DNA from: Octopus bimaculoides
Lineage: Eukaryota
Reading direction: 5' to 3'
NCBI RefSeq assembly: GCF_001194135.2
Contig: NC_068996.1
Coordinates: forward strand, 50,588,821-50,652,820
DNA: 64,000 bases
Positions 1 through 64,000 of this stretch are shown here, one piece after another (position 1 is the stretch's first letter; every line of letters begins with the position of its first letter). A program made the translations under genes and the position numbers. The notes below the pieces were generated by a model. It made no database searches. It worked only from the letters and a program-made list of their open reading frames with translations, and was not told the DNA's origin.

Positions 1-178
1 TTTCCCCACCCCTTCGGAAAAAAATTTCCCCCAGAAATATCTTTATAATTGTAATTTGTGTCATTTGAACGGTTTTTCTATAAAATTTCATCAATATATA
101 TATACCCATTTTCCTGGAAGTTACAAGGCGAAAATCGAATCTTGCGAATTTTCCAAAAGTCCTCTCTCCATCCCCACG

Positions 179-283
179 TTCGTTTACGGAAACTTTTTTT
201 CGTATTTGTTTACGCAAACTTTTTTTCATATTTGTTTACGCAAACTTTTTTTCATATTTGTTTACGCAAACTTTTTTTCATAT
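179..283. repeat. 26-bp tandem minisatellite (TTTGTTTACGCAAACTTTTTTTCATA) x4
   Basis: Three identical units plus one diverged unit, read directly. Confidence 0.9.
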
Positions 284-884
284 TCTTTTACACCTAATAG
301 GCTGGGTTTCTTTTTGTTTTCGTTAAAGGGTCTCAAACTGTATATTAACCCTCATTTCTTCAAATATAATTTTCCTCTCATTTTTAGTACTTCATCTAGT
401 TCCCTTTCCTCTCTCAAGCATTTCAAAAGTTCTGACCGTGTTCTTTCTAAATCTTGAATCTTCGTTTTCATCTCAGCTTTTAACTTTTACATTTTTTTCC
501 TTTTGCTCTCTTATGCATTCTAAAACTATAGAGTGTTTTTTTTTCTAAATTTTGAAAATCGATTTCTCTTTCATCATCTAGCTTTTTATATATTTCTTTC
601 TTCACTTTTATTCTAGAAGGGTTGAACATGTTCTTTGCAAATCTAAAAAAAAAAAATAATTTTCTCCTCCTCGCTTTGCTCTCCACATTGTAGGTCTACA
701 CGTCTCCTATGTCTTAAGATTTTTGAACATGTTCTCTTCCACTTTACCAAATGTCTATAGGACTACCGATAAGACATTTTCGTCTGTGTCTAAAACTGCA
801 ATAACTACCACAGAAATTCCATTAATGGAAAAAAACCCATTACTTTTATACATAAAAATATGAAAATACACACACACAAACACA

Positions 885-1046
885 TCTATCTACCTTTCTG
901 TCTATCTATCTATCTGTCTATCTATCTTTCTGTCTATCTGTCTGTCTATCTANNNNNNNNNNNNNNNNNNNATCTATCTACCTTTCTGTCTATCTATCTA
1001 TCTGTCTATCTATCTTTCTGTCTATCTGTCTGTCTATCTATCTATG
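885..1046. repeat. (TCTA/TCTG)n microsatellite, interrupted by an N gap
   Basis: Read directly. Confidence 0.95.
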
Positions 1047-1110
1047 AGAGAGAGAGATAGAGCGCATGAGTGTAAGTAAAGGAAGAAAAGAAAGCGAAAG
1101 AACGGGAGAT

Positions 1111-1353
1111 GAGAGAGAGAGATAGATTAATAGAGTTGTTTTGTATTAGTCCATTCCTCACGCACTCCTCTTGACGAAAGAAGGGGAGGAGAGAGATAAA
1201 TAGAGAGAGTTATTCTCTATTAGTTTATTCCTCACGCTCTCCTCTTGCTGCTGCTTTTGTGTTTTGTTCAACACGACGTTCACTTAGTGCTGTCCTCAAA
1301 GCAAACTTCGGCGTTGTTGGTTCAAATTAAGCTTCTCAACACCTTAAGCAATC
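1111..1353 (+). promoter_or_regulatory. MDH1 proximal promoter and 5' UTR region with a duplicated 30-bp core
   Basis: Immediately upstream of the ATG exon. Contains GA tracts and TATTAGTnnATTCCTCACGCwCTCCTCTTG at 1144-1173 and 1218-1247. Confidence 0.55.
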
Positions 1354-1356
1354 ATG
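1354..1356 (+). CDS. MDH1: MDH1 coding exon 1 (ATG only)
   Basis: AAGCAATCATG|GTAAGT is an initiator ATG directly followed by a consensus donor, as recalled for vertebrate MDH1. Exon 2 has no Met of its own and starts in phase 0. Confidence 0.8.
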
Positions 1357-1432
1357 GTAAGTATTTTCTGTGCTTATATATATATAGGTCTACATGGACA
1401 TATATATATATATATATATATATGTCTGTGTG

Positions 1433-1470
<38 letters not shown>

Positions 1471-3103
1471 AATATTTATATATATATATATATACATTCT
1501 CACTTAGGTTATCGTGTTTTACTAGTGTAATCATATCGAACTATCTTGTCATATATACCTACTTTTCGTTAATTATATTGCAGTATTACTTTACGTTCAC
1601 TATATGCTTTGATCACAGTCGCTTTCATATGTGGGGTTGTTTTTGAATAACAAATTGCAACCGCTACTCTGGTATATTCCTGCTTCTCTAGTTTGACCTT
1701 CACTGTATGTTACATTCAAAGTATATTTATATACATAATGGCATTTTTAATATTAAACCAACTTATGTTTCGCTTTCTAGTTTTTTATTCACTTAAAAAA
1801 AATGTGTTGGTTGCATATCCATATTTTCATAGTTTATAGTATATATATATATTATATATACTCGTCCTTGTAATTGTGAGCAATCGTTCATTATGTTACA
1901 CACATCTTTAAGAAGATTCACATCGTTTCGCTTAGTTTTGGTATTTTCTCTTGGAGTAAACTGTTTATGTCGAAGCAGTTTACTTTTTGAGGTCCTGCAT
2001 TAGCAACGTCTCTCAGGTCTTTTGACCCTTCAACCCCATTAGAATATGTTCGTTTTGTACTAAACTATCTGTTGTATCTTTACATTTTTTTTAGATCACT
2101 GGGTGTGATTTGAGAGATTTAGCTGTTATTTCTAAAATATTAAGCGACCATGTCGATACTCCCTCACGGACATGTGATATAATCATTCTTTTGATATAAT
2201 TCTGCAAGACTGGAAGGAATAATAATGGGTTGATATACTACCCCAGCTTTGTTTCTTTTACAACTTTATAATGCATGTTTTTAAATGGCATTTTGCAGTA
2301 TTACGTTTTTGGGAGTGTAGATGACAATTATGTTAAAATTAAAACAAAAGGATTCTTTGAAGGAGTTTCCTAAGGTTTTCCTCTCGGGCTCCGACCTAAT
2401 TGCCACCAAATTTCCTGGCATTAGAACTTTTCACTACCTATATATATATATATATATATATATGATTTATACATTAGAAACAGCATTATGAAATCTACTC
2501 TTAAAAGACGTGTATCTGCAAAATGTCATATATAAAATATGTAGTTTTAACGATACTTATGAAGAAACAAAGACGAGAAGAGGGAGGAACGATTCAAATC
2601 TCATTAAAAACAAGTAGAAAAAAACCTTTAATGTTATCAACATAATCGTAATGTACACTTTCGAAGTGTATTATCGTGTAATTTCATTAAAAATTATGCA
2701 TTTTCCAGAAGGCTATTAGGAAACAGCACGGGTGAGGAAACCAAGATATGGTTATATTACTGTAAATTTGTGATTATTTAATTATTTTCACTGTTATATT
2801 ACGACACTAAAGATAATTGAAATAATTTAAAACACCTGTTTTACTTTTCTGTAGCTTAATTAGACTGTATAGATGTTGAGAGTTCAAGTAACTAGGGTAA
2901 GGGCAATGTTCGAATTAATCCCAACTCTTTTCTGTTATTGAAGTTTTGGTGTGTTGGCAATAAAATAAGTATGAAAAGCTGTTAAGCTATATATAACCTT
3001 GACCTCTATGTAAACTTGAAGGGCGGAAATAGGAGACGGACGAAGTGGCGGTACCCTACAAGGTGTTGCTTAGTCTCTGTGTGTGTGTGTGTGNNNNNNN
3101 NNN

Positions 3104-3138
<35 letters not shown>

Positions 3139-6100
3139 GTTACTGCATATTGAAGAGTGTATTTTCGACTGATTTTCATTAATAATAAAAGTATGACTTA
3201 GTTTTTTATGTTGTAAGGTACATGGCCGATCGCTCCTATCCCTTAGAGGATTATCACTGTATCAATGGATTAAACAAAATAGAAAAAGACGGTATTTAAC
3301 GATCAAATTAGCGTCAACAATCTAATATTCACTCAAGGGGTTGTTATATTTCAAAAATATTGTTACTCTGAGATTTGAAGAAAGAAAAGATTTCGTAATT
3401 ATTGTCCTTGGATAAGATTTTGTAATTTATGTGAATTGAAAGACAGGCGGTATGGGAATGTGGGTAAGAATAGAGTTAGCAATAACTTTTATTTAATTTG
3501 GAAATTTGGGGGAGATGCAAAAATTCGATCTTAGCCCAAATAACTGTAGTTTAGGCCAGGTGATTTAAGGCTATTCACTTTATTTATTCATTTATTTTGT
3601 ATGTATTTTTGTAAGCGTCATTAGTTACAGGCTTACATCGGACCAATCGTTGCTTTACGACAATATCTGATGGTGTGGTGTAACAGGGGTGTATGTATGC
3701 AGCTCGGGTGGAACAAATAGCGGAAGGTACCAATCACTGTTTTTATTGGATTTCTCGCTCGTTGAAAGATTAATAACATCTTCAATGATTTTTGCAAACA
3801 TGCAACGAAGTTGTAGTGATATATAACAGCTAACGCAATTAAAGAAGCCCATCGTTTGAGTGTGTGCGTGTGTTTGCTCGTGCGCGCGCATAGTGTATAT
3901 ATGTTGCACCTCACCACCAACCGGTGTTGATTTGTTTACATCCCCGTAACGTAGCTATTCGGCGAAAATACGTAATAGATAAAACGAAAGATAGCCGATT
4001 AAGTACCAGATTTTAAAATAGAAGTGTTGGAATCAATTTGGCGGAGGTAAAGAGTACGCACACCACCCGTTTTCGGCGAAACCCTAACCCTAAACACCGG
4101 GTGTGCGTATTCTTTACCTTCGCCATCAATCTATTCGGCTAAAACCATTGAGGGCGACGTCTCAGCATCGCCGCAGCCTAATTACTGAAACATGAGAGAT
4201 GAGTGTGTCTGTGTGCGTGTGCTTGCTTCCCATCCACATGGTTTCTCGGCTTCAGTCCCACTGCATGGCACCTCTAGCAAACGTCATGTATATTCTCAGG
4301 CCGACCAAATCCATGAGTGAATTTGGTAGACGGAAACTGAAAGAATATTTTCGCAATCGTGTGTGTGTTTGTGTATTTGCTAGTCCTCCACCACCGCTTG
4401 ACAACCGATATTGGTTTGTTTACACCCCTGTAGCAGCGGTTCGGCCAAGAGAAACCGAGAATAAGTATCGGGCTTTAAAATATTGTGAAAACCTACTAGT
4501 CGGTGCCCCAGCACGGTTACAGTCCAATGACTAAAAGAAGTCAAAGATGAGATACATGTTATGTTATTTCAAATTTTTTTCATTGTATTGGGGCGAGACA
4601 GAATGAGTAAGAGTTACTGCATTTTTGATTTCTTACTAAATTCTCTACTGTACAAAAACTATACCAACTAAGAAAAAGACCTTCCCTATATGCATTAAAA
4701 ACACCATAACATATTCAGAACCCTATTTCAGAAAATCACGGTTCTCTATGAGAATTAAAAGACAAATTTAGCTGGGGCAAAATGAGTAAGATAAGATAAG
4801 GTTAATTTGCCACTTGAGTTCTCCAGAATTACATTTGAATAAGGACCCACACATCAATATCCATCCTTAGACAGAAAGATGAGAAATGCAACGAAAATTT
4901 AAAATATCTAGGTCAAATGAAAGGTCATGGAAAAATGGCACATGATATGAAATTAACTAAACTCGACTAAATCTAAAGATCTACATGAGTGGATCTCTTC
5001 TGATTATTTACGCACAATGCATTTAAAAAGAAAAAATTGAAATCAGTCATTACTCATTTTGCCCCAGTTTAGACTAATTTCCTTTTTTAAATATTGAAAA
5101 TTATCAAATTAGACGTTAGTGTGGGGAGAAAAAAAGAAGAATATTGATTGTTAAACACCCAAAATTTTCCAGATATTTTATTAGCAACCTCAGTTACAAT
5201 CGGGTAAAAGTTGAGGAACAATTTCTTGAAAAAAAAGTACCTGTTGTCTGACAATATTTCAAACTCAGTTTCAGCTATACTGACCAATTTTTACTCCGAA
5301 AAACGATGTTAGTGTACAAAACGATGATGCAATACTCGCAATGTATAGCTTCAAGCAAATAAGGAAAAACGAAAAATCAGAAATTACTCATTTTGCTCCA
5401 TCCTCTTTTACAAATCGTGTATTGACAGTTAAGTGGCTTCAACGTGTCACTTTCTAATCAGTAAACACGGAGATAGGGGAATCAATAATGAGATATTCAC
5501 ACGTACAATATCTAGTCATTCGGACATACCATCGTCAGATGGCTGCTTAGACTGGGCAAGAAAGTTTGTATTCAATCGTCTAGTGCAGTGGTTCCCAATC
5601 TGTGGCCCGCAAAGGTAGTACTGAGGGTCTGTGAACTAAATTCAAAGTTTCACATAAGGATTAGCATATTAAAAGGGGTCCGTGAGAAAACTCATTTCAA
5701 TAAAAGGGGTCATTGGTAGTGAAAAGGTTCGGAACAACTGGTCTTGTGCACAGAAAGACTTTTCTTTCCATCACCTTCGATATTTCAGACATTTTAATGC
5801 TTTCAAAGGAGGAGGATCGGAGGGCGAAGGTTAAGAATACACACACACACACCACCCGTTTTCGCCGAAAACGGGTGGTGTGCGTATTCTTTATCTCCGC
5901 TGGTCGGAGTGCAACTCATTTCATTACTTTCGAGACTAGTTGTACGAGTATCTTCAGATGGGAACCTGACCCGAATACTTGCAACAAAGTGGGACTTTTC
6001 TAAAGGTATCCAAGGACGAAGTCGTGGTATTATATGGGTTGATGGGTTAAGTGTGATTTTGATATAGCTTGGCTGCTATTTCTGTTAAGTCGATCGAACG

Positions 6101-9100
6101 CGAGGTGGCTCTGCAATTGTAAATCAACGTGTCAATGTTTCTCATCGGTAGGTGATATGGGTTACTAGTTATGAAAAGCGGATTCTCACGTATAAGTCAG
6201 TTACCTCGCGCCCTAGAAGGAAAGTAAAATAGCAACCTTCGCCCATGCTCTTGCATAATAACATTGTATAAATAGACTGATTTGAGAACATAGTCTTCAT
6301 ATTTTTAAGGGAGATAACTTGGACATAGAACTAAATGTAATTGTTTGATCTGCTAGAAATAACAGCCAAATCTCATTCAACAGCTTTAAGAAGCCTACCA
6401 ACACCATAGATAATATCCTCTATATCCATAGTCATATCCTCTCTCCCTCATAAAAATCTGCAAGGCCATGGCTGGAATGCTCTACATATATAAGCCCTCT
6501 TGCGCTTAGCTGATTTGGAATTAACAAACTATCGCGGTCTACATCAGCAGTTTTCAACTGAGGTCCACATAAGTTTTTGTTAAACTTTATGTATAAAAGT
6601 TATATTCAGCAAACGGATAGGTGTCCTTCGTCAAATATAATTTTTAGCTTTTACTTCAGTCAATTGAATTGTTTCTCTATTATATGCTTTAACCAAGGCG
6701 GCGAAATGCTTAGCAGTATTTCGTTTGTTTTTACGTTCGACTTTACCTTTCATCCTTTCGGAGTCGATAAATTAAATACCAGTTGCGTACTGGGGTCGAT
6801 CTAATCGACTGGCCCCCTCCCCCAAAATTTTAGGCCTTGTGCCTAGAGTAGGAAAGGTTATATATTTAAACCATTTTGTTACCATATTTCTGTTGAGATG
6901 CTCTGTGTTTCTTTCAATTAATTTTAAATATAACAAAGAATTTAGTAAAATAACTTAGTTATCATTAAGCTAGTGTTAGGAACATAAATTGTGACTAAGG
7001 TTTAGTAGTAAGTTTTAATTCAGAACTTATGAAAACAAGACAATTGTACTACAGAGCCAGAAGCAGTTTCAGCTGGGTTGTTATCAAAAGGGTTAAGAAT
7101 TGCTTCTCTATTATATATTTTAAGTGGTTTTTGTGATGAATTGGAGAATACTGGTTCTTATCAAAGTCAAGTGCCCAATTTTCTCTTCCAACTTTTTTTT
7201 TAATCATTTTGGGCTGTTTCCAGCTGATTTATCCAGTTTTCTTTCCTACCAAACGTGTGTGTGGGTGGGGTGGGAGAGTATATTGAGTAACCAGAATTAG
7301 AATGTTCAGTATTCCATCTTCTCCCCCCTTCCCCTCTTTCTTTGGCATTAAAGGAGGAGTTTAAAGGATATTTGGCAGTTTTTTGCTAGCAGATTGGTTG
7401 ATTATATAGATTCTCTCTAGGATCATGATTCCAAATATGTAGATTAAAAGTAGCACTTAGCAGATCCATTAACAATACCAAAGAATGTTAGATAGAATCG
7501 ACCTAGTTGCTTGAACTTTTCATCACTCGACTTTCTGCTGGATTAGTTTATTATCTTCAGATTTTTTCTAAAGGATCATTAATTTTCTGTTAAAATAAAG
7601 TATGTTTTATTTATTTTTAAAAAATTTTGAAAAAAAAGCCTGCTCATATCTGTCTTCATTTAAATATGTTGGTGCCATGTAAAAATCACTCTGTACACTC
7701 TCTGAAGTGATTGGTGTTAGAAAATGGACATTCAGCCTGGCAAAGCAGACTATTGGAGCCAGGTGTAGCTCTCTGGCTCGCCAGCTCCTGTTGAACCATC
7801 CAACCCATGCTAGCATGAACAAGCAGACTTTGAATGATGACAATGATGATGATTAGTAAAAAATGCTTTTAAGTATCCAATATGCTATGCACAAATACTT
7901 CTTTGATATTCACCTATGTCTCTAGGTGACATAGTAATTAGTAAAGAAAGCATATCATCATCATCATTTTAATGTCCACCTTCCATGCTAGCATGGGTGG
8001 GACAACCAGACTTCTGTGACTGTTTTGGCAGGATCTTTACAGCAGGATGCCCTTCCGACACCAATCACTCAGCAGAGTGGACTGGATGCTTTTTTCAGTG
8101 GCACCTGCAGTGACAGGGTCACCAGGTACATGCAAGACAAAAAGGAAGCATTGGAGGAGGTGATGATGAAAAGGTTATAGTGAGACAGATACAGGTGTCT
8201 TGTTGTAGAGGAAGTACAAGGTTACCTAGAGAAAGATAGGAATGAAGACAGAAACAGGTGTGCTACTGCAAAGGTACTACACAGTTACCCAACCTGAGGG
8301 AAATGCAGGAGAAGGAGAGAGAGAGTGGGAGACAGCAGGATAGAGATGGTGGCAAAATGCCGGGCATACTCACAAGGGGATCAGAGTATAAATGAGATGG
8401 TTGAGTAATGATGATATAAATACTGTTAAGAACATTTAAAAATACCATATTGTAAAACATAAATAACCAGAAATATATTAGTTCTCTATTCATATCATAC
8501 CTTACTGTCTTGTGAAAAGCAAGGGCACATACACTGGATAATATGATTTGTGAGATACTTCTAAATTGATAGTATAGCCTTGATTATAGGCCTGCTGTGT
8601 CGGGGCTCACTTGGAGTTAACAATTACTGGCATATAAAAAGCTGGGCAATAATAGTAGTAAAGAAGAGGAAATCAACATGTCCAAACTAGTGCACTGCAT
8701 AATAAATCATAAGATTTGGATGTTCAGTATCCCTTTCAGCTTTGGGGAACAATGTATCAGTGAACTACATCTAGAAGATCGAATCTGAAGTAACTACATC
8801 TAGTTTTTCAACCTACAACTGATGTGTGATAATACAGGCTTACATATATAAGAGCAAACTTGATGGTAGTATAAACACAATGCTCGAATGTCACTGTACT
8901 CCAGTATGTTGTACACCAGAAAGCATTGTGTGTTTGGTTCTCAGCTAAGCTCACTCAAGGTTGATTGGTCCTATACCATAGCAACCAAATTGTCTTGGGT
9001 ACTGAAAATTTCAAAATAGAAGGTGCATTTTTTATGTGAAGGCCATTTATTGCTTCAGTATTTTGAAGGTGATGGAAATTTATTGTATGTTCCACCTACA

Positions 9101-12100
9101 TAATATTTCTATGTATTGATTTTCAATATGTACCTATAAACTGTATTAGTCTGACTTGTATTTCTTTTGATCAATGTGTATACTTTTCGCAAGTTTTTTT
9201 TTAACCTATAGGTGAATTGAATCTACTAAAAATTACAATAGTTTGTTTGCAAAATTCTTGATGTGAACTTGTGCTGAAATGGATTTTGTTGTATCTCACT
9301 AGGGTCATTATGCCAGTAATAAACACATGCATCAGTTACATATACCACAAGGCATTGTTTCATTTATGGTGTCCATCTTGCCAATTTTTCTAGCTGATTG
9401 TTCAGCAGTTTCCAGAGAGAATTTTTATTTATTACCTCCACTTCTGTGAAGGTGGAACTGAAAAAGTCAATGTGGGTTTGATTGAAGAGCAAAATGTCTG
9501 TCTTCAGTCCTTTCAACCTCATCCACCACACTACCTCTTTTGCTTTGGCCACCAGACAGAGGAAAACTGTCTTCCCTTTCCAGTTAAAAGAAGGCGGTGG
9601 GGTGATCATCATGATGGATTTGGCTGATAACTGGATCTGTCCTACACACGTCAACAGCTGTTCAATAAAACGCCATAAATTAGCAATGCTTGGACACTGG
9701 ACAAGTGCTTACAGAACAGTTTCATTGACCTGTGTACCACATCTCAGACAGATCCATCTGACTGCAGTTACATACCTGTAGAGCTTGTCTCAAACTGGCA
9801 GAGTTCCCCGGTAACATTGCCAGGCCAGGGATTTCTGAAAATTATCTATAGACCTTGTTTCAAATGTTCTCTGGAAAAGACTAGTAAATTGATCCCTCCC
9901 TGTGTCCAGAGTTTTCCCCAAGGATTTCATCACTCTTGTCTGTCACTAATCCACTATAGAACTCCAATATGGATCTTCCACTGACTGTATTGTCTAACTG
10001 GCAGAGAGCTGTGAGCGCTTGCCAACACCCCAGATGCCAAGCACACCTTCTCAGTCTACACTTGATCCAGGAGTGTAATTTTGTCAATGAGATGAGCTGC
10101 TGAAAATCCTGTCTGACAAACAGTGACCTCACCTGCTCACCACCAAGGAAGCACTGAAGATGTCGCAGCCTCAGTGCATGTCTGTGCATCATTAATCATG
10201 AAAGCTCAGTCACCCACTCAGTGGCTGCTAACAGCAGATGGATTGGCTGATGAGCAGAACACATCGCTTTCCACAGAAAGTGAATGAGCAAGCACTTCAG
10301 TTTGATCAGCCATGAAGCAGGGTGGGGGATGGTGGTCAGGCAGTAGTAGATGACTGAAGCAATGTATGCATTCACCACCTCTGTCCATTTCTGGTTGAGA
10401 CAGGCCATCCTTCCCATCACCCCACCTCCTCAGTTCTTGTCCACCTGGAGGACTGGATTGAACCAGACCCTGAACAACTTAACCCTTTTATCATCTAGTG
10501 CACTATAGTGCTGTTGGACAACATGGACCTGTCTCTCCAGGTGCCGAATTGCGGGCCCACCAACTTCTGGTTAATCTTTGTCTCTGTTTTGTACTCCCTT
10601 AAGTTAGTGCCGATCACCTTGATTTCCAAGATGTCCAACACTATTATGGTGATGTTGTCCACATAAGCCTACACAAACCTGCTGTATCCTAGTTCATGTG
10701 AGATGCCTCTTGAAACATTCAACTTCTGTAGCAATGACTCCATAGCCAGCTCATACAGCAGGGGTGAGAGTGAGCATCCTTGATGGAGTTAGCATGTGAT
10801 ACTAAAGGATTTCAATAGGTGGCCATTTATTTTGACCCTTATATGGATGTCACTGTACATCGCAGTGATCCAGCATCTGAAAATGGGACTGAAACTGGCT
10901 GCTGCAAGGATAGCCTTTAAGTATTGGTGGTTGACCCTATCAAAAGCTTGATCAGGGCCCGCCCATGCCAGGTTTCTTACTAACCCTCTCAATAAATGTA
11001 ATGCATGAGGTGTAAGTTGTGGATAGACCTGTTTGGGATGGCGCATATCTGTTTGTCACTGACCCAGTAATCTTGATCTGTGGTGCACAACTTTATTTTC
11101 TTGAGAGTTGATATGTAAAGTAAGATGAAGTTAACTAATGTAAGAATTCAAAGATTTCTCATGTATGAGATTTTTGTTACAACTACTGAACTGTAGAAAT
11201 GCTACTGATGCAGCAGAAATACTTATTTGGCAATGCCACCACTGCTGCTGATAAATTTCTGTGTTTTTTAACACTATATGTCTAGAAAATATGAATACTG
11301 TAAGCTTTCAGCGATCTGTCTACTTTAAGTATTATACTCAGATTACTATTTTGAATACTGCTTTTGTCATTCATAATAAATGTAATAATGTTCTTGTTAA
11401 TGTATATTTGTTTATCTTTTTTAATTTTTCCTTATATTATTTTCTATGATGACCTGTTTTATTTGAATCTATTCTGTAAATCATTTTTCTATTATACTTT
11501 TTTTGTGAATGAGTAATGGGTGTTGAGTGGAGAGAAAATCATGTCTGCATGTATGTGTGTTTGTGTGTGTATGTATAGTGTGTGTGTCTAGGAAATTACT
11601 ATTCCTTTTCTTGAGCACTTCATCTTACTTCCACAATAATGCTTCTTTTCCAGAGAATTGGGTTAATAATATACAATGTCTCAATTATCCTGTTGAATCT
11701 CATAGAAGCTGCATTACATGTCTGTTTTATTGCCTTTGTTGCTTTTATAGCTTAAGATGTAATGTTTTTGTCTTGAAGTCCTTCAGTGTAGAGTATCTGT
11801 TTCATGAAAGTTTATTGATGCTCTTTGTCACATTACCGATCTGACCTTGGCTTGTTTGTCATTGTACAGTTTATTGCTGGACTTTCAGGAAACCTCTTTC
11901 AATCAAATTTTAACAGAAATATTGGCTTTGCTTTTATGCTACCAATAAATTCCATATATACACTGTCATTTTGTATTCATGGCAAACTAGTAGAATCATT
12001 AGCACACTGGATAAAATGCTTGGTGGTATTTCTTCCGGCCCTTTACATTCTGAGTTCAAATCTTGCTGAAGCTGACTTTGCCTTTCATTCCTTTGGAGGT

Positions 12101-15100
12101 CAGTAAAATAAAGTACTAGTCAAGTACTAAGGATTGATGGTATCAATGTGTCCCCTCCCACTAAAACTGGTGGCCTTGAACCCTGCAACAGACCATATCC
12201 CTTTCAGGGGGCTGTCTTGTTCTTTGGTTGCTTATATGCTGTGGAAACTGGATAGGTAGTTTTATGGGTCTCAGGGTTCAAGAAAAAATATAAATATGGT
12301 CTCATGGGGACAAAGTCGCTGAGTTCCTTTTGAGCATTGGGCCTCACGGAGGCAATAACTGAGACCTTTTGTATTATGTTGTGCTTGAGAAGACCCATCA
12401 AGCCAAGAAAAATCGCAGTCATAGCAGATACCAGTGTCACACAAATGGCACTCATTTGTGTGACACTGGAGTGGTTGGCATTAGGAAGGGCATCCAGCTG
12501 TAGAAAACCTTGCCAAATCAGACTGGAGTCTGGTGCAGCCTCCCAGCTTACCAGCCCTGGTCAAACCGCCCAACCCATGCCAGCATGAACAACAGATGTT
12601 AAATGACGATGATGATGTATTCTGATTAAGTTAGGCAAATGGATGGTAATTCACCTGCTGCTGAGACTGCTGTACTTTTTAGCACTGTACGTCTGTGTGA
12701 GATGCTTTCTCAAGACGAATACTACAGTATTATAGTGTTCATCCATTAAAGATATCCAAATCACCATTCATAAAAGTTTTTATTTGTTTTTTAAACATAT
12801 TTTCTAGTAATATTTTAAAAGTTGGTCCAAGAAAGATATGTATTGTTCAAGACTTTTACAATCCCCACCCCAAATTTATGTAGCCAGTGTTCACTTTGAC
12901 CATCATTATCATTTAACATCTGTTGCCCATGCTAGCATGGGCTGGGTAGTTTGACCCCGGGCGGGTAAGCCGAGGGGCTGTACCAGACTCCAGTCTGATT
13001 TGGCGTGGTTTTTGAAGTCGGATGCCCTTCCTAACACCATGTAAATGGGAAATGTAAGTGGGGAAAGAAGCCAGGGTTCTGTGTCAGATGCTTGCAGTAT
13101 AGTGATCTAAAGTCAATCAAAGAACAGGTGGTAGTGATGGTGGTAGTGGTGGTGTTATGAATTCAGAAGTGTGTCAGACCTGTTATCCAATTGTTAATAC
13201 ATTGCTTCTTAACCCTTTGGCATTCAGATTACTCTGGCAAATGTAATGCTTATTTATTCAAATTGATTTGAATTAATCGTGCATTATCTTGCAGCTTCAA
13301 GATTTCAATGACATTGTAAGATAGCTGTGAGAGACTGGATTTAGCCAGTTTGAACATAAAACAAGCAGAATATTTTGGACCGGATGTGGCTGGTTTAAAT
13401 GCTTGATGTATTGGACTTGGTTTTCAGCCTGTCTATAACCAAATTCCCTTCTTTATTGTTTGGTTCTTTTGTATGATTTTGCTATGGAATAGTGATATTC
13501 TAATTTTTAGAAAATGTTTTGTTTTGTTGTTGGTGTCATTTGAAAAATCGATGCTTGAGTCACAGAAAACTAAATCATCATCATCATCCATCAAATGTCT
13601 GTTTAACCATGCTGGCACGGGTTGAACAGTTTGACAGGAACTGACCAGCTGAAGAACTGTTTAGGTCCTATATCTGTTTTGGCATGGTTTCTATTGCTGG
13701 ATGCCCTTCCTAATGCCAACCACTTTACAGAGTGTACGGGGTGCACCAGCATTGGTGCTTTTTATGTGACACCAGCACTTATAAGCCCGTAAGGTTAGGG
13801 ATGCTCAGCTGGAGAGGGTTGCAAGGGCAACCACACTTACTTAGCTTGATGTGTCTTTCCAAGTACAGCAAACCACCAGGAGTCTTAATCCCCTGTCATC
13901 CCCTTTATGGATCCCTACATCTGTAGGTCCTTTCTCACCACTTCATCCTCATTTTCTTATTTTAATCCACAAGTCTTTTTTTTTTTTGTTCATAGATATC
14001 GAACCTTTTTCTGTGAAAATTAATCTGCTAATCAGGTTATATTTAGCTTATAACTTTGCTCCACATTCTCTCTTCTGTCTTTTGTATTTCTCTTTATTAG
14101 GGCATTCCTCTGCATGTTTTGCTGCTGAGATGAGCTTTAGTGTTATACAATTCTGACATTTGCAAATATACAGCTGAATTTACCGGTGGCTTGTGAAAAT
14201 ATTTTCCATTGTTGAATTGTAGATTTAAAGCATCTGTTTGGCTAACAGCCAACAGTCCTCTTTTACTACAGTTAGAAATGCTTTTATACCCCTCATTAAT
14301 TACCTATTACACATCAGTGATAAAGCCAAGCAATCTTGCTCTGATAGTCACTCATTAATAAGTAACTAAATATGAAATGCTTTCAATGCTTAGAACGTTG
14401 CATAGTACTGATAACTTCTATTATTCTTGATGATGCATGGGAAAAACCATTAACATGGTGGAATGTTTGAACTGGTGGTATATGTTTTATTGAGGAAAAG
14501 CATAATTCACAGATGTCAAAACACTTTTAATTTTTCAAATATCTTAATATTTGACTGAGATATGCCATTTTTCTTGGATAAGCACACATGAACCAGAAAA
14601 TAAGTCTTTTTGAGAAAACAATTTTAAAGTTGAGACATATCTGAGAACTGAAATGTTTTCATAACTTTAGCTTTTTGTAATTCATAAAATGTGTAGGACT
14701 CCTGGTATTCGAGCTGCAGTCATTTGTCACAACTTGTATGGAAAAACATCCAGTTTTGACTTTGGCTTCCATCTTTTTCAATTGTTTTTCTAATGACATC
14801 CAATGAGTTTTTCCATGTGCCAACACATTTCGGTAAACTAATCAACTGAAGAGGAAGATGTCTTGAAGAGGAAGCATAATAACCTGAGTAAGAATGGGGT
14901 AGAAAAAGCTGGAAATCCCTTCATTGCTGGCAATGAGGGGATTCTTTAGTCAAACAAAGAATAGACTCTACTCTTCTTGTGTATGATGGAAGACTGGGAC
15001 AGAATTAGTAAAAGCTGATCTTATGATATTGACCCTCACAGATGAGATAACAAAGAAACTGGTTTACAGCTGTGTTGGAAAGGAACCATGCCAGCAGGTA

Positions 15101-16483
15101 GATGTGATGATGATGGTCATCATCATGAAATCAGAAATACTTCCATATTTCTAGTTTCATAATAAGCTTGGCACTAATTAATGTTGCTTATTAATTAGTA
15201 TGACTTTGATATGAATGGTGATGTAGTAGTTTCAATTGTAGTAGAAGTAGTAGTTTATCACAGTAATAGTACAAAGATTAGCTAGTAGATTATTGATTTT
15301 ATAAGGAATTGGTTCGTCCTTAATCATGTATGTAGAGAGGAATGACATTAACATACATGATGTGAGGCATTGCATAGATAACAATACATGCTGTAAGAAA
15401 TACGATATGCATAAATAAGTGATTACATATTCAAGTTGCTGTGAGAGATGGTGGAGCAAACACAGCTGGAAGAGATTAGAGTTTTAGGTAGAAATATTAA
15501 CCAGAAAATATTACTTGAAATACTGCAAACATGTAACTATTATTAACATGAATAAGTTTGGTTACTAATCATCACCATCACCACCATTTAGCATCCCTTT
15601 TTCCATGTTGGCATGGGTTGGACTGTTCAACATGAACCACTGAGCCAGAGGACAGTGCCAAGTTGTAACATCTGCTTTGGCATGGTTTTTACAATTGGAT
15701 GCTCTTCCTGATGCCAACTGTACTGGCTGCATTTTCTTGTAGTATCAGCTCTTGTGAGGTCACCAAGTAGCCACAAGAGATCCCTTTACTGAGTGGGGTA
15801 CAGTATTGATGGATAAGAAACAACAAGAAAAGGTGAATTGGTTGGTTAAAGAAAATAAACCATTCTACCCATGTTAGTGTGATTAAAAAAAACAGGTAAT
15901 ATTATAAGAAAAATATATAATAATGAAAGTCAGAATGGTGATATGCTGTACTTGAGAAGACCCATCCATCTCAACAGAATTGAAGCTCTGTTGAGCCTTC
16001 TCCCACAGCTCATCTTCTAGCTAGAGAGAGAGAGAGAGATAAGAGATTGAGTATAAGGTGACTATGAGTGACAGAACAGGATGGAGATCACTGGAGTGGG
16101 AGTAGAGTGAAAGATTGTTAGAGACAGGAAATGAGTTGGACTAAGGGGATATCAGTTCGGTGGGGGTGGGGGGGAATTAAGGAAATAGGGTACCACGAGA
16201 GATTGATGGAAGAAGGGGTACTAGAAGATGAATTATGGAAGAAGGCTCGATGGAGCCTCAATTCTGTTGAGATGGATGGGTCTTCTCAAGTACAGTATAT
16301 CACCATTTTGATTTTCATTATTATATATTTTTCTTATAATATTACCTGTTTTTAATCATGCTAGCATGGGTAGAAGGGATTATTTTCTTCAACCAACCAA
16401 TCACCCTTCAAATTGGAGTTTTTTTTGTTTGTTTTTGCCATGCAATTTGGGGAAACAATGTTAAGCTGTCTGCAAAAGCACAG

Positions 16484-16517
<34 letters not shown>

Positions 16518-16922
16518 CGGGCTTCTTTCAGTTTCCATGCTAGCATGGAAAGCAGACGTTAAACGATGATGATGATGATATATATATATATTGTTATACT
16601 TGGGGATGGTGATTATATTTTACAAGTTAAACACATTGCACTATAATATTTGGTCTTCATTTCATCTTTATTACTATTTTAGTTTCTTTGTCAAAGTTCT
16701 TTCATCACACATCCTGTGATTCCTTCAGCGACTCTTTATCTCCTGTCTCCTTTTGTTCTACTTATTCCATTTTTCCCTTTCCAAAAAAAAAAAAAAAAAA
16801 GACCAAGGAGAACAAAAGGAGACATGGAGATAAAGTATCAGTGAAGAGGTTGCAGGATGTGTGACGAAAAAGCTTTGACAAAGAAACTAAAATGATAATA
16901 ATAATAAAGCTGAAGTGAAGAC

Positions 16923-16956
<34 letters not shown>

Positions 16957-19900
16957 GTGTGCTTAATTGGTAAAATATGACCATCCCCAAGTATAACAGT
17001 CTATATATCTTATCTGTTTTGGGTATATTGTAGAAAGCTACAATGTGAAAGTATTCATCTTGAGAAAGCTCCTTGTATAGACATGAAGTGCTAATCTGCA
17101 AACTGGTGTATTGGTAGCAGAAGAAAAGCATCCAGTAGCAGTGGTATAATTGCCAAATTATGATTTCTGTGTCTTTTCACATCATCAGAAGCAAATATCC
17201 TCTATCAACTTCATCATCATCATTTAACGTCGATGCTGGCATGGGTTGGACGGTTTGACTGGGATGGCATGGTGGAAGGCTGCACCAGACTCCAGTCTGA
17301 TTTGACATAGTTTTCTACAGCTGGATGCCCTTCCTAACACCAACCACTCTGAAAGTGTAATGGGTGCTTTTACATGCCACCGGCACAGGTGCCAATTTGT
17401 GTAACACTGGTATCTGCCACAACTGCGATTTTGCTTCGCTTGATGGGTCTTCTTCTCAAGCATGACATAACGCCAAAGGTCTTGGTCATTGCCTCCGTGA
17501 GGCCCAACACTCGAAAGGAATTCAGCCACTTTCTGTCCACGAGGCCCAACACTCCAAAGGAACCCAACCACTTTGCCTCCGTGCGGCTCGACACTCGAAA
17601 GGAACTTGGCCACTTTGCCTCTATGAGACGCAATGCTCAAAAGAAGCTCAGCCACCTTGGCTCCGTTAGTCCCAACCTCATGGTTAGACAAATTGACACT
17701 ACTGATATAAGCAGTAATTAACAAATCACAGTTGTCACACACACATAGCTAGCAGACTGGGTAAAAATTCTTAGCAATGGAAGTGGTAATAAGATGTATG
17801 TATGTATATTTAGTCCTTTCTTGAAAATATCTTTGTATTAAATTTTTGATATTACCTAGTGTTTTGAAATATAATTTTCTCCTGATCTGTTTATTTTTGC
17901 CCTAAAATGCTTTGGTATGGAAATTTTTGCTTTTCATTTTAAAACTGATTATATTTTGTTATGCATGTTGTTTAATATAAAATGTTTCTTAAATTTACAG
18001 AGCAATCCTATAAAAGTACTGGTTACAGGAGCAGCCGGGCAGATTGCCTATTCTCTCCTCTTCAATGTAGCAAAGGGAAACATCTTTGGTGCTGACACGG
18101 TAGGAAAATTATCATAGTTATTAATGTGTGTGTGTGTGTGTGTGTGTGTTATGATATTCTTCATCTCCACAATGTCAATGATTATATAAAATTGTTCAAT
18201 AATGTTGGTTGCAATTCTCTCCCTTGAAAATCTACAGCTAAATTACATGCTATGACACACACACACACACGTATTCTTTTATTTTTTTTTACTTGTTTCA
18301 GTCATTTGACTGTGGCCATACTGGAGCACCACCTTAAAAGGCTTTAAGTCAAACAAATCAACTCGAGGTCTTATATCTTAAGCCTAGTATTTATTTTATC
18401 AGTCTCTTTTGCTGAACTGCTAAGTTATGGGGACATAAACACACCAGCACTGGTTGAAAAGCGGTGATATGGGGACAAATACAGACGCACACACACACAC
18501 ATATGATAGGCTTCTTTCACTTTCCATCTGTCGTATCCACACACAAGTCTTTTGCTGGACCAAGACTATAGTAAAGTACACTTACCCAAGGTCCCATGCA
18601 GTGGGACTGAACCCAGAACCATGTGATTGGGATGCAAGCCTCTTGCCACACAATTACACTTGTACCTATGTATATCTTTTATATTTTACTTGTTTCAGTC
18701 ATTGGACTGTTGCCATGTTGGGTACCATCTTGAAGGGCTTTAGTCAAACAACTCAACCCCAATACTGGTTTTTTTTTTTAAGCCTTCTACTTATTGTAAT
18801 GGTCTGTTTTGATGTAAACAAACCAACACCGGTTGTCAAGCAGAAGTTGGGGACGAACACAAAGACACACATTAATATGTTTCAGTTTCTGTTTATCAAA
18901 TCCACTCTCAAGGCTTTTTTCAGCCCAAGGCTTTGTTCACTCCAAGAGGATAGTGAGTGCTTTTTACGTGCCACCGGTACTGGAGCCTGTCAGGGGGCAC
19001 TGGCATTGACCATGCTTGAATGGTGCTTTTTACATGCCACCAGCATGGGAGCCAGTCAGGGGGCACTGGTATAATCACATCATAATCTCAAAGCTTTGAG
19101 ATAATGCAGGATTAATTGAAAACAATGACTAAATTAAGCAGTTCAATTGACAGAGTAAGCTGAATGTTAAAAGGGTAAAATGGATAATGTAAAAATCAAT
19201 ATGATGTTGCAAAATTCACACACTATTTCAATAAGGATAGTCTTGTTCTTTCAGCCTAAATACTTTGAATATCCAGATAAGGTTTGGCCTCATGCACCTG
19301 TATGCCTGAAACACAGTTAAAATTGGCTGCTTTTCAATTACTTTTTGTTAAAAGGTTTTTGTTAAATGTCATATGAATGTAGAATTTTTGCAATCTATAA
19401 ATTGTTTATCATGCAGTTACTTTACTAAGACATTTAACATTTATTGCTGTAGAAGGACCGAGAAATCTCTATTATTGTCCAAGTCCATGTCAGTATAGAA
19501 GGCTGACATAAAATGGTGATGAGGATGCAGATGTCCCTTAAACAGTTTGTTCCTGACACTAAATATCCTTATCTCTAAAATCTACATTCAGCTCATACAA
19601 GTATACTCCCAAGCAATAATCCTCCAGCTTGCAGTTCTTTTGACTATGTTTTTATAGAGGCCTTACATTTAGAAGACATCTTGAATTTGTCTCATCTGAC
19701 AAGGCAGGGTTGTTTTACAAACCTATGAAATGTTAAGTTGCATGGAGTTGAATCAAATTGTTATTACATTATATATGTAACTCATACCTGTTATGGTGAG
19801 TGCTACTTTCATTTGTCCATTCGCTGTATGTGTGAGCCAATAAGAAGACTTCTATATGCTAGGAGTGGCAGAAATAGCCCAAAACCAGGACTGGTCTACT

Positions 19901-22900
19901 GGTCCCGCTGCTAGGAGATGGTAGGGGTTCGCTTCCCTGCTTACAATTTTATTGGATGCAGGTGTGCATTGTTAACCAGCTAGAGATGTCCTCTTGGGGT
20001 TAAAAAATTGCAGTGAGTCCGCTCAAATTGACAGCCATGTTGAAGTGGCCACGAATATTACTTATTTTAAAAAAATTTTCTAATTTAAAAAAAAATTTTT
20101 ATTTAAAAAATTTTTTTTTAGCCTATATCATTGGTACTTTTGGATATTGAACCAATGATGCAAGTTCTGGATGGAGTTGTCATGGAACTAAAAGACTGTG
20201 CTCTCCCACTGCTGAAGGGTAAGTTTCTTTGATATATAATTTCATCTCATCTCTTGTAGTTTTTATAATCTGTTTTAATACTGACAAAAATGAAAACAAA
20301 AGTATCCATTTATATAGAATCTCATATAAAGCATAAGAAAACAGCATCTATTGACATTAAAGATCTGAGTTAAGACTTTGTCTGTTTTGTACCTTTAAGT
20401 TCTGTTTTGTTTAACTCTCTTGGTATTTAAACCAGCCATATCCAGCTCAAATACTCTACCTGTTTTATGTTCATACTGACCAGATCTGACATCTCACACC
20501 TACCCTACAATGTCATTCTACAATTATACAGTCACATCATTAAAATCTCAAAGCTACAAGATAATGCATGGTTCATTCAGAACAATGTGAATAATTAAAG
20601 CATTACATTTGACAAAGAAATCTGAATGCTAAAGAGTTAAAATAGATGAAAATAGATTTTGTAGTTGTTTTACCTTTAGTGATCAAGTTGGGTGGTTAGT
20701 AAAATGAAGGGCAGCCATCCAGTTAGAAATTGAACTCTTCTATTATAAGATTTTATTTTTTTACTTAACCCATTACCTCCCATAATTCTATTAACTGGAA
20801 TTTTTTAATGAAACTTTGATTTCTAGCATAAAACAGCCTTAGAAACACGCTGAAATGATCAAAATAACATTTTAAATAGAACTAAGTGAGATATTGGGTG
20901 AAAAATTAGCAAACCTCATTTGAATATCAGAGAAATATACCTAGTAGATATAGCAAAAAGGTGAGATACGTGTAAATATTGACAGATAATTACAAAATTT
21001 GTAATTTTTAAGTGATCTCATATGAGATCACTGGTAGGTAATATGTTAATATTACAATTGGTAAATAGTAGCATTGTTAGTCACATATTTCCAATGTGCC
21101 AACCACTGGTTGACCTATTTCTGATGATGAGGGTGGTAAGGGTCATGAGGGAAGGGCCTGTGATTTGGTGCTAAAGGGATTTTGTTTGAAAGCCCCCACT
21201 CCCTTTTTTTAAATCCTTGGTTTTCTTGCAATCTACATGTTGGTATATTGGTAAGCGATGAGTGTGTATGTAGGAGGGGAGGCTTTCACTCGTTTTCTGT
21301 TTGCCGAATTCTACTTACAAAGCCGTTGTCAAAATGAAGGTAGGATAGTTGCTCATGTCTTTTAACCTCAGGTTGATCTTGGAACCACATGGTCATGAAG
21401 CTGATTTTCTTAACAACACAGCCTTGGTTGCAAATATCCTGCATAATTTTAAGGGATACGAAAGAGAAAAAAATAAATAAATAAAATTTTGAAAAATAAA
21501 AGTTTTTTTTTTTTTTTGCCAGAGCACCAGCTGTCTGGCTTTCGTGCCGGTGGCACGTAAATAGCACCATTCAAGCGTGACCGTTACCTACGTCGCCTTC
21601 CTGGCACTTGTGCCAGTGGCACATGAAAAGACATTTGAGCGAGATCGTTGCCAGTGCCGCTGGACTGACTCCTGTGCAGGTGGTACGTAAAAAACACCAT
21701 TTGAGCATGGCCATTGCCAGTACCATGTGACTGGCCTTCGTGCCGGTGGCACGTAAAAGCACTCACTACACTCTCTGAGTGGTTGGCTTTAAGAAGGGCA
21801 TCCAGCTGTAGAAACTCTGCCAAATCAGATTGGAGCCTGGTGTTGCCATCCGGTTTCACCAGTCCTCAGTCAAATCGTTCAACCCATGCTAGCATGGAAA
21901 GCGGACGTTAAACGATGATGATGATGTTGATGGGAGAAAATGTCTTCAGACTGTTTTATTAAAGACAGAGTAACATTTTTTAAGTGGGAGAACTATTTTG
22001 TATTACAACCAGCTCAGTAAGGTTCTTCAACAGCAAAATTATTCGTGTTGTGCTCCTCATTTTTTGAACCTGTTGCTGTTATTGTTGTTTTTTTCTTTCT
22101 TTTTCTTCAGTTTATTAACCCTTTAGCGTTTAAACCAGCTATACCTGCCCAAATATTGTACCTGTTTTATGTTCAAACTGGCCAGATCCAGCCTCTCACA
22201 CTTACCCCACAATGACTATTCCAAAAATAGTCACATATTCAAAATCTTGAAGCTACAAGATACTCCATGATTAATTTTAAAAAATGTGAATGAATAAGCA
22301 TTAGGTTTGATGAATTAATCTGAATGCTGAAGGGTTAATGAGTTTCTCATTTGCCTTATTGTATTGCCACTTCAAGGTTGACTCAACAACAGTTCAATGA
22401 GATATATGTACATTGTGTACTAATAAGCCATACCCAGTAAGGGTATGTGTACTCTGTGAATCTGGGACATTCTGAATTGACTCTTTAACTGTTTAGCATT
22501 CAGGTCACTCTGTCAAATGTAAACCTTATTTATTGATATTGTTTTGGAATTAATCATGCATTATCTCGTAGCTTCGAGATTTCAATAATGTGATTGTATA
22601 TTTTTAGAATGACATTGTAGGGGAGGTGTGAGAGGCTGGATCTGGTCAGGTTCAACATGAAATAGGTAGAATATTTAGGCCAGATATGATTAGTTTAAAT
22701 GCTAAAGGGTTAAAATGGTAAGGAATTATTTGAAGATCTGGCTGCTATGTCTAGCAAGTTGAGCAACCACTTAGAGGTTCTGGCATTGGCTTGTAACATT
22801 AATATGTTGCTGTTGTTTAACCCCAGGTCAACCCTGTTTGAGCAGTTCTCATGATCATCCAGTCTATTAAATCTTACTCTGTCAAATGTAATTCTTCTTT

Positions 22901-25900
22901 ATTCATTGTTTTGGAATTAATCATGCCTTATCTCATAGCTTCAAGATTTCAATGATATGATTGTATATTTTTAGAATGACATTGTAAGGTAGGTGTGAGA
23001 GGCTGGATCTGGTCAGGTTCAACATAAAACATGTAGAATATTTGAGCCAGATGTGGTTGGTTTCAATGTTAATGGTTAATCCTGGTTCAGAATTTCAAAT
23101 GTTTTCATTTATTATTGAGATGGTTTGTGTTTCCATTTGTAGCATCCTTCATACCTCCAGCTGTAGCTTTTTGCATTTTTAGTTTTGTGTTAATTTTTTA
23201 TTTGTCTATTGAATTTTTTTTTGTGCAAGGTTCCTATTGGGTGTTATTAGGGGTTAATCACTGAGTTTAATGTAATTAACTAACTATTCCCATCCCCATC
23301 TGAAATTACTGGCCATGTCTCAAAAAGCCATTACTATTATGATTATGGAACATTGAATTGACTGTTTTAATGATTATAGAGTGTTGGTGCCATGTAAAAG
23401 GCATCCAGTACACTCTGTAAAGTGGTTGGCATTAGGAAGGGTGTCGAGCTGTAGAAACTGTTGTAGTGAAATGGTATACTCCTTCCCATGTGACAAAGTG
23501 GTATGAACCAACCACTATAAAGTCAGATTGCCAGTCATTGTAGGAGGTCAGTAGTAGTAGAGTCATTGCATGAGTTCTCAGTTGGAGTCAGTTACATGTT
23601 ATATACAAGTTCGAGTTACCATTAAGGTAGATGTTTCAAAGTTGTCTTGTGGAACTATCAACAATAGCACAATAGACAAATCAAAGATAAGAAGATACAG
23701 AATACTGCCACAACATAATAGAGGTGACAAGAATATTATAGTGCCAACAACATACAAGTGGATGAGAATTCACATTATAACAGAAGCCAAATCAGAACAG
23801 ACTATGGAACCTGGTACAAACCCTGGTCTTGCCAGCTCCTGTCAGACCATCCAACCCATGCCAGCATGGAAAACGGACATTAAATGACGATGATGTCTCA
23901 GTATTTGAAACTTTGTCAGTTAAGTTAGTCTTTTATTCCTTGAGGGCTGATAGAAACAAATACCAGTCAAGTGTTTTAGTCAGTTCATTTGACAATGCAT
24001 TACCCTGACAAATTTGTAGAATAATGCTCATTTTAACCATTGCTCTTTCTATTACTGTATATTATTATTATTATTATTATTGTTCAGTAGTTTTATTTTT
24101 ATAACGTGCTTTCACTTCACTACCGAGCACAGCTCTGTGTGCCTTGGGTATGTGCTGTGGTTTGCTGTGGTGCTCTTATGTTTACTGTATTGAAAGTGTT
24201 TTGCATAGGATGTGTGCAGTACCCAGTAGTGCAATTTTCTGTATGTTATATATACTTGTAAGTCCTGGTGTTTTTGTTATGTATTTGTCTGAATATTTTT
24301 TTTATCATACCTAAGGCACCTACTATGATAGGAATTGTTTCTGTTTTTAGACTCCACATTCGAGTTACCTCTTATTATTATTATTATTATTATTTGTCTT
24401 TCTCTTCTCAGAAATAACCTCAACTGCTTCTCTTGATGTTGGTTTTAAGGATATTGATGTGGCTCTTCTTGTTGGAGCCATGCCACGTAGAGAAGGAATG
24501 GAAAGGAAAGATCTTTTGGCTTCCAATGTGAAAATTTTCAAGAGTCAAGGGCAGGCTCTAGATAAATATGCCAAAAAGTCTGTCAAGGTAAGACCAGATT
24601 TTCGGTTCTATATATTTTACTCCTTTTCAAGTCTGGAATTATAATCTCTGAATTAAAATAACATACAGATTTAATTCGACATGTTGGGCATCATCATCTT
24701 GTAATGCAATCCTATTGTAATGTTCTTGTTTAACTCCATGGCAGCATATGATGAAAAATGTTCTTACCATGACCATCTCATCTATTATTCAAATGTAGTG
24801 TATCTATGACTTTAATTAACCAATTTACCTTGATAAATCCAATCTAGACAAAAAAAAAAGGTTTTGGTTGAAATATAAAATTCTCAGCAATTATTAAGAA
24901 GTTTGATTTTTTTTTTTTTCCCATTATAATCTGCAATATTTGGTCAGTTCATCATCGTTTAACGTCTGCTTTCCATGCTAGCATGGGTTGGACGATTTGA
25001 TTGAGGACTAGTGAGACCAGATGGCTACACCAGGCTCCAATCTGATTTGGCAGAGTTTCTACAGCTGGATGCCCTTCCTGACGCCAACCACTCAGAGGAG
25101 TGTAGTGGGTGCTTTTACGTGTCACCCGCACGAAGGCCAGTCAGGCGGTACTGGCAACGGCCACACTCAAAATGGTGCATTTTATGTGCCACCCGCACAA
25201 GAGCCAGTCCAGGGGCACTGGCAACGATCTCGCTCGAAAATCCCACGAAGGCCAGCCAGGCGGCACTGGCAACGGTCACGCTCAAAATGGTGCATTTCAT
25301 GTGTCACCCGCACAAGAGTCAGTCCAGGGGCACTGGCAACGATCTCGCTCGAAAAATTTCGAGTACTATTTTAAATCTAATTTTTCTTTTCCATGCTGGT
25401 AATAATTCAGTGATTTTTAGCAAATTTGGATACATTCATATTGTTTTAGTAGTTATTTTTACTATCTTTCCTTATTGCTAGCTGTAAAATAATTGAGAAA
25501 CCTGTTGCCTGACAACATAAAAGGAAATAGTTATGTGCTTTAGGCACCCTATAATGTATTTTGCACTAGTAATAAGATTGAGGTTACCTCTCATTGGTAA
25601 TTCCTAGTACACTCTTGATTTCGACTTTAATTTCACTTGCCTCAACAAGTCTTCGCAAGTAGAGTTTAGTGTCCAATGAAGGAAAGGTACGCATAAGTGG
25701 GCTGGTTAAACCACTGGCACAGGCCATCGTTATGGTCTCACTTGGCTTGTCGTGTCTTCTCTAGCACAGCATATTTCCAGAGGTTTCAGTCACTAGTCAT
25801 TGCCTCGGTGAGGCCTAATGTTCGAAGTTCATGCTTCACCACCTCATCCCAGGTCTTCCTGGGTATACCTCTTCCACAGGTTCCCTCAACCGCTAGGGTG

Positions 25901-26570
25901 TAAAACTTCTTCGTACAGCTATCCTCATCCATTCTCAGCACATGACCATATCAGCACAGTCATCTCTCTTGCATACCACATATGATGCTCCTTAGGTCCA
26001 ACTTTTCTCTCAAGGCACTTACACTCTGTCGTGTATGCACACTGACATTGCACATCTAGCAAAGCATACTGGCTTCATTTCTTGCAAGCTTATGCATGTC
26101 CTCAGCAGTCACGGCCCATGTTTCACTGCCATGTAGCATGGCTGTTTGTACACATGCGTCATACAGTCTGTCTTTTACTCTGAGAGAGAGGCCCTTTGTC
26201 ACCAGCAGAGGTAGGAGCTCTCTGAACTTTGCCCAGGCTATTCTTATTTTAGCAGCTACACTTTCAGAGCATCTACCCACCACTACTGACTTGGTCACCT
26301 AGGTAATGGAAGCTATCAATTACTTCTAGTTTTTTCCCCCTGGAATGTGGCAGAAGTTGTTTCCTGCACATTTTCAGTGTTTATAGTTACCTGAGCATTT
26401 GCCACATACAAAAACTATCTTGCTAGTTAACCTTCCTTTGATATTGCTGCACCTCTTATGTGTCCATAGCTTACACTGGGTACATCTTATAGAGTTTCTA
26501 CCTACACCTTTTCTACAGATCGAGCAGGGCCATCTACCTGAAGGGATTTGTGGTTTGTCTACCTTCCTAC

Positions 26571-26606
<36 letters not shown>

Positions 26607-28464
26607 CAAATTCCGCCGAGGTCGGCTTTACCTCTCATGCTTTAGGGGTCGATAAAATAAGTACCAGTCGAACACTTGGGTCTGTGTAATCGACTTATTC
26701 CCTTCCCCAAAATTGCTGCCCTTGTGGCAAAATATAAAATTATTATTATTAAAGTGGCAAGCTGTCAGAATCATTAGCATGCCAGACAAAATGTTTTGCA
26801 ACATTTTACTTGTCTTTACATTCATCATTATCATCATCATCCCATGTCTGTTTGCTATGCTGGCATGGATTGGATGGTTTGACCAGAACTGGCAGACTGG
26901 AGAGCTGCACCAGGAAGTAGGAGGCTAAATTAGATGCTAGAATTGTAGTTGTACAGTAAAGTGCCTTAGAAGAGGAGGAGTTGGGCTTTGTGCTTCTCCT
27001 CACCTATGGTCATGAATGTTGGGTAATGATCAAAAGAGTACAATTACAAGTACATGTGACCAAAATGGGGTTCCACCGAAGCATGTCTGAAGTGATGTTG
27101 CTGGACAGGATCAAGCTGCATTGAGAGGTCACAGCTCTGGTATTAGAGGCATGCAATCAGAACATCATAGGGAAGAATCACCAGAGGGAGTCTTCAAGCT
27201 GAGCCAACCAGCAGGAAAGCTAGTGATAGACCAAGAATGAACTGGTTGGACAATATCTATAGTCTCAGTAGGTCATGCTTGACACTTGTTTCTGATAAGA
27301 CCCTATGGAGGAGGTATCTGAGAACATAACTCCCAGGACCCTTCCAGGAATAGTGGGTGAAGAAAATGGATGAATGAAACAAAAATATCTTGTGATATTT
27401 AGTCCAAATTATGTCATTTTATACCAATGTGCCCACAGCCATTCATCTGTTAGGATTTCAATAAAATAAATACCAGACAAAAGTACTGAGTGGAGATGAG
27501 ACAATATAATAAATAATGAATCATGGCTGTGTGGTAAGAAACTTGCTTCCCAACCATATGGCTCTGGGTTCAGTTTTGAGTGAATTTGGTAGACAGAAAC
27601 TGAAAGAACCCTGTCGTGTGTGTGTGTGTGTATGTGTCTGTGCTTATCCCCACCATCACTGCTTGATAACTGGTGTTGGTATGTTTACATCCCCATAACT
27701 TAGTGGTTTGGCAAAAAAGACTAATAGAATAAATACTAGGCTTAAAAAAAATAAGTCCTGAGATTGATTTCTTCAACTAAAAAAACCCTTTAAGATGGTG
27801 TTCCAGCATGGCCACAGTCAAATGACTGAAACAAGTAAAAAAAAAATAAAAGAATAATGGCGGTACTCCAGTTTGGTCGTAGTTGGAAGATTGACAACAT
27901 TTTATGTACATGTCAGTTGATACCTTTTATAGATGTGTAATGTGTTTGTTTATATTTCAGGTGGTCGTGGTTGGGAACCCTGCCAATACAAATGCTCTCA
28001 TATGCATGAAATATGCTCCCTCTATTCCACCACAAAATTTCTCAGCATTGACTCGACTTGACCAAAATCGGGCCCAATATCAAGTATGTATTTTTTTTGT
28101 TTGTTCTTTTNNNNNNNNNNNNNNNNNNNNNNNNNNNNNNNNNNNNNNNNNNNNNNNNNNNNNNNNNNNNNNNNNNNNNNNNNNNNNNNNNNNNNNNNNN
28201 NNNNNNNNNNNNNNNNNNNNNNNNNNNNNNNNNNNNNNNNNNNNNNNNNNNNNNNNNNNNNNNNNNNNNNNNNNNNNNNNNNNNNNNNNNNNNNNNNNNN
28301 NNNNNNNNNNNNNNNNNNNNNNNNNNNNNNNNNNNNNNNNNNNNNNNNNNNNNNNNNNNNNNNNNNNNNNNNNNNNNNNNNNNNNNNNNNNNNNNNNNNN
28401 NNNNNNNNNNNNNNNNNNNNNNNNNNNNNNNNNNNNNNNNNNNNNNNNNNNNNNNNNNNNNNNN

Positions 28465-28498
<34 letters not shown>

Positions 28499-31400
28499 TC
28501 ATTCAATAATAGGATAAAATCTTTTATAAGAATTTATCAAGTTGCTAGTGTGAAAAAACCTCATAAGGGAAAAATCATTTATTCCCCAGAATATATTTAT
28601 TTATATAAGGGCATTACTATACATGAATGCCTCATGCTAAGAGGGACTCTAAGGTCAAACTATCATCATAAACACTTTTTTACCAAACGCGAGGAAATGT
28701 AACTCTCCAAGCTAGCCTCTTAAAAACAGACTAAACTATAGATCGACGATTTCACAGTTATTACAGCAATATGTAAGTTCTGCTCTTCAGTACAGTATGG
28801 TCAAGATACATAAAAATAAACAAAAAAATTCAACATTTTAAACGAACACCTCATGTATGAGCGAATGAAGAAAAAGAATACCAAACCCTTTCTTATTATC
28901 TGAGAGTAAAGAATTTATTCATTTCTAATTAGATTTTTAATGTTTCATAATGAACTTACTTATGAACCATTGGGTTTATTGGTTATATTTTAACCTTTTT
29001 GCATTTAGACTAGCCATATCAGGTCCAAGTATGCTACCTGTTTTATATTCAAACCAGCTAGATCCAGCTTCTCACACCTACCCTACAATGTTATTCATAA
29101 AATAAACAACCTTGTCACTGAAATCTCAAAGCTACAAGACAATGCATGAGTAATTGCAAAGCAACATGAATGAATAAGGATGACGTTGACAGAATAATCT
29201 GTGAATGCTAAAAGGTTAAACTGGCCTGGCCTAAATATTTTACTTGTTTTATGTTCAAACTTTCCAGATCCAACCTCTCATACTTACCCTACAATGTCTT
29301 TCTACAAATAAACAATGTGATTGTTGAAGGGTTCAATTTACTTTCAGAGAAACTTATGCACCATTGTATTTATTAATGTAATTTAAAGTATTAATAAAAT
29401 TCTTTTTCTTTTTTTCCTTCTGTTACCAGATTGCTACTAAGTGTGGTGTCTCTGCCCAAGATGTCCACAATGTGATTATCTGGGGGAACCATTCCTCCAC
29501 CCAATACCCAGACGTTTCCCACGCAACTGTAAAATTATCATCTGAGACGAAGTCGGTTAAAGAGGCTGTTAAGGATGATAAATATTTGAAGAATGATTTC
29601 TTAAAGGTATCAACTAATCACTTTTATTTAACGTAATGTCAGTCCTGGTCAGCTGACATACGACCAAAAGCCTTCCAGCGATGACCATTCCGGTTTTTCG
29701 TTTTGGGGGTGGGGGTGATTTTAAAAAATATATCTCAGATTACATTATTGATGCACCATTCCTTCTTTTATAAAAAAAAAACCCAGTAGGATGTGACTTA
29801 AGAAAGGTTGTTTTGCTGCTATTTCTAGCAAGTCAAAGAACCATGTAGAATGGCAGTTTGCAATGTTTCTCTGGTACCTTGTCATCCTATCTCCCTACAC
29901 CGAGGTATACAGCACCCTTGTTTAAGCTTCAAGGGATATCTTGCTATACACTCCTATAACAACTGTTTATAACAACCTAGAATGTTGTGATTTCCACTCC
30001 CATTTGGAGACCACTGATGTAACGACTCCAATAATTATTGAATTGTATTGACACAGTATATTTTTTGTATTTATTTATTCAATCTCGTCTGCAATATTTC
30101 TAACTTGTCGTAGTTTTTATTGTTGTAAGTGATGGGAGCAGGTTGTTGTTAGAAGTAATAAAATTTGAACAATTAAATGTCCATACGATACTAATCATAT
30201 GAGCTATTAACCTTTTTGTTTTCTTTTAGGATGAAAACATTTTGTTTTTGTTTTTAAGGATTCATCTCTAAAAATAACAGATGCGTCTTTGGCTGTGTGG
30301 TTAAGAAGTTTGCTTTCCAACCATGTGATTTGGGGTTCAGTTTCACTGTATGTCCCCTGGGCTGTAGTAGAAGTGCTTTCTACTATTGCCCAGGGCCAAC
30401 CAAAGCTTTGTGAATGGATTTGGCAGACAGAAACTGAAAGAAGCTTGTATGTGTGTAGTGTTGTCTAGACATCACGTGACAGTTGTAAATAAGCATCTTT
30501 GTCATACAAGCAATGTTCTTTGTCACCAATCTTCCATGAAACACATGTCTAGCCATAGGGAAATATTACCATGATTAGAAACAGGTGATAGCTGGCAATA
30601 TCCATTCATTGGAAATCTGCCACAGCAAATTCCACCCTACTCATAAAAGAAAGCAAATGTCGACATTCAAATGGTGATGATAGAGTTTGTACATTTAAAC
30701 TAGATATTTCACTGTTATTACTTAGGAATTTATCATTGCTTTCACACTTTTAAGTCACTTTGAAGAACATGCTGAAAAATGTATTATAAATTACAGTAAT
30801 CTGCAGTAACCATGCAGAGTCCTTTGCATGAACCTGTTCTGCTCCCTCTGCCATATTAATGTGTTAATATGAAGCTGATCCCCACTTCCTACCCAGGGCT
30901 CATAATCCTGCAAATTGCATGGCACCCTCTGTTGTGCAGGTGGCATGAAAAAAAAAGATACCCTATTCCTGCTGTGAATTTGTTGTTATTAGGAAGGGCA
31001 TACAACTGTAGGAACCATACCAAAACAGATATTGGAGCTCGATGCAGTCCTGGGACCCATCACATCCTGTCAAACATCCAACCCATGCTGGCATGGAACA
31101 TGGATGCTTAATGATGATGGCCATTGCCAGTACTACCTGACTGGCCTTCATGCCGGTGGCACGTAAAAGCACCCACTACACTCTCAGTGGTTGGCGTTAG
31201 GAAGGGCATCCAGCTGTAGAAACTCTGCCAAATCAGATTGGAGCCTGGTGTAGCCATCTGGTTCACCAGTCTTCAGTCAAATCGTCCAACCCATGCTAGC
31301 ATGGAAGGCGGACGTTAAACGATGATGATGATAAATCAGTGTGGCTTGTGTTTGGTTTAAACCTGTGGAGTTACTCAAAATGGTCCTTATAAAAATCAAC

Positions 31401-31979
31401 AATGACACTGGAAATGGCATGTTTTGTTAAGAAACAGGTATTTGATTGGAATGAATTGAATTATGAAAGAATATATTTGATTCTTAATTGGTATTTTCTC
31501 TCTCTTTTCAGTGTGTTCAAGAGCGTGGAGCTGCAGTTATTAAAGCCAGGAAATTGTCGAGTGCAATGTCTGCTGCTAAAGCTATTTGTGATCATGTCCA
31601 TGATTGGTGGCATGGAGTGCCAAGTGTAAGCTTTTTAAGACCAAATCTGTTTTGATAGTGACTTTGTGTTTCAATGAATTATGAAAATGATCAAGAATGG
31701 AGAGAGATTTAGTTTTAAAAAAGCCACATTAGTGGATTTGGTAGATGGAAACTGAAAAAGAGCCCATCGTGTGTGTCTTTGTGTCTGTGTTTGTCTCCTT
31801 ATCACTGCTTGACAACTTAGTTGGTGTGTTTGTGTCCCCATAACTTAGTGGTTCAGCAAAACAAACTGGTAGAATAAGTACCAGGCTTAAAAAGTAAGTA
31901 CTGGGATTGATTCATTCAATTAAAAGTTCAAAGCAGTGCCCCAGCATGGCCACAGTCTAATGACTGAAACAAATAAAAG

Positions 31980-32022
<43 letters not shown>

Positions 32023-33570
32023 TATCAGCCACACATACACAGTGTATGTATTTTTGCATGTTTGCTGGTTCGCTGCCGTACAGCACTCCGCAGTTGACTC
32101 CCTCATAACACTGAATGTTAAAACAACTGAAAATCACAGACAGGCAAGACAACTGTCATATCCAGGTGTGATGGATACCAATATTTCGCCATTTTTGTGG
32201 CTTATCAANNNNNNNNNNNNNNNNNNNNNNNNNNNNNNNNNNNNNNNNNNNNNNNNNNNNNNNNNNNNNNNNNNNNNNNNNNNNNNNNNNNNNNNNNNNN
32301 NNNNNNNNNNNNNNNNNNNNNNNNNNNNNNNNNNNNNNNNNNNNNNNNNNNNNNNNNNNNNNNNNNNNNNNNNNNNNNNNNNNNNNNNNNNNNNNNNNNN
32401 NNNNNNNNNNNNNNNNNNNNNNNNNNNNNNNNNNNNNNNNNNNNNNNNNNNNNNNNNNNNNNNNNNNNNNNNNNNNNNNNNNNNNNNNNNNNNNNNNNNN
32501 NNNNNNNNNNNNNNNNNNNNNNNNNNNNNNNNNNNNNNNNNNNNNNNNNNNNNNNNNNNNNNNNNNNNNNNNNNNNNNNNNNNNNNNNNNNNNNNNNNNN
32601 NNNNNNNNNNNNNNNNNNNNNNNNNNNNNNATTATAGCCCTGGGCAGACCAATGCCGTATGAATGGATTTGGTAGATGGAAACTGAAAGAGGTCCCTTTT
32701 GTATATTGTGTGTGGTGTGTGTGTGTGTGTTTGAGTATGGGATTGTCTTCAAGAATTAATGTCACACAAGTGGTATTGTTCATTTCCAAACTTACATGAA
32801 AAACATGTTTCGTTGTAAAGGAATATTTATCTTACCTGGAAACAGGTGAGGGTTGACATCTTGAAGGGCATCTGGCTATAGAAAACTGCCTCAACAAATT
32901 CTGTCTGACTCATGCAGGTATTGAAAAGTGGACATTAAACATCAACAATGAATTACAAGATTAACTTTATAATTTTCAAATTTGATATTGCTTTTGTAGG
33001 GGTTGTGAAAATGAAAAATTTTGCAGGGTCATAGGATATATGAAAGATTAGGAACCATTGATGTAGAATCTCCATTATTAACTCATGAAGTAATGTCAAA
33101 GTTGAAGCAGAGCAGCTCTTAAAAGGTGTCATTTCTTGCCTTCTTTTAGTTTTGTTTTTGTCAGCCTTATTTCTTCTAAATCATTATATTTCACAATGTT
33201 TTCTACTTCAAGGAATTTTTGACATACAATTTGTCTCTACAAGTATGTTTCATGACTAACTTTAATTAAAAATTTTTTTTTAAATGTTTCCAATGTTTTT
33301 TTGGACACACCATTAGTTTTTATATTTTAATAAAATAAAGATTTCTTTTGTTCATTTCAGGGTACTTATGTATCAATGGCTGTTTGTTCAGATGGTTCCT
33401 ATGGTATTGAAAAGGGTCTCATCTTCAGTTTTCCGGTGATTACCAAACCTGATCATAGTTATGAAATTGTCAAAGACTTGGCTATTGATGACTTTTCCAG
33501 ATCTAAACTGGATATAACTCTCAAAGAACTTCTTGATGAAAGAGATCTTGCTTTGAGTGTTTGCGAATGA
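1354..33570 (+). CDS. MDH1: Cytosolic malate dehydrogenase, spliced CDS join(1354..1356,18001..18099,20122..20218,24412..24587,27961..28083,29430..29606,31512..31625,33361..33570), 332 aa
   Basis: The eight exons (3+99+97+176+123+177+114+210 = 999 nt) splice in frame with GT-AG boundaries. The protein has the NAD-binding [41 protein letters not shown], catalytic TRLDQNRA and [12 protein letters not shown], and [24 protein letters not shown], all diagnostic of MDH1. Confidence 0.97.
4040..4124. mobile_element. 85-bp hairpin MITE, GG...CC ends, 8-bp TSD (ATCAATTT/ATCAATCT), central CCCTAA repeats
   Basis: Arms GGCGGAGGTAAAGAGTACGCACACC and GGTGTGCGTATTCTTTACCTTCGCC. A sister copy lies at 5823-5901. 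Confidence 0.75.
4195..4550 (+). mobile_element. tRNA-derived SINE, family A (diverged)
   Basis: Shares GGATTTGGTAGACGGAAACTGAAAGAA, a (GT)n core and the AAATGACTGAAACAAGTAAAAG-type tail with the copy at 37578. Confidence 0.8.
5586..5740. mobile_element. hAT (Charlie-like) MITE
   Basis: TIRs CAGTGGTTCCCAATCT and AGGTTCGGAACAACTG; 8-bp TSD GTCTAGTG/GTCTTGTG. Confidence 0.8.
5823..5901. mobile_element. 79-bp hairpin MITE, same family as 4040-4124
   Basis: Near-perfect palindrome around CCACCCGTTTTCG-C-CGAAAACGGGTGG; 8-bp TSD GATCGGAG/GGTCGGAG. Confidence 0.75.
6686..6860 (+). mobile_element. SINE family C fragment (further copies at about 11985-12185 +, 26608-26735 +, 38705-38900 -, 38925-39105 -, 40735-40935 +, 63860-64000 -)
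   Basis: Shared core TTCTGAGTTCAAATTCCGCCGAGGTCGACTTTGCCTTTCATCCTTTCGGGGTCGATAAA..AAGTACCAG. Confidence 0.75.
6866..7096. mobile_element. TTAA-flanked (piggyBac-like) MITE, family E; second, inverted copy at about 37309-37532
   Basis: TTAA-ACCATTTTGTTACC...TATCAAAAGGG-TTAA; the internal sequence matches the 37.3 kb copy in reverse. Confidence 0.55.
9370..10990 (-). mobile_element. Decayed L1/Tx1-clade LINE ORF2 (RT and C-terminal region)
   Basis: Minus-strand peptides [46 protein letters not shown] and [23 protein letters not shown], with many stops and frameshifts. Confidence 0.85.
12325..12617 (+). mobile_element. RTE-derived non-autonomous element with (GAT)n tail
   Basis: GGGCCTCACGGAGGCAAT (GLTEAM) ORF2-end remnant, then AGGAAGGGCATCCAGCTGTAGAAA...CCATGCCAGCATG...GATGATGAT. 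Confidence 0.75.
13209..13403. mobile_element. piggyBac-like MITE, family D (right end decayed)
   Basis: Starts TTAA-CCCTTTGGCATTCAG; body matches the copy at 22485-22713. Confidence 0.7.
16645..16930. repeat. Inverted repeat with about 120-bp arms in MDH1 intron 1; each arm carries a decayed hammerhead-like motif
   Basis: 16645-16762 is the imperfect reverse complement of 16806-16930 (TGGTCTTCA..TTTAGTTTCTTTGTCAAAG..CACACATCCTG versus CAGGATGTGTG..CTTTGACAAAGAAACTAAAA..TGAAGACCA). Confidence 0.85.
17211..17690 (-). mobile_element. RTE-derived non-autonomous element whose 5' part is about 4.5 tandem copies of a 42-bp unit
   Basis: (GAT)n tail at 17211-17223, RTE 3' UTR core, ORF2-end remnant ([13 protein letters not shown]), tandem GCCTCCGTGAGGCCCAACACTCGAAAGGAACTCAGCCACTTT. 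Confidence 0.75.
18001..18099 (+). CDS. MDH1: MDH1 exon 2 ([33 protein letters not shown])
   Basis: Acceptor TTTACAG, donor GTAGGA, 99 nt, Rossmann glycine-rich motif. Confidence 0.96.
18280..18650 (-). mobile_element. SINE family A (a second partial copy at about 18680-18910)
   Basis: Reverse complement of the 37578 consensus: TTACTTGTTTCAGTCATTTGACTGTGGCCATACTGGAGCACC... Confidence 0.85.
20122..20218 (+). CDS. MDH1: MDH1 exon 3 ([32 protein letters not shown])
   Basis: Acceptor TTTTTTTTTAG, donor GTAAGT, 97 nt. Translated by hand; it is absent from the ORF track. Confidence 0.96.
20411..20640. mobile_element. piggyBac-like MITE, family D
   Basis: TTAA-CTCTCTTGGTATT...AATGCTAAAGAG-TTAA. 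Confidence 0.75.
21517..21930 (+). mobile_element. Young RTE 3' UTR copy with (GAT)n tail
   Basis: CpG-retaining; ends CCATGCTAGCATGGAAAGCGGACGTTAAACGATGATGATG. Confidence 0.85.
22115..22338. mobile_element. piggyBac-like MITE, family D
   Basis: TTAA-CCCTTTAGCGTT...AATGCTGAAGGG-TTAA: CCCT/AGGG termini with TTAA on both sides. Confidence 0.85.
22485..22713. mobile_element. piggyBac-like MITE, family D, opposite orientation to 22115 (a further partial copy at about 22874-23079)
   Basis: TTAA-CTGTTTAGCATT...AATGCTAAAGGG-TTAA. Confidence 0.8.
23459..23782. mobile_element. Solo-LTR-like insertion (TGTTG...TAACA) splitting an RTE-tail copy
   Basis: TG/CA termini, imperfect 5-bp duplication GAAAC/GAAGC; the host repeat resumes on the other side. 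Confidence 0.5.
24412..24587 (+). CDS. MDH1: MDH1 exon 4 ([59 protein letters not shown])
   Basis: Acceptor TCTCTTCTCAG, donor GTAAGA, 176 nt, contains the substrate-binding Arg loop. Confidence 0.97.
24950..26530 (-). mobile_element. 5'-truncated RTE LINE (3' UTR 24950-25356; ORF2 end about 25628-26530, interrupted by about 270 bp)
   Basis: Minus-strand peptide [63 protein letters not shown]; (GAT)n tail. Confidence 0.9.
26975..27370 (+). mobile_element. Decayed Rex3/Expander-like RTE fragment
   Basis: Translates to [31 protein letters not shown], resembling the PTLTYGHELWVMTER..AAEMSFLRR motif of Expander-type RTEs. Confidence 0.6.
27515..27850 (+). mobile_element. SINE family A (further copies at about 30280-30470, 31730-31980, 32630-32730, 50200-50420, 63000-63245)
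   Basis: ATGGCTGTGTGGTAAGAA head; tail CCAGCATGGCCACAGTCAAATGACTGAAACAAGTAAAA. Confidence 0.85.
27961..28083 (+). CDS. MDH1: MDH1 exon 5 ([41 protein letters not shown])
   Basis: Acceptor ATATTTCAG, donor GTATGT, 123 nt, catalytic Asp in RLD. Confidence 0.97.
28990..29330. mobile_element. piggyBac-like MITE, family D (28990-29219), with an adjacent partial tandem copy
   Basis: TTAA-CCTTTTTGCATT...AATGCTAAAAGG-TTAA, followed by a repeat of the internal sequence. Confidence 0.75.
29430..29606 (+). CDS. MDH1: MDH1 exon 6 ([59 protein letters not shown])
   Basis: Long polypyrimidine tract plus CCAG, donor GTATCA, 177 nt, catalytic His in GNHS. Confidence 0.97.
31118..31332 (+). mobile_element. 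Young RTE 3' UTR copy with (GAT)n tail (other copies at about 34755-35030 -, 52866-53375 -, 56677-56902 +)
   Basis: GGTTGGCGTTAGGAAGGGCATCCAGCTGTAGAAACTCTGCCAAATCAGATTGGAGCC...GATGATGATG. Confidence 0.85.
31512..31625 (+). CDS. MDH1: MDH1 exon 7 ([38 protein letters not shown])
   Basis: Acceptor CTCTCTTTTCAG, donor GTAAGC, 114 nt. Confidence 0.97.
33361..33570 (+). CDS. MDH1: MDH1 terminal coding exon 8 ([26 protein letters not shown]...[14 protein letters not shown])
   Basis: Acceptor TTCATTTCAG, 210 nt to TGA at 33568-33570. Confidence 0.97.
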
Positions 33571-33591
33571 CTGTTTGATCCTAAATTGTAA
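33571..33591 (+). other. Putative stop-codon readthrough extension of MDH1 (X-LFDPKL*), PTS1-like C-terminus
   Basis: TGA CTG TTT GAT CCT AAA TTG TAA is in frame after the stop. UGA-C is a leaky context and PKL is a PTS1-type tripeptide. Confidence 0.6.
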
Positions 33592-33704
33592 CCTTGCCTT
33601 AGACAAATATCTTGTGAAAAATATGATATTTTTAGATGTCCTTAGTTTACACAGCTACATCTTTATAATTTGATTCACAAAGAAAATATTTCTCTGATAA
33701 AAAA

Positions 33705-33710
33705 AATAAA
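33705..33710 (+). promoter_or_regulatory. Candidate MDH1 polyadenylation signal AATAAA (a second one at 33918-33923)
   Basis: First AATAAA hexamers downstream of the stop, followed by T-rich sequence. Confidence 0.45.
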
Positions 33711-35689
33711 TTTTTTAAAGATTTCCCCTGAAACTCAAGTTCTTAGGTTAAATTTTCTGTATCTAATTCAATAGATTAAGTGATTGTGCTAATTGTTTTG
33801 GCAAAATGATGTCCCCCTATCAAGAAGTAGATATTTTTAAAATGAAGAATAAGGTATATATTATGGTAAAACTGTTTCAGAACAAGAATCGATCAAAAAG
33901 TAAAATTAAAAATTAAGAATAAAACATTAAAAAAAAAAATTAAAAAAATGAAAACGGTTTATTGATCTGAAGAATAACATATTGAAATTTTGCTTGTAAT
34001 TCATGTCTTCAGAATAAATATTTGTAACAGGATTCTATACTGTATTCTTGTTTTATACATCACACTTGCACATACATACATAAGCAAATAAATAAACCGT
34101 TTTTCCATGCTTGGTTGGGCGTGAGTCTCACAGAGACTCTGAGATCCTTTGTCATTTGGGATATGGTAGCAGAGGAAACCAATCTTAGTTGTGTATATAA
34201 TTTTATGATTGGCTTCCTTTATTTTCAGCAACCATTTTGCAGCATAGACTCTACGCATTTTATCACACCACTGGCACTAAAAAGATTGTCTGTGACATGA
34301 TTAGATAGCCCCTTCTTAATAACTTTGAATAAAAGGGAAAAAAAAAAACTGAAACCCAAATTTTATTCAGTTATTTGCTCCTAGGTGGTTTGTCTGCTCT
34401 GTGGCTTGTGCAGTCCATGTCTCTTCCATTCATTCCTTTCATATTGCCAACCCAACTCACTGGTCATTGTTCTAAAATTAGACAAAAAGTCTCTGCAAGA
34501 AAGAAGCATTAACAAACTTGCATCAGAACGTCAGTGTATCGCTACTGGGTGACTTCAACCTGCCATAGCCTCAAATGGCCAAAAAGACTAACTTCTCTCT
34601 GGAATTCACAGTATGATGACAAATGAATAATCTTCACTTGACCTCATTGTTATGCAAGTCATTGGAATAAATGGTCCACTGCAGATGCAGAGGCAACAAA
34701 AGTAATTTGAAAATTACGATATGAAGGTGACTCTTAGGTTTTATTTCTCCAACCACATCATCATCATCATCATCGTTTAACGTCTGCTTTCCATGCTGGC
34801 ATGGGTTGGATGGTTTGACTGAGGACTGGCAAGCCAGGTAACTGCACCAGGCTCCAATCTGATCTGGCAATGTTTCTACATCTGGATGCCTTTCCTAACA
34901 CCAACCACTCTGAGAGTGTAGTGGCTGCTTTTTAAATGCCACTGGCACAGGTGCCATTCAGACGGTACTGGCATCGACCACGCTTGAATGGTGCTTTTTA
35001 CATGCCACCGATACGGGAGCCAGTGATGTGCAGGCCAAAAGAAAATGTTGCTCAGAACTTTACCAAATACATACAGAACTGCCAAAAAATGTATACACAC
35101 TTCAGGAAAGGAAAAATTTTTATTAACGTTTTTTATTTAGTGTTATCGCAGTTTGACAAATCATGGAAAGAGGCATCTATATTTATTGAGGTACTTATAC
35201 AAGTTAGATATTTATACAGATTTTTCCTTTCTTGAAGTGTGCATACATTTTTTTGGTGAACTCTATATTAGCATGTTTAGTGTGAATTCTAATGGGAAGA
35301 AATTTTAGTTGAGGGTACAAGGGCTGTAATCTAAGGGCTAAAACCAAAGTCCTAGCAAATAGGAAAATGGACAAATCTAAAATCCCTCTAGAGAGATGGC
35401 CTTATTCAAGATGTGGGAAAGGTACTGGTAGAAACTCCATACAGTGTACCCACTATGGTTGAATGGCTTGGCCAGCTGGGGAGCTGTCCAGGTTCCATTC
35501 GTCTATTTTGGAATGGATGCATAAGAGATGTGGTGTATCATGGGAAGGTTAACAAAAAGGAGCCTTTGTGTGTGACAGATGTGCAGGTATAATAAATACT
35601 AAGAATGTACAGAGAATAGACTTCCTGAAATGTTTGGGGGTCCTTAGCAGACAGCTTCCATTACCTAGGTAACTGAGTAGTGGAGGAGG

Positions 35690-36520
35690 AAGTTCTGAAA
35701 GTGTAGTTTCTAGAATAAGAATGGTTGGGCAAAGCTCAGAGAGCTTCTACCTTTGTTGGTAACTAAAAGCCTCTCCCTTAGAGTGAAAGACAGATTGTAT
35801 GATGCCTGTGTATGTACAGCTCTGCTACACAGCAATGAAACATGGGTTGTGACTACAGAGGACTTGTGAAGGTTTGAAAGAAATGAAGCCAACATGCTTA
35901 ACTGGATGGGTGATGTTGGTGTGCAAATATGAAAGAGTGTAAGTGTCTTGAGAGAAAAATTGGGTACAAGAGGTGTCAGCTGTAGTGTACAAGAGAGGAA
36001 ACTGCTGGTTTGATCATGGGATGCATATGGATGAGGACAGCTGCATATATAAGTGCTGAGTTCTAACTGTGGAGGGAACATGTGGAAAATCCAGGAAGAT
36101 GTGAGACAAGGTAGAGAGAGATCTTCAAACGGGCCTTAGAGGAGATTCCTGGTAGTTTGCCGTGCTTGAGAAGACCCAACAAGTTTAGTAAAAGTGTAAC
36201 TGTCCATACATACAGGTATGTCCTCTACATCCTTTTCTCAGCCTAGAGGTTCTTTTTTTGAGAGCTCACAGGTGCTGCTGTCATATAAAATGTGTGCCAG
36301 TGTTATGTAATGGCACTGTGCTGGTGCCATGTAAAAGTACTCCTGCCGGTGCCACATGAAAAGCACTCAGTACATTGTGAAGTGGTTGGTATTAGGAAGG
36401 GCATCAAGTTGTAGAAACCATTCCAAAATAGATGAATGGAACCTGGACAGGTCTCCAACTGGCCAAACCGTTCAACCAATGCCAGCATGGAAAGCAGACG
36501 TTAAATGGTGATGATGATGG
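35690..36520 (+). mobile_element. Decayed RTE LINE 3' end (ORF2 end about 35690-36180, tail about 36300-36520)
   Basis: Matches the other RTE copies ([28 protein letters not shown]). Confidence 0.85.
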
Positions 36521-37577
36521 AACTGTTCTGAAACCATCTGTATGAAAACAACAGACATGGATGATTAAGAAGTGCCCTAACTAACTTTGTGGTTTCAGAT
36601 TCAATAATACTTGTTTGGTACCTTGGGCAAATGACTTCTGTCATAGATTCAGATAAACCAAAGCATTGTAAGTTAAACTTCATAAATGGAAGCTATTTGG
36701 AAGCCATTCCTGTTCTTCAGTGATAGACTTAATCTGTCCCATTGATTAACACTTCCATTGCTGCCACCACCACTACCACCACCTAATCTTTGATGCCTTT
36801 AGCTGACTTGCTCTGTAAACTAATCTGAGGTTTAGATAATTTTTCAGATTTAAAAAAAATTACCTTTATTCAAGAACAACTTCAGCAATTTGAATTCCTG
36901 TTGCACAATCACTTGTCCTTGGCATTACTGAGAGTGATCACATCAAGAATATTTGTTTAGTCAACTTTTGACTGTTTATAATTCTGTCAGCCAGGAGTAT
37001 TCCAATTATAGATTCCAAATGTACCATATGATGATAGTTGTGTACAGTAAGCTCTTGTCCAATGATTGTATATTATTGTCTGCTATATTGATTGTGTGTG
37101 TGTATATCTTTCTATCTGTGTATGAAAAATATTTCATCTCATACAATGACATCTTTCATTCTGCAAAGGCAATATTGTTCTAAGAATGTGGTTAAGCCCC
37201 AAATCAACCCTGTTTTATAAAACGCATTCATCCATCATGAATATCCCTGTCTTTTATTTCAGTTATAAGTAAATCTAGAACTACATTATCCCCTATGTCT
37301 TACCTTGTTTAACCCTTTTTATACCAACACATCTGACTGCCACTGGCTCTGTGATATCAACTTTTTATTTTAAGGTGATCTACATCAAAACCTCCCATCA
37401 AATTTCATGGTAATTTATGTACCAAATACCAGCTTGATAAGGATTAGGTTATTTTGCTAACATCTTCATTATCTTTTAAATTAATTGAAACAAGGGCTGT
37501 GTATTTCAGTAGAAATATGGTAAAAAGACATTAGGATGGTGGTTCTCAAATAATTTAATGCAAAATGGTATCTAGCA

Positions 37578-37744
37578 GACGCAGGAGTGACTGTGTGGTA
37601 AGTAGCTTGCTTACCAAGCACATGGTTCCGGGTTCATTCCCACTGCGTGGCACCTTGAGCAAGTGTCTTCTACTATAGCCTCGGGCCGACCAAAGCCTTG
37701 TGAGTGGATTTGGTAGACGGAAACTGAAAGAAGCCCATCCTATA

Positions 37745-37781
<37 letters not shown>

Positions 37782-37968
37782 GTGTGTGTTTGTGTTTGTG
37801 TGTCTGTGTTTATGTCCCCGTAACTTAGCAGTTCAGCAAAAGAGACCGATAGAATAAGTACTAGGCTTTCAAAGAATAAGTCTTGGGTTGACTTGTTTGA
37901 CTAAAGGCGGTGCTCCAGCATGGCCGCAGTCAAATGACTGAAACAAGTAAAAGAGTAAAAGTAAAGAG
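37578..37968 (+). mobile_element. Full-length tRNA-derived SINE, family A (best copy)
   Basis: A-box-like GGAGTGACTGTGTGGTAAG, B-box-like GGTTCATTCC, central (TA)/(TG)n, tail (GAGTAAAA)n. Confidence 0.9.
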
Positions 37969-39232
37969 AGTAGTAACAGGATAGGCTCTGCTAGAGTCGG
38001 TGGAATGTTAATTGGACAAGATGCCTCGCAGTCTTTGTCCCAGCTCTCTGTATCCTGAGTTCAAATCCTGCGATAGTTTCAATTCAGGTGTTATATTCAA
38101 TCTGTTGCATGGTGTAACACATTGACCACCACATGGACCTTTTGTGGTTCATTGCAAACTACACACAGCATCCATATGTATCAACAGTGCTACATTTTCA
38201 TAAGTGGAGAAAATATTTTATTCTGTATCTTTCACATTGTTTTGAAGATGTTTAAATAACATGAGTGTTATATATTAAAGTTTAATTATGAAATATTGTA
38301 AAAATGCCAAAAAATTATTCTTCCTTGTAATTAAACAGTATACAATGAAACTGGAAACATGTGGTGTCACCACTAAGTTCCAGTAACAGGCTGTGGTAGT
38401 TAACATGTTAACACCACCACCTGATCTTTAAGTGCTTTCCTTTAGTATGGTTTATTCTATTGTAAGCATTCATACCAAGTCTTTGGTGTAAGGATGTCCT
38501 CTTCCTTCCTACCCGTCTTGGAAGCCCTATAAAGGTACTGCCCTTTTTTCTAGCTGTTGACTAAGCAATGAAAAAAGGGTGGATCACAGACTCTTTTTTT
38601 TTTTTTATGCATCATTAAAAGCTTTAGAAAAACTCTACAAATGCTTGATCATCTCTCTAAAACGTTATCATTTTGTTAAACACTAATAATAATAATAATA
38701 ATGACTTCTACTCTTGGTACAAGGCTTTGAAAATTTGGTTTTGGAGGGAGGTTAGTCGATTACATCAAACCAGTACATAACTGGTACTTATTTCATCGAC
38801 CCCAAAAGGATAAAAGGCAAAGTCATCCTTGGCAGAATTTGAACTCAGAATGTAGTGGAGGATGAAACACCGTTAACAATTCTGCCAGTTTGTCACTTTA
38901 CATAATAATAATAATACTGATTTCAAATTTTGGCTGAGAGGTAAGTTGGTTACATTGATCCCCTCATTCTCCCAGTACACAACCGGTACTTATTTTATTG
39001 ACCCCAAAAAGATGAAAATCAAAGTTGACATTGGTGGAATTTAAACTCAGAACATGAAGATGGACGAAATGTAGTTAAGCATTTCACCTGTTGTACTAAT
39101 GATTCTGTCAGGTAAGAGGGTAAAACCCCACTTCGGTCATGAATGAGCATAGGATTGCACTTAGAAAGTTCACCTCCAAGGCACAAGTACAGGTAAGATT
39201 GCTTATGGAAGATCAGTAATTGCTCATGCATA

Positions 39233-40415
39233 TGTAAGGTAACGACCGTGCGAACTCAAAAAGGAGAAATGGTGACGAATGGAAAAACAGAGGACTCCTT
39301 TTATTTAAACGCGTCACACGGTCGAACACAAAATAATATATATCAATAATGATATACATGATATGTTATGCGACGATAACATAGATGACCAGTAATGAAA
39401 GACCACAACCGTATAAGATGAATAACAGAGATATTTATTATGGCGTTAAAGATGTATGTCTGTGTGAGAGTGTGAATGCGACATATAAGAACATAATCAA
39501 AGACAGGCCGTCATACAAAGAAAAGTGTGTATGTGAGTGATACATGTGTGTGTATGTCAGTATTTACAGCAAATAGAAAGAGTCAATAACACGTGAGCAA
39601 TTATACCAGTTCTTGGGTACACAATAATATGAATCTGTATGTGAAGTGAGTTGGCTGAGTGTGGCAGTGCTGATCACTAGTTGTGATGTCGTGGCATTGA
39701 TGCCGGGCCGTGATTCTTGTTATACAGATGTTCGTCGCNNNNNNNNNNNNNNNNNNNNNNNNNNNNNNNNNNNNNNNNNNNNNNNNNNNNNNNNNNNNNN
39801 NNNNNNNNNNNNNNNNNNNNNNNNNNNNNNNNNNNNNNNNNNNNNNNNNNNNNNNNNNNNNNNNNNNNNNNNNNNNNNNNNNNNNNNNNNNNNNNNNNNN
39901 NNNNNNNNNNNNNNNNNNNNNNNNNNNNNNNNNNNNNNNNNNNNNNNNNNNNNNNNNNNNNNNNNNNNNNNNNNNNNNNNNNNNNNNNNNNNNNNNNNNN
40001 NNNNNNNNNNNNNNNNNNNNNNNNNNNNNNNNNNNNNNNNNNNNNNNNNNNNNNNNNNTGGACGAAACTGCTGAAGTGGTCGCTGGCTGCTGCTGCTGTT
40101 GTGTGGTACACGGAACAGTTCTCAAAGAGAAACTGGACCGAGACAAATTGTTGGGTATCAGTTGCTCTATTTAAGGCGTTAAGAGGGCTCCAAATGGCTT
40201 CAGAATTTTACTCTATCACGTGACCTTATTAGGGGCCGTGATTGGTCAGTTTGCGTTCTGGCGGGAAAGGTTCGAAGAATTTGCCGCTTCGAATAATAAT
40301 CAGTCACGTGATGACAAGGAATGGGTTCTCTACTACGCTCGCATTTATTTATATTTAAATGAGAAGAATGGCGATAGCAGTTTTGTATCTAATGGCGGTA
40401 GGTAGTTTCACTACA
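39233..40415. mobile_element. LTR-like insertion (TGTAAG...CTACA, contains a 320-N gap) inside an older dispersed repeat
   Basis: TGTA/TACA termini; 4-bp duplication CATA/CTTA; the flanks (..CATGCATA | CCAGCCTCCCCTC..) appear to join into one host repeat; CpG-rich. Confidence 0.5.
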
Positions 40416-42231
40416 CTTACCAGCCTCCCCTCTTCACGCCACCAATGTTATCCAAGGGAGAAGCAAAGGCCGATACAGATTGGCACCAGTGACATCACAA
40501 CTCATTTCTACAGCTGAGTGTATATACAGGGGTCGGACAAAATAGGTCGACTTCTTCGGGATTTGAACTCAGAACGTAGCGACGAGCGAAATACCGCTAC
40601 ACATTTTTTCGTCAGCTCATCGTCCTAAAAAAGAAAGAAAAAAAGAAAAAAAAGATTTCACGTTCGCTTTCCATGCTGGTATGGGTTGGACGGTCTGACA
40701 GCAGAAGTCAGAAGACGAATACAAATAATAAAAACAAAGGTGGCACGCTGGCAGAATCGTTAACACGTCGGGCAAAATGCTTAACGGCATTTTGTCCGTC
40801 TTTACGTTCTGAGTTCAAATTATGCCAGGATCGACTTTGCCTTTAATCCGTTTGAGACCGATATAATAGGTACCAATCGATGTAATCGACATACCCCTTT
40901 CCGAAACTGCTGAGTTTGTACCAAAATCTGAAGCGAATATGTATAATAAAAGAAAATAAGTAGTCGTTTGTATCTTTTTTTTTCTTCCTAAAGTTTTCAT
41001 TTTAAACCTGTATTTATTTTTCAATGATGTATGCTATCGATATTTTCCTTTATCTGCAGTAAACCACTTGGTCAGTTTTAAGAATCACTGCAGATGCATT
41101 GTGATCTGAGAGTGGTTTCCTATGCGACCATTTCCAACAAAAGGAGCTGACAAAATCATAAGCAGAGTATACTGAGATGAAAAGAGTTGTGTACCTTGCC
41201 AACAAAACACTTTGGTTTTATTCCTTTCTTTTCCTCCCTCCCTCCCTTTCCTATGCTTTTCTTGTGAATACACCAGAGGTTTAATAGTATCAACTATTAG
41301 CTGAAAAGTTTGTTGTTACAAGTCAGTAACAAAGAACTCATTGAAAACGAAATTTCGAGTTGTCTCCCTTGCTTTGGTTTACGCAACCATTTATCACGCA
41401 TTACATTCGTACGTACACACACACGCACGCACACACACATATTGGCATACTTAACGCCGGTAATTGATTCCATGACATGCGACTTAACTAGAAAGATCAA
41501 TAATTTTTTGTACATATTTTTTTACATATATTCATTCGATTTTCATTTCAGTATTGAGTTTTAGATGTATTATTAAAAATGCTAATCTTTTAAAAGACGT
41601 TGATTGAGACTGACAGATAAATCGGGTGAAGTTTATTTTCTCCATTAATTTATTTAAAAAAAACAAACAAACAAAAAACGATGCAAGTAAAAAAAAAGAC
41701 GTAACACGAAACGACGTAATTTGAGGTAGGCGTACATTGTGTTCTCTACAAAGTATGGTGTTATCTATTTCATTATCAACTTCCTGAACATGGTTGATTA
41801 ACGTCCGTAGAAATGCTTTGCAGCGGTATCTGTTCCGGCTCTTTACGTTCTGAGCTCAAATCCTTGCGTTGCCTTTCGTCTCTGAGGCTCAGTAAAATAA
41901 AGTAAAAAAACCAGGTTAAGAGTCATTGGTATCGACTAATCAATCTCTTCCAAACACAATTGCCATATATAATGGCCTTGTGCTTATACCTGAAAGGTTG
42001 CTTCTTGCTCCACTTTCGCTACAGACTAAAGATGTGGTTATACCATGGAAACCAAGTAACTGGCCTTGTTAGTCCGTGGACGCGGGATAATAATGTCTAG
42101 GGGTTATTGATGCTAAAGTACTTTTCGCATTGTTTTTTATTAGAAAAAACTTTCATATGCATTATAACAAATCATTTTGCAGTAAAATTTACATCATTAA
42201 ACAAAAGTAAAAGACGTCAATATTTCAGATT

Positions 42232-42440
42232 AAGACGGTGAGCTGGCAGAATTGTTAGCATGCTGAGGCGGCATCTTGCTTTTCATTACGTTATGAGTTC
42301 AAATTCCGCCGAGGTCGACTTTGCTTTTCGTCCTTTCGGATTCGATAAAATAAATACCAGTTGGGCACTGGGATCGATGTAAGCGACGTAACCCACCTCC
42401 ATCGAAACAGATGGCATTGTGCCGAAATTCGAAACCAATA
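42232..42440 (+). mobile_element. tRNA-derived SINE, family C (best copy)
   Basis: Head GACGGTGAGCTGGCAGAATTGTTAG, B-box-like GAGTTCAAATTCC. Confidence 0.85.
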
Positions 42441-42449
42441 TTTGGGAAT

Positions 42450-42692
42450 AAATAAATGCACCCTTTTAAAGCCTAGCCAGGATCATGGGTCCGGTTTCAA
42501 AGGCGTATGTGTTTCCTAGATGGATGGGACGCCAGTCCATCGCAGCGTTACTCATTTTTGCCAGCTGAGTGGACTGGAGCAACGTGAAATGAAGTGTTTT
42601 GCTCAAGAACACAACGCGTCACCCGATCCAGGAATCGAAACCACAATCTTACGATGATGATGCTGACACCCTAACCACTAAGCCACGCGCCA
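42450..42692 (-). mobile_element. tRNA-derived SINE with a CORE/V-like central domain
   Basis: Minus strand reads GGCGCGTGGCTTAGTGGTTAGGG (A box), GGTTTCGATTCC (B box), then TTGAGCAAAACACTT..CCAGTCCACTCAGCTGG..GCGATGGACTGGCGTCCCATCC. A fragment also lies at about 55530-55660. Confidence 0.8.
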
Positions 42693-42968
42693 CTTCGATA
42701 AATGTTAGCCAGGCTCTCACTAGATTATGCTACCGTACTGTAATTCACAAGATATACTGGAGTGATCTCCCCTTGTTATCTTCACCTCATGACAGGAGGC
42801 TAGCAAAATTAATAATTTACACTATCATTATCTCACAATAATGAGATTTTGGGGTTGTTTAGCATCAATCAAATCCTGTTCTAGTATACCAAATAGTCAA
42901 AGACATTCTAGTTCAAATCACTTTTGCATTAGTACATCTTGCCTCTAAGACTTTCCAATTATTACTTC

Positions 42969-43167
42969 ACTCTTTTACTTGTTTCAGTCATTTGACTGCG
43001 GCCATGCTGGAGCACTGCCTTTAGTCGAGCAAATCGACCCCAGGACTTATTCTTTGGAAGCCGAGTGCTTATTCTTTCGGTCTCTTTTTGCCGAACCGCT
43101 AAGTTACTGAGACGTAAACACACCCGCATCGGTTGTCAAGCGATGTTGGGGGAGAAACAGAGGCACA

Positions 43168-43206
<39 letters not shown>

Positions 43207-43346
43207 GACAGGCTTCTTTCAGTTTCCATCTACCAAAGCCATCGAGGCTATAGTAGAAGACACTTTCCCAAGGTGCCACGCAGTGGGGCTGAACCTGGAA
43301 CCATGTGGTTGGTAAGTAAGCTACTTACCACACACCCACTCCTGTC
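42969..43346 (-). mobile_element. Full-length SINE, family A
   Basis: Reverse complement of the 37578-37968 consensus. Confidence 0.9.
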
Positions 43347-43989
43347 TTTTCAAACATAGTTTATAACTGGTGTTATGAGTCTTGGATATATAAATAAATG
43401 CGAATAACAAATCAGATTTTACTATGCATGCAAGAGCCAAACAGTATTTGCTGTGGCCAATTTTCTATGGCTGGATGCCTTTCCTCTCATATTACAACCC
43501 ACAACAGAACATGTTTTCACAGAAGATTGGAGACAAATGACACCAAATGTCGCACTGCGTCAAAATAAGGTGACACAAACATGCTTGCGCGCGTGATCAC
43601 ACGAGTGTAAATATCATCATTTATCCTCTATCTTTTACCTGCTTCAGCCATTAGACTGCACCCATGCTCGGACATGGCCTTGAGGAATTTTAGCGAACAA
43701 ATTGATCACAGTACTTATTTAAAAAAAAAAAAACCTGGTACATATTCTATTGGTCTCTTGTTGGAGGACAAACACAGACAGACTCACACACACACGCACG
43801 TATGCACGCACTCATGCATGTATGTATGTTTCATAGCTAGCAGAACTTTGAAAGTTGTGATTATTCAAACGAGGAGTAGACCACAAGCTACTCTTCAGGT
43901 CCAGGATACCTTCATTATATGAAGTTTGCATTGTTATTTGGAGATCCCGTGCTTTCTATGTATTTTGATAGAATCCTCTGCCAGTCTAC

Positions 43990-44560
43990 CTTCGACTGGG
44001 GTCTGGGAAGCCCAGAGGCTGCACCAGGCCCCAATCTGATCTGGCAGTGTTTCTACAGCTGGATGCCCTTCCTAACGCCTCATTTTATTTGCCGGGTCTT
44101 CTCAGTCACATCATACCTCCAGAGGTCTCAGTCTTTTGTCATTGCCTCTCTGAGGCCCAACGTTTGAAGGTCATGCTTCGCCACCTCATCCCATGTCTTC
44201 CTGGGTCTACCTCTACCTTGGATTCCTTCTACTGTTTGGAAGTGTCTCTTCTTCACACAGCTCTCCTCATCCATCCGCAGTACATGACCATACCAACGCA
44301 AACGTCTCTCTTGCACACCACATCTGATGCTTCTTGTGTCAAACATTTCTCTCAGGGTGCTTACGCTCTGTTGTGTGTGCATACTGACATTACACATCCA
44401 GTGAATCATACTAGCTTCATTTCTTTCAAGCCTATGCATGCCTTCAGCAGTCACGGCCCACGTTTCACTGCTGTGAAGCATGGCAGTTCGCACACATGCA
44501 TCATACAATCTACCTTTCACTCTGAGCGAGAGGTCCTTTGTCACCAGTAGGGTGACAATT
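43990..44560 (-). mobile_element. RTE LINE ORF2 3' fragment
   Basis: ORF 44128-44622 [47 protein letters not shown]...RRLRWYGHVLRM. Confidence 0.9.
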
Positions 44561-44679
44561 TCTTGATGCGGGTTCTTTAGCTTCCAAATCCTTCTCCTCT
44601 GGATCAGTCTGCTTCTAGGCATCCTCTTGGTCTCGAGTCAAAAGTCACTAATGACTAGTCTATGCTAGGAGTGGAGGGT

Positions 44680-45090
44680 GCATTCCTCACCTGGGAGGGT
44701 TTTGTATTTAAGAGCAACACTGCGTCCCACTGTCTGGTGAGGATGAAATCAATCTGGCTTGCAGTCATCTGATTGATAGGTTATCAGGTGGCTGTCTGGC
44801 TTCCTGAACTTAGTGTTGCAGATTAAAAGGTTACATGCATCACAGAACTCCAGTAGCCTAGTTCCCTCATTGTTCTGGGAACCAATACCATGTACAGCAG
44901 TGAAGATACCGGATTTCCACCCAACATGCCCATTAAAATCTCTAGTCGCAAAGATGAAGTCATTGTCACTCGTTTTTGAGGTAGCCTGTAGAAGGGTATC
45001 ATAAAAATGGTCCTTCTGATCATTTGGCAGTCCCGCTTGTGAGGCGTAGGAGGAGATAATTCTAGCTCTGTTGTTCTGCAGGATTAGGGT
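44680..45090 (-). mobile_element. RTE apurinic endonuclease (APE) fragment
   Basis: Manual translation DFNGHVG...NNEGTRLLEFCDACNLLICNTKFRKPDSHLITY...QIDFILTR. Confidence 0.85.
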
Positions 45091-45259
45091 CCTGGTAAGG
45101 TATAAAGGTAGAGTATTTCCAGAGAAACAGTCAACCTGAGTTCTGGACTATCAACAGATTGTTGGATTTCAGACTAATACTGAAATTCTGCAAGTGTAGA
45201 AAATCCTGGTTTCATGATGGTAAAACCATTGTATGGGTGCGTCAAGAGTATATATATAT

Positions 45260-45335
45260 ATGGATAAATTAAGAAATGGAGTCGTATGCAGGTGTTATTC
45301 AACCTGCGTTTACCTCCATTTCTTAATTTATCCAT
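45260..45335. repeat. 76-bp hairpin with perfect 22-bp outer arms
   Basis: ATGGATAAATTAAGAAATGGAG and CTCCATTTCTTAATTTATCCAT, plus inner GCAGGT/ACCTGC pairing. Confidence 0.9.
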
Positions 45336-45486
45336 GTTATACAAAAACATTTCACTAAACCCTGGAATTTCTATCTTTATAAGTTGGCAATAATACTTGG
45401 CACTTATGTGAATTTTTGCTACCCTGGTTACTATTTTTTTTTTCTTTGTTATTTATACAAATTGAAAAAATACACATACATTTATA

Positions 45487-46605
45487 TCATCATCATCATC
45501 ATCTTCGTCGTCATGTAATGTCCGCTTTCCATGCTGGCATAGTTTGGACGGTTTGACTGAGAGCTGGCAAGTTAGCCTTCAGTCATCAGGTTCCAGTCTG
45601 ATCTGGCAAAATTTCTACAACTGGATGCCCTTCCTAATGCCAACCACCCCGAGAGTGTAGTTGGTGCTTTTTTATGTGTCACTGGCATAGGAGCCAGTCA
45701 GGTGGCACTGGCAACGATCCCGCTTGAATGGTGTTTTTTTCATGCCACCAGCATAGGAACCAGCCAGATGACACTGGCAACAATCATGCTCAAATGGTGC
45801 TTTTTATGTGCCACCAGCACTGGCAATGATCATGCTCAAATGGTACTTTTAACATGCCACTAGCACAGGTGCCAATCAGGCCGTGACAACGATTTCACTT
45901 GCCTCAACAGGTCTTCGCAAGTGCAGTTTATTGCCCAATGATTGAAGGGTACTCTTAAATGGGCTGGTTATGCTGCACTGGTATAGGCCATGGTTACGGT
46001 CTCACTTGGCTTGCCAGGCCTTCTCAAGCACAGCATATCTCCAAAGGTCTTGGTCACTTGTCATTGCCTCGGTGAGGCCCAATGTTCGAAGGTTGTACTT
46101 CACCACCTCATCCCAGGTCTTCCTGGGTATACCTCTTCCACAGGTTCCCTCTATTGCTAGAGTGTGACACTTTTTCGCACAGCTATCCTCATCCATTCAC
46201 AATACATGACCATACCAGCACAGTCATCTCTCTTGCACACCACATCTGATGCTTCTTAAGTCCAACTTTTCTCTCAGGGCGCTTACACTCTATTGTGTAT
46301 GCACACTGACATTACACATCCAGCGGAGCATACTGGCTTCATTCCTTGCAAGATTAAGCATGTTCTCAGCAGTCACGGCCCATGTTTCACTGCCATGTAG
46401 CATAGCTGTTCGTACACATGCATCATACAGTCTAACTTTTACTCTGGGTGAGAGGCCTTTTTTCACCAGCAGAGGTAGGAGCTCTCTGAACTTTACTCTG
46501 GTTATTCTTATTCTAGCAGTTACACTTTCAGAGCATCCACCCCTGCTACTGACTTGGTCATCTTGGTAATGGAAGCTATCTACTACTTGTAGTTTTTCCC
46601 CCTAG
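45487..46605 (-). mobile_element. 5'-truncated RTE LINE with a continuous ORF2 end, 3' UTR and (GAT)n tail
   Basis: ..[29 protein letters not shown] runs straight into the repeated 3' UTR and the tail at 45487. Confidence 0.9.
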
Positions 46606-46741
46606 AACGGAAGCTGTTTTATATATATTATATATGAATATATATACAAGTAAGCACATAAATGCAAAACAAGGTGGGAAAAAATACTCAAATACTGGAG
46701 GTAGAGTAATATGCTTTTATTAAAGCTGCAAAAAGCATCAC

Positions 46742-46785
46742 AAACTGTTACTCAGAGTTTCACATTACTGTTCATCAGACAGTTT
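46742..46785 (-). ncRNA. Minimal type I hammerhead ribozyme (Penelope-type)
   Basis: Minus strand reads AAACTGT-CTGATGA-ACAGTAATGT-GAAA-CTCTGAG-TA-ACAGTTT: 7-bp stem I, intact CUGAUGA and GAAA core, stem II ACA/UGU, palindromic stem III, GUA cleavage triplet. Confidence 0.8.
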
Positions 46786-47756
46786 AGATTGATCACAACA
46801 GTCCAACAAAGAGTAATAGGAAATTCTGAGTAACACTATGTGAAGGGCTTTGCAGTTTTAATAAAAGTATATATATAATAAATGAAAAAAATGTAGGGTA
46901 AATAAACAAATGGTATAGCATATACTAAGTGTACAACCAGATTGGAGACAAACACAAGTGTACAACTAGATGGGAGACAAACATCAGTTATCAACCAATT
47001 AGTAATACTCAGTTTAGTCTGATTTTCATGTTTTATTATTTGCAATTTTTACAATTTTACAATTTTACAATATTGAAATAAACTAATACTTTCAGGTGTT
47101 TAAGCAATCATCAGGTTCCATAATTGACAACTTTAGTGAAATGGTTGGATTTATCCTTCAAATAAGGGGTCGGTGAACAGGAGTAAATTGCCCCAGGTGG
47201 GGTAAAAAGGAAATCCTTTGGGGTAATGAGGACTCATTAGACATAAGTAAAATTATATAAAAACATGTTCCTTGTTATGACAGAAATTTTCCTTCTGGCA
47301 GCAATGGATGTGTTCAGGAAATGTCATGCCATTCTGAACTAAGGCATTAGTCAAGTGACTAAACAGGTATTATTTGTCAGTTGTCTTTTATCCACCTTAA
47401 CCGTATTTTTTGATGTTTTTGCTTTGTTTAAGTAGATTTAAGTAGTTATTTAATTCAACTCTTTAACAAATTTGAATGGACCCTGAAGACTGTATCTAAA
47501 TTTCTCTGGCATCGAAATGCCCCAATTTTGATGTAATTGTAACAGAAATGAAACATCATTTTTCCAAAACCTGAAGGGAAAAAGTTTCTAGAAAAATCCT
47601 TTTGTTTCCTAATGAGGATATTAATTTATTTTGTTGCATTTGTTTTATACTTTTATATTTAGTATTGTATTCTCTATATAAATAGATTCAATCAAACTTT
47701 TGAATTCAAAGAATCTATGATTTTCTTCCTTTCAAATCAAGGGAGTAACATTGGCA

Positions 47757-48568
47757 GGATCTTTCTGATTTGGCAGGCGCCACTTGTTTTCTTAATAAAA
47801 CACTTTCAAACTTGGGACACTGGTAGAATGTACCATATAAAACATATTTTACTCTTAGTGTTATTGAGAAAATTTTATCTTTTTAAAGTTATTTCGTGTT
47901 AAAATTGTTGTATTTCGGTAATTTCAACCAATCACTGACGTCTATTGAGGTGAAAACAATTACTGCTGTGGAATGTAAACAACACCTTCTAGTGGTGTAA
48001 TGGGATCTTTTCCCTTGAATAAAATTAGTGCCGTTGTTTGTCAACAAAAACTATCAGCACTCATAACCNNNNNNNNNNNNNNNNNNNNNNNNNNNNNNNN
48101 NNNNNNNNNNNNNNNNNNNNNNNNNNNCTAACCCTAAAACCCTAACCCTAACCCTAACCCTAACCCTAACTCTAAAACCCGAACCCTAACTCTAAAACCC
48201 GAACCCTAACCCTAAAACCCTAAAGCTAAAACCAGTACAAACGCACGAACGATGTCATAAATAACAGTACCACCAATAGTTGTTGACAAACAATGGCATT
48301 AATTTTATTCCAAGGAAAAGATCCCATTACACCGCTAGAACATGTTGCTTACATTCCATAGCAGTAATTGTTTTCACCTCAATAGACGTCAGTGATTGGT
48401 TGAAATTACCGAAATACGACAACTTTTAACATGAAATAACTTCGAATATAATAATTTTTCTGTTCTATAAGACAAAATATACAAGTATACAAAGTTTTAA
48501 AGTGTTTCGGTAGAAAACACTAAATAAAACATAAATAAAAAGTGGCGCCTGCCAAATCAGAAAGATCC
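47757..48568. mobile_element. Foldback DNA element with long bipartite TIRs, perfect 8-bp TSD (CATTGGCA), GG...CC ends and central (CCCTAA)n
   Basis: 29-bp identical termini GGATCTTTCTGATTTGGCAGGCGCCACTT; inner arms about 47884-48045 and 48280-48443 nearly identical; CATTGGCA at 47749-47756 and 48569-48576. Confidence 0.85.
48128..48235 (+). repeat. Interstitial telomere-like repeat (CCCTAA)n with variant units
   Basis: Read directly; the left edge runs into an N gap. Confidence 0.9.
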
Positions 48569-49868
48569 CATTGGCATAAATAAATATATTTTGGGGTAAT
48601 TGGTTCAAAAGTTCCCTGACCCCTGCTTTAAATACCCTCCAATGGCCTCAAGCAGGCTAAATCTTACAAACTATATTTTGACCAATCAGCATGTGGCTTA
48701 GATGTCGTGATTTGGTGAGCATACCAACTAAGTTCTCATTGTATTTCAACCAATAAGTATGTGGCTAAGACATCACAGTTTGGTGAGCATGTCAAGGATT
48801 CTCTACTTTGATCACACTTAAAGGAATAATTGTTTGGCTGTATTTTGGAATGTTGTAAACAACATTCCTGTTTTCATTGAATTCTATTGTTACCCCAGAA
48901 ATTTTTAGATTTTAATCAATTCAATGTTCATTTGGTCAACTCTACTATCATCTTCCCATCACATTTATTGTTGTTGTTGTTGTGGTGGGGGTAACAGTAG
49001 TAATAGCAGTAGTATTTATTTTTAATATCACCATCATTGTTATAATTAGCACCGTTACTATAACTGTCCATTCAGAACAGGTTTGAATTTATCAATAAAA
49101 TTATTTCCTCTTACTTTACTCTCAATTTCACTTGAGTTGTGTAGTTTGTACAGTGGGAATATTACATACTTTTTCTGACCCCATGTTGCCAGATGGTTGC
49201 TTAAAGGTATCTGACAGACATCAAGGTCCTTAATTTTATATATATATATACATATATNNNNNNNNNNNNNNNNNNNNNNNNNNNNNNNNNNNNNNNNNNN
49301 NNNNNNNNNNNNNNNNNNNNNNNNNNNNNNNNNNNNNNNNNNNNNNNNNNNNNNNNNNNNNNNNNNNNNNNNNNNNNNNNNNNNNNNNNNNNNNNNNNNN
49401 NNNNNNNNNNNNNNNNNNNNNNNNNNNNNNNNNNNNNNNNNNNNNNNNNNNNNNNNNNNNNNNNNNNNNNNNNNNNNNNNNNNNNNNNNNNNNNNNNNNN
49501 NNNNNNNNNNNNNNNNNNNNNNNNNNNNNNNNNNNNNNNNNNNNNNNNNNNNNNNNNNNNNNNNNNNNNNNNNNNNNNNNNNNNNNNNNNNNNNNNNNNN
49601 NNNNNNNNNNNNNNNNNNNNNNNNNNNNNNNNNNNNNNNNNNNNNNNNNNNNNNNNNNNNNNNNNNNNNNNNNNNNNNNNNNNNNNNNNNNNNNNNNNNN
49701 NNNNNNNNNNNNNNNNNNNNNNNNNNNNNNNNNNNNNNNNNNNNNNNNNNNNNNNNNNNNNNNNNNNNNNNNNNNNNNNNNNNNNNNTGTTGGCGTGGGC
49801 TCCCACCCTGGCATCCAAAACTCGGAGTTTTATCATGGCTACTGAATAAGTGTCACATATTTTTACAG

Positions 49869-49899
<31 letters not shown>

Positions 49900-50544
49900 C
49901 CACCTGCACGGGAGCCAGTGCAGGGGGCACGTAAAAAACACCTTTTTGAGCGTGGCCATTGCCAGTACTGTGTGACTGGCCCTCGTACCAGTGGCGCGTA
50001 AAAGCACCCACTACACTCTCGGAGTGGTTGGCGTTAGGAAGGGCATCCAGCTGTAAAAAATTTTTTTATAAAATTTCACTTTCTTAAAATATTTTTATTG
50101 TAAAGAAAGAACAATATTCCAGAGGATATTGACTGCTGGGGGTTTTGGTCTAGTGGGGGATTTTGTTCAGGAGAGATCTTGTCCTAGTACCTATATAAAC
50201 ACATACATATGTAGAAGGCACTTGCCCAAGGTACCACACAGTGGGACTCAATTTGGAAACATGATGAGCTTCCACACAGTTTCCATCTACCAAAATCAAT
50301 AACAAAGAATTGGTCAACCTAGGGCTAGAGTAGAAGATACTTACCACAGTGCTGCATAGTGGGGCTGAACCCAAAACCATGTTGTGAGAAAGCAAACTCC
50401 TTAACTGCACAGCTATACCTGCATGCTCTGACTTATGTACCAGGAGTCAACTCTGACATATTGTATATATGTATATTTATATATATATACATATATATAT
50501 GTATACTTATATATATATATATATTTACACACACACACACACTT

Positions 50545-51700
50545 GCACACACAAAAGGGGCATTTACTAAAGATTTTCCCTGACCCACTTCCCAAAGACT
50601 GGGATAAATGAAACTTGGCATAATTATTAGTCCTTCTTTACATAACCACCACCAATGGTGACACACCTCTCTCATTGCTTTGTGCAGCTGTGAAGACCTC
50701 ATCTGTAGAAGTCGGTAGGTTGTGTCTGGAGCCAAGACTTTACCTTGGAAATAAGTTCGCCATCATCCAAAAAATGCTTCCCCTTCAAAAAAAGACTTCA
50801 TGGTTGGAAAGAGGTGGAAGTCAGATGGCGCGAGGTCAGGAGAGTAAGGGGGATGAGGAAGGATTTCATAGCTGCAGGAGTGTGCTTTCATCTGGGCAAT
50901 ATGCACATTGTGAACTGGGGCATTGTCTCGGACGAGGCAGACTCCTTTGATCAGCATGCCACACCTCTCTGCTTTGATGGCATCCTGCAATTTCTGCAGC
51001 TGAGAAGCATAATATTAATTGTGGTGCCCTTTGCCAGAAAATCCATCATCACTACTCCACGCTGGTCCCAAAAAACTGTGAGTATCACTTTGCCTGCTGA
51101 AGGTTGGACAGGAGCCTTCTGTGGAGGTAGTAAGTTATCATGCTTTCTTTGCTTTGACTGGACTTTAGTTTCAGAACCATAGTGATGGACCCACATTTTA
51201 TCTTGTGTGATAAGTCTGTTGAAAAATTCCTCCTCATTTTCTTGGCACATTGTCAAAAGAACCTAGGACCAATTGACTCGTTCCTGCTTTTGAAAAGGTG
51301 TGAGCGTCTGGGGAATCCATCGTGCAGACAATTTCCCCATTTGCTAATGGTTGTGAATGGTTTTTTTCCACAGACCCTACACTTATCTTCACTTCTTGGG
51401 CTAGTTGCTAAATAGTTATGCGGTGATCCTCTAAAATGGCAGCTTCCACTTTATGGATGGTGTCGTCATCAATATTGGAATGTGGTTATCCAGAAATAAG
51501 AGCAGTCTCCACCGATGTCCAACCACATTTGAACTGTCGATGCTAGTGCTTGACTCCATCGTATGATGGTGCATTATCACCATAAACTTCTTTCATTTCA
51601 TTAAAAGTCTCTTTTGGTGTACAACCTTTCAAGTATAAGAATCTGATCACTAATCTGCATTCAACTGCCTCCATTATAACACCTTAGTCCACTTCAGCAT
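50545..51700 (-). mobile_element. Decayed mariner, irritans (Himar1/Hsmar2)-like transposase pseudogene
   Basis: Start at 51674 (MEAVECRLVIRFLYLKG), ITQDKMWVHHYGSETKVQS, SAGKVILTVFWDQRG, RDNAPVH, HPPYSPDLAPSDFHLF; frameshifts and stops. Confidence 0.9.
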
Positions 51701-52588
51701 CCGTAAAAGACAAACAAATAATGGACAGGTCAATTTACAATATGACATATAGAAACATGTATGATTATACTTGTATAATTTCTGTTTCCTGCAATAACTG
51801 ATAATGTGTGTATATTGTAAAAAAAAACTTCATTAAACTTTTATGCAACCAATCATCAAATGAAAGTTAACTTTTTGAAAATAAAAACAAGGGCAAACAA
51901 GTATGTAAATAAATAAATAAATCTTTTATAGGGAAAATGGGTAAAAGAGAGTTTATGTGAGAAAAGGAAGGAGTGAAGAACTAAAAAGAGTGAAGTTTGT
52001 CTGGGGAGGCATGAAAGCTATGAAGGTTTTAAATAGTGTTTACACAATACTGATGAACATTAGTCAATTCATAACTTAAGTTTGGAAAATATTTAGTAAG
52101 CAAGGCTGAGCTGGAGATGTAGGTGGAAAGCACGTGCCAGAATTTCTGGCATACAAGTTGAATTTCTCAAACCAAAGTTTAATGCCAAAAGAAATAGATC
52201 CTTTTATAAACCAAGTCAACTACAGAGGACCAAAAATTCCATGTAAAATGCAGCAGGATTTGATAAAATAGTAACAATATTTGAATTTGTACACTATATA
52301 TGACATCAAATTGTATGCTAGGAAATATGATATAAGAAATTAGACAGAAAAATGCTTTAGTGTGGTGAGCAAGGAATAATATAGTCATTGTGTTGGGTGA
52401 CATAAAAATACAATTAATATACAGGCACAAAGGAACTGGTCAAAATTAACAGACAAAACATGGTTTGAAATAGCAGGAAAGCATATTAAAAAATGGACAG
52501 AAATGAAGAATTGAAAAATGGAGTAACTTTTATAGTTTATCTTTGATATTTAGGTACTATTTTGTCCACCTTGTTTTGCACTTATATA

Positions 52589-52637
<49 letters not shown>

Positions 52638-53442
52638 CCCACACACATAAATAATGCATAAATAGATATATGCATAATACTTTGGATTGCATTACATTAC
52701 ATAATTATCAGTAGTTTGTATATCCCAAAAAGAACCTCACCCTAAAACATTAAAGTAATAATATATTTTTTTAGGGAGTTAAAAGTTACAGCCAATCACT
52801 GTTAAGTGCTTTATAGATGTGAAACCAACGGCCACTCTATGACCAGCCATAACTTTTAACTTCATCATAGTCGTCATCGTCGTTTAACGTTCACTTTCCA
52901 TGCTAGCATGGGTTGGACGATTTGACTGAGGACTGGTGAAACCAGATGGCTACACCAGGCTCCAATCTGATTTGGCAGAGTTTCTACAGCTGGATGCCCT
53001 TCCTAACGCCAACCACTCCAAGAGTGTAGTGGGTGCTTTTTACGTGCCACTGGCACGAAGGCCATTCAGGTGGTACTGGCAACGGCCATGCTCAAAATGG
53101 TGTATTTTATGTGCCACCCGCACAAGAGCCAGTCCAGGGGCACTGGCAATGATCTCGCTTGAAAGTCCTTACACGCCGCGGGCACAAGTGCCAGAAAGGC
53201 GATGCTGGGCACAGGTGCCATCACAATTTCGCTTTCGCTTTCCCCAATAAGTCTTTGCAAGCTGAGTTTCGTGTCCAATGAAGGAGACGATATTGGCATG
53301 GGTGCCAGTCATCGAATTTAACTCGAATTCGATTTCACTTGCCTTAACAGGTCTTCGCAAGTAGAGTTTAGTGTCCTAAATATATATATATATCTAGCAA
53401 TATTAAATCTCTGAGCAAGAAGTAAACAGTAGCAGTATGAAA

Positions 53443-53861
53443 TCATAAAATATAATTGCCAACTAGATGTGGCAGTCCTATAGAGGATGATGCTACTGTT
53501 GTTTTTAACCCCAGGAGGGCATCTCTTTCACTTCTCAAAGATTTAATATTGCTTATTTCTCCTTTTTTGAGATCAGGAACTGTTTGTCACTGGAAAAAGC
53601 ATAAAGTATTTTTCATGTGGAAAGAGTTGTCATCACTACCTCGTGATTATCATGCACTGATGATGGGTTACTTTCCAGAAACCTGAGTCCATGTGTATCA
53701 CATAAGGCTAGAGATGGGAACAATGATTTCCCCTCATGAATACTAATCAGACACAGACAGTGTGTCATTAGCCAGCTGAAGATGTCCTCCTGGGGCTAAA
53801 ATCAACAGTAACATTGTCCTCTATGGGACCGCCACATCTAGTTGGCAATTATATTTTATGA
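53443..53861. mobile_element. About 420-bp MITE with about 85-bp TIRs
   Basis: TCATAAAATATAATTGCCAACTAGATGTGGC...CCCCAGGAGGGCATCT is mirrored at 53777-53861. Confidence 0.8.
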
Positions 53862-53893
53862 GATATATATATATATATATATANNNNNNNNNN

Positions 53894-55420
53894 AGCTCAC
53901 CAAGGATCAATTCTCAGCTCTCTCCTGTTTATCATGGTCCTCCAGGAAATAACAGAGGAATTTAAGTCAGGGGAGCTCCTCTATGTTGATGACCTTGTTC
54001 TTATAGCTGAATCACTACCAGAACTAGAGAAGAAAGGTCTGGAATCAAAGGATCTTAGAGTTAATGTAGCAAAGACTAAAGTAATGGTAAGTGGGAAAAC
54101 AGAGAAATCACAGATCCCTTCAGGGAGATGACCCTCTCAGTATGTAAAAAAGGTGTAGGTAGAAACTCCATAAGATGTACCTGATGCAAGCTATGGACAC
54201 ATAAGAGGTACAGCAACATCAGAGGAAGATAAACAGGGAAACTAGTCTTTGTGTGTGGAAGATGCACAGGTACAATAAACACTATAAGTATACAGAAAAT
54301 AGATTCTGTGAAATGCCTGGGGGTGATACTTAAAAGTAGTTGACAGCTTTCATTAAGTGGGTGACCAAGTCAACAGTGGAAGTGGATGCCCTGAGAGTGT
54401 AGCTTCTAGAATAAGAATAGGTTGGTAAAAGTTCAGAGAGTTTCTACTTTTGTTGGTAACAAAAGGCCTCTCTCTCAGAGTGAAAGGCACTGTATGATTA
54501 CGTGTGAGAACTGTCAGACTACATGGCAGTGAAACATGGGCTGTGACACTGTAGAGGACACATGTGGCGTTTAGTGACAGACCGTCGTAAGCACCACAAC
54601 TTAAAAGCTAAGAAAAACGCAGTCAAAGTTTCACGACATTCAGAATGCAATACCTCAGACAGGAATGAAGTTAGGAAGCTGGTTTTGATCTTAAAATGAC
54701 CGTGAAGACCTCTAAGCATTCCACCTATGTAAAATTATTTATGTATGTATCCGAAAGATGGAACAATAACTGCATCTTTCTCATTTTGTAGAATATACTA
54801 GTACTACAAAACGGTGTATTTGCCTTGAATATTTTAGCCATGATACTTAGAAAAAACATACAGAGACCCACCAAAGGTATTGTTTCTGTTTTAATATACC
54901 AAGGTATCTTTAAGGGGTAAGTAAGACAAAATAGTAAGATAATAGCCCATTATCGAGGAATATTAGAAAATGAGCCATAACACCTTGAAAAACGATACAG
55001 GGACAACACCAAAGTTTTTGATTGAGTGTGTGTGCTTACAATGGTGTGTTACTAAATTCTCTGGTCTGAGTTTGGGTGAGTGAGCATTGTGTAAATAGCG
55101 TCGAGGTACAAATTTTTCAGCTGGATTTTCGACTTTATTGCAAGCCTCACAAGTTCTTCCTCCCAACTTTTTCAGATTCTAGACATTGAGACAAAGAAAA
55201 TGATATACTAAGCTTGAAAATGGCTGGGGTGGCACTCATGACACTCTAAACACCTCATGTGAAAGCTTGAAAGAAATGAATCTAGTATGCTTCACTGGAT
55301 GTGCAATGTCAGTATGCATGTACGACAGAGTGTGAGTATCTTGAGAGAAAAATTGGACACGAGAGGCATCAGATATGGTGTGCAAGAGAGATGACTGTAC
55401 TGGTATGGTCATGTGATGCC
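53894..55420 (+). mobile_element. Decayed RTE RT fragment, split by a 689-bp TIR element at 54566-55254
   Basis: HQGSILSSLLFIMVLQEITEEF..ELLYVDDLVLIAES; RTE homology stops at 54565 and resumes at 55255. Confidence 0.85.
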
Positions 55421-55949
55421 ACTCTTGAAATTGATGGGCAAATGGCTGAGCACTCCACAGACACATGAACCCATAACTTAGTTTTCAAGGAGGTTCAGTA
55501 TGACACAGAATGTGACAAGACTGGCCCCTTTGCAATATAGATACTACTCATTTTTGCTGGCTGAGTGGACAGGAGCAATGTGAAATAAAGTGGTTTGCTT
55601 AAGGACACAATGCACTGTCAGGAATTGAACTCACAACTTTACAACTGCAGACTGATTACTCTAACCACTAAACCATGCACCTTCACAGTAAATAATGATG
55701 CATTTTTGAAATGTAGAAACATCCTTGGTGGAATTGATGCCACCCATTTGAGATGCAATATTAGTCCTTTTTTCTCTTATCTTTGTCTCAGTCATTGGTG
55801 AGCAGTAAAACCACTGGGAATGAGGGACCCCTTGCTGTTATCACAGCATTCTTCTAGGAGAGGGGCACTCATACATACATACATACATACATACATACAC
55901 ACATACATACATACACACATACATAACGAAAACAAGGCGGAAAACATTG

Positions 55950-56340
55950 ATCCAAAATGCCTTTGAATGTCGCCATAGCCAGTCATAATAAAAGTGAAGA
56001 CCTCAATAAAATGTAAACTTAATAGACCTGATATAATGATTTGGGATAGAGAAGAGGAATTGTTTATAGTTGTAGAAATCAGTTGCCCAGCAGATGTTAA
56101 CATAAAGCTGAAGATCAGTGAAAAAGAGAACACTTATGCTGAACTATTGAGAAATTTGCAGTTACTCTATCTGGATTATAAGTTCAGGTTTATACCTGTA
56201 ATTATTGGGGCCCTGGGATATGTAACACACTGCCTAAATACCAATCAGAAAGGAGAAAGATAATTCAAAGACTACAGGTCCAGTCCATCACTGGAACTGT
56301 AAAAATCTGTAAAACTTTCCAGAAGTTTATCATTTAAATA
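55950..56340 (+). mobile_element. 3' fragment of an RLE-type non-LTR retrotransposon (R4/Dong-like), restriction-like endonuclease domain
   Basis: NRPDIMIWDREEELFIVVEISCPADVNIKLKISEKENTYAEL...IPVIIGALG fits the PD..D/ExxxP..EKxxKY..IGALG pattern. Confidence 0.8.
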
Positions 56341-56409
56341 TATTTGAGTATGTCTAGATATGCAACTATATGTATGAGAATACATACATGAAACATACAA
56401 ATCTGCACA

Positions 56410-56442
<33 letters not shown>

Positions 56443-57449
56443 GCATACATACATACAAAAATACCTTGTTGTTGATGTTGAAATTCCAATGAAGGAGCCT
56501 TGGTTCTAGGTTAGAAACTGGTTCTTTCTCTTTTGGCAAGAAATCTTGAAGCAAAACTGAATAACTGCATATATACATAGAAATAGACTGATGGATATAT
56601 TGATAGAGAAAGATAAAAACTGCAAAAGTACAGAATACTTTTTAAAAACTTTTTGTTCATAAAAATAAAAATTTTCAATGTGGCCATTGCCAGTACTGTG
56701 TGACTGGCCCTCGTGCCGGTGGCACGTAAAAGCACCCACTACACTTTCAGAGTGGTTGGCGTTAGGAAGGGTATCCAGCTGTAGAAACTCTGCCAGATCA
56801 GATTGGAGCCTAGTGTAGCCATCTGGTTTCACCAGTCCCCAGTTAAATCGTCCAACCCATGCTAGCATGGAAAGCGGACGTTAAACGATGACGATGATGA
56901 TGAATTGAACTGCACAACATTTTATGAGTAACACGGGTGGCTTTGTGGATACTGCTTGAGCAGCTGCCCACCCTAACTGTCTGTAAGCCCAATCTTACCC
57001 CAAGTCAGTTAAATTACTTTGTTTTTTTTGCTGATGCTGACACAAATTCATACTTCATGGAAGGTTATGTAGGAGTGGGTGTGATGGTGGTGGTGGTGGT
57101 GGCAATGGTGGTGGCAGTTATAGTTGTAGTGGGTGGAGGGTTTAAAAGTGTTTTATCTATAATCCATCTTTGGAACTTGAAAGTCATAGACTGAAATGTA
57201 AACATAAATTCAAGAGATGTTAATTAGCCAACCATTAGAGGCCTTTATTATGAAAAGGAGACGAAATAAAAGCTGAGTAATCTTGTTAATCCGAAGATTA
57301 ATAAGAGAAAAAAAAAAATACCCAATAGCTTCCCCCCACAGCGCCCGTCATCCACTCCACTCTCACAAACACGTCACTTTTATTTTTACTTCAACCACTG
57401 TGACAATGTAGTTAAATCCTAAATCAGAGATTTAGATCCATAATGAACA

Positions 57450-57463
57450 GTTTCCATAGCAAC
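57450..57463. promoter_or_regulatory. RFX X-box (GTTTCCATAGCAAC)
   Basis: Exact match to GTNNCCATRGYAAC in unique, CpG-retaining sequence. Confidence 0.55.
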
Positions 57464-58012
57464 AGTTTAAGCCCCTTAAGTATTAAATAGGTTACTACCT
57501 AAAATTTCAAACGAGTTTGTCATTTCTACTCTTAGTTCCAGCAGAGATGTGTTCTCTCCTGACACTTGCAGATTCGAATGACCAAAGCCACAATACTTTC
57601 AGGTGTCCGAACAGAAAAAAACAATCATATTTACAGGTAAATGTATATTCTTCTTCATCTTTTAATTACGTTTTATTCAATTTTTTCTTTTTGGTTTGTT
57701 TAAAAAGCAACAATATGTGCATTGACAATAAACAAAATTTTTAATTTTTCAGTTGATTTCTATTGCAAGAATATAACATTTTTCAAAATTTTTTTTGTGT
57801 GGGGGTGAAATGGTAACTATTCTTTAAATTTCAGAAACCTTTCAAATACCCTCAAAAGAAAATTCTTTCTTAAAAACAAGCATGTTTTATATCATGTAAT
57901 TTTATTCAAATGTTGTCAGAAAATGATTGAAAGGGCTTTTTGAGAGTTTGAACTTCCCTCACTCTTTTCAATCAATCTAAAAAAAATCTATCTGTCTGAC
58001 TGTTTGCCTGTC

Positions 58013-58088
<76 letters not shown>

Positions 58089-58387
58089 GTCTGTCTATCT
58101 ATCTAGCTAGCATGCTCTTTGTCTATCTGTCTGTCTCTTTATATGTCTATCTGTTTATATGTCTGTCTGTCTATTTGTTTGTTTGTCTAATTATATATAA
58201 TATATATAACAAACTTAGTGTATACAGTGCTCAGGTGTGTTACAACTCATCAGAAAAAGTAACCAGAACTGCATGAACAGCACATACAATAATACACAAA
58301 AAGATTTATCTACCTAGCTAGCAAACTGTTTGTCTGTCTGCCTGTCTCACTCTCAGTCGGTCTAACCATCTATCTGTCTGTCTGCTA

Positions 58388-59649
58388 TTCGGTTGTCAAG
58401 AAAGTTCTTGTGGTTTTTAACCTTTAAATTCAGATGCACATATCTCGGCTCAAACAAAACTTTATTAATCGAAATAAACACCATCAGAATCAACACACTT
58501 TTGCCAACGCGAAACATGTTTATTTATGCCAGTAGCATAAAAATCCTGCGTTCTGGTGGTGATGAAGTCGTTGAAGGTGTGTTTGGCATGGTCTTGGTTT
58601 TTGAAGCATTTCTCATGCAGGAAGTTGTCGAGATGCTTGAAAAAGTGGTAATCGGCAGGTGAGAGATCTGGTGAGTATGGCAGATGAGGCAGAGTTTTGT
58701 AGCCCAATTCGTTCAACTTCTGTGGCTGAGCATTGTCGTGGAGAAGAACTGGTCCTTTTCTATTGACCAATGCTGGTTGTTGTTGTCGGAGTTTCTTATG
58801 CATTTCATCCATTTGCTGACAGTACTTCTCCGCTGTAATGGTTTCGCCTGGATCCAAAAAGCTCTGATGGATGAGACCGGCCACTGACCACCAAACAGTC
58901 ACCATGACCTTCTTTTGGTGCAACTTTGGCTTCGGGAAGTGCCGTGGAGCTTTGTTGGTGTCCAACCACTGAGCTGAGCATCGCTGGTTGTCGTAAAGAA
59001 TCCACTTTTCATCGCAAGTCACAATCTGGTCAAGAAACGGGTTGTTCTTGTTGTGTAAAAGAAGGGAAGACGATACTTCAAAACAGAGTTTTTTTAGTTG
59101 TCCTTGAATTTATGTGGCACCCATTTCTCAAGTACTTTTGTTTTTCCAATCTCTTTCAAGTGGTTGGAAATTGTCGTATATGTTACGTCTAATTCAGAAG
59201 CAAGCTCTCGAACAGTTGTGCGTGGATTGGCTTCAACTAAGACTCTTAGTTGATCATTGTCAACATCCGATGGCCGACCACTACACTTATCATCTTCAAG
59301 ACTCTCATCACTGCTACGAAATTTCTTGAACCACGATTGTGCTGTACGTTCATTAGTGATTCCTGGGACAAAAGCATTGTTGATATCGCGAGCTGTTTCA
59401 GCAGCTTTTCAGCTTCGCTTGAACTGGAGTAAGAAAATTGTGCAAATTTGCTTTTTGTCTATGTTGTATTCAACGTTCCAGAAAACATGGCCTAATTATT
59501 CAAAAAACAAAAAAAGTAACACGATTAGATAGAGCGAAAAATGGGCTTTAAAATTATATATAAAGTCAAAGTAATTTAACAAAAATTAATTTGAAAATAC
59601 ATCATTTAAAACCAAGATTAAAAATTCCGCAAGAACTTTCTTGATAACT

Positions 59650-59652
<3 letters not shown>
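58388..59652 (-). mobile_element. Near full-length mariner (1265 bp), Hsmar1/cecropia-like, inactive transposase
   Basis: TIRs TTCGGTTGTCAAGAAAGTTCTTGTGG and CCGCAAGAACTTTCTTGATAACTTAT, TA on both sides; ORF 58465-59022 with TCDEKW, HDNA and [11 protein letters not shown], and a deletion after HDNA. Confidence 0.92.
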
Positions 59653-59717
<65 letters not shown>

Positions 59718-59890
59718 GTCCATCTATCTATCTGTCTGTCTGTCTGTTTATTTATCTATCTACCTCTCTGTCTGTCTATCTATCCATCCATCTATCCATC
59801 CATCCATCCATCCATCCATCCATCCATCCATCTATCTATCTACGTGTCTGTCTGTCTATATGTTTGTCTCTCTGTTTGTATATCTATCTG
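59653..59890. repeat. Compound (TCTA/TCTG/TCCA)n microsatellite (a similar tract at about 57990-58185)
   Basis: Read directly. Confidence 0.95.
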
Positions 59891-60126
59891 TCTAATTATA
59901 TATAATAAATAATAATGAACTAATTATATACAGAGCTCAGATGCACAACACCTCATCAGAAATGGTAGCCAAAAACGCAGTACAGTACTCAGATAATTCA
60001 GAGAAAGAACTATCCATCCATCCATCTTAGTATTTTTGTGCCTACACATGCATACATACGCATGCACACACGAACACACACACACACGGATACAAATCAA
60101 CTCTAAATAAATATCTATTTACAATT

Positions 60127-60178
<52 letters not shown>

Positions 60179-60322
60179 ACACATATAATATAACACCATT
60201 CAATTTTTTTTCTCTGTGTTTTTCTCCTTGTTTTCTCCGTATTCTTTCTGTTGAAGAGNNNNNNNNNNAACAAGGAGAAAAACACAGAGAAAAAAAATTG
60301 AATGGTGTTATATTATATGTGT

Positions 60323-60360
<38 letters not shown>

Positions 60361-61019
60361 AATTGTAAATAGATATTTATTTAGAGTTGATTTGTATCCG
60401 TGTGTGTGTGTGTGTGTGTTCGTGTGTGCATGCGTATGTATGCATGTGTATAATATGCGTATGTATGCATGTATATAATATAAATAATATATAAATATAT
60501 CCATATATCCATACATATATGTACATACCTACATCTATATGCATACATACATGCATATATGGATACAGGACATCAAAAAGACGTTAAACACAATGAGAAA
60601 CGAAAACATAAAGACGAAAACAGAAAACGAACTTTTTTCGAACAACGAAGAAAACAAACAGAGAAACAAAACATGCAACATAAAGAGTATATCCCTTCGT
60701 CAGTTGTCCCTGTTCCATCTACTCCACGTTTCGAAGGCAAGGACAATACGCGACTTCATTGGAACAGTCCTTCCCACAAAGCAAATTAAATAAAATTTGG
60801 AATTTTTTGCGGAGGGTGAAAGTGTTGACAAGAACGGGCCAGTGAGAACAAGACAGTAAAAACAAACGGTGAAGACTGTTAAGCCAAGACAATAGAAAGA
60901 TTATCATTATGAACGCTAGATAGACGTGCATGAGAAAAGAGACAGAAGAAACACGTCTTTTCTATAGGAAGGCAGTGGACAGAAAGAAATCTCAAAAAAA
61001 TCTCTTACAAATTATCTCC

Positions 61020-61950
61020 TTACATAATATTAGTCTGTTAACTATTGATACATTTATTAATACTAACATTAATTTACCTAATACCATCCATCCCCCTAGA
61101 AATATTAATAAAATGGTTATTGTATCTGAAGTCAATTACAACAGAATCAAGTTTATGTCAAGTAACTCTAAAATTAAAAATTCTATATACCAGTGTAAAA
61201 TTATTTCTGATAATGAAGTATTTTTTTTCGTATAGGTAGCTCATCTTCTCAGTTATCTAAAAGAATTTCTAATCATTACTCTACATTTAGGGATAGGAAT
61301 AAATGTAACAGTACAGGGCTTAGTAAATTAATTTGGTATCTAAAAGACCACAATAAACAATTTAATTTAGATTGGTTGATTCTCTCAATTTCAATACTTT
61401 ATGATAAAGGCAAGGAATTCTGTCTTCTCTGTAATTCTGAACTATTTAAAATTCTTTTTTCTAAAAATCCCCTTGTAAACAGTTATAGAGCAGGCATACT
61501 GATGTAAACATTGGCAGAAACACACCTTTAGTACATATAAGTGATATCTATCATTATAATTTTCACATTAATTTTCTTCTTACATTTCACATTCACTAGA
61601 TATATCTTTTTCCAAGACTTCAGGGTTCTATTTAATTTACATATTGTTATATTCTTCTCATTTATTTGGTTTTTTCTTTCCTTTACCCCTCCTCTTTCTA
61701 TAGGCTACCTTTGACGTTATATCCTCTAACATTTTTTGGAAACAAACTTAATAGCGTTCAGTTAATCACTATACATATCCATCATTTTCTGTTAAAATGT
61801 CTTATTGACGAGTTTAATTTCTTCATTTCTCTGAAGAGAAGATCACATTGATTTACACCATTTTATTCCGTTGGAATAATACCAGTGATATCTTCGAAAC
61901 ATGTCTCAGAAGTAAAAGAATTTGAATAAGACCTGCGTTTAACTCCATTT
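61020..61950 (+). mobile_element. Penelope-like element 3' fragment: GIY-YIG endonuclease pseudogene plus a hammerhead-bearing tail
   Basis: With one frameshift: NSIYQCKI...IGSSSSQLSKRISNHYSTFRDRNKCNSTGLSKLIWYLKDHNKQFNLDWLIL...FCLLCNSE, the PLE GIY-YIG pattern with CxxC. Confidence 0.85.
61825..61913 (+). ncRNA. Candidate type I hammerhead ribozyme (imperfect) at the Penelope 3' end
   Basis: ATTTCT-CTGAAGA-GAAGAT...ATCTTC-GAAA-CATG-TC-TC-AGAAGT. Core intact, palindromic CAUG loop, 2-nt register defect between stems III and I. Confidence 0.55.
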
Positions 61951-62179
61951 ATTTATTTTTATATATTATACTAAATATTTCACGTAAATTCAGAGTTTCT
62001 ACCTTTAAAAACNNNNNNNNNNNNNNNNNNNNNNNNNNNNNNNNNNNNNNNNNNNNNNNNNNNNNNNNNNNNNNNNNNNNNNNNNNNNNNNNNNNNNNNN
62101 NNNNNNNNNNNNNNNNNNNNNNNNNNNNNNNNNNNNNNNNNNNNNNNNNNNNNNNNNNNNNNNNNNNNNNNNNNNNNNT

Positions 62180-62997
62180 ATATGTTTCGTGTTGTAAGAC
62201 AGTGTGTGAGAGAGAATCATGATGTCATAGGAGAGAAGTGTGTCTGCATGGATGATGGTTCACTTGCATTTAATGAGGCTGCAAGGAGAGAGACTTGGAG
62301 ACGCCATTATGAAAGGTTGCTAAATGAAGAGAATGGATGGGAGAAAGAGAGTCTGCTGAATGTTGACCCAACAGAGGGACCAGCTACAGTACCTTGGTAG
62401 ATAAAGCAATTAAGAGTATGAAGACAGGGAAATCCCCCGGCCCATCAGGAATCACTGCAGAGATGCTCAAAATATCTGGCAGTGTCGGCTATAGCCTAGT
62501 CACCCGTATTACGAACCAGGTGATACACGAAGGAGTCATACCCAATGACTGGTGTAGCAGCACCATAGTCAACTGCTACAAAGGTAAAGGTGATACTTTA
62601 GATACAAATAATTACAGAGGTATCAAGCTTTTAGATCAGGTAATGAAAGTCACGGAGAGGGTCATAGCCCAACTAATTAGGGAGTGAGTCAGTTTAGATG
62701 AGATGCAGTTTAGGTTTGTGCCTGGGAAAAGCACCATTGATGCTATATTTCTGGTAAGACAACTGCAGGAGAAATACCTAGCCAAGGATAAACCTCTGTA
62801 CCTGGCTTTCGTTGACATGGAGAAAACCTTTGACAGGGTCCCCCGATCCCTTATCTGGTGGTCAATGAGGAAACTAGGGATAGAAGAATGGTTAGTGAGA
62901 GCTGTGCAAGCCATGTACAGAGATGCTATCAATAAGGTGAGGATTGGCAACGAGTACACTGAAGAATTCTGGGTAGGGGTAGGGGTCTACCAAGGAT
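62180..62997 (+). mobile_element. RTE LINE reverse transcriptase fragment (pseudogene)
   Basis: KAIKSMKTGKSPGPSGITAEMLK, NYRGIKLL, QFRFVPGKSTIDAIF, LAFVDMEKTFDRVPR, VGVYQG; one frameshift and one stop. Confidence 0.93.
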
Positions 62998-64000
62998 AAG
63001 TGTGTGCATATGTGTGTGCATGTATGTGTGTGTGTCTTTATATCTGTGTTTGTTCCCAATCACAACTTGACAACTGATGTTGGTGTACTTGTGTCCCCAT
63101 AACTTAAAGGTTTGCCAAAAGGGACTGATAAAATAAGAAACAGGCTTAAAAAAAAACAGTATTGAGCTTGACTCGTTTCACTCAAATTTTTCAAGGCAGT
63201 GACCCTGCATGGCCTCAGTCAAATGACTGAAACAAGTAAATATATATACATATAGAGCTGTTTCACATGTTTATTTTATTTATTAATGAACAAATCAATT
63301 ACATCATATAAAAAACCCCATCGTCTTAAAATTTACCATTTAGGATTTTTCACACAAAATGTATAGAATGCAGCACTGAGATGAGAGAGTCAATATGCAT
63401 TCTATATTCTTTGTGTGAAAAATCTTAAATGTTTAACTTTATCTTAATTTTAATTCACCTGAAGAAAACAGGTTTTTTGCTGTTTTTTTATGATGTTATT
63501 GGTTTGCTCATCAATAAAGAACGTGTCAGGAACAGCTGTAGTAAACCTCAGCACATGTGTATTATTATTTATATAACACCACATTTGGAACCTTCCCTGT
63601 GTTAGATTTTGAACCTACAGTGGACCATGGACTGCATACCAAAGTATACTCTTGTGTGATTTTATGTATATGTTGAGTGTATTCGGTCTATGTGAAACTT
63701 GAAGGATAAATCTGTATTTGCTTTAGTAAATATGTAAGTAAACATGGGTATGCTGTCCACAACTCTACCTTGGTGTCTTTGTAATTAAAATATCTCGATT
63801 CTATTAAATTCTGCAGATTATGTGTACTCATGAAACTTGTGGGTGTAAGGCATGAAACTTGTGGGTAAGGGGCTAATCAATTACATTGAACCCAATGATT
63901 GACTGGTATTTATTTTATCAATCCTGAAAGGACGAACGGCAAAGATGACTTTGGTGGAATTTGAACTCAGAACATAAAGACAAATGAAATGCCACTAAGC

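What the first reader, a model, noticed from the sequence alone, without database searches (positions are those of the whole stretch)
33568..33591. Hidden peroxisomal targeting signal behind the MDH1 stop codon (UGA-CUG ... PKL*)
Seen: the MDH1 ORF ends GAA TGA CTG TTT GAT CCT AAA TTG TAA, so readthrough would add X-L-F-D-P-K-L and stop immediately after a PTS1-type tripeptide. Established: UGA followed by C is the leakiest stop context. Vertebrate MDH1 and LDHB use UGA-CUA readthrough to make peroxisomal isoforms (MDH1x, LDHBx) carrying a hidden PTS1. PKL is a recognised non-canonical PTS1 variant. Inference: this mollusc gene may make a peroxisomal MDH1 isoform through a much shorter 7-residue extension unrelated in sequence to the vertebrate one, meaning a deeply conserved or convergent peroxisomal NAD+ shuttle. 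In a coleoid, A-to-I editing of UGA to UGI (read as Trp) is a second possible route, although the 5' G neighbour disfavours ADAR.
Basis: partly seen in the sequence, partly recalled or inferred. Interest (0 to 1): 0.9.

Follow-up and report, generated by a model that had tools for sequence, protein, structure and literature searches.

The report
Octopus MDH1 hidden peroxisome signal
The octopus gene for cytosolic malate dehydrogenase has a leaky-type stop codon followed by six codons that spell a peroxisome address tag. The same arrangement is kept in squid-like cephalopods, argonaut, oyster, mussel, abalone, chiton and a brachiopod, so it is very probably real, but it is the invertebrate counterpart of the already described vertebrate MDH1x isoform.

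Summary
The window is Octopus bimaculoides. Its cytosolic MDH1 gene (8 coding exons, 1354-33570, + strand) ends GAA TGA CTG TTT GAT CCT AAA TTG TAA at 33565-33591.

Nine of ten lophotrochozoan lineages I could fetch keep three features, while the linker sequence and its length (5-8 codons) turn over freely:
- a TGA stop followed by C (CU in eight of the nine);
- a short in-frame extension;
- an end in [S/A/P/H][K/N]L directly before a second stop.

Argonauta and three decapodiform sequences end in SKL, and another decapodiform in AKL. Haliotis and Ostrea independently end in PKL, like Octopus. The leech has TAA and no signal. Leu and Lys codons in the tripeptide differ synonymously, and the second stop varies while the first is always TGA. 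Chance is excluded (P about 1e-10 even with a permissive motif).

Translational readthrough producing a minor peroxisomal MDH1 isoform is therefore the best explanation. Readthrough and import were not measured, and PKL with Asp at -4 is probably a weak signal. A-to-I editing and selenocysteine find no support.

Stiebler et al. 2014 already reported that the cryptic MDH1 PTS1 is conserved across animals down to Hydra. This is a new member of a known kind.

The parts
1354..1356 (+). MDH1 coding exon 1: the ATG only, followed by a GTAAGT donor. Intron 1 is about 16.6 kb.
   Evidence: Located by blastn of the O. sinensis exon-1 region against the window and by reading the sequence. P0001 begins MSNPIK.
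18001..18099 (+). MDH1 coding exon 2
   Evidence: tblastn and AG/GT boundaries
20122..20218 (+). MDH1 coding exon 3
24412..24587 (+). MDH1 coding exon 4
27961..28083 (+). MDH1 coding exon 5
29430..29606 (+). MDH1 coding exon 6
31512..31625 (+). MDH1 coding exon 7
   Evidence: A donor after AGT restores the frame.
33361..33567 (+). MDH1 last coding exon up to the final sense codon GAA (protein ends ...LALSVCE)
   Evidence: The assembled protein is 100% identical to P0001.
33568..33570 (+). Annotated stop codon UGA, proposed to be leaky. It is TGA in all 9 lineages that carry the extension.
33571..33573 (+). CUG directly after the stop. C at +4 and U at +5 form the 'UGA CU' readthrough core. The third base is G here, against A in vertebrates, Haliotis and the chiton, and U in decapodiforms.
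   Evidence: The motif is as described.
33571..33588 (+). Readthrough extension L-F-D-P-K-L (6 codons, 7 added residues counting the recoded stop)
33580..33588 (+). CCT AAA TTG = P-K-L, a PTS1-type C-terminal tripeptide. Orthologues have SKL, AKL, PKL, HKL, ANL or SNL.
33589..33591 (+). Second in-frame stop, TAA, placed directly after the tripeptide. Orthologues have TAA, TAG or TGA.

Best explanation
The sequence is the octopus version of the MDH1x module.

Proposed mechanism:
- Most ribosomes terminate at UGA 33568-33570 and make ordinary cytosolic MDH1.
- A small fraction decode the UGA with a near-cognate tRNA, helped by the C and U that follow.
- In human MDH1x the inserted residue is Arg or Trp. 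That this also holds in octopus is inferred.
- Those ribosomes add L-F-D-P-K-L and stop at TAA.
- The new C-terminus, PKL, acts as a probably weak type-1 peroxisomal targeting signal read by PEX5. A minor share of MDH1 would then enter peroxisomes and re-oxidise NADH there, as one half of a malate/oxaloacetate shuttle.
- Because MDH1 is a dimer, extended subunits could also carry normal ones in. This too is inferred.

Shown here: the sequence, the orthology, and selection-type conservation of stop identity, the +4/+5 bases, the terminal tripeptide and the position of the second stop across Lophotrochozoa.

Inferred: that readthrough happens in octopus, at what rate, which residue is inserted, and that PKL after Asp is imported.
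For: 1. The gene is cytosolic MDH1 of O. bimaculoides.

2. Orthologue 3' ends (table), with x marking the recoded stop:
- O. sinensis: TGA CTG ... xLFDPKL*
- Argonauta: TGA CTG TCT GAC TCC AAA TTA TAA, xLSDSKL*
- four decapodiform transcripts: TGA CTT ... xLLALESKL*, xLLTLESKL*, xLFSLKSKL*, xLPTSPAKL*
- Ostrea: TGA CCT ... xPSPKL*
- Dreissena: xLGSHKL*
- Haliotis: TGA CTA ... xLLGPKL*
- chiton: TGA CTA ... xLTPPANL*
- Lingula: TGA CTT ... xLVNKMSNL*

3. Only the leech Helobdella differs (TAA GTT, xVIVGGAVS*).

4. Binomial P for 9 or more of 10 lineages is 6.6e-11 with a permissive PTS1 pattern and 4.3e-10 for TGA-C.

5. The conservation is protein-like, not nucleotide-like:
- the final Leu is TTG, TTA, CTC or CTT;
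- Lys is AAA or AAG;
- the octopod Asp at -4 is GAT or GAC;
- the first stop is always TGA while the second is TAA, TAG or TGA;
- the extension is no better conserved in nucleotides than the flanking UTR (72% against 72% for Octopus/Argonauta; 54% against 85% between decapodiforms).

6. The codon after the stop is CTN, never TTR, in 8 of the 9 lineages. This fits a nucleotide motif UGA CU rather than a need for leucine.

7. Unidentified eukaryotic MDH1 transcripts from metatranscriptomes show the same design: TGA CTA ...SHL*, TGA CTT xLSNL*, TGA CTA G xLEESKL*.

8. The mechanism is proven for human MDH1 and LDHB.

9. PKL is accepted as a PTS1 elsewhere and occurs here in three separate mollusc lineages.
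Against: - There is no direct evidence from octopus: no Ribo-seq, peptide, reporter or localisation data.
- The context is UGA CUG U, not the optimal UGA CUA G. In human cells, TGA CTT and TGA CTC contexts gave 0.13-0.66%, close to a background of 0.1-0.2%.
- PKL is not in the canonical [SAC][KRH][LM] set, and Asp at -4 is an unfavourable neighbour. In plants, acidic residues at -6 to -4 inhibit weak tripeptides.
- The identity between O. bimaculoides and O. sinensis is uninformative, because their whole 3'UTR is 97% identical.
- Sampling is 10 lineages. The four decapodiform sequences come from unnamed sequencing runs, and only one can be tied to a named species, through a cluster that contains Sepia pharaonis.
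Confidence: 0.75

Rival explanations
1. Decaying relic in Octopus. The readthrough-PTS1 module is ancestral and functional in other cephalopods (SKL, AKL). In the genus Octopus the Ser-to-Pro change, the Asp at -4 and the CUG context have weakened it so far that little or no MDH1 reaches peroxisomes.
For: Argonauta and three decapodiform sequences have canonical SKL and one has AKL, while only Octopus has PKL among the cephalopods sampled. PKL is classed as weak, and acidic upstream residues inhibit weak signals in plants. Non-CUA contexts read through poorly in human cells. The two Octopus species are too close to show selection.
Against: TGA, the CU, the reading frame and the stop directly after the tripeptide are all intact. 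PKL is also the end of the extension in Haliotis and Ostrea, which means three independent occurrences in nine lineages. PKL serves as the PTS1 of zebrafish Idh1. Argonauta keeps the same Asp at -4 with a synonymous codon, and decapodiforms tolerate Glu there.
Confidence: 0.15
2. A-to-I editing of the UGA to UGI (read as Trp), rather than ribosomal readthrough, is the main route to the extended protein in coleoids.
For: Coleoids recode transcripts extensively (general knowledge). The edited codon would give the same extended protein.
Against:
- The 221 nt around the stop fold no better than shuffles (z = -0.69).
- No full-length protein with W at the stop and the extension exists among about 15 billion predicted proteins for seven cephalopod sequences, although the TGA form of one is on 99 contigs. 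This is a weak negative, because assemblies drop minor variants.
- The same architecture is kept in oyster, abalone, chiton and brachiopod, which are not known for massive recoding.
Confidence: 0.03
3. Coincidence, or a conserved non-coding 3'UTR element (for example a regulatory site) that merely happens to translate into a PTS1-like peptide.
For: For a single gene the joint chance is not negligible genome-wide: 7.1% for TGA-C times 0.2-5.8% for the tripeptide. Decapodiform 3'UTRs are well conserved in general.
Against: Nine of ten lineages share the features, with P about 1e-10 or lower. Nucleotides in the extension diverge as fast as or faster than the flanking UTR, while the amino-acid end, the frame and the stop placement are kept. 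Changes in the tripeptide codons are synonymous or stay within PTS1-compatible residues.
Confidence: 0.02
4. The UGA encodes selenocysteine.
For: An in-frame UGA is followed by an open frame.
Against: No SECIS or any other Rfam family at E <= 1 beyond two weak chance-level hits in the 3.4 kb after the stop. The extension is only 6 codons. No MDH1 selenoprotein is known (general knowledge).
Confidence: 0.01

Closest known systems
Vertebrate MDH1x (readthrough-extended cytosolic malate dehydrogenase; Hofhuis et al. 2016, PMC5133446; Stiebler et al. 2014, PMC4207609)
   Same: It is the orthologous gene. It has a UGA stop, C and U at +4 and +5, and a hidden PTS1 as the last three codons before the next in-frame stop. 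Its proposed role is a peroxisomal NAD+/NADH malate shuttle. Stiebler et al. state that the cryptic MDH1 PTS1 is conserved in animals down to Hydra.
   Different: - The extension is 6 codons here, against about 18 after the stop in human (7-nt context plus 50 nt).
- The context is CUG U, against CUA G.
- The tripeptide is PKL, against CRL in mammals and SRL in other vertebrates.
- There is no recognisable sequence similarity between the extensions.
- Readthrough (about 3-4%), Arg/Trp insertion and import are measured in human cells and unmeasured here.
Mammalian LDHBx (Schueren et al. 2014, PMC4359377)
   Same: It adds a seven-residue extension, the same length as in octopus. Readthrough is driven by the stop context without RNA structure. 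It carries a hidden PTS1, and unextended subunits are imported by piggyback.
   Different: It is a different, though related, dehydrogenase. The context is UGA CUA G. It is restricted to mammals, whereas the MDH1 module is far older.
Readthrough PTS1 isoforms at UGA CU in fungi and in invertebrate NADP-isocitrate dehydrogenase (Stiebler et al. 2014; Freitag et al. 2012)
   Same: The short core motif UGA CU is sufficient, and the extension ends in a PTS1. The supplement lists a mollusc example: Aplysia IDH, TGACTA, N16-SKL.
   Different: These are other enzymes. The octopus and decapodiform MDH1 contexts lack the A at +6 that further stimulates readthrough.
Dedicated peroxisomal malate dehydrogenases (yeast Mdh3 with C-terminal SKL; plant peroxisomal MDH)
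   Same: The same enzyme activity is delivered to peroxisomes for NAD+ regeneration.
   Different: These are separate genes with a constitutive targeting signal. Here, one gene would yield both cytosolic and peroxisomal forms through recoding.

Membership tests
MDH1x-type readthrough peroxisomal isoform | The host gene is the cytosolic NAD-malate dehydrogenase MDH1. | tested here: met
   tblastn exon map. The assembled protein is 100% identical to NCBI 'malate dehydrogenase, cytoplasmic [Octopus bimaculoides]', with Pfam Ldh_1_N and Ldh_1_C.
MDH1x-type readthrough peroxisomal isoform | UGA stop followed by CU (core motif of Stiebler 2014) | tested here: met
   TGA CTG at 33568-33573. TGA-C is present in 9 of 10 lineages and TGA-CT in 8.
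MDH1x-type readthrough peroxisomal isoform | Full high-readthrough consensus UGA CUA G (Schueren 2014; Loughran 2014) | tested here: not met
   Octopus has G at +6 and U at +7. Only Haliotis, the chiton and two metatranscriptome sequences have CUA. Human reporters with CUU or CUC gave 0.13-0.66%.
MDH1x-type readthrough peroxisomal isoform | The in-frame extension ends with a PTS1 tripeptide directly followed by a stop. | tested here: met
   CCT AAA TTG TAA = PKL*. The same placement occurs in 9 of 10 lineages.
MDH1x-type readthrough peroxisomal isoform | These features are conserved among orthologues under protein-level constraint. | tested here: met
   synonymous Leu, Lys and Asp codon changes, a variable second stop against an invariant first stop, a variable linker, and P about 1e-10.
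MDH1x-type readthrough peroxisomal isoform | Measured stop-codon readthrough above background | not testable with these tools
   Needs a reporter assay, Ribo-seq or mass spectrometry.
MDH1x-type readthrough peroxisomal isoform | PEX5-dependent import of the extended protein into peroxisomes | not testable with these tools
   Needs localisation or binding experiments.
PTS1 (type-1 peroxisomal targeting signal) | C-terminal tripeptide within canonical [S/A/C][K/R/H][L/M] | tested here: not met
   Octopus has P at -3. Argonauta and three decapodiform sequences (SKL) and one decapodiform (AKL) meet it.
PTS1 (type-1 peroxisomal targeting signal) | The tripeptide is among documented non-canonical PTS1 variants. 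| tested here: met
   PKL is the PTS1 of zebrafish Idh1, scores +1.3 for chicken IDH in the PTS1 predictor, and is a verified weak plant PTS1.
PTS1 (type-1 peroxisomal targeting signal) | Favourable upstream residues (basic or non-polar, not acidic, at -4 to -6) | tested here: inconclusive
   L and F at -6 and -5 are favourable and D at -4 is unfavourable (plant data only). No PTS1 predictor was available here.
Selenoprotein (UGA = Sec) | SECIS element in the 3'UTR | tested here: not met
   Rfam scan of 33300-37000 at E <= 1 found no SECIS.
A-to-I recoding site | Target A lies in a stable duplex with a favourable 5' neighbour, and G appears in transcripts. | tested here: not met
   The 5' neighbour is G. 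Fold z = -0.69. No W-variant protein was found in the collection (a weak test). RNA-seq reads were not available.

The most novel reading that the evidence does not exclude
In coleoid cephalopods the share of MDH1 sent to peroxisomes may be set by two layers acting on the same UGA. The first is basal ribosomal readthrough at a deliberately sub-optimal context (CUG or CUU with a weak PKL signal in Octopus). The second is tissue-specific A-to-I editing of UGA to UGG. This would make the site the first example of RNA editing controlling organelle targeting of a metabolic enzyme.
Probability: 0.04. Interest if true: 0.75.

Novelty: new member of a known kind. Interest (0 to 1): 0.4.

Why it matters
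Peroxisomal beta-oxidation needs NAD+ regenerated inside an organelle whose membrane does not pass NAD(H). Animals have no dedicated peroxisomal MDH gene. Vertebrates solve this by programmed readthrough of MDH1.

The same module appears across cephalopods, bivalves, a gastropod, a chiton and a brachiopod, with the stop identity, the +4/+5 bases and the terminal tripeptide kept while everything between them turns over. This supports the view that it is one of the oldest programmed readthrough events in animals.

It also provides a natural series of short extensions (5-8 codons) and contexts (CUA, CUG, CUU, CCU) for dissecting what is minimally needed.

It flags an annotation gap: the extended isoform is not annotated in mollusc genomes.

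It does not open a new question, since the principle and its wide conservation are already published.

Tried and rejected
- **Metagenome scan for more MDH1 loci.** Seventy-odd of the 80 loci were bacterial MDH at 52-55% identity. Only seven were examined as candidate eukaryotic transcripts, and they have no taxonomic label. They are supporting evidence only.
- **Naming the Logan cephalopod transcripts.** Only the cluster of P0007 contains a named protein (Sepia/Acanthosepion pharaonis). The others are called 'decapodiform' from their 90%+ similarity to it and 77-78% identity to octopus. Their exact species are unknown.
- **Exact look-up of seven cephalopod proteins with Trp at the stop plus the extension.** None was found. 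This is only a weak test of editing.
- **Rfam scan for SECIS or other elements, and folding for a readthrough-stimulating or ADAR-substrate structure.** Nothing was found.
- **Literature search for measured readthrough at 'UGA CUG'.** No paper was found. Search for readthrough, MDH and molluscs: nothing specific.
- **Species list of Stiebler et al. Figure 4C.** The figure is not held as text. The supplement shows that Aplysia was their mollusc for IDH, so a mollusc may already appear in their MDH1 panel.
- **Structure prediction of the tail.** I considered this and dropped it as not decisive.


Full report
**What is in the sequence**

The window reads ...GTT TGC GAA TGA CTG TTT GAT CCT AAA TTG TAA.

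A probe with a vertebrate MDH1 sequence maps seven homologous exons on the + strand between 18001 and 33570. With AG/GT boundaries they join into an open frame of 331 codons. A first coding exon holding only the ATG lies at 1354-1356, followed by GTAAGT. I found it by comparison with O. sinensis.

The product is 100% identical to the NCBI protein 'malate dehydrogenase, cytoplasmic [Octopus bimaculoides]'. The gene and organism are therefore settled, and the TGA is the annotated stop.

**Is it more than chance?**

Taken alone, not convincingly. In all six frames of this window:
- 0.19% of stop triplets are preceded by [SAPH][KN]L;
- 0.30% are preceded by the strict PTS1 pattern;
- 5.8% are preceded by a permissive pattern;
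- 7.1% of stop triplets are TGA followed by C.

A genome would hold several to a hundred such coincidences. The case rests on the identity of the gene and on orthologues.

**Orthologues**

I fetched DNA around twelve relatives (table). In the list, x marks the recoded stop.

| Lineage | Sequence after the last sense codon | Extension |
|---|---|---|
| O. sinensis | identical to O. bimaculoides | xLFDPKL* |
| Argonauta hians | TGA CTG TCT GAC TCC AAA TTA TAA | xLSDSKL* |
| Decapodiform transcripts (four) | TGA CTT CTC GCC CTA GAA TCC AAA CTC TAG | xLLALESKL* |
| | (near-identical sequence) | xLLTLESKL* |
| | TGA CTT TTC TCC CTC AAA TCC AAG CTC TAA | xLFSLKSKL* |
| | TGA CTT CCT ACT TCT CCA GCC AAA CTT TGA | xLPTSPAKL* |
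| Ostrea edulis | TGA CCT TCA CCC AAA CTC TAA | xPSPKL* |
| Dreissena polymorpha | TGA CTT GGA AGC CAC AAG TTG TGA | xLGSHKL* |
| Haliotis asinina | TGA CTA TTA GGA CCT AAA CTT TAA | xLLGPKL* |
| Liolophura sinensis (chiton) | TGA CTA ACT CCT CCT GCA AAT CTT TGA | xLTPPANL* |
| Lingula anatina (brachiopod) | TGA CTT GTG AAC AAA ATG TCG AAT CTC TGA | xLVNKMSNL* |
| Helobdella robusta (leech) | TAA GTT ... | xVIVGGAVS* |

- The O. sinensis identity is uninformative, because the whole 3'UTR of the two Octopus species is 97% identical.
- One of the four decapodiform sequences belongs to a cluster that contains Sepia pharaonis.
- The leech is the only lineage without the module.

I count Octopus as one lineage and the three similar decapodiform sequences as one. 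On that count, 9 of 10 lineages have TGA-C plus a short extension ending in a PTS1-type tripeptide directly before the next stop. The binomial P for 9 or more of 10 is 6.6e-11 with the permissive tripeptide pattern and 4.3e-10 for TGA-C.

**The kind of conservation**

The conservation is that of a coding C-terminal signal, not of a nucleotide element:
- The final Leu is written TTG, TTA, CTC or CTT.
- Lys is written AAA or AAG.
- The octopod Asp at -4 is GAT in Octopus and GAC in Argonauta.
- The linker differs in sequence and in length (5 to 8 codons).
- The second stop is TAA, TAG or TGA, while the first stop is always TGA.
- The codon after the stop is CTN in eight of the nine lineages and never TTR. 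This points to the bases C and U rather than to leucine.
- In nucleotide identity the extension is no better conserved than the UTR after it: 72% against 72% for Octopus versus Argonauta, and 54% against 85% between the two decapodiform groups.

Three unidentified eukaryotic MDH1 transcripts from metatranscriptomes show the same design: TGA CTA ...SHL*, TGA CTT xLSNL*, TGA CTA G xLEESKL*. A fourth has a TAA stop but a native C-terminus CKL.

**Mechanism**

The best explanation is programmed low-level translational readthrough of the UGA, which adds (Trp/Arg)-LFDPKL. The new C-terminus would act as a PTS1, so that a minor share of MDH1 is imported into peroxisomes.

The mechanism is experimentally established for human MDH1 and LDHB:
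- about 3-4% readthrough;
- Arg and Trp inserted at the stop;
- dependence on the stop context and not on downstream structure;
- PTS1-dependent import;
- piggyback import of unextended LDH subunits.

The core motif was defined as UGA CU, with an A at the next position stimulating further.

For octopus the steps after the sequence are inferred. Two points suggest a weak version:
- The context is CUG U. Human reporters with TGA CTT or TGA CTC gave 0.13-0.66%, against 1.5-2.9% for CTA G. I found no measurement for CUG.
- PKL lies outside the canonical set and is preceded by Asp. In plants, acidic residues at -6 to -4 inhibit weak tripeptides.

Other observations speak for function:
- PKL is taken as the PTS1 of zebrafish Idh1 and scores positive for chicken IDH.
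- PKL is the end of the extension in Haliotis and Ostrea as well as Octopus, which means three separate origins in nine lineages.
- Argonauta has SKL, so the Octopus Pro most likely arose from Ser (TCC to CCT).

**Rivals**

- **Relic weakened beyond use in Octopus.** This cannot be excluded without experiments. I give it 0.15.
- **A-to-I editing of the UGA.** It finds no support. The target A follows a G. The surrounding 221 nt fold no better than shuffles (z = -0.69). No protein with Trp at the stop plus the extension is present among about 15 billion predicted proteins for seven cephalopod sequences (a weak test). Non-coleoid molluscs and a brachiopod keep the same module.
- **Selenocysteine.** It is excluded as far as Rfam can see (no SECIS).
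- **Chance, or a non-coding conserved element.** The pattern excludes both.

**Comparison with what is known, and novelty**

This is the orthologue of vertebrate MDH1x. The differences are:
- a much shorter extension (6 codons, against about 18 after the stop);
- an extension sequence with no recognisable similarity to the vertebrate one;
- CUG U in place of CUA G;
- PKL in place of CRL or SRL.

The length equals that of mammalian LDHBx (seven residues).

The idea of deep conservation is not new. Stiebler et al. [quoted passage not shown] Their IDH table includes the mollusc Aplysia with TGACTA N16-SKL. I could not read their Figure 4C to see which invertebrates it lists for MDH1. No paper in the library deals with cephalopod or mollusc MDH1 readthrough specifically.

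I therefore file this as a new member of a known kind. What is added here is the lophotrochozoan series, the recurrent PKL in molluscs, the non-CUA contexts in cephalopods and the loss in a leech.

**Verdict**

- Function in octopus is probable (0.75) but unmeasured.
- Interest is moderate (0.4).

Noticed in passing
window 1354-18000: The first coding exon of MDH1 holds only the ATG (1354-1356, then GTAAGT). Intron 1 is about 16.6 kb, so the gene spans about 32 kb for a 332-residue protein.
   Followed up: partly
window 953-971, 3094-3103, 28111-28464, 32209-32630, 39739-40058, 48069-48127, 49258-49787, 53884-53893, 60259-60268, 62013-62178: There are runs of N (assembly gaps). Two of them lie inside MDH1 introns, just after exon 5 and before the last exon. 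None touches coding sequence or the stop region.
   Followed up: no
window 58468-59109 (-): An open frame of 214 codons matches Pfam Transposase_1 (mariner-type DDE) at E = 1.9e-30. It is a transposon fragment downstream of MDH1.
   Followed up: partly
window 44131-45147 (-): Two adjacent open frames look like a LINE. One has a weak match to the endonuclease-reverse transcriptase domain Exo_endo_phos_2 (E = 1.2e-4, below Pfam's cutoff). The other has a reverse-transcriptase-like tail with no Pfam hit.
   Followed up: partly
window 25005-25478 and 15 or more other sites (e.g. 17275-17386, 21516-21865, 31118-31271, 34834-35024, 45584-45899, 52930-53168, 56658-56838): A dispersed SINE-like repeat occurs on both strands at 72-94% identity, with an internal tandem duplication of about 112 bp. 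Several copies lie inside MDH1 introns.
   Followed up: partly
L020 (Helobdella robusta), stop at 3216-3218: The leech MDH1 ends with TAA GTT, and its extension (VIVGGAVS) has no PTS1. It is the only sampled lophotrochozoan that has lost the module.
   Followed up: no
L023 (metatranscriptome contig Ga0247647_1003336), stop at 1109-1111: A eukaryotic MDH1 transcript with a TAA stop has a regular C-terminus ...AVCKL. This is a PTS1-like end in the main frame and needs no readthrough.
   Followed up: no
L017 (Lingula anatina) 1-420 (-): A gene with the Pfam Frtz (Fritz/WDPCP) domain lies head-to-head upstream of MDH1. As far as I recall, WDPCP is also the neighbour of MDH1 in human, which would suggest old microsynteny. 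I did not check this in the octopus window.
   Followed up: no
clusters of P0005 and P0007 (P0121, P0126): Some decapodiform transcripts give MDH1 proteins of 377-381 residues, with a conserved 45-49-residue N-terminal addition (MLKFPEVLGSSLDV... / MFKFPEVLGRSLDV...) read from the 5' leader. This could be an upstream in-frame start or an artefact of ORF calling.
   Followed up: no
window 60031-60380: A long (TG/CA)n microsatellite reads as poly-(His-Thr)/(Cys-Val) open frames on both strands.
   Followed up: no
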